NCBI GenBank assembly: GCA_002269645.1
Contig: NIVC01000865.1
Span: 1-47,572 of the forward strand
From: Macrostomum lignano
Lineage: Eukaryota
Direction of reading: 5' to 3'
Length of the DNA stretch: 47,572 nucleotides
Shown: piece by piece, positions 1 through 47,572 of the stretch
How positions within the stretch are numbered: the first letter of the stretch is position 1
How the letters are laid out: each line of letters opens with the position of its first letter
Position numbers and translations under genes: made by a program
The notes under the pieces: model-generated
The model's input: the letters and a program-made list of their open reading frames with translations, nothing else
Database searches by the model: none
Told to the model about the DNA's origin: nothing

Positions 1-650
1 AGCGTGTTGACAACGAGACCGACGCTCGATGCCATCTCGACCAGCCTGTCGATCTGGTGCTGGGCGCCTTCAACGGACGAGGACAGGAGGGCGAGGTCGT
101 CGGCGTAGCCAAGCACGCTTAGGCGCTTTTCGTCGTGGCGTCTGCGCAGCAGGAAGCCGTCATTAGCCGAGGTGAGTGCGGTCTAAAGCACCCAGTTCAG
201 CAGCAGCACGAAGAGGAACGGCGCTAGCGTGTCGCCCTGCAGAACTCCTGATGAAGTGTCGAACAGGTCAGACAGGCCACTCGCCGTCACCATAACAGCT
301 CGAGTATCGCAATACAGCGCCATGACAGCGTCGATTAGCTGCTGGGGCACCCGGTAGGCTCGAAGGACAAAGGGAAGCGCGGCTCTCAACACCGAGTCAA
401 ACGCCTTTCGAAAGTCAACGAAGATTATGATCAGCGTAGACTGGCGGATGCGCGCCTCCTCGATGACACGGCAGAGTGCGAGGATCTGTGTCACTGTACC
501 GCGTTACGGCCGGAATCCGTTCTGCTCGTACCGCAGGTACGGGTCTAGCACCGACTGCAGACGATCGAGCAGCAGCCGGTTGAAGAGCTTCGCGGAGCAG
601 GACATCAGCGAGATCCCGCGGTGGTCTTCTTTCCGCGTTATCACTGTCCC
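1..650 (-). mobile_element. Non-LTR (LINE, RTE/CR1-like) reverse transcriptase fragment, disrupted; runs off window start
   Basis: Minus strand reads RGISLMSCSAKLFNRLL..EQNGFRP, FVDFRKAFDSV, GVLQGDTLAPFLF, then LGYADDLALL at about 95-125; internal stops at about 183 and 510. Confidence 0.9.
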
Positions 651-1172
651 TGACAATTATAGCATAAATGCGGCGAAGCATGGCAGCGCTGATATCTGAC
701 AGCCTCATATCTTACACTGGTTTGCTTCAGATTTCACGAACTTTATGTGCCAAACTTGCAGACCACACAAAACCGAAGTGCACAGAGTTATATTTGATGA
801 TGCAGGAGGGACTAAGTGACGAAGATTCAGCGAAAAATCCAAGGTCTCACAGCACCAACTCACCAGCCAACTCATTAAGTATTCACAACTATTCACAACT
901 ATTCTCAGCTCACAACTATTCTAGAGTACAAGCAATAGCATAGTTAAGGAAAAGCCACGACTGTCAACCACCGATTTCCCGAGTAAAGTACGTTACTTTC
1001 AGGTCACAAACAGACATTATAAGAACAATTAAAAAGCCAATTGTTTTAATGCGTTTGAAACAAATGGATCAGCTTATTTTTTGTATTTTCTGCACAGTGT
1101 ATTTGTAATTTTATTTTTCTGAGCGCTTGCGAATCATGCGCAAATTCATACTGAAATATTTAGCTATTGTTA

Positions 1173-1230
1173 TTAGTCATGTCAATATCGCAGCTTTAAA
1201 TTTTACATCAAAAACGGAGTTGATGAGAAT
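1173..1230. repeat. Short dispersed repeat, related to the reverse complement of 26237-26295
   Basis: ttagtcatgtcaatatcgcagctttaaattttacatcaaaaacggagttgatgag vs revcomp ttagtcatgtcaaaagggcagtttgaaatttttacgttgaaccggagttcatgag. Confidence 0.4.
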
Positions 1231-1809
1231 TTTCCGGTCACTTTTGCCCGATTAAAATAACTTGATTCAAAATAAAAATACCACTGAAACTATCGCTACC
1301 TCTACTCACATTTTGGAGAATTTGGCTCGTACACCGAAGCCAGTACAAAAACAGATAATGCTGGCGTCCAAGCTAATAATTTACAGGTTTGATGATCCAA
1401 GAATAGAATAATTTGACAGCAATTGGATTTGCGATATCAAAGCAATTAAGTACACTGACTGGGTTGGCTTAGAAATTATGACAAATAATGAGCGGATTGG
1501 ATACACTGAATGAACGATATGGGTCAGGCTTGAGAATACTAATTTGGTTTGATTGCAGTACAGATAATCGTAAATCACAGTGTATAGCAATTGGAATACA
1601 GCTTAGCTACTTCCTATTGGTACTTCTTACTCTAATAACTTGCGTCGGTCTCTGAAGAATCCGAGTAGAGGAACGGAAATAGCATTTTCTGTAGAACGAA
1701 GCCAAGGCTACTTGTCAATATGAAATGAGGAGTCTATTCAGTGAGTGAGTTTTAATTAGCTCAGAGCCAACAAGGCATCTCCTATGTCGCTGCTGACTGA
1801 ACTGCGAGC

Positions 1810-4800
1810 TCATTGAATCAGCCACTGCTGTGCGGATACCGTGAGGACAGCCAGAGAGCAGACGGTTCCAGCATTGAGCCACGCCAGATCCACATTTAGT
1901 TGAGCCGACGACTTGGTCGTGGAATTGGCCATGGAATTAGCCGTGAACTTGGTCGTTGACTTCGCCTTGTTCGAGTCGTTCGAAAAAATTTTCGGCGCAT
2001 TTAGGTGGAGATGGGGGAACTTGTACGGCCTAGATAACATGGTCATAGTGCTGCTGCGAGCTGCTGACATGCTGGCCTTAGTGCCGTGGCCTCCATACCA
2101 TGGCATGCTAGTCTTAGTACGTTGGCTGGACTTGGTCACAGTGGAAGGGAGTAGGCCTAAACGCTTTTCGTCTTCAGCGGCCAAGGGCTTCTTATCTTGA
2201 ATGTACAATAAACTTCTAGACAAACTGGGCACGTTTGCAGCGGAAATGGCAATCACTGCTATCCACATTGGAGGCTCATTGAGAGCCATATACTGGCTGT
2301 AGATGTTCACCGAAGATTGGTTGGTGACAGCCAGTTCCGGACAGGAGTAATAGCTGTTTACATCGGTGCAGTTGTCTCCTGATTCTTCGTAACGAAGACT
2401 GTAGACAGGCACTTCTGTTCAAGGTAATTTGAATGTTCATAGGCATCAGTGGCTTGAAATTTTCTTGTACAAATTCATACTTCAGCTTGTATTTTAACAA
2501 TCAGCAGAGCGGTACACCTACCTGCTTTAGGCGGGAGTAGACCAGACGGATCTTCAACTGGATTCCATTTGATCTCAATTATTTTGCTTGCATATTCTCT
2601 TCTACTTATATAGGTGCCTGTGATTTTTTCAGGCACTACACGATGTTTGTCAAAGTTGGGGTCCTCCTCCTGAACAGTCAAAGTGCCGGCAGACAATTGC
2701 ATTCGAGATGGGTGCGTGACAAACACAGTGACAGCGTATTGACGAGCTTTATGCACTGCATTAAGTGGTATCTGGGCGGTGTATACTCCTTCATCTGTAC
2801 GAAGAAAATGTGAGTAAAATGAGTTTCAAATCGTTGTTTAAAACAAAAAGTTTTAATACAGCTACTAAATGTTTAGTCTTTACTCACTGCCATGTTGTTC
2901 GAAAATATCAAATCGAGCCACTTCCGTGTTGCCTGCTTCGACAACTGCGTACATGCGATACTTGTGTTGAATTTGGGATTTTGGTAACAGATACACGTCG
3001 ACACTGATTGAAGTATCATACTTGACCATTTTTACTTTTTTTGGTGACACTTCAATGATAGAATCTTTAGGAAGCCAGACAATTGGTTTTCCTGTGATAA
3101 CTATAGTAAGCTTTGAGGTCGCCTGTCTGCGAATCCGGCGTGCAAGACCGACTGCGAGATTCGCCAGCGTCCACTTTCCGCTCTGTAGGAGTGGCGGGTT
3201 TGAGGCGAGCCAATTACAATTGTTTTAGAGCCCTAAAGTTGGCGGTTCTTAAACACTGACAACTAACTGTCTCTTTTTTATGTTAAGAAGGTAACATGTA
3301 AATTGACTCAACTCACCTCAACCTCAGCATCAGGAATTTGCATTGTCACGGATCCGACTGCAACATCGACTGTGCAAACGGTGCTGCTGCCACCAGAGCA
3401 ATTAAAAGTCCTACCGCTCGGCGACCGAAGCATGAGGCGCAGAGAGCCAACCTTGGCGGGATCGCTTGGCAGAAACAGCGAGAAGACGAGGTTGCTGCGA
3501 GGACCGATGTCGAATTCCACCGGATACCGCAGGTCAGAGGGAACTTGCCTCGAATCCAGCTGTGGGAACAGGGAACAGTTCGTACGGAGTCAAACTAAGA
3601 TGGAAGAGAAATCGGAATTTTCTCGCCCTAATCTCTCTCCTATGTATCATTTTTTTCTATATAAATTAATAGAGTATAAAAGATGCATCATGTCAAACAT
3701 AGAAGATGCCTAAAGAACCTTGTAAAGGTTAGAGTTAGGGTTAAGCTGGATAGCTGAAATACTGTGGCTCATGGAGAAGCGAGGGGTTGCCGAGGTGCCA
3801 AGGATCAATTGAAAGTTGTTGGTAGGCCAAGCTAAATGTAGATCAAAAGGAGAGTTCAAAGCCGAAAGTAGTAAAAGCATGTTGAGCAAGCTTAATAAGA
3901 TAATTCACCCTAACTCACAACAACGATACTGTTCACGCCAGCGAGATCAGATTGGAGTGAAGTCATCTGCAGTATTAGTTTGGACGCTGCGAGGTCGCTG
4001 ACGACCGGACTCAATTGCGCATGACCATTGGTGCGTTCGGAAAGAATGGACATCCGCGTATCCGCCAGGTCACCGAACCGGATGGTGTGAGCTCTGAGGC
4101 TTGTTTTCGCTATAGCATCGATGGTAGCGTCCAGATCGATGCTGCATTCTTTATTTTCCTCACCATCTGAGACCAAAAGTATCTGACCACTCGATCGATT
4201 GGTTGGACTTGTTGGGTCCTCACCTAGCAGCTGGGTTATTTGATTGAGGAGTAGGGGATTCAGTCAGTGGTACCTCGCCTGAACTATGGCTTGTCTAAGA
4301 ATCTGACTGTGCGTAAATCTGTTAAATGACCAAATCACTGACCTTCATTGCCTCTTGAACAGCTTTACCAATGCAGGTCCATCCTTTTGTAGTCAGATTC
4401 GAGACGGATTGCATCAGCTGACGTCGAACAGCCGGTGAGTCAACGAGTATAAAATTTTGCAGCACAGTGGCATTGTGATCAAAGCTGATCAGGGCGCACT
4501 CTGACCCGGTCTCCAGAGTGTAGGCAATGTAATGGTTCACTGCACCAATCAAACTTTTCAATCGGTTGTCCTGAATGAATCCAAATGAGTAAGAATGAAT
4601 CAATCAATAAATAATTAATCGAGCCATCTCTATTGCGCAAGGCTTATTGAAAAAATATTCCTCTTGATCACAAAAATGTTGAGAAAGGTTCCAAAGTTGC
4701 AACGAGCACAGCATGGAATTGAGGCAAAGAAGTGATGCAACTGAGACAAAGCAAGCGGCTTCTCACCGTATCCATGCTACCGGAGATATCCATGACGATC

Positions 4801-6414
4801 ACAACGCGGCGTCTCTTGGGTTCAACCACCAGACGAACATTGAAATTCGAGTTCATTGTAGTAGCAGAGTTGATAGGCCGCAGAAAATCCTCGTGGTCTC
4901 TGATTACCTCCGCAGCGCTGCGTCGATGGCAATACTTGTTGTGTAAATTTTCGGCATCCTTGTTGTGCCTGTGCCTGGGGTCGGAGACCTTAAAGTCCGC
5001 ATCGCAGAAGCGGGTCACTCCGGCGCTGTAGGGCGCGAACAGGAACGAGGCAACGTTGGAGTACGCAGGCTCGGTCACCACGATTTTGCAGTTGGGTTCG
5101 CCGAATTTGCAGCTGCGTCCGGTTTGATTGCCGCTGGCCACTTCCGCCTTCACCTGCAGGTCCGGGTTGCAGGAAGCGAGCCTGGGAAGAACTCTGTTAA
5201 AAGGATCCTTGTTCTTCTGTATCGGGTCACCCAGTGGGGCTTCGCTGAACAGGCCCCAGCGGAACTGCGAAAAGTACAGCGCCATAGTCCTGGCCACCGC
5301 TGTGGGATGTGCGGATTGGAGTGAAGCCGTGGCAGCAATGGGGAAGAGTTGTGGCTTCTTTAAGTTTTTGGACTTTTTCAACGTGATTGATTTTTAAATC
5401 AAGAGCTACTAGATCAATTGATGCCAGCCTGAATGCGCATAAAATCCAGCCTAAATTTTCTATCAAATTTTAGAAGTTCTAATGAAGAAGTTGCAAAGTA
5501 TTATGTTTTTAGTTGTATGGAGAACTGATAGAGAACTGATCGTTTTCTATAGTAGCAGATGTTTGAATACCGTATGCTGCTATTTTGCTTGATAAGAAAG
5601 AACACTAGACTATCCTTGCTTACGGAGCAGTTTCATTATTAAATACACTCGATGATTCACTCTGCACAATCTTTATGTGCTAATTTGACTTTCTGCTCTC
5701 TGTCCAGTAGCATAAGCGCATATTTGCTTAATATTTTGTCTTGACATGCAAATATTTCAAGGAGAAAATAATGACTAGCTGCTCAATGACAAGCATCAAG
5801 AAAATTAACTAATCAAGTATCAACAGAATTCTTACGTCTGTAGACGATGCTGGCCTCGAGGCTCTTGGTCGAGAGTTTTACAATTTTTGCTTGAACTCCA
5901 CAGATGCTTTTATTCAAGACACCCTCATCAGACTCCTTGATGTCTGGAGAGACAACGAAATCCGCGTTCTCTGGCTGCTGCCACGTCGCCGGGTACAGCT
6001 GAAGCCTTGAATTGTTCAATTCAGCGAGCTTCTCACCCAGACTGTGCGGCAGCAGCACGCTGACCTCGCCGAAGCCGAGACGGCGGCCCACAGTATGGGT
6101 GAGCTTCTCCAAGATGTCCGAGGCCTCCCGAAGGGCGGTCTGAAAGGTCAAAGCAGCACTGGATATTCTCCCAGACTTCAGTTTCAATATTACACAATTA
6201 AAGCGTATATCGCATTATGCCTCACCTGCAGCACATGAAGTAGATGAGCATAGTACTTCTCCTGCACGTTGCCGTCTGCAGGTATTTGCACAAAGACTAG
6301 CAAGTCGTTATAGTAGCCGTCATCAGCGAGATGCAGTTTGCTTGACGCATCGAGCTGGATGCAAAAAGCAGCCAGAAAAGTCATGAAGATTGTGCTGGCG
6401 TTTTTTAGCCTCAT
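1810..6414 (-). CDS. CLCA: CLCA-like protein (calcium-activated chloride channel regulator family), 9 exons, 993 aa, protease motif degenerate
   Basis: Exons 6414-6226, 6139-5836, 5299-4767, 4570-4343, 4230-3919, 3559-3317, 3182-2888, 2794-2522, 2414-1810. All introns are GT-AG, phases are consistent, total 2982 nt. Signal peptide MRLKNASTIFMTFLAAFCIQLDA; CLCA-N motifs (DDGYYNDLLVFV, RWGLFSE, HNKDAENLHNKYC..RSAAEVI..EDF); vWA with MIDAS VMDISGSM and ILLVSDGEE; NEGVYT; FN3-like KWNP..YSLRY; S/T-rich stalk and hydrophobic tail. Confidence 0.85.
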
Positions 6415-6872
6415 GTTTAAGGATCCTGTGCAGATAAAAGTTGGCAGAATTTCTATACTGAGCGTTGGCTCTGCAACAGATGAACTGGGGCTGGCAGGCA
6501 ACTCAGCTCGAAGCGAAGCCGCTCCTCTCGATCTCGACCTGTACTCGCATCAGAGCCATGGGAGTTTCAGCCACAGACAGAAATTCTGCTGAGCTTAAAG
6601 CTTCGTGCATTAGTTGATTGCTGTATAAAAGTACTTTTAGACGAAACTCCAAAACAGGGCGGCTCGAGCGGCAGTAAGCGGCAAATAGTCTATGGGCCTG
6701 AGGGCGGTCAGGCTTAGGAAACAGGTTCAAGTTGAACTTGGGATAACAAAATATCAAAGCAGACAGTGCTTTTCAGTGAAAGAGTGAGAAAAGAACAAGA
6801 TGTACTTTTATTAATCGTTGTCATTCTTGAAATTAATTTAATAACAAATTAAGCCATGAGAATCAGGCAATG

Positions 6873-6909
6873 AGGCAAACAAAGCGGCGTTTGGCGAGCA
6901 AGAGGCGGA
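6873..6909 (+). repeat. Direct repeat copy 1 (partner at 7323-7359), downstream of the YR ORF
   Basis: aggcaaacaaagcggcgtttggcgagcaagaggcgga vs 7323-7359, one mismatch in 37; both preceded by ccatgag. Confidence 0.75.
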
Positions 6910-6958
6910 TAAGCTGCGCGGCAGCATAAATAGGCAGGCAGCCTCACAGTTTAAACCC

Positions 6959-7215
6959 GTTTGAAATGGTGGCTCCTTCATGTTTAACATGATGACACTT
7001 TTATGTTTGAAATGGTGGCTCTTTTATGTTTGACATGATGGCACTTTTATGTTTGAAATGGTGGCTCCTTCATGTTTAACATGATGGCACTTTTATGTTT
7101 GAAATGGTGGCTCTTTTATGTTTGACATGATGGCACTTTTATGTTTGAAATGGTGGCTCTTTTATGTTTGACATGGTGGCTCTTTTATGTTTGAAATGGT
7201 GGCTCTTTTATGTTT
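6959..7215 (+). repeat. Minisatellite of two alternating 23-bp variants, about 11 units
   Basis: gtttgaaatggtggctcttttat / gtttgacatgatggcacttttat; flanked by the 16-bp direct repeat ctcacagtttaaaccc (6943-6958, 7220-7235). Confidence 0.9.
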
Positions 7216-7322
7216 GGCTCTCACAGTTTAAACCCCATCACCCCGCACCACGTACATTGGCAAGCGACTGAACGCGACAGAGTAGTGGACACAATAAACC
7301 ATGAGGATCTGGAAAGGCAAGA

Positions 7323-7359
7323 AGGCAAACAAAGCCGCGTTTGGCGAGCAAGAGGCGGA
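7323..7359 (+). repeat. Direct repeat copy 2 (partner at 6873-6909)
   Basis: See copy 1. Confidence 0.75.
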
Positions 7360-7489
7360 GATAGCGCAACGAAGCGTTAAAGGGGGAGCAGAAAACAAAC
7401 ACCCAACCCCAAAGAGGATAAGACAGTTAGAGTTGAGACGGGAAAATTAAAAATGCGACACCATCTGACCGACCGCCCGAGACTTGCGG

Positions 7490-8130
7490 GCAACAGAATC
7501 ACCGTCACTGAAGAAGTAGCGCTTCACACAGTCAGAGCGCCAGTCACCCAGGGCCATGATATCAGGCAAGGCCACCCACCCCTTCCTGCAGGGCAAAGCT
7601 GGCCCCACCGTGCCGCAGGCTGTGGCCGGAGAAGGTGGACGGGTTGAAACCGCAGTTACGCAGTGCCTGCCGCAGAAGCGGGGTCAGCATACGAGGCTTC
7701 AAACGCAGCCTCCGCGAGCCCACGAGGTAGGAGAACAACGGGACGGTGGCGCCCATGCGATTCTGGCGCAGGTGGTGCAACACCACACTGACAGGGCACC
7801 AGGCGGCACCGGCCAGGTAGGGCAGCTGCACCGTGCGGACACGCTGGCCGAACTGGTTGGTCTTGGACCGCTGCAGCTGCAGTACCAGCCCAGAACCGGA
7901 ACAGGACAGATGGCTAGAGCGCAGCAGGTCGCCGACTCGGATCAGCTCCCACCAGGCCACCAGAAAGGCGGCGCAGAATGCAGACCACAGCTAGGTTCGG
8001 GGCGAAGCCTCGACGGGCCGCAGGGTCGCTCGCAAGCCGCCGCAGGTGAGCAGGCTCGAGCCCCGTCGCCTGCTTGGTCTGTAGCCCCAGGAAGCGCCGA
8101 GCGCCCCTTAAAAGGAACTGCAGCCGTGCC
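7490..8130 (-). mobile_element. Tyrosine recombinase of a DIRS/Ngaro/PAT-type retroelement, frameshifted remnant
   Basis: LIRVGD (R), RSKTNQ (K), WCPV, FSGHSLRHGGAS (HxxR), then after a frameshift GDWRSDCVKRY (W/Y). Confidence 0.85.
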
Positions 8131-8269
8131 GCATATCAGACAGGGTAAAAACAGAGCCCAGCAGTCCCTACACTATAGCTTTAGCACAGATACAGTGATT
8201 TGAGTTGATAAGTATAATAAGCTTGTTATATCTGCTGAGCTCATCTGCTGAAATCGTTCTGCCCGTTTA

Positions 8270-9850
8270 CATGCGTGCAGCGTTTGTGTTCCGCACTACA
8301 CCCAGATGGCCATCGACTCGCGCACCCTGCTTAGCCCGCCGCCACTCTCTTTCACTGGAGTGCCACACGAAGTAGGACGACACCTCCGTGTAGAGCAAGG
8401 ACCCAGCAAACTCTTCAATACGGCACAGCTTGAAAAATGGCGTCCACGTTGAGTCCCTCTTAAAACAAAAGCGTTCTCGCTTTTTATCTTGCGATACCTT
8501 CGTTAAAATACACGACCTGCTCCTCCGACTTGTGAACGTATAATCGGATGACCGCCATAAACCTGTTGTGCACCTGACCAGAAAGTGGAAGGAAAATATA
8601 CAGCCTTAAAGTTTCGATGGAAATTCAATTTATACTTTGACGAGGTGTTCACAGCTCTGGTTAAAAGAGCCAATAATAATTAGAATGCGAATTACTTCAA
8701 AGCCCAAGATGGTATTCACGGCTTCCATTAGACCAATTTAGCGCACGGACAGGTACTCCTTGATCTCATCACGCGGCTCATTTTCTGCCATTTGCGTCTG
8801 CTGCTAATTAACCACTGCCTGCTCTCTCGGTTCAGTAGAATTCTTATTGGCATCGACTTTGAGCAAACACGAGCAATCTGAGCAAACATGAACGCACGGC
8901 ATACAAGTGGAGGAGCAGACTAAATATGAAAACGCGCTAGCACCCACACGTGCACCCCGCCCCCCGCAACACACGCAACCCCGGACGCACCCCCCGAGCC
9001 AAGCGAGCCACCTCACCCCGCAGTTTAAACGCCCTTACCACCAACACAGTGGCAAGGGTAACAGGAACTCTTTCTGAAAGCCCTTGCTGCATTCTCCATT
9101 TTCCATGCAAGGGCACACCGGATTCTCCTGCCGCAGGGGCCATGGATCATGTGCGTCTTCACCAGCTCATAGAGCACGGGCTGCTGCTCTGAAATCTCGG
9201 CAGACACGATGTCATCGTATCGGTCCGGAGTCACCCGCTGACCGCTCGTGAGCCATAGCATATTATGGATAATTTATTTCGCAAAATATGTTTTAAAATA
9301 TCTCGCAGACTTACTAAATGTGTTCACCAGATGGTCGACGGTCAGGGTGAATCACAATTCGCGCATCTCCCAACTGCGGATCATGGCTGATTCGATGAGC
9401 GACTGCCTTCAGGCTGTGGACATAGCCGTTGCACTCGTGAAGCAGCGTCTGCAGCAGCTCCGGTAGCTCTGGCTTCACCTTCTGGCTGAGACTCTGGCGG
9501 CTTTCAAGTTCGCGATCGTTGAAATACACCTGCCAGCCATGGGGCTCAGCTGAATCCTCTGCAAACAGCGGCGCCGTGTTGTGATGCAACTGGCCGCTGA
9601 TGATGAAGCTGGGACTCCAGTCTGGTACCAACCGCAGTTTGGCTCCCAGCGACGTCAGGTGCAGCCCCGAGTTGTAACTTCTAATGTTGGTTAGGAACTC
9701 GGCACTCATTCTGCGCCGCCCCAGGTACAGATCCGCCAGCACTTGAAGCACTGTGCGTCTGGGCAGCTTCACCTCGCCTTTGGCGTAGCAGAAATTCCTC
9801 GTCTCAGAGCACCAAAGTAATGCACCGCATTGGTCGCATGCTCTGTCCAT
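8270..9850 (-). mobile_element. Helitron Rep/helicase remnant with internal deletions
   Basis: CDQCGALLW..E..FC..GEVKLP, FLTNIRSYNS..LTSLGA (9314-9850); DDIVSAEI..LYELVKTHMIHGPCG (9025-9261); DEIKEYLSVR..EA (about 8720-8790); TPFFKLC..FAGSLLYTEVSSYFVW..W.RAKQG (about 8330-8460). Confidence 0.85.
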
Positions 9851-12800
9851 TGGGCCACAGTTATGGACTGGCGCTTCAGGCCTGATTATAAGAGTTAGAA
9901 ATCTGAAGTTTAGCCTAAATTAGGAGATAGGTGGAAATTTATTAAATATGCCTAGGCGCAGTGAAGGGCGAGGCAGAAAAGCACAATGAGACCCCTAGAT
10001 AGCTATTAGAAGGGTAAACAGAAGCAGCATTAAGACGATTAATCAACTGTCAAGTCAGATTTGAATGACCGAATCTAATAAAGCCTCCCTTCCATTCCAG
10101 TGAGTAGCAACACTCCGCCGCAGGCACAATGGCGCTCAAACTGGCCGGGAAAAGCAAACCGAGGAGAGGCCCGACTTAGACAGCAATGACGTCAAAAAGA
10201 GCAATCGGCCCGTGGCACGCGTCAGAACCTGGCGAACTTTGGAGGAGAATCGCACGGCCCGCCTACGGACTTCTATCGAACCTGAAGCGGCCCAAGAAGG
10301 CGAGATCAACCCCAAGTAGCTTGACAACCGAGAGAGAGAACTGTCTAATCATCCATGGACAGAGTTAAGAGAAGGAAAACTAAGCTCTTTTTTCTGTAAT
10401 CTATTGTGATAAATAGGCAATTAGATAATAGCATGCACGGCGAGCAAATAATTAGGCCCTAGACAAACCTACTTGGAGCGTTTGGAGATTTTAAAGCTAT
10501 TAATCCTAATCGCCTATCGCCGGTCGGCGAGTCCTACCAGTCTTTCTCCAATAGCCGCAGGTACAGTACAAGAAAATAAAGAACACGAGGGAACACAAAC
10601 CGAAAGATTTAGAGAGTGATAATCCTATATGATACAAACTGATAATTGGCTAGACGATTTAATTTGATTATTCAGGCTACAGGATTCAAGCAAATTAGCG
10701 GCGCAGATAATTAGACTGATGATAACGAATAATAACGATTAATAATAATGATTATATTACGCACTGACAAGCGGATCTCAGCTTGAAGAAGAAGAAGGAG
10801 GCACCGAACACAGGACCACGGAGAAAGACTCCTATCCCCTGGCCTAAACCAGAACCTACACTCAAACGAGAGCCCTGCCGAATCGACCGTTCAACGGAGT
10901 ACCGACTAAATTCTATCGGCACTGCCCTTCAGTGTAACACTGAGGCCCTCGGGGTCGAGGCCGCGTACTTGATCAGATCCGACAGTCTCTATCTAACCGC
11001 GCTTGATAGCGACGACTTCAGACAGAAATTTGCCGTAGACGTTACGCCACAAGACTAAAGCGGTTGGGCGGGAACAAAAATATGGACCGGGGGTGATGAA
11101 TTCAGGCGCCTCAAAGCGCGAACCAAAGGGAAACAGCTAGGCCACCGGCCGGGAGACAAGACAAAACCGGGGAAGAGAGGAGAGAGGAGAGAAGGCGAGA
11201 TCCGATTGCCAAAACACACTTTCATATATAGTCAGAGTCACAACCCCTCAAAACCCCCCTCAAGCCGGGTGGTGGTCGTCTGGCCGGCCACTTGCTTAAG
11301 CCGAATTGCACTGTGCCCGCGGCGCCGGGTAGAATTGAAACTTGCCGCGTGCCAGGGTCCAGGCCGGTTCTGATTGGCTGACCGCGCAAAGCTGGGGTTC
11401 GCAGAAAACTCAACCCTCCGCTGAGTCACAAATGACGTCTGACTTCTAGCCTGTTTACGCAAAATTGATTCTAACTAGCAAGGAAAAAGTACACCAAAAA
11501 CGTATGACTAAACTAAAGCAAAATAACAATTCAATAACAATAATGCAAAACCTAACTAATAGAATACAAGGCTATCGCAAAAGATGCTCACACTACACTA
11601 TCTATCCCAAAATTTATCCAACTCAACGCATAGATTTGCAAAACCCGGAATAATCTCTAACCCACACACTTCAGTTTAAATGAAATTTTATTTTTATAAA
11701 ACAACTTGAGTTCGATAACAAATAAACTATGATGACCAGTCACGCCAATGACCTACCTATTTTGAGCAGGTCTTGCGCCAAAATGACCTAAGATACACTC
11801 TGCAGAGTTAATCTTGGCGCCTCTGCATCTACATTGGGCTCAGAAACTGGAATCGGATTAGCAAAACGTAATGACTCAATGCTCATGACGTAAAAGAATT
11901 CGGACGATTGTAATCGGCGGCTGCAAAGAGGACATACAGTACTGCAATACACTGCAAAGCTAGTCTGTCATGTTATAGCATTATAAACAAAAATTATTAG
12001 AAAACGATTTGATCAGTTAAAGATTCTTTAAAACCGATTCTCATGCATCAATTTTCTTCGAAATCAATCGCAAAACTTAGTTTTCTTAGAAACCGATCGC
12101 ATATGCTGATATTCTTAGAAGGCGAAGAAGCGAATGTAGATTCTATTCAATATGCTGATCTCATAAATAAAATTCTTGGAAACCGATCTCGTAAGTATGA
12201 TGATAAATCGCATGAAAAAATCTCAGAAACAGATTCTAGTTTTTTTCTTTTAAACCTATGTACCAAATAAACGTCAGCTAAGGCACAATGGGGGAATGGG
12301 CACACTGATCATTATTTAACGATCACTAAATATATAGCTCAGATGGTGGAATGGATCTGAGACTGGAAAGAGGCAAGGACGCTCCTGCAGCTTCCTCTGG
12401 CACTGGCACTGGCACTCGGCATGGCTCACTAATCTACCGACCCGTCTGGCCCAAGGACTACTAGATGAAGTGTTCCTAGTGATCCTTGGTCTGGCCCCGG
12501 GTGCTCATCAAACGGATGAGGAGTCCTCGAGTGACCCGATTGCTCTATGCCAGTGGACAACTGAGCATCTGTGGTGCAAAGACCTACGTAGACGCCGCCA
12601 AGGCTGGTCGTCGATTTCTGGCTATGCTACGCCGAAGAGTGCCGGCTTAACTGCTGCCTCTTAAAGCTGCTTGCGTGCGGATGAAAACAATTAGTGCACA
12701 GGGGAAGCTTGACTAATCTAATCTATTGTCATGGTCCATGCAGCTTATACGGGATTCGACCTAGCGCAATGTACGAACCCGAATCATTTTCTGTACTAAT

Positions 12801-12933
12801 TTGTAAGCTTCGATTCCGCAAGTGCCTGTTACGAGCTATGTATGGTTCCATAGTTCTCAGTGGAGCCCGATCTGCCCATCAGTTGCATTCCGACTATGAG
12901 CACTCATCAATACTCACAAAAGACCCAAACATC

Positions 12934-13451
12934 TCAAACAAACATCTGTGGGTGATCCAGGGTGTCATAGAGGACTTCAGTTTCAGCGGGATTCTGACTG
13001 GCGCAGGGGGCTGTCGGGGCATACACGCAAACAGCATGCAGGCGCCTGTCCTTCAGGGCAAAGGCCGCTTGCCCAAGACGCTCAGTCGGGAACCGGATGT
13101 CCAGCAGGGCTTTGGACGCAGCGGCCGAGAGCAGCCAACAAAAATCACCGACGCGCCGCGGCGAGGCTGGGGCGGCCTTGAATTGCCACCCAAGGCCCAG
13201 GTCTGCGCTTTCGTCCGTGGTCCTGCGATGCTCTTGGACAGCCAGAACTGAGATTCCGCCAACCGGGTCAGCTCCTGCAGCTTCCACGGGTGGCTGAGGG
13301 TACGGGTGTTAAAGGTGGCGAGCCGAATCTGGGCCAGAAGAGCTGGTGGTCGGCTCGTCTCTCGGTCCACTCCGCTTACGCGTGTATTGCGGGAGCCGGC
13401 TGGGGTGGAGGTGCTGGCCCTCGAGTCCTGGCGGGTTCGTTCGGCGGGCAC
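12934..13451 (-). mobile_element. LINE AP-endonuclease (ORF2 N-terminus) fragment, frameshifted
   Basis: IRLATFNTRTL..KLQEL, then VLAVQEHR..LGQAAFALKDRRLHAVCVYAPT: APE domain motifs. Confidence 0.85.
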
Positions 13452-15028
13452 TGGTGCGGAGCTCCTTGCGTTAAAGCGCTTCCGGTGACGCGCAGAGGGT
13501 CACCTGTGAGTCGCCCGTGGGTGACAGCGACACCGATGGCACCTGGCCTGCGCTCAAGCCGAAGGTGGGCGACCAATTTCCACGCAACTTGGCGTGAGAA
13601 TTATAGCCAACTAGCAATTAACAGCCAACAAAGAATGGAATGCACATTTTGAATAAACTACATGCAGCTTCTGACCTCAACCTTGACATCTCAGCGATTC
13701 CCCCTAAGCTTTAGCATTTCAGCAATTATTGCCCCCCCCCGAAACAGCTTGCTGAAACAAAGCAGATTTTTTTCTTTTTGTGAAGTATTCTTTTCGTGCT
13801 CTTCTTCAATGTGCTGGTGCCACGTCGAGCCATTTTGCAATGGGCCTCAGACTGCACCCCGCTCTTGCCAGAGCTGCCAGGGTTGGCAGTAGCCTTCCCT
13901 TTTTGGCAGACTTTCCTCGGCGCATCTTGAGCTTGAGAGCACCCCGCTGGAAAAATGATCCGTTAAGGTACCGACTGGCCCAAGCGTTGTAGAGGCCGAG
14001 GACAAATGAATTGCCCGTTTTCCCCCCTGCGGAACTTGCGGTGATACACCAGTCCACTAGCAGGGAGGTCGGGATGGTGTGCCGTGGTTTTGGCCTCAGC
14101 AGCCGCAGCAGCATCTCCAGGGGGCGCCGCCGCTGAACTGCTGAAGCTTCCACCGACCGGCTTGTCTGGTTGTCTTGGGAATCCAGTCGCTTCAGCACTC
14201 ATAGTGAGCGCCGCCGCTTTGGCCCCCGCAGCTTCCTTCTTGGCCTGCCGCTTGGCGCGTTGCTTAGCGCGTTTGCGCTCAAGCCGAGCCCGTTGAGCTT
14301 CGTCGGATCTGCCAGATTTGGCTGGTCATTTAGACTCAGAGCTCGCGGTTCCCTTAGATCCACCAGCAGAGCTGGCAGGTTTTTGGATACTTTGGGTTTG
14401 GTAGCTCTGGTCGGATCTGCCTGCAGAGCTAGTCGGTCCTCCCTTTGCCACAGTTGAATCAGTCGGTTGGGATCGACCAGTAGGGCCGGCCGGTCCTTCG
14501 GACTGAGATTGGGGTTTAGAAGGGTCCACGTCCCTAGATATAGTTTGCTTATCCATAGTCTTCTCGAAGGCCATGATAAAGGTTGGTGGGCTACAATCGA
14601 AGAGGCGCGGTACCCACCCGGCCGCTCCAACTGACCGGGCAGTAGGCCAAAAGAACCCTCAAGGCTGGCCCGACACCAGGAGGGACAACTCCCCGGCCTT
14701 CCAGCCCATCGGCACGGTCGAACACCTTAGGCATCAGAGGTACCGTTGAGCAGTACCATGGCCTCTGGATCGGCTTGCGAGACAGGGTGGGGGGTCTGCG
14801 GCTGCTAGAGGCAAATAGAGGGTGCAGAACTCCCACCAACCTCTTCACCATGCTGAAGATGGGGCAGGCGTGAAGCATGGCAGACCTTAGCCAATGGGCC
14901 TGGCCTATCTCATCATGAAGTTGGATGGACGGAGGCATTCTTGTCGGTGTTCATTGGCACCTCAGCGACTCCTCCTTCGGAGTGGCTTGCAGCGCCTGGC
15001 CTGTCCAGTGTAATTTTCATCCCCTGGC

Positions 15029-15346
15029 TCAAATAGCCGAAATCAGAGTTCTTCGCGGCGGAAGCTTGTTCTTAGTCTTGTTTGATGCGCGCAGCTCTTC
15101 TGCGGCCTTAATCACCTTCCACCGGTTGTTTTCTTGCTGGCGAGAGTCCTTGCTCTGCACTCTATGCCCTCGGTGCGCAATTGGCAACCTACTGCCAGTA
15201 GTTTCACATTGATCGCACACAAGCCGACGTGTCACGCTGCACGAGTCCCTCTCATGATGCCTGGGTGATACACCACCTAAAAGGCAGACCTCACAGCTTA
15301 AGCAAACTTCGTACAGCTCTTTGTCGCCACTTTTGAAGGTCTTCAT
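15029..15346 (-). CDS. Short Cys/His-rich ORF (PHD-like?); start of a degraded gene or LINE ORF1
   Basis: True ATG at 15346; CLSCEVC-x9-H..C..VCDQC; downstream frames are broken; same strand as, and upstream of, the APE fragment. Confidence 0.25.
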   Translation of the reverse strand: MKTFKSGDKELYEVCLSCEVCLLGGVSPRHHERDSCSVTRRLVCDQCETTGSRLPIAHRGHRVQSKDSRQQENNRWKVIKAAEELRASNKTKNKLPPRRTLISAI

Positions 15347-15630
15347 TTTGAGAAAATTTTCAGAAAGAAGCAGAGACTTGATTATTTGAAGCGTTGGTTA
15401 TAAACCAGTCCAGCTATAGATAGATTATCATTAAGTAATTGACCCAGTCGACTCATTTACTAGTTATCAGAGTGTAAAATTTTTGTAAAGCAAGACCAGC
15501 CAGTAAACATTGTACGCTCGTACAGTGCACGCAAACACAAACAGCTAAATTCAGGCTAATCGAAGTCCCTAAGCTGACAATTAGGCTGCAGCAGTCACTC
15601 CTATCTGCCCAGTAATAAAAATTCAAGTAA

Positions 15631-16850
15631 GACCTCATGGAGCATGCAGAATCCCATACTGCTGCAGGACCTGCAGAAAGCATGCAAAATACCATACTGC
15701 TGTAAGACCTCATGGAGCATACAGAATCCCATACTGCTGCAGGACCTCATGGAGCATACAGAATCCCATACTGCTGCAGGACCTCATGAAGCATACAGAA
15801 TCCCATACTGCTGCAGGACCTCATGAAGCATACAGAATCCCATACTGCTGCAGGACCTCATGGAGCATGCAGAATCCCATACTGCTGCAGGACCTCATGG
15901 AGCATGCAGATTCTCATACTGCTGCAGGACCTCATGGAGCATACAGAATCCCATACTGCTGCAGGACCTCATGAAGCATACAGAATCCCATACTGCTGCA
16001 GGACCTCATGGAGCATGCAGAATCCCATACTGCTGCAGGACCTCATGGAGCATACAGAATCCCATACTGCTGCAGGACCTCATGGAGCATGCAGAATCCC
16101 ATACTGCTGCAAGACCTCATGGAGCATACAGAATCTCATACTGCTGCAGGACCTCATGGAGCATGCAGAATCCCATACTGCTGCAGACCTCATGGAGCAT
16201 GCAGAATCCCATACTGCTGCAAGACCTCATGGAGCATGCAGAATCCCATACTGCTGCAGGACCTCATGGAGCATACAGAATCCCATACTGCTGCAAGACC
16301 TCATGGAGCATGCAGAATCCCATACTGCTGCAAGACCTCATGGAGCATGCAGAATCCCATACTGCTGCAAGACCTCATGGAGCATGTAGAATCCCATACT
16401 GCTGTAAGACCTCATGAGCATACAGAATCCCATACTGCTGCAAGACCTCATGGAGCATGCAGAATCCCATACTGCTGCAGGACCTCATGGAGCATGCAGA
16501 ATCCCATACTGCTGCAGGACCTCATGGAGCATGTAGAATCCCATACTGCTGTAAGACCTCATGAGCATACAGAATCCCATACTGCTGCAGGACCTCATGA
16601 GCATACAGATTCTCATACTGCTGCAGGACCTCATGAAGCATACAGATTCTCATACTGCTGCAGGACCTCATGAGCATACAGAATCCCATACTGCTGCAGG
16701 ACCTCATGTAGCATACAGAATCCCATACTGCTGTAAGACCTCATGGAGCATACAGAATCCCATACTGCTGCAGGACCTCATGGAGCATGCAAAATCCCAT
16801 ACTGCTGTAAGACCTCATGAAGCATACAGAATCCCATACTGCTGCAGGAC
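15631..16850 (+). repeat. 37-bp tandem array, about 33 copies
   Basis: Unit gacctcatggagcatgcagaatcccatactgctgcag, head-to-tail with no spacers. Confidence 0.95.
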
Positions 16851-17100
16851 ATGCAGAGTGCAGGAGCGCCAACGACTCCAGGGGATCACCAACCCTTGCA
16901 CACTCTCTGAAGCAAAACTCGCGAGCTTTCAGTGCCATGGAAAGCAAAGCAAGCGGGACCGCACAACTTTATATTTTAATGGTTTTTGCAATACCCAGGC
17001 AAAGCCGCTTGACTTGCACTTTAAGCAAGCTCAGTTGAAGAGTTTTTTGCCCACAGACTGCAAGCACTCAGCTACAGGGGCCCATAGACGGTCTGGCATT

Positions 17101-17221
17101 TCAGACAGGATAAAAGCAGAGCCCCCAGCAGTACCTGCAAATTTCACACATACCGTGAGTTGAGTTGCTAAGGAATAAATTTGTTACACCTGCTGAGCTC
17201 ATCTGCTGAAATAGTTCTGCC
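17101..17221. repeat. Diverged copy of 8135-8262; probably a second fragment of the YR-element family
   Basis: cagacaggataaaagcagagcccccagcag..ctgctgagctcatctgctgaaatagttctgcc vs cagacagggtaaaaacagagcccagcag..ctgctgagctcatctgctgaaatcgttctgcc. Confidence 0.6.
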
Positions 17222-17354
17222 TGTTGGATCACTCGGCTTGATCGCTGAGAATTGGTAAGTCTGCTAACTAGCTCTCTTGACATTTTTATCTTCCTTTCTC
17301 CTGCTACCTGACTGACCCTGACAGGTCAGGATGCAAATTGCAAGTCAGTGCCAG

Positions 17355-18235
17355 TTCCTTCTGTCTGTCTCTTCCGCATCCTGCACGCATCCCTCCCCAA
17401 ACTCTCTCCCATCTGTCCCAACTCTTCCCCATCTCTCTCCTATTCTCAACCCTATTTTCCCCATCACTTCCCCACCTCTCTGGTACCTCTCTGGCATCTC
17501 TCTCTCTCATCTCTTGCTTATCTCTCCCTCAACTCTCCACAAACTCCCCCATCTCTTCCCAGTCTCTTCCATAATCTCTCTGCCATCTCTTCCCCATCTC
17601 TTTAGCATCCAAATACTAAAAATGTTTTGTCGGTAGGTATCTATCTCTGTGATCGATTAGAGAAAAAACGGCTCAACCGATTTTCTTCGAATCTCTTCCT
17701 AATCTCTCTCCTATTCTCTCTCCCATCTTTTCCCCATCTTTCCCAAACTCTCCCATCTTTCCCCATTTCCCATCTCTTTCTAATCTCTCTCTTATTCTCT
17801 CTTCCATCTCTCTAATTATCTCTCTTATCTCCCCCTCAACCCTCCCATCCATCCCCGTCTCTCCCCAATCTCTCGCCATCTCTCTCCCATTTCGTGCTAA
17901 TCTCTTGCCATCTTTTCCCCATCTCCCCCCGTCTCCCCCATTTCGCTCCTTCTCTCTCATCTTTTTCTCTTCTCTTGCCCATCTCTCTCCCCTTCTCTCT
18001 CCCATCTCTTCCCCATCTTTGCCATTCTCTCTCATTCTCTATTTTACATGTATCTCTCCTCAGTTTCTCGTCTCCACCTATATATTCTCTTTCCCATCTC
18101 TTTCCCGTCTCTCTGGCATCACTTCCTCATCTCTCTGACATCTCTTCTCCATCTCTTTCCCATTCTCTCTTTTATCTATTTTCCATCTCACTCTTATTCT
18201 CTCCCTCCAATCTCTCCCTATCTCTGCCAAGGACT
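17355..18235 (+). repeat. Pyrimidine (CT)-rich low-complexity tract
   Basis: Degenerate tcccatctct-like units. Confidence 0.85.
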
Positions 18236-18247
18236 ACACCTTTTTAC

Positions 18248-18440
18248 GTTCGATTTTGAACAAAGTCCAGTTCTAAAAAAACTAGCGGAAATTCAATTCA
18301 GACAATTCAGACTGGGGCAACAAACCCCAGTTCAAAACATTATGCAACCGAAGCAAGTTTTAGCCATAGACAAAATTGTCCCCAGTCTGAATTGCCTGAA
18401 TTGAATTTCTGCTAGAACTGGACTTTGTTCAAAATTGAAC
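18248..18440. mobile_element. MITE-like inverted-repeat hairpin 1
   Basis: gttcgattttgaacaaagtccagttcta..gaaattcaattcagacaattcagactgggg pairs with ccccagtctgaattgcctgaattgaatttc..tagaactggactttgttcaaaattgaac. Confidence 0.7.
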
Positions 18441-18442
18441 CA

Positions 18443-18734
18443 AAGACGACTTAAGTAGAAGGACGGGAAACCTCGTTTCTTAGAAAAGTTTTGAAGGCAC
18501 TTTTTCCCGAAAAAATACACTACGGAGATTGGAAATTTTCATTTTTCAGCACAAAAATTGCTATTACTTTTGATAGGAGGCAGATCCAGTGTTCATCTTT
18601 TGATATGTTGTGCCTTTTTTATTGCTCTATCGATATTTATAAATCTTTTCGTTCAGATTATTTTATCGGGAGGAAGTGCCTTCAAAAATTTTCTAAGAAA
18701 CGAGGTTTCCCGTTCTTCTACTTAAGTCGTCCTT
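18443..18734. mobile_element. MITE-like inverted-repeat hairpin 2
   Basis: gacgacttaagtagaaggacgggaaacctcgtttcttagaaaagttttgaaggcactt pairs with aagtgccttcaaaaattttctaagaaacgaggtttcccgttcttctacttaagtcgtc. Confidence 0.75.
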
Positions 18735-18780
18735 GAATTGAACGTGAAAAGGTGTACTAAAGTAACATATACTCGTATAT

Positions 18781-19064
18781 AGGACGCTACACTCGAAATA
18801 TATGGTAAATGTTTTGAAGGCAACTTTTCGCCGAAGAATTACCTTACAGAGATAGGAGGTTTTAATTTTTTCATCACAAAAATTGTTATTGCTTTTGATA
18901 GGAGAAAGACCCAATGTTTATCTTTCGATATGTTGTGCCTTCCTTATAGCTCTATTGGGATTCATAAAGCTTATTTATTTATAGTGTATTTTTTGGCGAA
19001 AAGTTGCCTTCAAAACATTTACCATAGATTTCGAGTGTTGCGTCCTTCTACTTAAGTTGGTCCT
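18781..19064. mobile_element. MITE-like inverted-repeat hairpin 3, related to hairpin 2
   Basis: aggacgctacactcgaaatatatggtaaatgttttgaaggcaacttttcgcc pairs with ggcgaaaagttgccttcaaaacatttaccatagatttcgagtgttgcgtcct; internal spacer homologous to that of hairpin 2. Confidence 0.7.
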
Positions 19065-19065
19065 T

Positions 19066-19590
19066 CAGTCTCTCCCAATCGCGCACTCAACCTTCCCCAA
19101 ACTCTTCCCCATCTATACCATCTCTTCCCCTTCTCTCTCCCATTTTTTCTCGATCTTTACTCTATCTCTCCAATCTCCCCCATCTCTCTCATCTCTCCAA
19201 CTTTCACCCATCTCATCTCCTATCTCTCCTTCAACACTCCCCATTTTTACTCCATACCTCCCATCTCTCTCGAATTTCCCATTCTCGCATTCTGTTCCCA
19301 TCTCTCACTCCTTTTGTCGCCCATTTCTCTCTCATCCCTCTCTCATCTCGGGGACCTCATCTCTTCCCATCTTTCTCGCATTTCTCCTCCATCTCCCTAC
19401 CATATCTTTCCCGTATCTTTCCCATATCTCACGTATCTTTTCTCTACTGTCTCTCGATTTTCCCTCCAACTCCCCATCTCTCTCCCATTCTCTCAGCCAT
19501 CTCTCACCGTCTTCCTTCCCCCGAGTTCTCCACCGTCTCTCCCCTCCGTCCCCCAACTCTTTCCCGATCTCTCCTTCAACTTCACCTTCA
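19066..19590 (+). repeat. Pyrimidine (CT)-rich low-complexity tract, continuing 17355-18235
   Basis: Same degenerate composition as 17355-18235. Confidence 0.8.
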
Positions 19591-19836
19591 TTGTAGGAGG
19601 GCATACTTTATGAGATGTTGCCCGCATTGCTACCCACGCGGAATGCACCTGGGTTACCGACCCATGGTGCAAGCTTGTTAAATGTCTGTTTTTATTTAAA
19701 ACTGCAAGCACAAGGCATATTTATGAACAGATAAACCTACGCCCACATTGCAGACTTGGGATTTCTACTGAAGCACAGCTAGCTCATCGAGCAGACCGAC
19801 TGCAGTCCCAGAGACCAAGTTAAAGACTCAATCAGC

Positions 19837-22800
19837 ATGAGGCATCTCGCTGCTGCATTCGCATTGCTGGCGGTGTCGCTCTGCTCAGCTGTGGCTTTGC
19901 CGGTCGCGTTGGCGCCCTTTCTATCCAAGGCTGCCATCATGACTGTAGCCAGAGACGCTGCCATTAACTCTGTCGTAAGCTCGCTTGTAGACAAAGTCTT
20001 GAACGGCGGCGGCGGCGGTGGCGGCGGCGCTGGTGGCGGCGGCGGCAATTTGATCACCAGCTTGGTCAATTTGAGAAAACAGAACGAAGAAACGCTCAAC
20101 GAGATGATGAAGTCTGTCGGCACCGCACCGAATCCGCTCATCACCCAGGAATCGATGAATAAAATGGTCAAAGACTGGTCCCTCCAACCACAGAAGGCGG
20201 GAACTCGCTCCATCAGCCTGCAGGCCGATCAGGGCTTTAACGGACTCGGAAACTACCAGCCTCCAGGATGGGTGATGACGGAGACTTTGAGCGGCCCAGC
20301 GAACAAAATACCGCAAATGACGGACGAGAAAGTACCGGTGTATCAATATCCGAAGGGAGTGGGTCCGATGCTGATGAACGGCTGTACGGGTCAATTCTAT
20401 TCAAAAAGTAGTCCCTGCAACTCCAGCAAGCTCGCTGCTCAGGGACACGCAGTCTGCCCGAACCTCCTGGAAGCCGCCGCCTACGTGGGCGTAGGTTTCG
20501 ACGGTCGCGGCTTCTACAAAATCGAGAGCCGCAGGGCCAGCCTAGTGCAGCGTTACTGCTCCAACAAGGCCAGCTTCCAAAACAAAGACGTTCCCGACTC
20601 GATGAACGTGTTCGGCATCTTTGAGACTACGGCAGAGACCAAGTCCTTCCAGTCTGGAGGGGAATACATGAACTACATCAGAGAGAAGGCCGGCCTGTCA
20701 AAACAGAGGAATCTATTTCGCAGTGAGGCCAGCAAGCACAGCACTTCCGTTTCAGCAACTATCAGCGCTTTTAGCATTTCCTCTGCTTCAAGTGCGACCG
20801 GTTACGGCGAATCGTCCTCGGTAAAATCTGGTGAATCGGTCTCGGAAAATGTTCAGACTGAGAGTTCCAATATGCGGCAGGGGGCTTCTAATACCTTTTT
20901 CGCCATCATGTATGTCAGCGTCATCATGTACGAGATCACTCTGGATGATGTGAAGCCGCAAGACATCAACTTGGCTGCTCTCAAGGACTACATGAGCTTG
21001 CCGGAGTCCTACTACTCGGTTGGCGCTGACGTCAAGTACCAGAACTTTCTGCTTCGCTGGGGCACGCACTTTATTCGGTCTGGAAAGTTTGGCGGCCAGT
21101 TGAAGATCACAAAGACTGCGAAGATGAACAAAGTAAAGTCTGTGGCGGAGTTCGCCAGCATCGCCGAGACAGAGTTCCAGTCAATGTTTGCGTCACTGCA
21201 GTCCAGGCACCTGCAGACAACAAGCAAAGTTAGCACTCCTTTTTATGGCGGACAGATAAAGTCTGAACATCAAAGCTCATCGGCAAAATCCGGAAATAGT
21301 CGCGTCAGCACAATGAACCAGAAAAACCAGCTATCTCAGAGCTCAAGCCAATCCGAGTTCACTCAAACTAGCGTCGAAGCTCAAGGAGGAACGCCGGAGA
21401 TCGCGGAGGCTCTCGTCGACTTTTACACGCCATCGTTCAAGTCTTTGTATCACAAATGGATCGTCTCAATCAGCGACTACGTGAAGCCGTTCGAGTTCCA
21501 GCTAAAGCCCATCGACCAGCTGTTCAATATGAACATGGACGACCTTTTCCTGTCTGGGAACTTCGATTTTGGCTGCATGGGAGGGGCTGGCAGCAGTAAC
21601 AAAGTAAAGATTTTGGTGGAGCCTGGAACCAATCGCAGATACCATCTTGATGAGCAGACTGAATTCCGAGACAACCGGACTGAGACTAGACTAGTGAAGA
21701 CCTACTGCAAGTACAGAGACCTGAATGAGTTCAAGACTGATCTGGACAGGCGAACAATCTCTCTGGAGAAAGCAGTTGCGGTCTACATGGCAGAAGGTCC
21801 GTTTCCGACGTCAACCTACGAGCTGGAAGCTGGGCAGTCTGGCTGCGAAGAGAAGACCTTGGCTCAAATCGACACACTGGACTCCAAGTCAAAGCCTCTG
21901 ACTTTTCTGCAGCTCAAAACAGCGCCGTTTCTAATTTCATTTGACCTGCCTGAGGAGATACCAAATTTGCTGCAAAGACAAGCAAAGTACGCTGTGGTCT
22001 ATCGAGGAGACAGATGGTTTGCCACTGAGCCAGGAAGCCATCTTGCTCACTTGTATGACGGTTGCCAATTGGGCAACTACAAGCTTGAAGAGCGTAAGAG
22101 CAAACCAAAAATCTGCATTTGGAACATTATCCTCACCTATGAGAACAACACGGGCTTTTTCTACATTGACCACAATGACTTTTCTGCATCTAAACGCCGC
22201 AACCCGTTGATTCCGGGCTGGATGTCTGGCTTAACCGTGGCCAGAGCTTCAAGTCTGAGCATATCGAAGGACCCTGCCTCGACTCCCGAGTCAGTGCCGT
22301 GCAACGTGAAGTGGCTAAACTCCCACAGACTCGATCCCAGCAAGAATGAGAGCTGTCTGCACTTTACGGCCGCCACTGAGGGAGACATCTTTGTGATTTT
22401 TGCATCCATTCCAAGAGATCAGTCAACGTGGTACTACCTGCAGATCAATGCAGAGGGTGTTCTGTTTTACAAGGCAATGAAGCTGAAAAAGCGAGACGAA
22501 AATAGGGGCATGGGGACACTGGGAGACAGGAACCTGTACCAGTCCTACTTTGTGTGCGTACTCCAGTCCAGTGGCTCAGTTCTGATGCAGTTTGGAAAGG
22601 CAGATGCCACAAGTGAAGTCGGCACTGTCTACTCTGGCTACAAGTTTCCGCAGGACAGCCAGTACAGTCGTTTATCTTTCTATACATTTGGCGCAGGCTC
22701 AAGGCCAGTGTCTCTGATGGACATTCGACTCACCAAGCAGATGCCAAAGGTTCGATGCTTGAATAATAACTACAAACAGGTGGATGGTCACTGCGTCCTT

Positions 22801-24535
22801 GACTGTCATGCAGAGTGTATCGACTGCACTTTAGCAAATGATGACATCAGCTGTTTCCAGTGTCGCAATGTCCGGATTGTGACGAAAAGTTATACTGGTG
22901 ACTCAGTAGTAAAATGCTTACCAGTGTGTCCGAGGGGCTTCCAACTAAGCGACAGGGCTGAGAAGCTGTGTGTTCCATGCAGCTCTGGCAGCTTCAAGAA
23001 CTCAACAGGCAACCAAAACTGCACGCCATGTGACCCTGGTACCTTCACCGAGTCTGAAGCACAAACAGAGTGTAAAAAGTGCAGCCCAGGAACTTTTACT
23101 GCCAACTGGAGATCTCAAACGTGCAAGAAGTGCGCAGAGGGCACGTCAGCGGCCTCAAAAGGATCTGTTTTGTGTAGGCCCTGCAGCCCCGGCTCGTTCG
23201 CGCAAGTTGGTCAGGCACAATGCACTCCCTGTCCGCTCGGCCAGTTCAACAGCGTAGATGGACAGTCTCGGTGCCAGCTGTGCTCTGTGGGCTATTTTGC
23301 TGCCACACCGGGCCTCACTTCTTGCGATCCGTGTCCCAACGGAACAAACAGTACAGCGGGCTCAGCGAGTTGCGAAAACCACTGCAGAAGGGGAGAGTTC
23401 AGTCCGAGCAAAGGCATCCCATGCAGAAAGTGTTCGGCCGGTACATTTGCAGCCAGTATGGGCGCGATGAACTGCACATTGTGCCCCGCAGGCACATTCG
23501 GTGCAAGAGACGGCCAGTCGGCGTGCACAGAGGCTCCGGCAGGATCGTACGTCCCACTTGCTGGATCGACAAGCAGCACTCCGTGTCCGATGGGCACCTT
23601 CAACCCGGAAACTGGAAAGTCCAGCCCGTCTGACTGCTTGGCATGCGCAGCTGGCAGCTTCTCAAACCGCACAGGATCGGCTGCATGCGTGCCGTGTCCC
23701 AAGGGCAGCTACCAGCCGCTGACAAGCCAGTCTGAGTGCAGGATCGCCAGCCCAGGCCGCTTTGTCGACTCGGAAGGTCAGCTGAAGCAGAAATTCTGTC
23801 CGTCTGCACATTATTCTGGAGTCGGCGCGTCCAAGTGCTGCGCCTGGAGCGACCAGTCTGTCTCTTTAGGCCTTCACATTGTGGGCGATGAGCTGACGGA
23901 TGCTTCAGCAGCGGGTCGGCTGTCACAAGTCTCTGAGTGCAAGTGCAATCCGCTTTTTACCATCAAGTCCGGCGTGAATAAATGCAATCCGTGTCCAGAG
24001 TCCGGGGCTGTGTTCACGGGACTGTGCTTTCGTGAGTAAACTCAAGGCTTTGCCATGTCAAATACGCTGGTAGCTGTGCGATGCATTTTGAAACAGCGCT
24101 GCCTCATTCAATTGTCACATTTCAGGTAGGCTGACTTTCGCATGCGGCACGAATGCTTCCGACTGCACGAACGCAGTGGATGGCAGCATGGTCACATCTG
24201 CATCCGTTACCGATGACCCAAATCCTAGCGATTCTCATCTGCAGTTCAACTTCAGCAGTGCTGTTGAGATCAAAGGATTTATTGTTTGGTTTCAAAACGA
24301 ACAGGAGGCAAAGTCCTTGTCTCGAATCGAAATCAGCGTGTACGGCACCGAGCCCGATGGAAACGCGTTCAGAAAGACTTGCTACAACTACAACATTTTG
24401 TACTTTGACGGAATGCACCTGCATGCGCACATCACTTGCGCAACTTCAAATGTGAGATTCTTCAGGATCAGCCCTCAGAACGGGGGCAGCACGAAGGCGA
24501 TAAAGTTTGCTGAAGTCGCAGTGTATGGAGTGTGA
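19837..24535 (+). CDS. Secreted MACPF-domain protein with furin-like and Ephrin_rec_like/GCC2-type Cys repeats and a C-terminal F5/8C/fucolectin-like domain, about 1534 aa, 2 exons
   Basis: Exons 19837-24031 and 24126-24535; the phase-1 intron (gtgagt..tttcag) keeps frame. Signal peptide MRHLAAAFALLAVSLCSAVA; MACPF signature WGTHFIRSGKFGG (21058-21096); repeated CPxGxF/Y..C..C units; last exon AVDG..LQFNF..EIKGF..RFFRI..EVAVYG. Confidence 0.85.
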
Positions 24536-24668
24536 GCCTCGAATTTTTGGTAACAAAAGCTAATTGGAAGCTTTGGTTTTTGAAACTGACTCGGACTTGA
24601 CTAATTCTTCATCAGCATTGTATTTACTGCAGCAAACACAGCAATCTGATTTGTGAGCTTTTTTACCA

Positions 24669-25590
24669 TTGCTAATTCTGCCTCGCATTCTCCGCCATGC
24701 AAATTACATGATTCACTTTAAATCAGCTCTGATTCTCCCTCACATTCTCCGCCATGCAAATTACATGATTCTCTTTAAATCAGTTCTGATTCTCCCTCAC
24801 ATTCTCCGCTATGCAAATTACATGATTCTCTTTAAATCAGCTCTGATTCTCCCTCACATTCTCCGCCATGCAAATTACATGATTCACTTTAAATCAGCTC
24901 TGATTCTCCCTCACATTCTCCGCCATGCAAATTACATGATTCACTTTAAATCAGCTCTGATTCTCCCTCACATTCTCCGCCATGCAAATTACATGATTCA
25001 CTTTAAATCATCTGATTCTCCCTCACATTCTCCGCCATGCAAATTAAATGATTCACTTTAAATCAGTTCTGATTCTCCCTCACATTCTCCGCCATGCAAA
25101 TTACATGATTCTCTTTAAATCAGCTCTGATTCTCCCTCACATTCTCCGCCATGCAAATTACATGATTCACTTTAAATCAGTTCTGATTCTCCTCACATTC
25201 TCCGCCATGCAAATTACATGATTCACTTTAAATCAGCTCTGATTCTTCCTCACATTCTCCGCCATGCAAATTACATGATTCACTTTAAATCAGCTCTGAT
25301 TCTCCCTCACATTCTCCGCCATGCAAATTACATGATTCACTTTAAATCAGCTCTGATTCTCCCTCACATTCTCCGCCATGCTGATTACATGATTCTCTTT
25401 AAATCAGCTCTGATTCTCCCTCACATTCTCCGCCATGCAAATTACATGATTCACTTTAAATCAGCTCTGATTCTCCCTCACATTCTCCGCCATGCAAATT
25501 ACATGATTCACTTTAAATCAGCTCTGATTCTCCCTCACATTCTCCGCCATGCAAATTACATGATTCACTTTAAATCAGCTCTGATTCTTT
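24669..25590 (+). repeat. 57-bp tandem array, about 16 copies, nearly all containing the octamer ATGCAAAT
   Basis: Unit ctgattctccctcacattctccgccatgcaaattacatgattcactttaaatcagct. Confidence 0.95.
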
Positions 25591-26313
25591 TCTTCTAGAA
25601 TTAAATCAAAATTCCTAAATCCCTAATTAAAATTCATCTTCGATTTATGATCTGCTCTAATTATTTTAATTTGATCTCCAAGTACTTTTGGTTTGTAATA
25701 GCTCGCATATTACACGCAATTTATTTACAATCACTAATGAAGATGAGTATAGAGGAAATTCCCACCAGTGCTTCACCTGTAATATCAGTACCAATATCGT
25801 ACCTGTAATATCCTACCGATAATGGGTAGATAAATCCGAACTAAAAATCTCGCATACTAGTGCTAATGCTTTTTTTTGTGAATCATTATTTTCTGTGGAA
25901 TTTCATTTCCTACCAAACAGTTTAATCGTAACCAGCTGATTGTACCTGGCAATACCATCTCTATTTACTTCACCAAAATTAAATTTAGCATGCAAATCGA
26001 ATTAATATTCTTAAATACATTGGTGCGACCAATCCAGACCAATTAATTACACCGCAAACAGTTTTGCATCTCTGTGCAATATAATTCATTTTGAGGTCAG
26101 GTGTGACCTTCATTCATGAAGTACTTCAAAGTAGTTAAAAAATCTGGGGCGCAAAAATGCTTTGGATGAGCAGCTAGCTCGGTGAGACCAGCCACTCTCA
26201 AGGTTTGTTTTAATCAGAAAAGAAAGACGAGCTGCCAATGCTCATGAACTCCGGTTCAACGTAAAAATTTCAAACTGCCCTTTTGACATGACTAATGACT
26301 AATTGACATGCAC

Positions 26314-26465
26314 GAGCTGCAGGCTGTCCCGGACTCGCAGTGGCTGTATGTGATCGAGAAGTCCCTAAAGACTGAGAAGCGGAAGGGGAAATTCGCTATC
26401 TGGTCAAGTGGGCCGGCTACGACCCGACTGGCTGGGTAGACGACAAAGACTTAAGAAAAGTTTAG
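26314..26465 (+). pseudogene. C-terminal chromodomain of a Polinton-type integrase (second element), 1-nt frameshift
   Basis: ELQAVPDSQWLYVIEKSLKTEKRKG / EIRYLVKWAGYDPTGWVDDKDLRKV*. Confidence 0.7.
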
Positions 26466-26503
26466 CTGGTTGATTCAACTGTCATTATTTGTTCAATCGT
26501 ACT

Positions 26504-26773
26504 ATGAAGAATATTGCCATCAACAGTCAACATGCTGAAGGCACTCCTAGTGTCTTTTATTTTCACCTGTCTTCACCTATTTACTTAAATCGAAATTTGG
26601 ACTATGAGGCAGGTCTGGCTGCATGGTTCAATGTTGACAAGCCTTACTGCATCAATGTCTCAGATGGAAGAGAGCATGAGGCCTTGGTCCTGATCAATAA
26701 CCTGATCAATTTGGTCTCGATGATGCTGCTCAGGAATAGCGATGGTAGTAGTAAGCGTTTTTTACGCCCATAG
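26504..26773 (+). CDS. Polinton minor-capsid (penton)-like N-terminal fragment
   Basis: MKNIAINS..PSVFYFHLSSPIYLNRNLDYEAGL resembles the penton N-terminal F..L..PI.L...YEV.L pattern; lies 38 bp after the integrase remnant. Confidence 0.45.
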   Translation: MKNIAINSQHAEGTPSVFYFHLSSPIYLNRNLDYEAGLAAWFNVDKPYCINVSDGREHEALVLINNLINLVSMMLLRNSDGSSKRFLRP

Positions 26774-27154
26774 CTCGTTTTTACATGGCGAAATCAATAG
26801 GAAGTTCCAAGCACTAGTTTAATGGGGATACACGCATAGCCTGTTTTTGCATAGCAAAACCAATAGGAAGTCCCAGCCACTAGACGATGAATTTCTATCC
26901 TACCCAGGCGCGTTACCAAATCTCGTCCCCGTCATGTTCTTTCTAGCCACACTCTTTCTTCTACATACGTGGTCGTTCAATGCTGCGACCGTCTGTGTCA
27001 CAGCCAAATAAAAAAGGCACATACACACGCATCGCTCTATTGCCACAATGCTTTTGTGGATCAGTTCGTTTGTAGATGAAAGCTTTTATATTTTTTTGTC
27101 CGGATAAAAAACTATCAGGTCAAGCTTGCATTAAAACAGTGAAACGCTAGCTTT

Positions 27155-27748
27155 TTACCGGCGGCGCAGTAGGGGTTGAAGAACATGCTTGAGAAAAAGG
27201 CTCAGAGAGGAAAACGCGCGCGAGAAAGGGCTGTTGCGAGCCCGACCATGTTGTCGCATCACCCAGTGGATGAACGAATTTAGATCCTTTCCACTAGCAA
27301 GTTTAAAAAACAGATAGAACAGAATCCAGGCTCCACAGTGGGCGGTACGGGGATCCTGCACCGCATAGCGCGTGTAACGCCAGTTTTTTGGATCTCCACA
27401 ATTTCGGCTCATCCACTGGGAGATTTCAGGCAGCGGGTGCAAACCTAGCGGATCAAAGTATTCACCTATCCTAGCTCGTCTAACAGCGCCAATAGGGCCT
27501 GCACAGACCCAGACAGCAACCCAGTGTTTTCCGGGCAAATTGCTAGGGTCCGTGTTTACGATGAAAAAATAGTTACGCGTGTCTTGAAAGTACGGACTCG
27601 TGTTTAGAGTAGGGATCGTTGGTAGAGAATTGCTTGGGTAAACTCCCATAAAAACTGCATCAGGATAAATACGCAATAGTTTTAGGCAGACCGAGCGCAA
27701 AAACACATTAGTTACGCCAGATAGGATAGTAGTGTTATCTACTTCCAT
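27155..27748 (-). CDS. Adenain-like cysteine maturation protease
   Basis: IVNTDPSNLPGKHWVAV (H), EYFDPLG (D), VQD..TAHCG (Q/C); ATG overlaps the capsid gene stop. Confidence 0.9.
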   Translation of the reverse strand: MEVDNTTILSGVTNVFLRSVCLKLLRIYPDAVFMGVYPSNSLPTIPTLNTSPYFQDTRNYFFIVNTDPSNLPGKHWVAVWVCAGPIGAVRRARIGEYFDPLGLHPLPEISQWMSRNCGDPKNWRYTRYAVQDPRTAHCGAWILFYLFFKLASGKDLNSFIHWVMRQHGRARNSPFSRAFSSLSLFLKHVLQPLLRRR

Positions 27749-29069
27749 ACAGATCCAGGTACCACGTCGCGGAACTCCGTCAAATGCAGCTGCTTGTCGA
27801 AAAGTCCGCCCACGATGACGTTGTAGACTTTGTCCGTGGCAGTCGCGAAGCGTAGTTCCAATCGTACATTGCCCTCTTTATATACCTGTGCGCCAGCTCC
27901 GACACCCACCTCACTACCCAGTCCGAAGGCGTAGATAGTGTAGCCGGCTTTGTACTCTGCCATCGTGAACCCCAAGTCGCGGTTACGCAGATGCAACCCC
28001 AGCTGTTGCAAAAACCACCCGTACTCCAAAACGCAGTCCCCACTATCGCTGTAGTCGGTTTCGAGGGGTCTTGTCGGCACCGGCTCCCCATTGACAAACA
28101 CCCCCAAACTGCTCAGGTTGGCATGTTCGAATCTAAACGGGTTTGTGTCCACACTTCCATTGAACGCTTTGTTGCTCACAAAGGCCAGAAGTAGAAGTTT
28201 CGGAACGCCGCTTGGGAAGAGATTTTCACGCGTGTAGCTAGACGTACCACTCGTAACAGTAAACGTGCTCATCTGTAGCTGATTTATTGGATAGATGGCA
28301 TTGTGCTGTTTCAACCCCGCAGCGTGCGCAGCGAGTACACTCGGCGAGGGGGATACGTAGCGTACACGGAGCTCGGCCTTTAGCACCTCTATCTCGTAGC
28401 TCTTTAGCGGGTTTTCACCTATCGCACCGACCATGAGGGCGAAGGCAGCGGAAGACGGAATCAATTTTATTCGTACAGGAGTTTTAGACAACAGAAACCG
28501 CGGCTGGCGGCACATGTCCAAGAACAAGGGCCCGATAAGCGGCACTCTCGACCCCCTGCTATCAATGCGCGTCGGCGTTTAGCGCCAACGTTCGCGTCGC
28601 CGGCTGAATGCATTTGTCCAGCTGTGTCTTTGTAGAAACCCCAGGGCGTTAGACCACAGGTTTGAGCATCCGATCCATATTCTAAAAGCGTCAGTAGCAT
28701 GGCTTTGTAGGGGTACATGAAGGTTCCGCCTTCGACTACAGTGTCTCCAATAGTTAGTTGTACATCGCGGAACAGGCTCGCGATAGGCAAATTAGTCAGC
28801 GCTACGTTGTTCTTCGTCGCATCGGCGGCTACTCCGTCCGAGTCTCGTACACGTATGGCCAGATTTAGAATCGTCTCTTGTAGATCCAGGTAGAGTGCAT
28901 CCCCTGCGGAGACGACTTCGAACTCGATTGGGGCACCTTTTGAGAGTCCGTGTTGCGGCTGAATGTGGGTATACTGGCTGTCCACTACACTGTACTGTAC
29001 AGCGGCTGCATCAAAAAGGGCCAATTCGCTTTTTAGTACTACACTGTCAGGGCCAAGCAACTGGTTCAT
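27739..29069 (-). CDS. Polinton major capsid protein (double jelly-roll, PY/hexon-like), about 443 aa, one 1-nt frameshift near 28545
   Basis: KSELALF..PIEFEV..YLDL..SLFRDVQL..YPYKA..FYKDTAG; after the shift GPLFLDMCRQ.RFLL..RIKLIPS..AFNGSVDTNPFRFEH..GNVRLELRF. Confidence 0.85.
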
Positions 29070-29077
29070 TTTCGGTT

Positions 29078-29530
29078 TTAAAGGAGACTAAACAGCGATT
29101 TAGCAGCAACGGCCTTGCGATTCCGCTTTTTCTTCACCCTTCGTCGCTTCTTCTCGGTTAGACCCTTTCCTCGCTGGGTTTTTGCCGGTTTTCCACGAGT
29201 GCGAGCTTTCTTACCCCGTTTGCTTATAGTTTTCCGGGGACGTTTTCTTCGGCTGCGTTTTGTGGGAACAGCTGCGCTCGACATCTTGTAACCGCCTCCC
29301 GTGTGCTTTCGTTTGCGATTAACGTTTGTTGTCTCGTTGCTAGTGCCTGATAGGTATTCCAAGCCCCGTGCCAAAAGATCCTTTCCCGCACTCCGCATAA
29401 CCGGGATCAACACTCGATTAGAGAGGTTGGAAAGGAATCCATAGCCTTCGTAGATCGGAATCGCTCGGGCGGAGGATCCTCCCCCGCTTTGAGTGGGTCC
29501 GGAATAGAATCGGTATATTGGATCCATCAA
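29078..29530 (-). CDS. Small, very basic putative core/DNA-condensing protein with G-x-G protease-site motifs
   Basis: QSGGG, YEGYGFLSNL..IPVMRSAGK, TGGGY, QRGKG; K/R-rich C-terminal half. Confidence 0.7.
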   Translation of the reverse strand: MMDPIYRFYSGPTQSGGGSSARAIPIYEGYGFLSNLSNRVLIPVMRSAGKDLLARGLEYLSGTSNETTNVNRKRKHTGGGYKMSSAAVPTKRSRRKRPRKTISKRGKKARTRGKPAKTQRGKGLTEKKRRRVKKKRNRKAVAAKSLFSLL

Positions 29531-29564
29531 ATTTTTAATTGTTATTATGTTCCCATTTCACAGT

Positions 29565-30803
29565 TTACTTATAAACGCGCCGAAAAAGCCGTCGAGTTCG
29601 CTCATCCAACTCGCCTTCTTTCAACCACTGATTCCTAAAGGCCTCAACTCCTTGCCATTTCACTAAATACCGCCACTGACCGTCTGAGTCTTTTTCGTAA
29701 GCGTCTACACGCTCGATGACTGACGGCTCCGTACTTTCTTTTGCTACACGCTGTAGTTCTCCCTCATTGAAGTAACCCTCTAGTGTGCTATTTCCGTCTT
29801 CCGGATTCTCTAGTTTATACGACGCTGCTCGGCGAGGATTCGTAGCACGGATCCGAAACACGGTGTTGCTCCACACTGTCGAATAGCCCTTCTCGAAGGC
29901 ACCCCGCTGTCGTGCGATTCTTACCCAGTCCCCTACCTTTAGTGTTGATAGAGGCTGCTGCGAGGCTTCATGCTCTATAATCTCAGACCCGATGATTCCT
30001 TGTAGACGCGGATCCACCGCCGTGTTGTGAGGACTCTGACCAAACAGCGCCCGGTGAGGGCTTGAGTTCAAATTTCGTTCCATTTGGGGTAGAATGTCAT
30101 ACCAGCGTTCTAGGTTTCGAGCCCGAAAATAACGGCTGAGCCGCTCTTTCAGAGTACGGATTAACCTTTCAGCGATCGCAGCCTTGTAATTGCTTTGGCT
30201 AACAAAAAAGCGTACACCCGCCCGTTTTAGTACAGCTTGAGTTTCACGCCCTAGGAACTCCTTTCCCGCGTCACCCTGAAGATAGAGAGGTCGGAAGCCT
30301 TCACGAAACAGATTTTCAAGTGCGGCGCCCACCTCTTTAGCAGTTTTTGTTCGTAGAGGTCGCAGACGTACTTCGCGAGTGAAACAATCGATCAAAACGA
30401 GGATGTAGCGGTATCCCTTGTTTTCTGACTTGTATTGAGGGAGATCAGCCAGGTCGATTTGGAATTGAAAACCAGGGATATGTGGTACACCAATTCTGCG
30501 GGTTTTGAATATTCGTTTAGTTTTGCGAAACAGGTTATATTCTTTGGTATCCCGGGCCCATTCGTCAACGATTTCTGCCGCTCGTTTTGATGCTAGTGAC
30601 GGAAACTGGGTTTTAACATGTCTTAATAGCTGTTGCTTACTTCCCGCAAAAGCAGTAGGGCGGTCCAAATCGTAAAATTGTCTGTCTAAGAAGTTCTTGA
30701 CGTCTAGCGAGTTGTTCTTTCTAGTCCGTTCTTTTGCGTTTTCGGACAGCTGCCGGCTCTGGTGTTTCGCTTTTCGCATCTGAGGTCTCTTTTTCGCTGC
30801 CAT
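29565..30803 (-). CDS. Retroviral-type (rve) integrase with C-terminal chromodomain
   Basis: FQIDLADL..YILVLIDCF (D), LQGDAGKEF (D), AAIAERLIRTLK (E); YLVKWQG..NQW; first ATG at 30803. Confidence 0.92.
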   Translation of the reverse strand: MAAKKRPQMRKAKHQSRQLSENAKERTRKNNSLDVKNFLDRQFYDLDRPTAFAGSKQQLLRHVKTQFPSLASKRAAEIVDEWARDTKEYNLFRKTKRIFKTRRIGVPHIPGFQFQIDLADLPQYKSENKGYRYILVLIDCFTREVRLRPLRTKTAKEVGAALENLFREGFRPLYLQGDAGKEFLGRETQAVLKRAGVRFFVSQSNYKAAIAERLIRTLKERLSRYFRARNLERWYDILPQMERNLNSSPHRALFGQSPHNTAVDPRLQGIIGSEIIEHEASQQPLSTLKVGDWVRIARQRGAFEKGYSTVWSNTVFRIRATNPRRAASYKLENPEDGNSTLEGYFNEGELQRVAKESTEPSVIERVDAYEKDSDGQWRYLVKWQGVEAFRNQWLKEGELDERTRRLFRRVYK

Positions 30804-31020
30804 CGGTTTTTGTATCGGTGATTCCTCCCGCACCGCTGCTCTGTGGCAAGTTATCAGTTGATGCAGAGCGCGTCACCGTCATGCAGCACCTAATGTTCTG
30901 TATGGTGATATCGCCCGCGTCGGGAGTGTCCTCGTTATGGTGGAGTGCCCCGCCTAAGCAGCCTTGCAAAAGTCTCACAACCAAATGAAAAACAAAGCGT
31001 AAAATTTCGCGTAGTTCCAT
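30721..31020 (-). CDS. Small hypothetical Polinton ORF (99 aa) overlapping the integrase start
   Basis: True ATG; fills the gap between ORF235 and integrase; LGG motif; ends in NLS-like RKRKR. Confidence 0.45.
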   Translation of the reverse strand: MELREILRFVFHLVVRLLQGCLGGALHHNEDTPDAGDITIQNIRCCMTVTRSASTDNLPQSSGAGGITDTKTDGSEKETSDAKSETPEPAAVRKRKRTD

Positions 31021-31098
31021 TATCAGAGTGTGTTGATACTCAATCCGCGATGCGTCCGACCAGTTAGCTTATAGCTGCTACAATATTTAACTACAAAC

Positions 31099-31806
31099 TT
31101 AGCTTGTCAATGTCTCGTAATTTTCTAGGAAATCCATTTCTTCGTCCCGTGTTTCTTTGTCCTCGGTAAAGGCGGGTGGTAGCTCTTTCTCTGCTGCAGC
31201 TGACAATTCCGTTCGAAATTGTTTTCCGACAAGCTGAGGATCCGCTTTTCGTTGACGCAGGTAACTTAAAAAGTTTTCCAACCCGCCTGGCAGGCGCCCC
31301 CCATGCCTCTTCAGGGGTTTGTCGCGAACTACGTAGTCCATCAGATCGCGCATCTCCGTTTCGGTTAGTTCGGTGCCGTTTGCCGCCAGATTTGCTTTCT
31401 CATTTTCGATGAAAGTTTTAAGACGTCGCCAACGTGCCTGAAGTGCTTTTGGAATGCGTGTTGTTTCGCTCTCTTCCTCCGCGCTATTGACTAACGGCTC
31501 TTCACTCGCTTGAGGGTTATCATCTGGCTTCAAAAACTTCTCGCGTGTTTGTAGGAGCTTGCTTTCCATTCTGTTTCTTGCCAGACGAGCAGGCGAATTC
31601 GGGGTAGATTGATCCGTAGCAATAATCTCGTCTAACCCATCGATTTTCTGTTTCATCCGCACGAGTTCTTGTCCCATCGTGTCATTTGGCATCTCCAAAA
31701 CCTTTGCTCGTTCGTCAGCGCACTTGTTTTGCGCGACCAGCTGCGAATATTCTGAGATGGGAATAACAACCATCTTTTGCAGTGCCTCGTGTGAGCGAGT
31801 TCCCAT
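31099..31806 (-). CDS. Hypothetical Polinton protein (235 aa)
   Basis: ATG 4 nt after the pX-like stop; QKMVVIPISEY resembles the KM.L.P N-terminus of a common Polinton ORF; predicted coiled-coil composition. Confidence 0.65.
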   Translation of the reverse strand: MGTRSHEALQKMVVIPISEYSQLVAQNKCADERAKVLEMPNDTMGQELVRMKQKIDGLDEIIATDQSTPNSPARLARNRMESKLLQTREKFLKPDDNPQASEEPLVNSAEEESETTRIPKALQARWRRLKTFIENEKANLAANGTELTETEMRDLMDYVVRDKPLKRHGGRLPGGLENFLSYLRQRKADPQLVGKQFRTELSAAAEKELPPAFTEDKETRDEEMDFLENYETLTS

Positions 31807-31810
31807 ATTT

Positions 31811-32263
31811 TCAGTTTCGTTTGTTCTGTATGCTGCGCACGAGACTAGCAGCACCCGCAGCTGTACCTGCAATGCCGGAGGTGATTCCAAGAGCCGTGGT
31901 GATGGATGGTAATGCTGCCGTTACTGCGGCCACAATCGGCGCGAGGAAAGGCAGAAAACCTCCGTGTTGTACAATGATTCTTTTTTTCTCAGTCAGAGAA
32001 TGACCACCCGAAATGAGCTTCTGAATAGGTCGACAATGTTTTTCTAATTTTTTCCGGTCCGCGTGGCGGAGTGGCACTCGCTGCCGCACGATATTGATCA
32101 AGAACTCGACTATACAACGCACTTCTGCTAGACTGAGAGTCTTAAGGAAATCTCGTCTGGTTTTTCTATCACGCAGTCGAGCAACAATGTGCAGAATTTC
32201 CGCGCAGTTTGTGATCGAAGATGCACTCTTTCTCGCTTTTTGCGTTAATCGTCGTGCGGCCAT
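31811..32263 (-). CDS. Polinton basic protein with adenovirus pX-like C-terminus (150 aa)
   Basis: K/R-rich body, then QHGGFLPFLAPIVAAVTAALPSI..GIAGTAAGAASL. Confidence 0.7.
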   Translation of the reverse strand: MAARRLTQKARKSASSITNCAEILHIVARLRDRKTRRDFLKTLSLAEVRCIVEFLINIVRQRVPLRHADRKKLEKHCRPIQKLISGGHSLTEKKRIIVQHGGFLPFLAPIVAAVTAALPSITTALGITSGIAGTAAGAASLVRSIQNKRN

Positions 32264-32314
32264 ATCCTAATCTCCTCACTCTATATTTAATGATGTGCTT
32301 GTTTGCTTATAAAT

Positions 32315-32455
32315 TTAGTCGGTTTTTGGGCGGAAATGCAGCACCACTACGCAATGTGCATCCGGCTGGAAAGTGAGAGGATTTCCCTGTTCGTCACCTA
32401 ACCGAATGGTGATTTCGTCGATATTTTGCCGATTCGTTGGCAAATAGTAGGGATT
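32315..32455 (-). pseudogene. C-terminal fragment of Polinton minor capsid (penton), cut by the fold-back
   Basis: NPYYLPTNRQNIDEITIRLGDEQGNPLTFQPDAHCVVVLHFRPKTD*; mirror copy at 32472-32624 (+). Confidence 0.75.
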
Positions 32456-32675
32456 TTGTGATCATTGGGATTTTGTGATCACAAATCCCTACTATTTGCC
32501 AACGAATCGGCAAAATATCGACGAAATCACCATTCGGTTAGGTGACGAACAGGGAAATCCTCTCACTTTCCAGCCGGATGCACATTGCGTAGTGGTGCTG
32601 CATTTCCGCCCAAAAACCGACTAAATTTATAAGCAAACAAGCACATCATTAAATATAGAGTGAGGAGATTAGGAT

Positions 32676-33116
32676 ATGGCCGCACGACGATTAACGCAAA
32701 AAGCGAGAAAGAGTGCATCTTCGATCACAAACTGGCGGAAATTCTGCACATTGTTGCTCGACTGCGTGATAGAAAAACCAGACGAGATTTCCTTAAGACT
32801 CTCAGTCTAGCAGAAGTGCGTTGTATAGTCGAGTTCTTGATCAATATCGTGCGGCAGCGAGTGCCACTCCGCCACGCGGTACCGGAAAAAATTAGAAAAA
32901 CATTGTCGACCTATTCAGAAGCTCATTTCGGGTGGTCATTCTCTGACTGAGAAAAAAAGAATCATTGTACAACACGGAGGTTGCCTTTCCTCGCGCCGAT
33001 TGTGGCCGCAGTAACGGCAGCATTACCATCCATCACCACGGCTCTAATCACCTTATTGCAGGTACACTGCGGGTGCTGCTAGTCTCGTGCGCAGCATACA
33101 GAACAAACGAAACTGA
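32676..33116 (+). pseudogene. Frameshifted mirror copy of the pX-like ORF
   Basis: Same sequence as the reverse complement of 31811-32263, with several small indels. Confidence 0.8.
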
Positions 33117-33852
33117 AAATATGAACTCGCTCACACGAGGCACTGCAGATGGTTGTTGCAAGGCGAAACTATAGGGCCAGGGAATGTATTGTACAATTAA
33201 ATTATCATATTTCTATATGCAAGTACTTAAACTGATTCAGAGCGAACAACAAGCTACTCTTAGTAGTAGCAGTAGTAGCATTTTGAACGCACATGCAATG
33301 CAAGCGAGCAAAGTACAATGCTCGACTAAACTACTAAAAACGGGGCCAGATAAGGAGTACCCCTTGATCCAGCTAAGCAGGACACGAACCATCAAGACAG
33401 GTCTTGACGTAGAAAAAGTTGTTTTAGGAAGGTCTCCGGGATTCGTTCTCAATGAGAACTGAACAGTTGAATTCCGATCAGAAGAATCTGCGTTTTATGT
33501 CAATTCTGATTGGCTGAGCCGATTTGTTAAAACACACGTAGAACTTTTCGATTGGCTGAAAGCAAGCATGAAAATACAAGGTCATACATGTAATATATTA
33601 TTGAGATAAAAGGGAGAGTGTAATGGGATAATCCGCGAAAAAAGGAATAAAACAAATATATTTTAGAGGAAAAGATTTAAAGCATGTAAAATTGATTTTA
33701 TTCGAAATAAATCTGGTTTCTGTCGTTATTTTTACTGATTGTTGCGTAACTAAGTGCATCTATACTATCGGCAGCGTATTTCATTGAACTGATATTTAAT
33801 CATTATCTTCCACAAACCGTTAAATATATAGTTGTCTTTCAGATTAAAATAC

Positions 33853-34861
33853 CTAACGTTTCTTCCTCCTCTTGAAACGGCGAATCTCCAATTCACACAA
33901 AGCGTCAATAGAAGGATCATTGAATAGACCAGGAGCAGCAGCAGGCAGCTCAGGCTCATCGATCAGTTCAGCCGGTTCTTCGCTCTCCTGCCGGTCGTGA
34001 CTGCATCGACACACGTCCGAAATGACGTAACTCACACAGTTGGTTAGGGAGCCCCCGTGGCACCCTTCCCTACAGGGCCTGCAGACTACTTGATTCGAAC
34101 TGCTGTGGTAAAGTTCCTGCACAAACCGAGCGTCCTTGCACGCAAAAAAGTCAGCAGTACATTTGGCGTATTTCTGAACAGTTGCACTGAGCCCGTTATT
34201 GTCAACCATGATCTCCAGCAGGTCCATCAGAGGATCGAACAGGCCGTACGAACTGCGATTCGAAAATATGTTTTTAAGTGTCCAGAAGGATAACATTAGG
34301 AAAATTTATTTTAATTTTGACTCACCCATTCGTTAAGCTAATTTTGCAGCACTTCTTTGCAAGGGCCGACGAAGATGAGCTCCAGAAGAAAGCACCGAGA
34401 GGGAGTCTTGGAATCTGTAGTACAGCAAGGCGAGCTTGGTAGCTCTTCTTTTCTCCTTTTCCATTGATAACCTCGCGAACAAAATGTTCGCAGTTATTCT
34501 TCATTAGATTGTAGTTGGTCTCTCCGACTCGTTTTAGGCAGTCCAGCACTACTCGAGCTCGCTTCTCGGCGCTACACTTGCAGTGGAAAACTCGAATGGG
34601 AGAAAGTCCGACAACGTCGCGGAAGTCATCGATTCGAACGGAAACTCTTGCATTCGAAGCAACTTCGCCCGAGAAGTGACACAGGAGAGGCACCGGGTCC
34701 GATTGCCCGCCTCTGGGGAAGGCCCAACCTAGGAAGATGGCGAAGTGGCCAAGAGCGACTCGATTAAAGCTGATGGCGGAGCCTGGGACCATGGCTTTCA
34801 GAGCGTCATCGGCCCGCGATGCTGAAAAATCGTCGTAGCCATTAGTAAAACCGACACACAT
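33853..34861 (-). CDS. LRAT/PLAAT-family (H-box/NCEHF) protein fused to a degenerate UBR-box-like Zn finger, 2 exons, 311 aa (copy A)
   Basis: Exon 1 34861-34326 (HFAIFLG, LCHFS, NNCEHF); 73-bp intron gtgagt..cgcag; exon 2 34252-33853 in frame (SYGLFDP..KCTADF..VVCRPCREGCH..CRC). Confidence 0.8.
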
Positions 34862-34970
34862 TTTTCTAAACTTTTGTGTGAAATACACTTGATGGCGTGA
34901 AAACAAACAGCCTTACTACACTAATACAATAGAGATATAATAGAGAGAAATATGGAACCAAAGACTTGAA

Positions 34971-34990
34971 GGTATTTCCATGGAATTTCC
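34971..34990 (-). promoter_or_regulatory. Tandem Rel/kB-like motif GGAAATTCC-AT-GGAAATACC
   Basis: 110 bp upstream of the copy A ATG, in the divergent A/B intergenic region; near-identical motifs upstream of copies C and E. Confidence 0.6.
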
Positions 34991-35390
34991 TTTAGTTCTA
35001 TCTTCTACATCTTTCAAAAACATCAGACTCGCCTTTCACCACCGTACAATGGTATAGAAAGGTATTTTACTTTTAAAGCCACAGGTAGCATAAAAGCGTA
35101 CTCGCTGTACAAAAGGACGCAAACAAATTCGCAAGTGCGTCCAAGGTCTTTCACGCGTCACTTTAGTTCTGTACAATCTGCGTATGACCAACTCAGCATG
35201 TAGGTTGTTGCGCTTCAGTCGAATTTCAGTCGAAAAAGCAAGTAGATTGCAGATTGGCTTGCACAAACAATGAACTTGGCGTAGTGCTCTAGAAAAAAAA
35301 CTGCAGCAGAGCGTACTAGATAGTTTATCAGCCAACAAACTGTCTCGGCTGTCCAAAAAGGATCTTGTTTACCACATTTCACCTCAAGTC

Positions 35391-36376
35391 ATGTGCGTCG
35401 GCTTTACAAACGGCTACTCGGACTTTGCTTCGGACAGAGTCGAAGAAGCGATCGTTGCCGCCGTGCCCGGGTCCGCCGTCAGCTTCAACAGAATCGGCTT
35501 CTTTCACTTCGCCGTTTTCCTGGGCTGGGCCTGGCCCAAGGGCGACGACTCGGAGCCCATCCCGCTGCTGTGCCACCTCTCCGGAGACGCCAGCACGAAG
35601 CCGGTGGCGTCTGTTCGACTTGACGACTTCAGAGACATCGTCCAGAGCTGCACCATCCGGGTGTACAACTGCAAATGCAGCGCGAGCAAGAGATCTCAGG
35701 TGATCCTCAATTGCCTCTATCTAGTTGGCAAGGCTGGCTACAATCCGCTGACCAACAACTGCGAGCACTTTGTGAGAGAAGTGATTTGCGGTCAGAGCAC
35801 CAGCTATCAGGCCGTTTGGACTCTTGCAGCTCCGTTAATTCAGCTGCCGCGAATTCTTCTGGGTAGCGCTGTAGTCGGGGCCGCCACTTCGTCTGCTTCA
35901 TCGAACTGCGCATCCAAATTTGAGGAGAATCGGTAAATGTTGAGAAATTCTTTACTTTTTCTGCATCCTGATGCATGGTTATTCACTGCCTGCTTTCCCA
36001 TTTCAGATCACTGGGACTTCTTAATCCGGAAAGAGATCTAATAGAGATTATATTGTCAAAGCATGGTTTACATTTACAAGGCGTCAAGTTGAATTCTGTC
36101 TGCACAAGGGAATTCGGAGGCTTAAGCACGTTTCCAATGCAGTTTCTCTACACCTGCAGAAGCTGCAGCGGCAGTGAAAAGATGGCGGTGTGCCGGCCAT
36201 GCCAGAAGCTTTGCCATGCAAAATGTATTTTTCGAACTGGAATTGTGTCTGAGAATGTGTGCCGGTGCTCTCACGCCATGAAATCCGAGGCAGTGCAACT
36301 GCCTCTGCAACTGGATCTTCAAGAAGAATCTACTTCATCAGTCGAATGTGACGGCTCTCTCTCATCTTCTTGTTAG
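35391..36376 (+). CDS. LRAT/PLAAT-family protein fused to a UBR-box-like Zn finger, 2 exons, 303 aa (copy B)
   Basis: Exon 1 35391-35932 (HFAVFLG, LCHLS, NNCEHF); 74-bp intron gtaaat..tttcag; exon 2 36007-36376 in frame (CTREF..FPMQFLYTCRSC..AVCRPCQKLCH..CRCS). Confidence 0.82.
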
Positions 36377-36456
36377 CCCTTATTTTACAAAAAACACATT
36401 GTTTTACACAACTTTATGCATTGGACTACACTCTGTTTATCAGTGAGAAAGATTCT

Positions 36457-36578
36457 GGGCCCGTTCTATGAAGCCATCGTAAGATAAGATCGTTCTTAGC
36501 TCCTACATGTATCTCCGCAGTGAAAAAGTTCCGACTTACGATCGAACCTACGCTACGACAGCTTTATAGTACGACCCC
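36457..36578. mobile_element. Short MITE-like element with imperfect ~26-bp terminal inverted repeats
   Basis: gggcccgttctatgaagccatcgtaag vs revcomp of right end ggggtcgtactataaagctgtcgtag. Confidence 0.45.
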
Positions 36579-37337
36579 ATTATTCTTAAGCTATGAATCT
36601 TTTTAACTGATATTTTAGTAATAATCCCAGGCTTCATAATGCTTTCAGTTTACTGTACAGCTTTTATTATTGTTAAAGACAATTAAGACGTTTTCGATGG
36701 TTTTGAAGCAAATCTTTTTAACTAACCACTTACACGTGCTTTTTACGGCACTTTCTGAGTGTATGCGACAGAATAAACTAAAGAGCCACCAGTCTACTAA
36801 GACGTTTATAAAATTGAGTAGCGGTCCAAATTTACTGCTAGTAGCTCGTAGTAGCTATTGTAAAATAATGCAAATAGACCAATTTAATTCCAACAGTATA
36901 CTAGTGGTTTGTTTCCGTGTTGTGTACGCAGCTAGTCAAAAAGGAAATACAAAAAGCTTACTAAACTATTGTTTGCAATAGTATAGAGAGACAGTATACC
37001 CACTGTCTATGAAAGTTCTGAAATATGCATGCCAGGTGATTAAAGCAACTAATATGACTGAGCAACTCGCTGTCCATGCACTCGTCATTGCGAGCTAGAG
37101 GATTTCTAAAATGGGCACGGAAGTACGGAATGAAAGGAAAGATAAGTAGAAGCCTTTACAACTGTGGCAGTCGGGCTTGAAAGTACGAAATGCAAAAAAA
37201 CATTTACATTCTGCATTTAATGTACGTTATTGGTTCCGACAGTCTGTGTGCTAATACTAGCTGTGGTAAGCTTGGGAATAAGGAACTTCATTTTTCGATT
37301 TTCTTTCAAGCTGAACTGTAAATATCTATGACTATAA

Positions 37338-37375
37338 AGTCCATGGAAAATCCTCAGAAATTCCATGGAAAATCC
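37338..37375 (+). promoter_or_regulatory. Orphan duplicated Rel-like motif (agtccatggaaaatcc + agaaattccatggaaaatcc)
   Basis: Matches the motif upstream of the LRAT copies, but no adjacent ORF recognised. Confidence 0.35.
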
Positions 37376-38483
37376 GTGATAAACCTTAGAATCATATAGC
37401 TCGTTGTCCTTGAAACTTTATTTCCAGAAAAGTGCATTCTTTTTCATGACCTCGAGCGTATTTCTCGCGAACTACGCTTGCTAATTACTTGTTCAAATCA
37501 GTTTTACACGCTTGCATCTCATCTATATGTTTATGCAGATAGCTGAAACATCGTTAGTCGTTATAACCTTTCCTGCCTACCCATTCCTGGCAATCCCTCA
37601 CTGTGGATCCCGTGCACACCAGAGGCTTCTGTGGAGTCCCAACACACCTGCTGCACAATACAATCTACTGCCATCCTGTGTAAAAGGGTTTCACTGTACA
37701 TGTAGATGGCACAACTGGTACATCTATTGAAGTTACAAAATATTGTGCCAATTATTAAAACACTGATAGCAACTCATTCAAGAAGATGAGTAAAACAAGC
37801 TAATAACCAAAGAGAGGTCCAACCGATTGAGCAGATGTCCAAACTCCAGGCTTTTAAGAATCATCACCTGTAATGCACCAAGGGATACAGGAGGAATCGT
37901 TTACGCATACTGCACTAAAATGTCACAGGAAGGAAGGAGGCCGAAAAACAGCACATCCGTGAATGTTTGACATCTGATGATTCAAATATGTATGAAACGT
38001 AGACCTTAAGAGAGTACACAAATCGATGCTGTGGGAGCTTGAGCTTGCTGGTGCTGCAATAGCGCCTATGGAAACTGCTTCGGGTAAAAATACCAGGAGC
38101 CTATCACGAGATTTGCCTGCTAAGCAAAATAAATTTTATTCCTGGCGTTAAGCTATTAAAATATAATGCGCGTCCAAGCGTTGCCCAGGTGCTAAAATTT
38201 TTATTCTGTTCTCAAAGTAGGAGAAGCAGGTATTATATTATATTTTAATTTTTCAAGTTTTCCATAATGAAATAAAATGTGCCAGTTGGCTTTGCTCAGC
38301 TTTCCTTTTGTCCATGCAGCGCACCTCATCTCATAACAAGCACGAGTACTCGATGGGTACTTGAGTACATATGTGTATATTACTATTAACTATGCTCAAA
38401 TGTTATTTATCTCAGGCTTAGAGTTTAAAAAGGGGAAGTTCGCACAAAAAAGTTTGGGTTTTTGTATACTGGGACTTTGTGTC

Positions 38484-38514
38484 GGAAATTCCGTGGAACT
38501 ACCGCGGAAAATTC
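38484..38514 (+). promoter_or_regulatory. Tandem Rel/kB-like motif GGAAATTCC-GT-GGAACTACC plus a third half-site
   Basis: 130 bp upstream of the copy C ATG; tatataa at about 38567. Confidence 0.6.
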
Positions 38515-38632
38515 ATGCAAAAGACACTAAAACTTGAATAAAAATTACTTGATTTCAGCATGCAGCTATATAACACAGCTTTCCATATTGCGAAAACGGA
38601 ACTCCTGCAAGCAAACAGAGCTAACAGCAGAC

Positions 38633-39675
38633 ATGTGCGTTGGCTGGACTAACGGCTACAGAGACTTCGAATCTGTCGAATCTGCTTTGAAAGCCATGAC
38701 TCCAGGCTCGGCCATCAGCTTCAACAGAATTGGCTTGTATCACTTTGCGATCTACTTGGGCCTAGCTTTTCCCAGGGGCGGGAATTCGGGGCCGATTCCT
38801 CTGATCTGCCACCTGTCAGGTGGTGCCAGCACGCAGCCAAAAGCATCCGTTAGACTGGATGACTTCAGAGCCGTTGTGCAGAATTCTACTATTAGAGTGT
38901 ACTGCTGCAGTTGCAGTGAGAGCAAAAGGGCACGAGTGATCTGGGAGTGCCTCTGGAGAGTTGGCGAGGAAGGGTACGACCTGTTCTTTAAAAACTGTGA
39001 GAGCTTTGCGCGCTATGTGATCAACGGGGTATCCGTCAGCTATCAATCTCTTTGGACTGCGGTGGTACCATTTATTCAGATTCCCCGGTTTATTATCGGA
39101 GGAATCTCCGGAGGATCATCCTCTTCGTTGGCCTCATCAAGCTGCGCATCGTACTGCTTAAACAATTTGTAAGCTTGTGTGACGCATGTTGGTAATGGAT
39201 AAATAATCAGCGGTCCCAGTGCGTGACAACGATTGTCTGGCGAGCGCCGGTAGGCGCGAGCCATAGACAAATTGTTGTCACGTGATGCGACCGCTGATTC
39301 TTTGCATTGTTTTTCTGTTTGACGATCCTACAGACAATGCATTGTTTGTAGCAATGGATTGTTCTGCACTAAAAATGTAAATAATGATCGTCAAATTGCT
39401 AAACAATGAGCATTTTATGCTAAAAAGCTGAGCATTTTACTACGTCGTATAAGAGAATATTGACTACTTCTTTCTGTACTTTAATTTATTTCGCAATTTA
39501 AAGAAACAACCGAAAATCTTTCAGAGACTACGGACTGATGGACCCCGAGGGTGATATGCTCTTGATTTCGGTCTCGAGTGGCGGCCTGCAGGCATCTGTA
39601 AAAGCTTTCCCCTCTTCGTATTTTTTTCGACTCGCTGAATTTGCTACATTTCTTATGGAGAGTTTTTCAGACTGA
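38633..39675 (+). CDS. LRAT/PLAAT-family protein (copy C), 2 exons, no Zn finger found
   Basis: Exon 1 38633-39168 (HFAIYLG, ICHLS, KNCESF); phase-2 intron gtaagc..tttcag (356 bp); exon 2 from 39525, DYGLMDPEGDMLLISV..GL, homologous to exon 2 of A and B; stop at 39673-39675. Confidence 0.75.
39205..39299. other. Intronic inverted-repeat hairpin (~34-bp imperfect stem)
   Basis: aatcagcggtcccagtgcgtgacaacgattgtct pairs with agacaaattgttgtcacgtgatgcgaccgctgatt. Confidence 0.65.
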
Positions 39676-41362
39676 AGTTAAACGATCATCCATCAATACG
39701 TTGTAACTTCTCATCTATTTACCTTTCGTTACTCTAGCAATTTGATTGTAGCTCATTTTGGTGTGTAGCCAAGGCTTGAAGTTTTCCAGTTGAGTTGAAA
39801 AGTAAAGTGCTAGGTGCGCACAGTTGCTTTATTTATATTTTTGCTATTTAAGAAAAACTGCATGATCGATATTTTAACTACACTAGAAAAACTGCACGAT
39901 TGATAAATAAAAGAGCTAGAGATATCACGTGATTAATAATACATTACACAGATAATTTATCAACTACTCTACTTAAAGTGGCAGTATAAGAAATAGACAA
40001 TAATAATAATAATAATATAGTTAGCATATACGTTATAGTAGAAATATTAGCGTAAAATATTATCTATCATTAAGTTGGTCTGTCAGGTTACACGACACAA
40101 CACATTTTGCACTGTTATTAAAATCAATCGTATGTTTTGTACTCAACACATCTTTTAATTATACGCAAAAAATTATTTATTGACCTTAGGATTGCTAAAA
40201 ATGCTTTGTCTTTGTACCCTATGATCCCATTCTTTGATATCCAGCCAAAGAGCAAAAGAGCAAAAGAGAGTAAAATCAATACCAGGAAAATCCGAAAAAA
40301 ATTAGGAAGCAACTTGCAAAAGTCCAATATGTATTTTTCACTTTTCGTTAACTAACTATTCTAACAGGATTATAATTTCAGTTAAATAGGCCGAAGTGTG
40401 AAAAGTGTATAAAAATGACTTTCACATATCTGCTTTTGACGGTTGCTTTAAAGATAAAAATTTTTTCCCTATTTTGTACTCTGTTTTTCCTGAATGTATT
40501 TTTTCTATAATTCTTCGAGTTCTAAAACTGTTAGACAGATAGTTTTTTTTTTAATCGCGCGATGGTCTCAAATCTGATAATTTTTGTATGTACACAAATT
40601 CATATCTCAACAATCCAGTTTCTAATCTAGATTACTGACTTGGAAAGTCCCTGATAGTAGTGAAGTTGCTTGTAATACTCGTAAAAGGCTTTTTAGATCT
40701 TTTATATGGAATTAAAAACTATTTTAACACGATTTAATTATTGTAAAAGCGTGCATTAAACGCAAAAGCGTGCTTAAACGGCTCGTAATCGTGTATTGGC
40801 TAGAGTCATTTAATCTACGAGAAATATAGCTCGTATATATATAGTGACAAGCTGTTGAAACCCGCGGATTTTGAACCCGGGGAAACTCCAATCCCCGGAA
40901 CTATTTTTGCATGTATTCTAAAATCTGAGGTCAAACTCAAACAAAAACTTGTTAATAGTTACGAAAGAGTTAAACATAAAATAGAGTACACATTTGTGTA
41001 AAATTAGGATTTGAGGCAAACATTGATATTGTTGGCTAGGGTGCTGCGCAGAATGTCAGGCAAACTCTGGCAGTCTGGCTGGCCTCTGCCTCTGCATCTG
41101 CCTCTCTGTCTCCCTATGCCCCTTGGATCCTTTGAAATTTCTATCTTCTCTTCTGTTTCATCTCTTCTCTCTCGTCTCTTGTCTCTTCCTTCTCTTCTCT
41201 TCTCACTCTTTACTCTACCCTTTCAACATTTCCTTCATCTACTCCTTTCTCATCCCTTTCTCATCTCTTCTCTCAACTCTCTCCTCTCCTCTCTCCACTC
41301 TCTCCTCTCATCTCTTTCCTCACCTCTTTTCTCTCTTATCTCTTCCCATTACTCTCTGCTTG

Positions 41363-41540
<178 letters not shown>

Positions 41541-41651
41541 GAAGTAATTTGTACACAGACACACAGAGTTTTCTTTTTTATAGGTAGAGATTACAATACT
41601 ATTCAATACTAAAGACCAAACCCTAGCTCGAATTTAATTAAGTCTATGGGG

Positions 41652-43067
41652 CAGGGTCGTCAAACCTTTTTAGCTCAAGGGCCAGATAGAGAATTCCTAG
41701 CGCATGACTTGCGAGCCAGATGAGGGGCGAGAGAGGAGAGGGAATAGAGAAAAAGAGCAGTATACACTCAGCAACATAGAAAAGTTTCCACCCTAGCGCG
41801 CGAAGGGTCAACGTTTTGGTGGGTGGAGATATTCGTGGTTTGAACCATAGACAAATATATAATCCGGATTCGAACGAAGCAAAGGAACAGCAAAGAAACA
41901 AAGTACGCGAGCATGGGTGACAACTTGCCCAGAACAGGGTCAGTAACGCATATAGCAGCCACTTGCGTGCAGCAGAGCGCTCACTCTCCGGGGCATCCCC
42001 AGAACCAGAAATCTTGCGGTAGTTGTTGCCATGCAGTAGACAGTGATTCGCGCAGTTGGGCAACGTTTTGCGGCGGATTGTCGCGCCGAATCGAGCGCTT
42101 CAGGTAATCCCAAACGTGCTCTATGGGATTCATGTCCGGTGATCGGGACGGCCAGCGCAAGGATCGCAGGTGCAGCAGCTCCTTCAGATGCGCCACAGCG
42201 GCTGCGCGATGCGGTGGGGCGTTGTCGTCTTGGAGGACGCTGTTCTCCACGCCACCACATGAAGTATCAATGAAGAGCAGCAGGCGCGTCTATAGAAAGT
42301 TGGCGTACGACTCGGCAGTCACAGTCGCATCCAGGAACACGAGCTCCGTCTTCGCGTGCATTGTGATGCCTGCCCACACGTGAATAGAAGCTGACTGGCT
42401 CTCAGAGTTTTGCACGTGCTGCGGCAGCATCTCCTGGCGCGGCTGGCGCCACATGCGAATGCGGCTGTCGGCACGGAACAATCGAAAGCGGCTCATATCT
42501 GTGAAAATCACTCGCCGCCACTGCTGCTACCTCCAGTTGACCCTTTGCATTGCCCATTGTTCCCGGCTGGCCACATGGGTTGGGGTCAGGCGTGGCCGTT
42601 TGCGCATCTTACGGGATCGCAGCATGGGTCTGCTCCATGTGACTGTTATTTCCTTCGACCTGTCTGACGTCTATGGCCCAAGTTTTTGTCTATGGCCCAA
42701 GTTTGTGTTGACGAAATCATCAATCGTCTATGGCACAAGTCTGGCGACAAAAACCTGTTTTGAAACTCTAAATATACACGGCTGGCGCGAGGGTGGAAAC
42801 TTTTCAATGTTGCTGAGTGTAGCTATGAGATAGGAGAAGAGAGGAAATAAAAGAGAAGAGGGAAGAGAGAGGACAGAGGAGAGAAAGAAGAGGAGAGAAG
42901 GGAGAGAAGAGGAGGAGAGGAGATCCGACTTGGTAGCTGAGATAAATTGAGACACCAACCTTCAGCCATTGTGGATTGCTATTGTGAAGTTTAAAAGTTC
43001 CCGAGGGCCGGATAGAGAGGCTTCATGAACCGCATATAACCTTCGGGCTAGAGTTTGCCAACCTCAG
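41652..43067. mobile_element. Possible hAT-like non-autonomous element enclosing the Tc1 fragment
   Basis: Left cagggtcgtcaaacc..gggccagata; right gggccggata..gtttgccaacctcag (imperfect inverted ends). Confidence 0.35.
41981..42670 (-). mobile_element. Tc1/mariner DD34E transposase remnant, disrupted
   Basis: VIFTDMSRF (D), HVWAGIT, LQDDNAPPH (D), WPSRSPDMNPIEHVW (E). Confidence 0.92.
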
Positions 43068-43581
43068 CTACAGAGTACATGGTCTCGCTTCATTCGCTCA
43101 GTATTGTTGAATAGCTACAAAAAGGACTGCTCCGAGAAGGAAAAATTACGAGCTAAGCGCATTGAAGCTTTGTCGCCTGCTCCATATAGATGCAGTTATA
43201 TTCCAATGTCAGCCCTTTTTTCTGGAAAAGAAAATACCCCAGCTTGAATGTACATGAGGGCTTATAATTCGTACTCTCGCGATATCTCTGCTGCGCTCAT
43301 TGCAGTGTGCACTCGCCATTCTAAAGTACCGCATTATGGGCGCATAGTCTGCTTCTGTCTGACTCTTTCTCTATTCGCGTACTTTGGTTATTTTATTTTT
43401 TAACAACCAAATCGAGCTGTCTGCAGTGGCGCCGCCACCCATAGAAGCCGATTTTCAAAGCCGAAAAGAATTTAACAGTTTCTGAGTTTTGTTTCCATTT
43501 GGCAAATTGATTTGAAAATTAAATTCCTTAAAAAGCTCTGATTATCTAACAACACGTTAAGACTACTATCTTGCAAAAACA

Positions 43582-45357
43582 ATGTCCCGCAAGCACTGCC
43601 AGAGCTGTGGCTTCAAGTTCGATGAATCCTGGACAGCCCACTGCTCCAGGTGCGACACGACTTTCGACTTCAACGGGGACGTCAGCAATGCCCTGTGCAA
43701 GTCGTGCGGCCAGGAGGCCTTCATAATGCAGGACGAAGTGATGGAAATTTGCAAGTTCTGTCTCAGAGCTCTAGAGGCAAGTAAATTTCAAAGATAATTT
43801 ATGCTCAAAGCCATTTTAATGTGTCTGCTTAGCACTTAACCGTCAACTTGAATGCCCTGCAGACTGGAGAAGAAGGCAGAAAAAATGAAGCCACTGGAAC
43901 TTCCTGTGCGTCAGACAAACCGGAATCTGGACAGAAGAATGACGAATTCACATCCGATGTAAGTTGCAATGAGGTACAGATTTTATTTGGGTTTTAAAAC
44001 TGAGCGTTTACAGAAGCTTTAACAAATTACACTCTGCATGCGCTAATTCACTCTGTTATCACGAACTCTTACTTCAGAACGACCAAGACGAACTCTGGCG
44101 ATGCGTGGGCTGCGTATGCGGCAACCAAGACCCTCACAGTTTCAAACTAAGCACATGCAAATGGCCAACCAAATCTTATTACTGTCTGGACTGCAGAGAG
44201 CCTTACAGCGCTTTCATTTGGGACACCGAACTACGCTGGGACCAGTGCCCCAGGTGCAATGGTGACAAAGTTCAGGTTGACAAAATTGCAACGGGAGGTA
44301 CCATGATTGAATGCCAAAATTGTTCTAGTAAAATCTCAAAGCAGAGATTCGATTTGCTACATCAGGAGGTGAAAGATAAGTGCGAGAATGAAGAGAGAAT
44401 GAAAGATGGCAGAAACAGCTAAATGAGACTTTCGAGTGCCAACACTGCGGTTCTGCTCAGGTTCAATTTGTACTCAGCGAGACCGAAGGCAAGCGTGCGT
44501 GCTGCAAGCAGTGCGGCACTTGCAACAAAACAAAACTTCTTTAGCTTGGGACAAAGAAAATGACCAATTCGAAACTGCTGCAGACGACGAGAAAGACAAA
44601 CAGAGCGACAAGAAAATAGCTGCGATTCCAGAGAAATATAAAAAGCTGTCAAAGTGCTGCGGAAACTTCGCCAGCCTCCATCCGGTAGAAGGGGATCCCG
44701 ACGATGACCTGCTCGTGTGCGATCAGTGCGATCAAACTATCAGTCTAAGAAGCTTCGATGATCGCCGAATCCCGCAAACAGTCTCGGCCCTCCGACGTGC
44801 GGTCAAGGGCCGGTTCTCCAGAGGCAAAATGGGGCGCCCGTATGCCTGTGTCAAGGTTAGCGACATAGACGAGCTGAAGCCGGCCGACCAGCTTGACTTT
44901 CGGAGGTCTTTGTACTCGCACACGCTATAGTGGAAAAGACACTCCCCGACTCCAAGGAAGTTCAGGTTATCGAATATACTGGCGAGTCAAACAGGCCAAC
45001 TATTCAGGCTTTTTGAATCAGCTGCCAACAAAGGCTTGCATAGCAGAGAGCACTTTAAAGCTTCAAGACATTGTAAAATGCATGCACAGAGTTGACTATC
45101 ACAGTCTAGACTGCTTCCACCCGAAAACTGTGCTGGAACGGGCGAAGAAGCGAGTCGGAGAGAAACAGTACCACGTCGTGGGAAGCAACTGCGAGCACTT
45201 CAGCAACTGGGCCAAAGCCAATGTAGCATTCTCCCGTCAGGTAAAGAAGAAGCAGAAATGGGCTCTGAAGAAGCTCGGCCGCTGTGTGACTAGGATTACG
45301 GACATCGGGGATAGGCTTCCGAAGGACGGATCGAGCAGGGCCGCCATGGGGTGCTGA
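43582..45357 (+). CDS. Multi-Zn-ribbon protein with C-terminal LRAT domain (copy D); at least 3 exons, at least 4 apparent frameshifts, 3' end uncertain
   Basis: Exons 43582-43776 (GC-AG intron), 43863-43958, 44078 onward; many CxxC pairs; ELKPADQLDFRRSLYSH(H)AIVEK..VIEY; ERAKKRVGEKQYHVVGSNCEHF at 45187. Confidence 0.6.
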
Positions 45358-46697
45358 TAGAGATTCGAAAAGAGATGCTTATGGCGATCGATCGAAAAGG
45401 CTCAGCTTCGGTGCAAGACTTCTGGTGCCCCATCCGGCTGCTGATCGAGTGGTCCATACGCCGTATCCCGCTGACCTTTGTGCCCATCATGTCAGCGAAG
45501 GCTGGCTGCAAGCTGTTCTGGAAGCAGACGGCTTACTGAAACTCGTTGGCAGGACCGTCGCCAAAGTGCCGCAAAAAGATTCTCGCAATCAAAGATACCG
45601 AAGATGATCTAGACAAGAAGGAAATCGAAAGAGAAAAAAAATGAACTAAAATATTGTGGGGCCTCCGCGATATAGACTAAAATATTTTCGCTCGTGTGCT
45701 GCGGCAGGACTCACTCCTCTGGCCGTTTCTGTCTGCTGTTATCTCTGCCTCCTCTCGGCTGTTTTTTTTCCTTTATCTGTTGGTAATCCTTTTTAATTCG
45801 AGTTCGTCTGATATTTTGTTCTGATCAATGACTTTATTTGTTCTATTCCTTTTGCTGTAAAAGATTGAATTGAGCCCTTGATTCCTTCTGTTGTTTCCTC
45901 ATTGGCCCTGCTCTGGTTTCCATCTATGCTCAGCTATTTCATGGTCCCTCCGTTTGAATAGTTTTGTTTTACTTAAGTTTCTCGGCTAAACGTAGCTCGT
46001 ACACTAAACAAGATTCAGATAATTAACGGCTAGTAACTTTCAAAAGTAACCGAATAGCAGTAGCATCGTTTGCGTGTTGGCGTTGTCATTATCGTTGTTT
46101 TAGAGCTACTTAATATGTTTCTAAGAAAATAAGTTGTACTTTGTATAAAAACAAAGAAACCATTGTCAATGCTACGCTCGTATTGATTATTGTTTGCAAG
46201 TTTTAACTTTTGCGGTTTGTAATCGTTACTTGTGATTGTTTTTTACAAATTTACACATAAAATAATTGGAAACTGTTCGTTAAAAAACAGTGTATAAAAA
46301 TAAAGCAAGTTCTTATTGCAGTCGTGAGTCCTTGCGGTCTAGGCTACTGGTTTATTTATGATCTGTCTTAGTGGACTAACACTGGTTTTAATTGGTTTTA
46401 ATACAAACAAGCATGTAATAGGTTGCTAATATTAACCCCATAGGTGCAGAATCTAGGAGTCCATGTCTGAATAAAAACAGCCCCTGACTAACGAACTTGA
46501 TAGATCCAGCCTGCGAGGCACACATAAATTGTTTTCTTCATTTGGAGCCAGACTCTAGAAATATATTATGGTCTAGATGTAGCTTATACGTTAAATAACT
46601 GTAAATTTATCGCGGCCCAAGACTGCCAAAACGATTGGCCTACAAATGAAAAACTCAACAGAGACTGAACTAAAGCCTCTATTGTACTCACACCGAC

Positions 46698-46717
46698 GGT
46701 ATTTCCACGGAATTGCC
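46698..46717 (-). promoter_or_regulatory. Tandem Rel/kB-like motif (revcomp GGCAATTCC-GT-GGAAATACC)
   Basis: 146 bp upstream of the copy E ATG; TATAAAA at about 46753. Confidence 0.55.
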
Positions 46718-46862
46718 TTTAAGAAGAACACTGGCCAAGAGAACCTGTGTGTATAAAACGATCCAGTAGAGATGCTCACAGTGCTTGTGTAAAAAAGGAA
46801 CTTCCAAGCAGTCTCTGCAAAGCTCATTTATCGGAAGGGCCATTCCATCCTTTGTAGCAGAA

Positions 46863-47153
46863 ATGTGCGTCGGATTCACCAACGGCTATCAGGACTTCCC
46901 GGCTAGCGACACCGACCCCGCCTTGGCCACCATGGTCCCCGGCTCCTGCGTCAGCTTTGACCGAATATCGCTGTTTCATTTTGCCATCTTCCTGGGCTGG
47001 GGCTGGCCGGAAGGCAGCGCCGAGTCCCGGCCACATGGTCTGCCACTTCTCAGTCGGGTCCACGTCTGGGTCTGAAGCGGCTTCCGTTCGATTGGACGAC
47101 TTGCGGGAGGTTGTGCAGGTGAATATGCTATCTATCCATCTATCTATCTATCC

Positions 47154-47207
<54 letters not shown>

Positions 47208-47232
47208 TATCTAATCTATCTATCTATCTATC

Positions 47233-47274
<42 letters not shown>

Positions 47275-47572
47275 GAATTTTAAGGGCTCCACAGTCCGCG
47301 TGTATCGCTGCACCTGCAGCACAACGACTCGAGCTCGGGTCGTGTCGGACTGCTGCAGCGGGTCGGTGAGTCCGGCTACAGCGCCCTCACTAACAACTGC
47401 GAGCACTTCGTTCGCGGATCATCACAGGCGAGAATGTCAGCTACCAGGCCTTCTGGACGGTGGCGATGCCAGTTGTGCAGCTGCCCCCGTCTGCTAATGG
47501 GAGGCCGCTAAACGGAACCGCATCATCGATTTCTTCCGTCAGCAGTCGATGCGGATCGGGAAATCTGTCTGG
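46863..47572 (+). CDS. LRAT/PLAAT-family protein (copy E) with an extra intron and several frameshifts; runs off window end
   Basis: MCVGFTNGY..HFAIFLG..VCHFS..VRLDDLREVVQ | intron 47119-47284 | GSTVRVYRCTCS..NNCEHFVR. Confidence 0.7.
47129..47274 (+). repeat. (TCTA)n microsatellite filling the intron of LRAT copy E
   Basis: Near-pure TCTA run between gtgaat and ttttaag. Confidence 0.95.

What the first reader, a model, noticed from the sequence alone, without database searches (positions are those of the whole stretch)
33853..36376. Hidden LRAT/PLAAT enzyme plus UBR-box-like zinc finger fusion created by a stop-skipping intron
The ORF track shows two ORF pairs. In both, a phase-2 donor sits directly at the apparent stop (GG|gtgagt; CG|gtaaat), and a 73-74-bp intron joins in frame to a homologous exon (S-x-G-L-x-D/N-P). 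The products are 311 and 303 aa: LRAT domain with His/His/Cys triad, hydrophobic segment, Ser linker, Zn finger, acidic tail. The copy B finger (C-x8-FPMQFLYTCRSC..AVCRPCQKLCH..CRC) follows the FBXO11-type UBR box pattern as I recall it. I know no described protein coupling a PLAAT-type lipid acyltransferase/phospholipase to a UBR box. Inference: a membrane-remodelling or protein-acylating enzyme with a substrate-sensing module. Intron retention would give a short, finger-less isoform.
Basis: partly seen in the sequence, partly recalled or inferred. Interest (0 to 1): 0.85.

Follow-up and report, generated by a model that had tools for sequence, protein, structure and literature searches.

The report
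Flatworm LRAT enzyme with UBR-like finger
Two neighbouring, already annotated genes of the flatworm Macrostomum lignano each join a PLAAT/LRAT-type lipid-enzyme domain to a divergent UBR-box-like zinc finger through one ordinary short intron, a domain combination I found in no other organism but whose function is untested.

Summary
Copy A (- strand, exons 34861..34326 and 34252..33853, 73-bp intron) gives 311 aa. Copy B (+ strand, exons 35391..35932 and 36007..36376, 74-bp intron) gives 303 aa.

Neither gene is hidden. The window is M. lignano contig NIVC01000865.1, and both spliced products are exact GenBank entries (PAA75733.1; PAA75734.1/PAA49923.1). That annotation was built from RNA-seq.

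The stop at the donor follows from a phase-2 intron starting GTAA or GTGA. The same intron occurs in every family member examined.

Exon 1 is an LRAT domain (Pfam 44.5 and 39.8 bits, cut-off 24.3).

The exon-2 finger misses Pfam's zf-UBR cut-off (23.6 vs 25.2 bits). A profile of six paralogous fingers matches the UBR4 box (E 3.5e-8) and the FBXO11 box (E 6.7e-6), and hhalign gives 98% probability. It is a divergent UBR4/FBXO11-type box.

Copy B keeps all zinc-ligand positions; copy A has lost one zinc site. In both, the Asp that holds an N-degron's amino group is Arg, so N-degron sensing is unlikely.

Among 1.84 billion representative proteins, only M. lignano paralogues have LRAT plus this finger.

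Verdict: a real, lineage-specific new domain architecture of moderate interest.

The parts
34326..34861 (-). Copy A exon 1 (aa 1-179, phase-2 end). It encodes the LRAT domain (aa 26-135, nt 34457..34786) with H39, H62 and C124 (NNCEHF). It also encodes the conserved, moderately hydrophobic segment (about aa 140-163, nt 34373..34444).
   Evidence: Pfam LRAT scores 44.5 bits against a cut-off of 24.3.
34253..34325 (-). Copy A intron, 73 bp, GTGAGT...CGCAG, phase 2.
   Evidence: The exact spliced product is PAA75733.1.
33853..34252 (-). Copy A exon 2. It holds the SYGLFDP..DLLEI motif and a degenerate UBR-like finger (aa 210-264, nt 33997..34161). The finger keeps C210, C236, C239, C243, H244, C260, C262 and H264. 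It lacks the CxxC pair and the H-x2-C cysteine. An acidic stretch and a polybasic end (RRFKRRKKR) follow.
   Evidence: No Pfam zf-UBR hit.
34862..35390 (.). 529-bp spacer between the two divergent start codons. It is presumably a shared bidirectional promoter region.
   Evidence: Coordinates. The promoter role is inferred only.
35391..35932 (+). Copy B exon 1 (aa 1-180 plus 2 nt). It encodes the LRAT domain (aa 26-136, nt 35466..35798) with H39, H62 and C124. It also encodes the hydrophobic segment (about aa 138-165, nt 35802..35885).
   Evidence: Pfam LRAT scores 39.8 bits.
35933..36006 (+). Copy B intron, 74 bp, GTAAAT...TTTCAG, phase 2.
   Evidence: The exact spliced product is PAA75734.1/PAA49923.1.
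36007..36376 (+). Copy B exon 2. It holds the SLGLLNP..DLIEI motif and a UBR-box-like finger (aa 213-270, nt 36101..36274). The candidate ligands are C213; C231, C234; C243, C246; C250, H251; C254; C266, C268, H270. An acidic, Ser-rich tail follows.
38633..39675 (+). Copy C, a third paralogue. Exon 1 is 38633..39168, with the same phase-2 donor. The intron is 39169..39524. Exon 2 is 39525..39675 and carries the DYGLMDPEGDML motif but no finger. The product would be 228 aa. It is not among the called genes and is frameshifted in the duplicate contig.
46863..47522 (+). Copy D, a fourth LRAT paralogue. It is interrupted by frameshifts and a (CTAT)n array at 47128..47274, so it is probably a pseudogene. 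It runs towards the window end.

Best explanation
Copies A and B are two ordinary, head-to-head, two-exon paralogues of a Macrostomum lignano-specific expansion of the LRAT/PLAAT family. This family consists of papain-like NlpC/P60 enzymes with the permuted His-His-Cys order.

Shown:
- Exon 1 encodes an apparently catalytically intact LRAT domain plus a conserved, moderately hydrophobic segment.
- A phase-2 intron, conserved across the family, joins it to exon 2.
- Exon 2 encodes a conserved 'GLxDPxxDLxEI' hairpin-like motif and a divergent UBR box of the UBR4/FBXO11 subfamily.
- Copy B keeps ligands for all three zinc sites; copy A has lost one site.

Inferred:
- C124 forms an acyl-thioester with a phospholipid acyl chain, with H39 as the base, as in PLAAT/LRAT. 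The acyl group is then hydrolysed or transferred.
- The finger lacks the Asp that anchors an N-terminal amino group, and the protein has no E3 ligase context. It therefore most likely serves as a zinc-stabilised protein-protein interaction or oligomerisation module, not as an N-degron reader.
- The apparent stop at each donor is only the TAA or TGA inside GTAA or GTGA read in phase 2.
For: Gene structure and annotation:
- Gene structure.
- Exact deposited products and both genes called on NIVC01000865.1.
- The GenBank annotation was derived from RNA-seq (StringTie/TACO plus a mapped de novo transcriptome, then TransDecoder): PMC5730564.

LRAT domain:
- It scores above the Pfam cut-off in A, B and C.
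- phmmer aligns H39 and NCEHF of B with H23 and NCEHF of PLAAT4.

Finger:
- zf-UBR is the best Pfam hit for four finger-bearing paralogues (23.6, 21.8, 18.6 bits).
- The four-finger profile against the PDB gives UBR4 at E 5.3e-6.
- The six-finger profile gives UBR4 at 3.5e-8 and FBXO11 at 6.7e-6. All top 23 hits are UBR boxes.
- hhalign against 15 genuine UBR boxes gives 97-98% probability.
- The top 10 Foldseek hits are all UBR boxes.
- C1, C4, C5, C6, H7, C9, C10 and the CxCxH His are invariant in six fingers. They map onto the FBXO11 ligands C835, C865, C868, C872, H873, C888 and C890 (PMC5606531).

Family context:
- Conserved phase-2 donor.
- Only M. lignano proteins combine both domains.
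Against: - No enzymatic, zinc-binding, localisation or expression data exist for these proteins. I saw no junction reads myself.
- zf-UBR is below Pfam's gathering score in every copy and absent in copy A.
- The finger-only AlphaFold model is mediocre (pLDDT 66.7), and no Foldseek hit reaches E < 0.001.
- The full-length model is unusable (pLDDT 47.4).
- The second catalytic His (H62) is assigned only by invariance among paralogues. phmmer did not align it to PLAAT H35.
- The last UBR ligand (FBXO11 C899) has no positional equivalent. I propose the invariant His of CxCxH in its place.
- Two paralogues on another contig keep F/Y-C-D-C, so a peptide-end-binding ancestry is not excluded for the family.
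Confidence: 0.72

Rival explanations
1. The finger is a working UBR-type recognition module that senses a substrate, such as an N-terminal degron or another short peptide signal. It then directs the LRAT enzyme to acylate or remodel that target.
For: - The finger is homologous to UBR4, which does bind N-degrons (PMC10687169).
- Paralogues on L005 retain F/Y-C-D-C.
- All family members start Met-Cys. Met-Cys is a classical pro-N-degron start, from my own knowledge.
Against: - In A and B the amino-group-binding Asp (UBR2 D150, UBR4 D1715) is Arg. It is His in P0003 and Gln in P0004 (PMC10687169).
- The Phe before it is Val in A and B.
- FBXO11's box does not bind N-degrons (PMC5606531).
- The C-terminal third of the UBR box is missing: Pfam positions 58-69 are unmatched.
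- Copy A has lost one zinc site.
Confidence: 0.1
2. The finger is a C1 (phorbol-ester/diacylglycerol-type) lipid-binding domain that brings the enzyme to membranes. The UniProt name of paralogue P0003 suggests this.
For: - UniProt calls A0A1I8FYU4 a 'Phorbol-ester/DAG-type domain-containing protein'.
- A lipid-sensing domain would fit a lipid enzyme.
Against: - No Pfam C1 hit appears for any finger even at E <= 10.
- The only C1 chain seen in the PDB profile search (ARHGEF2) scored E 2.6, against UBR4 at 5.3e-6.
- Only 5-9 residues separate the two CxxC pairs. From my own knowledge of the PROSITE C1 pattern, that gap is about 9-14 residues and the pattern also has a leading His, which is absent here.
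Confidence: 0.02
3. The LRAT-like domain does not act on lipids. It acts as a papain-like peptidase or de-conjugating hydrolase in a proteolysis or ubiquitin-like pathway. That would explain why the same LRAT subfamily is fused to a UBR box here and to a caspase domain in sister genes.
For: - Copy A has a weak PPPDE/Peptidase_C97 hit (18.6 bits, E 0.0018).
- M. lignano P0009, P0154 and P0010 are fusions of LRAT and Peptidase_C14 from the same subfamily.
- These fusions lie next to LRAT-finger genes on L005.
Against: - The PPPDE hit is below its cut-off (29.2 bits) and covers only the Cys helix.
- LRAT is the only family above its cut-off.
- The closest solved relatives are the PLAAT3/4 phospholipases.
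Confidence: 0.1
4. The finger is largely vestigial. This is a fast-evolving, partly decaying, lineage-specific gene cluster, and the C-terminal module is being lost, so the fusion has little functional meaning at least for copy A.
For: - Copy A lost three ligands of one zinc site.
- Copy C has no finger, is not annotated, and is frameshifted in the duplicate contig.
- Copy D is frameshifted and holds a microsatellite.
- A and B share about 34% identity in exon 2 against about 57% in exon 1.
Against: - Eight ligand positions plus T33, Q45 and L47 are invariant across six fingers that are only 29-51% identical overall.
- At least six intact finger-bearing paralogues exist.
- Both window genes are intact and identical in a second contig.
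Confidence: 0.12

Closest known systems
PLAAT1-5 / LRAT (Pfam PF04970; solved PLAAT3 4DOT, PLAAT4 2LKT/7ZOT)
   Same: - Permuted papain-like domain with the order His...His...Cys.
- NCEHF catalytic motif.
- First His in the same register.
- Domain at the N-terminus, followed by a hydrophobic stretch.
   Different: - An 11-residue longer hairpin precedes the putative second His.
- A family-specific C-x-C motif (CKCS) and a Met-Cys start.
- The hydrophobic segment is internal, carries conserved Q/P/R residues, and is not clearly transmembrane.
- A zinc finger follows it. PLAATs end at the anchor.
UBR box, subfamily 2 (UBR4, UBR5, FBXO11/UBR6, UBR7; Pfam PF02207; 8J9R, 5VMD, 7YRB)
   Same: - Ligand register: C ... 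Q-x-[LWF]-Y-x-C-x-x-C ... C-x-x-C-x3-C-H-x2-[HC] ... C-x-C.
- Includes the extra Cys before the His that defines subfamily 2 (PMC10687169, PMC5606531).
- Significant profile matches.
   Different: - Below the Pfam cut-off.
- H-x2-H is H-x2-C.
- The C-terminal ligand (FBXO11 C899) is absent, perhaps replaced by the His of CxCxH.
- F-C-D-C is V-C-R-C in the window copies.
- It is not part of an E3 ligase.
M. lignano LRAT-caspase fusions (PAA65113.1, PAA73134.1, UniProt A0A1I8GH60 'Caspase-8-like')
   Same: - Same LRAT subfamily: Met-Cys start, C-x-C motif, NNCEHFVR.
- Same species.
- Genes adjacent to LRAT-finger paralogues.
   Different: - The C-terminal module is a Peptidase_C14 caspase domain, not a finger.
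- There is no hydrophobic segment.
Multi-UBR-box repeat proteins from metagenomic eukaryote contigs (P0029, P0032, P0040, P0043)
   Same: These are the most similar fingers in the 1.84-billion-protein library. They pass the zf-UBR cut-off at 57-104 bits.
   Different: They have tandem fingers, no LRAT domain, and keep CDC/CNC-G motifs.

Membership tests
LRAT/PLAAT (PF04970, NlpC/P60 superfamily) | Match to the family HMM above the curated cut-off | tested here: met
   A 44.5 bits, B 39.8 bits, C 40.3 bits, against a cut-off of 24.3.
LRAT/PLAAT (PF04970, NlpC/P60 superfamily) | Catalytic Cys in the NCEHF motif at the start of a helix | tested here: met
   NNCEHF at aa 122-127 in A and B. It aligns to NCEHF of PLAAT4. 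The low-confidence model shows a helix at 124-132.
LRAT/PLAAT (PF04970, NlpC/P60 superfamily) | First catalytic His (PLAAT H23) | tested here: met
   H39 aligns with H23 of PLAAT4. It is invariant in the paralogues.
LRAT/PLAAT (PF04970, NlpC/P60 superfamily) | Second His (PLAAT H35) | tested here: inconclusive
   H62 (LLCH) is invariant in the six sequences of A1. However, phmmer places PLAAT H35 in an insertion, and the model is too poor to check the geometry.
LRAT/PLAAT (PF04970, NlpC/P60 superfamily) | Circularly permuted order (His before Cys) | tested here: met
   The order H39, H62, C124 is read directly from the sequence.
LRAT/PLAAT (PF04970, NlpC/P60 superfamily) | C-terminal transmembrane anchor | tested here: inconclusive
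   The best 19-residue Kyte-Doolittle mean is 1.53 in B and 0.90 in A. The segment is internal and contains conserved Gln, Pro and Arg.
LRAT/PLAAT (PF04970, NlpC/P60 superfamily) | Phospholipase A1/2 or acyltransferase activity through an acyl-Cys intermediate | not testable with these tools
   This needs a biochemical assay.
UBR box (PF02207) | Match to the family HMM above the curated cut-off | tested here: not met
   B scores 23.6 bits (E 5.7e-5) against a cut-off of 25.2. A has no hit. The L005 paralogues score 21.8 and 18.6 bits.
UBR box (PF02207) | Profile-level homology to solved UBR boxes | tested here: met
   UBR4 at E 3.5e-8, FBXO11 at 6.7e-6, and UBR5/UBR1/UBR2/PRT6 next. hhalign gives 98.1% probability.
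UBR box (PF02207) | Ligand set for three zinc ions (subfamily-2 pattern) | tested here: inconclusive
   B has 10 of the 11 positions in register, and the last is possibly replaced by the invariant CxCxH His. A lacks C2, C3 and C8, which form one site (ligand map from PMC5606531). Zinc binding itself was not tested.
UBR box (PF02207) | UBR-box fold | tested here: inconclusive
   The model has pLDDT 66.7. The top 10 Foldseek hits are all UBR boxes (FBXO11 probability 0.96, TM 0.40/0.48), but all have E > 0.3.
UBR box (PF02207) | N-degron pocket residues (Phe-Cys-Asp-Cys; UBR2 F148/D150, UBR4 F1713/D1715) | tested here: not met
   The motif is V-C-R-C in A and B, Q-C-H-C in P0003, and F-C-Q-C in P0004. 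It is retained as F-C-D-C and Y-C-D-C in two L005 paralogues. Residue roles are taken from PMC10687169.
UBR box (PF02207) | Part of an E3 ubiquitin ligase (RING, HECT, F-box or similar in the same protein) | tested here: not met
   LRAT is the only other Pfam domain.
C1 / phorbol-ester-DAG domain (PF00130) | HMM match and the H-x12-C-x2-C-x13/14-C-x2-C-x4-H-x2-C-x7-C spacing | tested here: not met
   No C1 hit at E <= 10. The ARHGEF2 C1 chain scores E 2.6. The CxxC pairs are only 5-9 residues apart.

The most novel reading that the evidence does not exclude
M. lignano has evolved a family in which one LRAT-type 'head', always starting Met-Cys, is wired to alternative effector or sensor tails: a UBR-type box or a caspase domain. 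In this reading, the UBR-like finger recognises a peptide terminus, possibly the family's own processed Cys N-terminus. This would couple terminus sensing to lipid acyl transfer or membrane attack. Together with the caspase-fused sisters, it would form a flatworm-specific cell-death or immune effector system.
Probability: 0.08. Interest if true: 0.65.

Novelty: new variant of a known kind. Interest (0 to 1): 0.3.

Why it matters
If the fusion is functional, it is the first case of a UBR-type box outside the ubiquitin-ligase context attached to a PLAAT/LRAT-type lipid enzyme. It would show that the UBR4/FBXO11-type box can be reused as a general interaction module.

Together with the LRAT-caspase fusions of the same species, it points to lineage-specific domain shuffling around an LRAT head. 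M. lignano is a regeneration model with transgenesis and RNAi, so the function is testable.

There is also a practical annotation point. The finger is unannotated in GenBank and Pfam, and one paralogue is labelled 'Phorbol-ester/DAG-type' in UniProt. That label should probably read UBR-like.

Otherwise the finding is ordinary: correct, already deposited gene models with a normal intron.

Tried and rejected
- A word-indexed homologue search with the four-finger alignment found nothing at E <= 0.01.
- The full-length AlphaFold model was too poor to use (pLDDT 47.4). I did not run a fold search on it.
- I looked for intron-less transcript contigs as direct splice evidence, using exact-product look-ups of P0003, P0004 and P0005. 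None is on record.
- I looked for expression data. 'Mlig006329' occurs in no paper text and in none of the held supplements of PMC5816591.
- I tried to name the organisms behind the two non-lignano relatives, L003 (ENA ERZ25074695) and L004 (Logan SRR13325274). A neighbouring 510-aa ORF matched only itself.
- A finger HMM on six-frame translations found no finger in L003 or L004.
- The two near-identical M. lignano contigs have no substitutions across the two genes, so they give no information on selection.
- I rejected the C1-domain reading, the transmembrane-anchor reading as unproven, and the idea that the stop at the donor is a special 'stop-skipping' device.
Full report
**What is there.** Reading 33400..36900 and listing ORFs shows two ORF pairs in divergent orientation.

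- Copy B (+): exon 1 is 35391..35932, ending ...AATCG|GTAAAT in phase 2. The intron is 35933..36006 (74 bp, ...TTTCAG). Exon 2 is 36007..36376. The product is 303 aa.
- Copy A (-): exon 1 is 34861..34326, ending ...AATGG|GTGAGT in phase 2. The intron is 34325..34253 (73 bp, ...CGCAG). Exon 2 is 34252..33853. The product is 311 aa.

The two proteins are about 57% identical in exon 1 and about 34% in exon 2. The start codons are 529 bp apart.

**Source and prior annotation.** Copy B is 100% identical over all 303 residues to 'hypothetical protein BOX15_Mlig006329g2 [Macrostomum lignano]'.

The window is the start of contig NIVC01000865.1 of assembly GCA_002269645.1, with identical coordinates. 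Genes with 311-aa and 303-aa products are called there.

The exact products are PAA75733.1 (copy A) and PAA75734.1/PAA49923.1 (copy B). UniProt names them 'LRAT domain-containing protein'.

According to the genome paper, that GenBank annotation was not ab initio. It was a genome-guided transcriptome (StringTie plus TACO on RNA-seq, with a BLAT-mapped de novo assembly), and ORFs were called by TransDecoder (PMC5730564). The spliced forms therefore already rest on transcript evidence, although I did not see reads myself. The genes are not hidden.

**The 'stop-skipping' intron.** In a phase-2 intron, the read-through codon after the split one is bases 2-4 of the intron. With donors GTAA.. or GTGA.., that codon is TAA or TGA. 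The stop at the donor follows from the donor consensus.

The same phase-2 donor-at-stop occurs in:
- a third paralogue in the window, copy C (TT|GTAAGC);
- a fourth, copy D (CG|GTGAGT);
- relatives in two other assemblies, L003 (AA|GTAAGC) and L004 (AC|GTGAGT).

It is an old, ordinary family intron.

**Exon 1.** Pfam LRAT (PF04970) scores 44.5 bits in A and 39.8 bits in B, against a cut-off of 24.3. The closest solved chains are PLAAT4 and PLAAT3.

- H39 aligns with PLAAT H23, and NNCEHF (C124) aligns with NCEHF.
- A second invariant His (H62, 'LLCH') sits after a longer hairpin. It is a plausible equivalent of H35, but the alignment does not show this.
- After the domain comes a conserved segment, SYQ..W....P..Q.PR...G. 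It is moderately hydrophobic (19-residue Kyte-Doolittle maximum 1.53 in B, 0.90 in A). I would not call it a transmembrane helix.

**Exon 2.** It starts with a conserved motif (S-x-G-L-x-D/N-P-x-x-D-L-x-E-I ... G-L) that the finger-only model folds as a beta-hairpin. The finger follows.

Pfam zf-UBR is the best hit but falls below its cut-off:
- B: 23.6 bits, E 5.7e-5, cut-off 25.2.
- A: no hit.
- Two further paralogues: 21.8 and 18.6 bits.

Family profiles settle the homology:
- Four fingers against the PDB give UBR4 at E 5.3e-6.
- Six fingers give UBR4 at 3.5e-8 and FBXO11 at 6.7e-6, followed by UBR5, BIG, UBR1, UBR2 and PRT6. All top 23 hits are UBR boxes. PHD and MYND fingers appear only at E >= 0.1.
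- hhalign against 15 genuine UBR boxes gives 97.3% and 98.1% probability.

The AlphaFold model of the finger is mediocre (pLDDT 66.7). Its ten best Foldseek matches are all UBR boxes, but none is significant on its own (best E 0.33, TM 0.40/0.48). The fold test is consistent but not decisive.

**Zinc ligands.** The ligands of B are C213; C231, C234; C243, C246; C250, H251; C254; C266, C268. They map in register onto FBXO11 C835; the CxxC pair of its Cys2-His2 site; C865, C868; C872 and the adjacent His; the second His of H-x2-H; C888, C890.

The FBXO11 ligand numbering is as described in PMC5606531. The Cys preceding the His is what defines the UBR4/5/6/7 subfamily in PMC10687169.

The last ligand (FBXO11 C899) has no counterpart. 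The His of C-x-C-x-H is invariant in six fingers and may replace it.

Copy A has lost three of the four ligands of one site, the Cys2-His-Cys site that corresponds to the Cys2-His2 site of other UBR boxes. It keeps the ligands of the binuclear cluster.

**What the finger probably does not do.** In UBR2 and UBR4, the N-degron's alpha-amino group is held by the Asp of F-C-D-C and the backbone of the Phe (PMC10687169). The window copies read V-C-R-C, P0003 reads Q-C-H-C, and P0004 reads F-C-Q-C.

FBXO11's box does not bind N-degrons (PMC5606531), and no E3 ligase domain is present.

One caveat applies. Two paralogues on another contig keep F-C-D-C and Y-C-D-C, so the ancestral finger may have been more canonical.

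The UniProt name of P0003 suggests a C1/DAG domain. That reading fails: no C1 hit appears at E <= 10, a C1 chain scores E 2.6, and the spacing is wrong.

**Family and distribution.** A profile of the full-length proteins was searched by HMMER against 1.84 billion representative proteins. It found only two representatives with the whole architecture (504 and 458 bits), both from M. lignano. The next hit scores 127 bits.

Among all proteins retrieved, only M. lignano sequences match both an LRAT HMM and the finger HMM. No paper in the library mentions LRAT or NlpC together with the UBR box.

The window itself holds two more family members:
- Copy C (38633..39168 plus 39525..39675) has the same intron and the GLMDPEGDM motif but no finger. 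It is not annotated and is frameshifted in the duplicate contig.
- Copy D (46863..47522) has frameshifts and a (CTAT)n insertion.

A second cluster lies on NIVC01001035.1 (L005). It holds two more LRAT-finger genes next to an LRAT-caspase fusion. The same LRAT subfamily is fused to Peptidase_C14 in P0009, P0154 and P0010.

Exon-1-like ORFs of the same subfamily, including the hydrophobic segment, occur in two assemblies of unknown organisms (L003, L004). No detectable finger lies nearby.

**Verdict.** The structural observation is confirmed and the domain calls are essentially right. The framing as hidden, as a stop-skipping device, or as a substrate sensor is not.

What remains of interest is a lineage-restricted domain architecture that, as far as I could find, has not been described. 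It combines a PLAAT/LRAT enzyme with a UBR4/FBXO11-type box, inside a dynamic gene family that also produced LRAT-caspase fusions.

Function is inferred only. The likely mechanism is a Cys124/His39 acyl-enzyme acting on phospholipids, with the finger as a zinc-stabilised interaction module. I rate it as a new variant of a known kind, with moderate-to-low interest (0.3).

Noticed in passing
L005 (NIVC01001035.1) 10001..13406; proteins P0009, P0154, P0010: M. lignano encodes fusions of the same LRAT subfamily with a caspase (Peptidase_C14) domain. P0010 keeps QACRG. P0009/P0154 read FLQTSQ at that position, so the catalytic Cys appears to be lost, as in a FLIP-like pseudo-caspase. The gene lies directly upstream of two LRAT-finger paralogues at 14063..15860 and about 16494..18080.
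   Followed up: partly
window 34859..34861, 35391..35393, 38633..38635, 46863..46865; also L003 5749, L005 14117: Nearly every member of this LRAT subfamily examined starts Met-Cys (MCVGF/MCVGW/MCL/MCM); L004 reads H-C-V-G-W with no Met at that position. M1, C2 and V3 are invariant in alignment A1. A conserved Cys2 could be an acylation site or a pro-N-degron, which is curious in a protein that carries a UBR-like box.
   Followed up: no
window 38633..39675: An unannotated third paralogue (copy C) has an intact LRAT domain (40.3 bits), the family intron (356 bp here), and a short exon 2 without a finger. The copy on the duplicate contig L002 is frameshifted.
   Followed up: yes
window 46863..47522 (tandem repeat 47128..47274): A fourth paralogue (copy D) is broken by frameshifts and interrupted by a (CTAT)n microsatellite of about 36 copies. 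The L002 version is more intact.
   Followed up: partly
window 19837..24039 (+): A single 1400-aa ORF carries a MACPF/perforin domain (49 bits), six Ephrin_rec_like repeats and an NCD3G-like stretch. This is a pore-forming-type protein gene 10 kb from the LRAT cluster.
   Followed up: no
window 27155..32263 (-): A run of long minus-strand ORFs includes an integrase core domain (rve, 42 bits, 29565..30833). It is probably a retrotransposon remnant.
   Followed up: no
window 15631..16850 and 24675..25588: There are two large tandem arrays: 37 bp x 33 copies (93% match) and 57 bp x 16 copies (96% match). Strong negative GC skew at 16-20 kb and 24-26 kb coincides with these arrays and with CT-rich low-complexity runs at 17702..18156.
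   Followed up: no
L002 16470..18537: On the duplicate contig, a 620-aa annotated protein combines many CxxC zinc-ribbon-like pairs with a more distant LRAT domain (..GSNCEHF..). It is another LRAT plus zinc-module architecture in this species.
   Followed up: no
window 33853..33880 (copy A C-terminus): Copy A ends in a polybasic tail (RRFKRRKKR) after an acidic stretch. The two near-identical contigs differ by an indel around 33853..33868, at the stop codon and the last codons of the tail. The tail could be a nuclear-localisation or membrane-binding signal.
   Followed up: no
window 4668..5381 (-): An ORF fragment matches the N-terminal domain of calcium-activated chloride channel regulators (CLCA, 37 bits).
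   Followed up: no
protein P0003 (UniProt A0A1I8FYU4): This paralogue is named 'Phorbol-ester/DAG-type domain-containing protein', but its finger matches only zf-UBR-type profiles here. It also lacks the NCEHF region of the LRAT domain, through a 27-residue deletion or a gene-model error.
   Followed up: partly

What the first reader, a model, noticed from the sequence alone, without database searches (positions are those of the whole stretch)
34971..46717. Conserved 20-bp tandem kB/Rel-like element upstream of the LRAT paralogues
GGAAATTCCATGGAAATACC (A, 110 bp upstream), GGAAATTCCGTGGAACTACC (C, 130 bp) and GGCAATTCCGTGGAAATACC (E, 146 bp, inverted) are conserved while the flanks show no evident similarity. 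Each is two 9-bp GGAAATWCC-type sites around a TTCCRYGGAA palindrome, which resembles Rel-homology (NF-kB/NFAT) dimer sites and a STAT-like TTC-N4-GAA. Position and orientation independence argue for a selected cis-element. Inference: an immune- or stress-inducible effector regulon; vertebrate PLAAT3/4 have known links to viral infection and interferon responses.
Basis: partly seen in the sequence, partly recalled or inferred. Interest (0 to 1): 0.7.

Follow-up and report, generated by a model that had tools for sequence, protein, structure and literature searches.

The report
Conserved promoter motif in flatworm LRAT genes
A 20-bp sequence sits just upstream of several duplicated LRAT-family enzyme genes in the flatworm Macrostomum lignano and has stayed almost unchanged while everything around it diverged, so it is most likely a shared transcription-factor docking site, but which factor binds it and what signal it answers to are still unknown.

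Summary
The window is Macrostomum lignano contig NIVC01000865.1. No other site in the 47.5 kb resembles the motif. It is the only significantly shared block in the three promoters, although coding four-fold sites are near saturation (35-50% identical). This indicates constraint. Each gene-linked copy lies 29-64 bp upstream of a TATA-like box, in either orientation.

The invariant core is AATTCC-NN-GGAA. C and X carry extra units at an 11-bp period. The best known match is the NFATC1 homodimer SELEX consensus TTTTCCATGGAAAA, so a Rel-homology (NFAT-type) dimer is the leading candidate. That is resemblance only. Published surveys report no canonical NF-kB or STAT in flatworms. A planarian does have divergent Rel-homology factors and a conserved NFAT5.

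The "immune-inducible regulon" idea is untested. The only contextual hint is that the family's next relatives are LRAT-caspase fusions. A genome-wide scan for a dispersed repeat was not possible with these tools. Verdict: a real, probably functional cis-element of an ordinary kind, of moderate interest.

The parts
34971..34990 (-). Motif copy A: GGAAATTCCATGGAAATACC. It lies 110 bp upstream of the ATG of LRAT gene A, in the 529-bp head-to-head spacer shared with gene B, 401 bp from B's ATG.
   Evidence: 34.7 bits. Identical in the 98% copy L002.
37334..37375 (+). It is an array of four 11-bp-period units. The best 20-mer is AGAAATTCCATGGAAAATCC at 37356-37375, and there is a second palindrome GTCCATGGAA at 37339. 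No LRAT coding sequence follows, so it is a promoter relic or a distal element 1.26 kb upstream of C.
   Evidence: 30.0, 19.3 and 12.9 bits. tblastn finds no LRAT remnant nearby. Identical in L002.
38484..38514 (+). Motif copy C: GGAAATTCCGTGGAACTACC plus a third unit, GGAAAATTC, at the same 11-bp period. The 20-mer ends 130 bp upstream of the ATG of C.
   Evidence: 33.6 and 10.8 bits. Identical in L002.
46698..46717 (-). Motif copy E: GGCAATTCCGTGGAAATACC, inverted relative to gene E and 146 bp upstream of its ATG.
   Evidence: 33.6 bits. In L002 the only change inside the motif is in the central spacer (TTCCGCGGAA), while the surrounding 270 bp differ at about 5% of positions.
34935..34942 (-). 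TATA-like box TATTATAT of gene A, 29 bp downstream of the motif and 74 bp upstream of the ATG.
   Evidence: Read from the sequence; the transcription start site was not measured.
38567..38573 (+). TATA box TATATAA of gene C, 64 bp downstream of the 20-mer. An alternative, ATAAAAA, lies at 38538-38544.
46752..46758 (+). TATA box TATAAAA of gene E, 35 bp downstream of the motif. It is conserved in L002.
33853..34861 (-). LRAT gene A. Exon 1 is 34326-34861 (LRAT domain). A 73-nt intron follows. Exon 2 is 33853-34252 (Cys-rich tail).
   Evidence: (311-aa product). Splice sites were read.
35391..36376 (+). LRAT gene B (BOX15_Mlig006329g2, 303 aa). Exon 1 is 35391-35932. Exon 2 is 36007-36376, with a weak UBR-box-like zinc finger. 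It has no motif of its own within 400 bp.
38633..39675 (+). LRAT gene C. Exon 1 is 38633-39168. The putative exon 2 is 39525-39675: the linker is retained but no zinc finger was found. It is not annotated in the public record.
46863..47572 (+). LRAT gene E. Exon 1 is 46863-47118. The intron, 47119-47284, is filled with (CTAT)n. Exon 2 runs from 47285 to the end of the window. It has a frameshift in the window copy but reads in one frame in L002.

Best explanation
The 20-mer is a promoter-proximal binding module for a dimeric sequence-specific transcription factor. Selection has kept it upstream of the tandemly duplicated LRAT genes A, C and E of Macrostomum lignano, and probably B, which shares the divergent spacer with A. 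Of these genes, only B shows the weak UBR-like finger.

The module sits about one to two nucleosome-free turns (29-64 bp) upstream of a TATA-like box and works in either orientation. Its functional core is the dyad AATTCC-NN-GGAA. The two central bases are free and the outer GGAA-like units are weaker. Unit duplication at an 11-bp period, which puts units on the same helical face, has produced three units in C and four in X.

The factor most compatible with the sequence is a Rel-homology protein of the NFAT type (NFAT5-like or one of the divergent flatworm RHD proteins) bound as a dimer. This would give the paralogues a common, probably signal-dependent, transcriptional input.

Shown here: the motif's presence, its exclusivity within the window, conservation above neutral expectation, its position relative to the ATGs and TATA-like boxes, and its orientation independence. 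Inferred: that a protein binds it. Only a lead: the factor's identity and the inducing signal.
For: - Chance is excluded. Shuffles gave 0.00 expected matches against 4 found. It is the only significant shared block in the three promoters, with 4 mismatches against a null of at least 10. PWM hits occur nowhere else in the window and none in the ~6.9 kb of extra sequence in L002 (the rest of that stretch is an assembly gap).
- Constraint is indicated. Paralogue coding sequences are 61-66% identical at the nucleotide level, and four-fold degenerate sites are only 35-50% identical against 26% for random sequence. Neutral promoter DNA should therefore be unalignable, and the flanks are. The motif keeps 18 of 20 positions.
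- The substitution pattern fits a dyad site. Positions 4-9 and 12-15 are invariant in all copies. The central dinucleotide varies (AT, GT, and GC in L002).
- The promoter context is consistent. TATA-like boxes lie 29, 35 and 64 bp downstream, with the ATGs 66-111 bp beyond them. The motif has the same orientation as the gene in A and C and is inverted in E.
- There is a candidate factor. PMC11577440 cites the Taipale NFATC1 dimer model TTTTCCATGGAAAA. The sites match 12/14 (X), 11/14 (A), 10/14 (E) and 9/14 (C). A planarian has seven RHD factors, including a well conserved NFAT5 (PMC13563047).
Against: - There are no expression, TSS or binding data.
- Only four or five site sequences exist, all from one gene cluster. 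The two genome copies are 98% identical and so nearly uninformative.
- Copy X has no gene behind it. At least one copy therefore persists without an obvious target.
- B has no proximal copy.
- The left half of the core reads GGAAT rather than the NFAT-preferred GGAAA, and C's right half reads GGAAC.
- Whether M. lignano itself encodes an NFAT/RHD protein was not checked.
- Whether the motif is dispersed across the genome could not be examined.
Confidence: 0.6

Rival explanations
1. The motif is a fragment of a dispersed repeat or mobile element (for example a MITE end or an 11-bp minisatellite seed) that landed or expanded near these genes. It would not be a selected regulatory site.
For: Copy X stands alone without a gene. 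X and C show tandem 11-bp unit expansion. The locus is rich in mobile DNA: a gypsy element, a Tc1/mariner insertion polymorphism and a hairpin MITE in C's intron. No genome-wide scan was possible.
Against: Only 20-27 bp are shared, with no terminal inverted repeats, no target-site duplication and no longer common flank. All four copies lie in the 12-kb LRAT cluster, and none lies in the remaining ~35 kb of the window or the ~6.9 kb of readable extra L002 sequence. Three of four copies sit at a similar distance from an ATG and a TATA-like box.
Confidence: 0.12
2. The motif is a neutral leftover of the promoter that was duplicated together with the genes, or a short gene-conversion patch. It would have no present function.
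For: The genes are paralogues, so their promoters were once identical. A and E share 24 of 27 bp, slightly more than the 20-mer.
Against: Four-fold sites are near saturation and nothing else in 300 bp aligns. Retention of 18 of 20 positions in three lineages by drift is very unlikely. Roughly 2e-4 per pair even at 50% per-site identity is my own binomial estimate, not a tool result. The inverted orientation in E is not what simple tandem duplication gives. Conversion tracts are usually longer than 27 bp (general knowledge).
Confidence: 0.08
3. It is a STAT-type GAS element with 4-bp spacing (TTC-N4-GAA) bound by a STAT dimer. The pairs of palindromes at 11 or 22 bp would be bound by tetramers.
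For: All copies keep TTCC-NN-GGAA, the everted geometry typical of GAS sites. X has two palindromes 22 bp apart.
Against: A 2026 survey did not detect STAT in Platyhelminthes (PMC13203501). That survey is internally inconsistent about JAK, so this is weak evidence. Conservation extends to AA on the left of the core and A on the right, which fits GGAAA-type recognition better than a GAS site.
Confidence: 0.07
4. It is an X-box bound by an RFX factor, as in ciliary gene promoters. C. elegans xbx-6 has GTTTCCATGGAAAC at -151.
For: The central 10 bp are identical to some C. elegans X-boxes, and the distance from the ATG is similar.
Against: The defining outer GT...AC of GTHNYY-AT-RRNAAC is absent. 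The sites read AATTCC...GGAAAT, GGAAAA or GGAACT. LRAT enzymes are not known ciliary genes (general knowledge).
Confidence: 0.04
5. It is two tandem canonical NF-kB sites, each bound by a Rel/NF-kB dimer, driving an infection-inducible regulon.
For: GGAAATTCC in A and C is a classical 9-bp Rel-homodimer-type sequence (general knowledge). The next relatives of the gene family are LRAT-caspase fusions, which hints at cell-death or defence biology.
Against: The outer half-sites are the least conserved positions: GGCA in E, AGAA in X, and TACC or ATCC on the right. Only 2 bp separate the two 9-mers, which is tight for two encircling dimers (structural knowledge, not tested). No NF-kB family member was found in Platyhelminthes in one survey, and planarian RHD proteins are highly divergent. 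There are no induction data.
Confidence: 0.08

Closest known systems
NFAT homodimer site (HT-SELEX NFATC1 model TTTTCCATGGAAAA) / NFAT5-TonE class of Rel-homology sites
   Same: The central palindrome TTCCATGGAA is identical in A and X. There is a GGAAA core on at least one half in A, E and X. It has dyad symmetry. It lies in a promoter-proximal position. An NFAT5 homologue is well conserved in at least one flatworm.
   Different: The left half reads GGAAT rather than GGAAA. C and E have G at the centre, and C has GGAAC. The flanks are AA rather than TT on the left. No protein has been shown to bind. Whether M. lignano has an NFAT gene was not checked.
NF-kB (kB) sites, e.g. 9-bp GGAAATTCC Rel-homodimer sites in tandem
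   Same: The left 9-mer in A and C is a textbook kB-like sequence, and there are two units in tandem.
   Different: The outer half-sites are degenerate. The spacer between units is only 2 bp. Canonical NF-kB is reported absent from flatworms.
STAT6-type GAS element TTC-N4-GAA
   Same: The everted TTCC-NN-GGAA geometry is present in all copies. Paired palindromes lie about one or two helical turns apart.
   Different: STAT was not detected in flatworms in a published survey. Conservation extends beyond the GAS core.
RFX X-box (GTHNYY AT RRNAAC)
   Same: It shares the central CCATGG and the distance from the ATG.
   Different: The outer GT/AC positions that define the X-box are missing.

Membership tests
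Selected promoter-proximal transcription-factor binding site | Conserved above the neutral expectation among homologous promoters | tested here: met
   The motif keeps 18 of 20 positions in three paralogues. Four-fold sites are 35-50% identical and the flanks are unalignable.
Selected promoter-proximal transcription-factor binding site | Located upstream of a core promoter or transcription start site | tested here: inconclusive
   TATA-like boxes lie 29-64 bp downstream and the ATGs 107-146 bp downstream. No TSS data were available.
Selected promoter-proximal transcription-factor binding site | Bound by a protein, and mutation changes expression | not testable with these tools
   This needs EMSA or DAP-seq and a reporter transgene.
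NFAT-type Rel-homology dimer site | Matches the dimer consensus TTTTCCATGGAAAA or a GGAAA core | tested here: inconclusive
   Matches are 12/14 (X), 11/14 (A, X0), 10/14 (E) and 9/14 (C). The consensus was taken from the model name quoted in PMC11577440. One half-site is consistently GGAAT.
NFAT-type Rel-homology dimer site | A cognate RHD/NFAT protein is encoded by the organism | not tested
Only planarian data are available: seven RHD factors and a conserved NFAT5.
NF-kB (kB) site | GGGRNWYYCC-like 9-10-mer with both half-sites conserved | tested here: not met
   The inner halves are invariant, but the outer halves vary: GGAA, GGCA or AGAA on the left and TACC or ATCC on the right.
NF-kB (kB) site | An NF-kB/Rel protein is present in the lineage | not testable with these tools
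   Literature only. No NF-kB family proteins were found in Platyhelminthes, and the planarian RHD proteins are divergent.
STAT GAS element | TTC-N2-4-GAA palindrome | tested here: met
   TTCC-NN-GGAA is present in all copies.
STAT GAS element | A STAT protein is present in the lineage | not testable with these tools
   Literature only. [quoted passage not shown]
RFX X-box | GTHNYY AT RRNAAC with conserved outer GT and AC | tested here: not met
   The sites read AATTCC..GGAAAT, GGAAAA or GGAACT.
Heat-shock element | Alternating nGAAn units with 2-bp spacing (GAAnnTTC) | tested here: not met
   The spacings are 1 bp (GAA-A-TTC) and 4 bp (TTC-CATG-GAA), read.
Dispersed repeat / transposable-element fragment | Many copies sharing longer flanks, terminal inverted repeats or target-site duplications | tested here: inconclusive
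   Not met within the window or the 98% copy L002. The rest of the roughly 760-Mb genome (size from memory) could not be scanned.

The most novel reading that the evidence does not exclude
The motif is the response element of a Rel-homology (NFAT5-like) stress or defence pathway in a flatworm. It would drive a lineage-specific family of LRAT/NlpC-P60 enzymes whose next relatives are fused to caspase domains. This would be the first cis-regulatory code for an inducible effector regulon in a phylum that lacks canonical NF-kB. M. lignano is transgenic-competent, so it would be directly testable there.
Probability: 0.12. Interest if true: 0.6.

Novelty: new member of a known kind. Interest (0 to 1): 0.35.

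Why it matters
Cis-regulatory logic in flatworms is almost uncharted, and the transcription factors behind planarian and macrostomid stress and defence responses are unknown (PMC13563047). A short, well-delimited element shared by a co-located gene family gives a concrete handle. It can be mutated in M. lignano reporter transgenes, used as bait for the binding protein, and used as a genome-wide search pattern to define a regulon.

If the binder is an NFAT5-like protein, this would link a conserved Rel-homology factor to a lineage-specific enzyme family related to LRAT-caspase fusions. If it is not, the finding remains an ordinary conserved promoter site in one small gene cluster.

Tried and rejected
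- Chance: rejected.
- Known RNA family or tRNA overlapping the motif: none in the window.
- Heat-shock element and RFX X-box: the spacing or the outer positions do not fit.
- A hidden LRAT pseudogene behind copy X: tblastn finds none. The weak A-X similarity downstream of the motif adds only about 6 score units over 105 bp, so I do not count it.
- Fetching more paralogous promoters failed. P0002 and P0003 are not on record as contigs. The window ORF for B and the MACPF ORF have no exact record. The third homologue search, with the D ORF, returned nothing.
- The second genome copy, L002, is 98% identical and gives almost no footprinting power.
- Literature searches for M. lignano NF-kB, NFAT or the gene identifier found nothing specific. 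The eLife planarian infection paper does not mention NF-kB.
- The hit in the Xenopus Mix.2 activin response element (TATTCCATGGAAATG) is incidental to its FoxH1 sites. Most other literature hits are NcoI primers.


Full report
**Origin of the window.** A protein search with LRAT paralogue B returned a 100% match to BOX15_Mlig006329g2 of the free-living flatworm Macrostomum lignano. The encoding contigs are NIVC01000865.1 (110.4 kb) and NIVC01003758.1. BLAST shows that the window is the first 47,572 bases of NIVC01000865.1. The second contig (locus L002) is a 98% identical copy of window 33655-47572. It lacks a Tc1/mariner insertion at 40948-42572. This is therefore a eukaryotic locus with spliced genes, microsatellites and retroelements, not a virus or a bacterium.

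**Check of the observation.** All three 20-mers are present at the stated coordinates and strands. Shuffled sequence gave no matches.
- The ATGs are at 34861 (A, minus strand), 38633 (C) and 46863 (E).
- This reproduces the stated distances of 110, 130 and 146 bp, and the inverted orientation at E.
- One search also revealed a fourth copy, X, at 37356-37375 with three mismatches. It is preceded by a further partial copy.
- The exact core TTCCRTGGAA occurs four times in the window, only at these sites.
- A weight matrix built from the sites scores above 10 bits only at the four sites and at positions shifted by 11 bp from them: 37334, 37345 and 38495.
- X therefore carries four units at an 11-bp period, C carries three, and A and E carry two.

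**Is it more than residual paralogy?**
- The coding regions of A, B and C are 59-63% identical in protein and 61-66% in DNA.
- Their four-fold degenerate sites are only 35-50% identical, against 26% expected for unrelated sequence. Neutral divergence is close to saturation.
- Local alignments of 600 bp upstream regions find nothing in common except the motif. Between A and E the shared block is 27 bp with 24 identities.
- An exhaustive k-mer comparison of the 300 bp upstream of A, C and E puts every top-scoring word inside the motif. For 20-mers the best word has 4 summed mismatches. The best of 40 shuffled sets has 10 and the mean is 12.8.
- Constraint on this block is the simplest explanation.
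- L002 adds little because it is so similar. Three sites are identical. The E site carries one change, in the central spacer (TTCCGCGGAA), in a promoter that differs at about 5% of positions.

**Anatomy of the element.** Across A, C, E, the L002 copy of E, and X:
- Invariant positions are AATTCC (4-9) and GGAA (12-15).
- The central dinucleotide is AT, GT or GC.
- The outer left half is GGAA, GGCA or AGAA.
- The outer right half is TACC or ATCC.

The best-conserved part is therefore the everted dyad AATTCC-NN-GGAA, not the two kB-like 9-mers as wholes.

**Promoter context.**
- Each gene-linked copy is followed, in the direction of the gene, by a TATA-like box. These are TATTATAT 29 bp away in A, TATAAAA 35 bp away in E, and TATATAA 64 bp away in C, where ATAAAAA at 35 bp is an alternative.
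- The ATGs lie 66-111 bp beyond those boxes.
- The motif has the same orientation as the gene in A and C and the opposite orientation in E.
- In the A/B head-to-head pair there is a single copy in the 529-bp spacer. B has no copy of its own.
- X has no LRAT coding remnant near it. It is either a relic promoter or a distal element 1.26 kb upstream of C.
- No Rfam family or tRNA overlaps any copy.

**The genes.**
- A, B, C and E encode LRAT/NlpC-P60 domains that pass Pfam's cutoff for PF04970.
- His39 and the Cys61-His62 pair are invariant, and the NCEHF motif is widely kept.
- A and B have a phase-2 intron, followed by a Cys-rich exon. In B that exon weakly resembles a UBR box, below the Pfam threshold.
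- The family is narrow. Only five proteins, all from M. lignano, were found among 5.8 billion. An exhaustive profile search found two clusters below 1e-30 and then a sharp drop.
- The next M. lignano relatives are proteins that fuse this LRAT domain to a caspase domain. This is a mild contextual hint of cell-death or defence biology, and no more than that.

**Which factor?** These are resemblances, not tests.
- *NFAT-type Rel-homology dimer.* The core TTCCATGGAA is the centre of the Taipale-laboratory NFATC1 homodimer model, quoted as TTTTCCATGGAAAA in PMC11577440. The sites match it at 9-12 of 14 positions. NFAT-type proteins recognise GGAAA. The right half fits in A, E and X, while the left half reads GGAAT.
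- *Canonical NF-kB.* PMC11432056 found no NF-kB family members in Platyhelminthes.
- *Other RHD proteins.* PMC13563047 reports seven highly divergent RHD factors and a well conserved NFAT5 in Schmidtea mediterranea.
- *STAT.* PMC13203501 did not detect STAT in Platyhelminthes, although that paper is not fully self-consistent. A STAT-type reading (TTC-N4-GAA) fits the geometry but has no known binder in the phylum.
- *RFX.* An RFX X-box shares the central bases but not the defining outer GT/AC.
- *HSF.* A heat-shock element does not fit the spacing.

I could not check the M. lignano factor repertoire directly.

**Verdict.** A selected, orientation-independent promoter element is well supported by sequence statistics. 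A Rel-homology (NFAT-type) binder is the best lead, but it is unproven. Tandem canonical kB sites and STAT are less likely. The "immune- or stress-inducible regulon" idea is untested.

The main unresolved risk is that the motif belongs to a dispersed repeat. Only about 56 kb of this genome could be read, so that alternative cannot be excluded by counting. The short shared length, the absence of repeat hallmarks and the consistent promoter position argue against it. This is a new instance of a familiar kind of feature, of moderate interest, and readily testable in an organism with working transgenesis.

Noticed in passing
proteins P0009, P0010 (M. lignano; not in the window): The closest M. lignano relatives outside the small family are proteins that join this LRAT domain to a caspase (Peptidase_C14) domain. 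One of them also starts directly with Met-Cys.
   Followed up: partly
window 34859-34861, 35391-35393, 38633-38635, 46863-46865 (start codons); B exon 2 36007-36376: All family members begin Met-Cys-Val (invariant M1 C2 V3). B also carries a weak UBR-box-like zinc finger. An N-terminal Cys and an N-degron-reader-like domain in one protein is an odd combination. The finger scores below Pfam's cutoff.
   Followed up: partly
window 40948-42572: A Tc1/mariner-type insertion (transposase remnant DDNAPPHRA...WPSRSPDMNPIEHVW) flanked by a long (TC)n tract. It is absent from the 98% identical copy L002, so it is an insertion polymorphism between the two copies.
   Followed up: partly
window 31765-33157: This 1.4-kb stretch matches its own reverse complement at 96%. 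It lies next to a Ty3/gypsy chromodomain-integrase ORF (29565-30833, minus strand). It could be a real palindrome or a long-read assembly artefact.
   Followed up: no
window 24675-25588 and 15631-16850: Two satellite-like arrays: 57 bp x 16 copies (96% matches) and 37 bp x 33 copies (93% matches). The second is covered by several overlapping ORFs.
   Followed up: no
window 19837-24039 (+): A single 1400-aa open reading frame that combines a MACPF/perforin domain, seven ephrin-receptor-like Cys-rich repeats and an NCD3G domain. It has no copy of the motif upstream.
   Followed up: partly
window 43582-45357 (+); L002 16470-18537: Gene D (zinc-ribbon repeats plus a distant LRAT domain) is annotated as one 620-aa product in L002. 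In the window it is split into a 211-aa product and two further ORFs in other frames. It lacks the motif.
   Followed up: partly
window 46863-47118 (E) and L002 13238-13695 (C): E has a frameshift in the window but reads in one frame in L002. C is intact in the window but is split between two frames in L002. This is either copy-specific decay or long-read indel errors.
   Followed up: partly
window 34862-34866, 35387-35390, 38629-38632, 46859-46862: An AG lies 2-4 nt upstream of the ATG in all four paralogues (TTTAG-AAAA-ATG, CAAG-TC-ATG, GCAG-AC-ATG, GCAG-AA-ATG). This could be a spliced-leader or 5'-UTR intron acceptor.
   Followed up: no
window ~39195-39300: A hairpin-forming element of about 100 bp, MITE-like (ATCAGCGGTC...GTGACAACGATTGTCT / AGACAAATTGTTGTCAC...GACCGCTGAT), lies inside the intron of gene C.
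   Followed up: no
proteins P0014 and P0008 (contig sizes both given as 45,456 bp, ENA, so possibly one contig); P0007 (Logan contig, 7.2 kb): These are more divergent homologues of the family. P0014 starts MCVGFTNGY.
   Followed up: no
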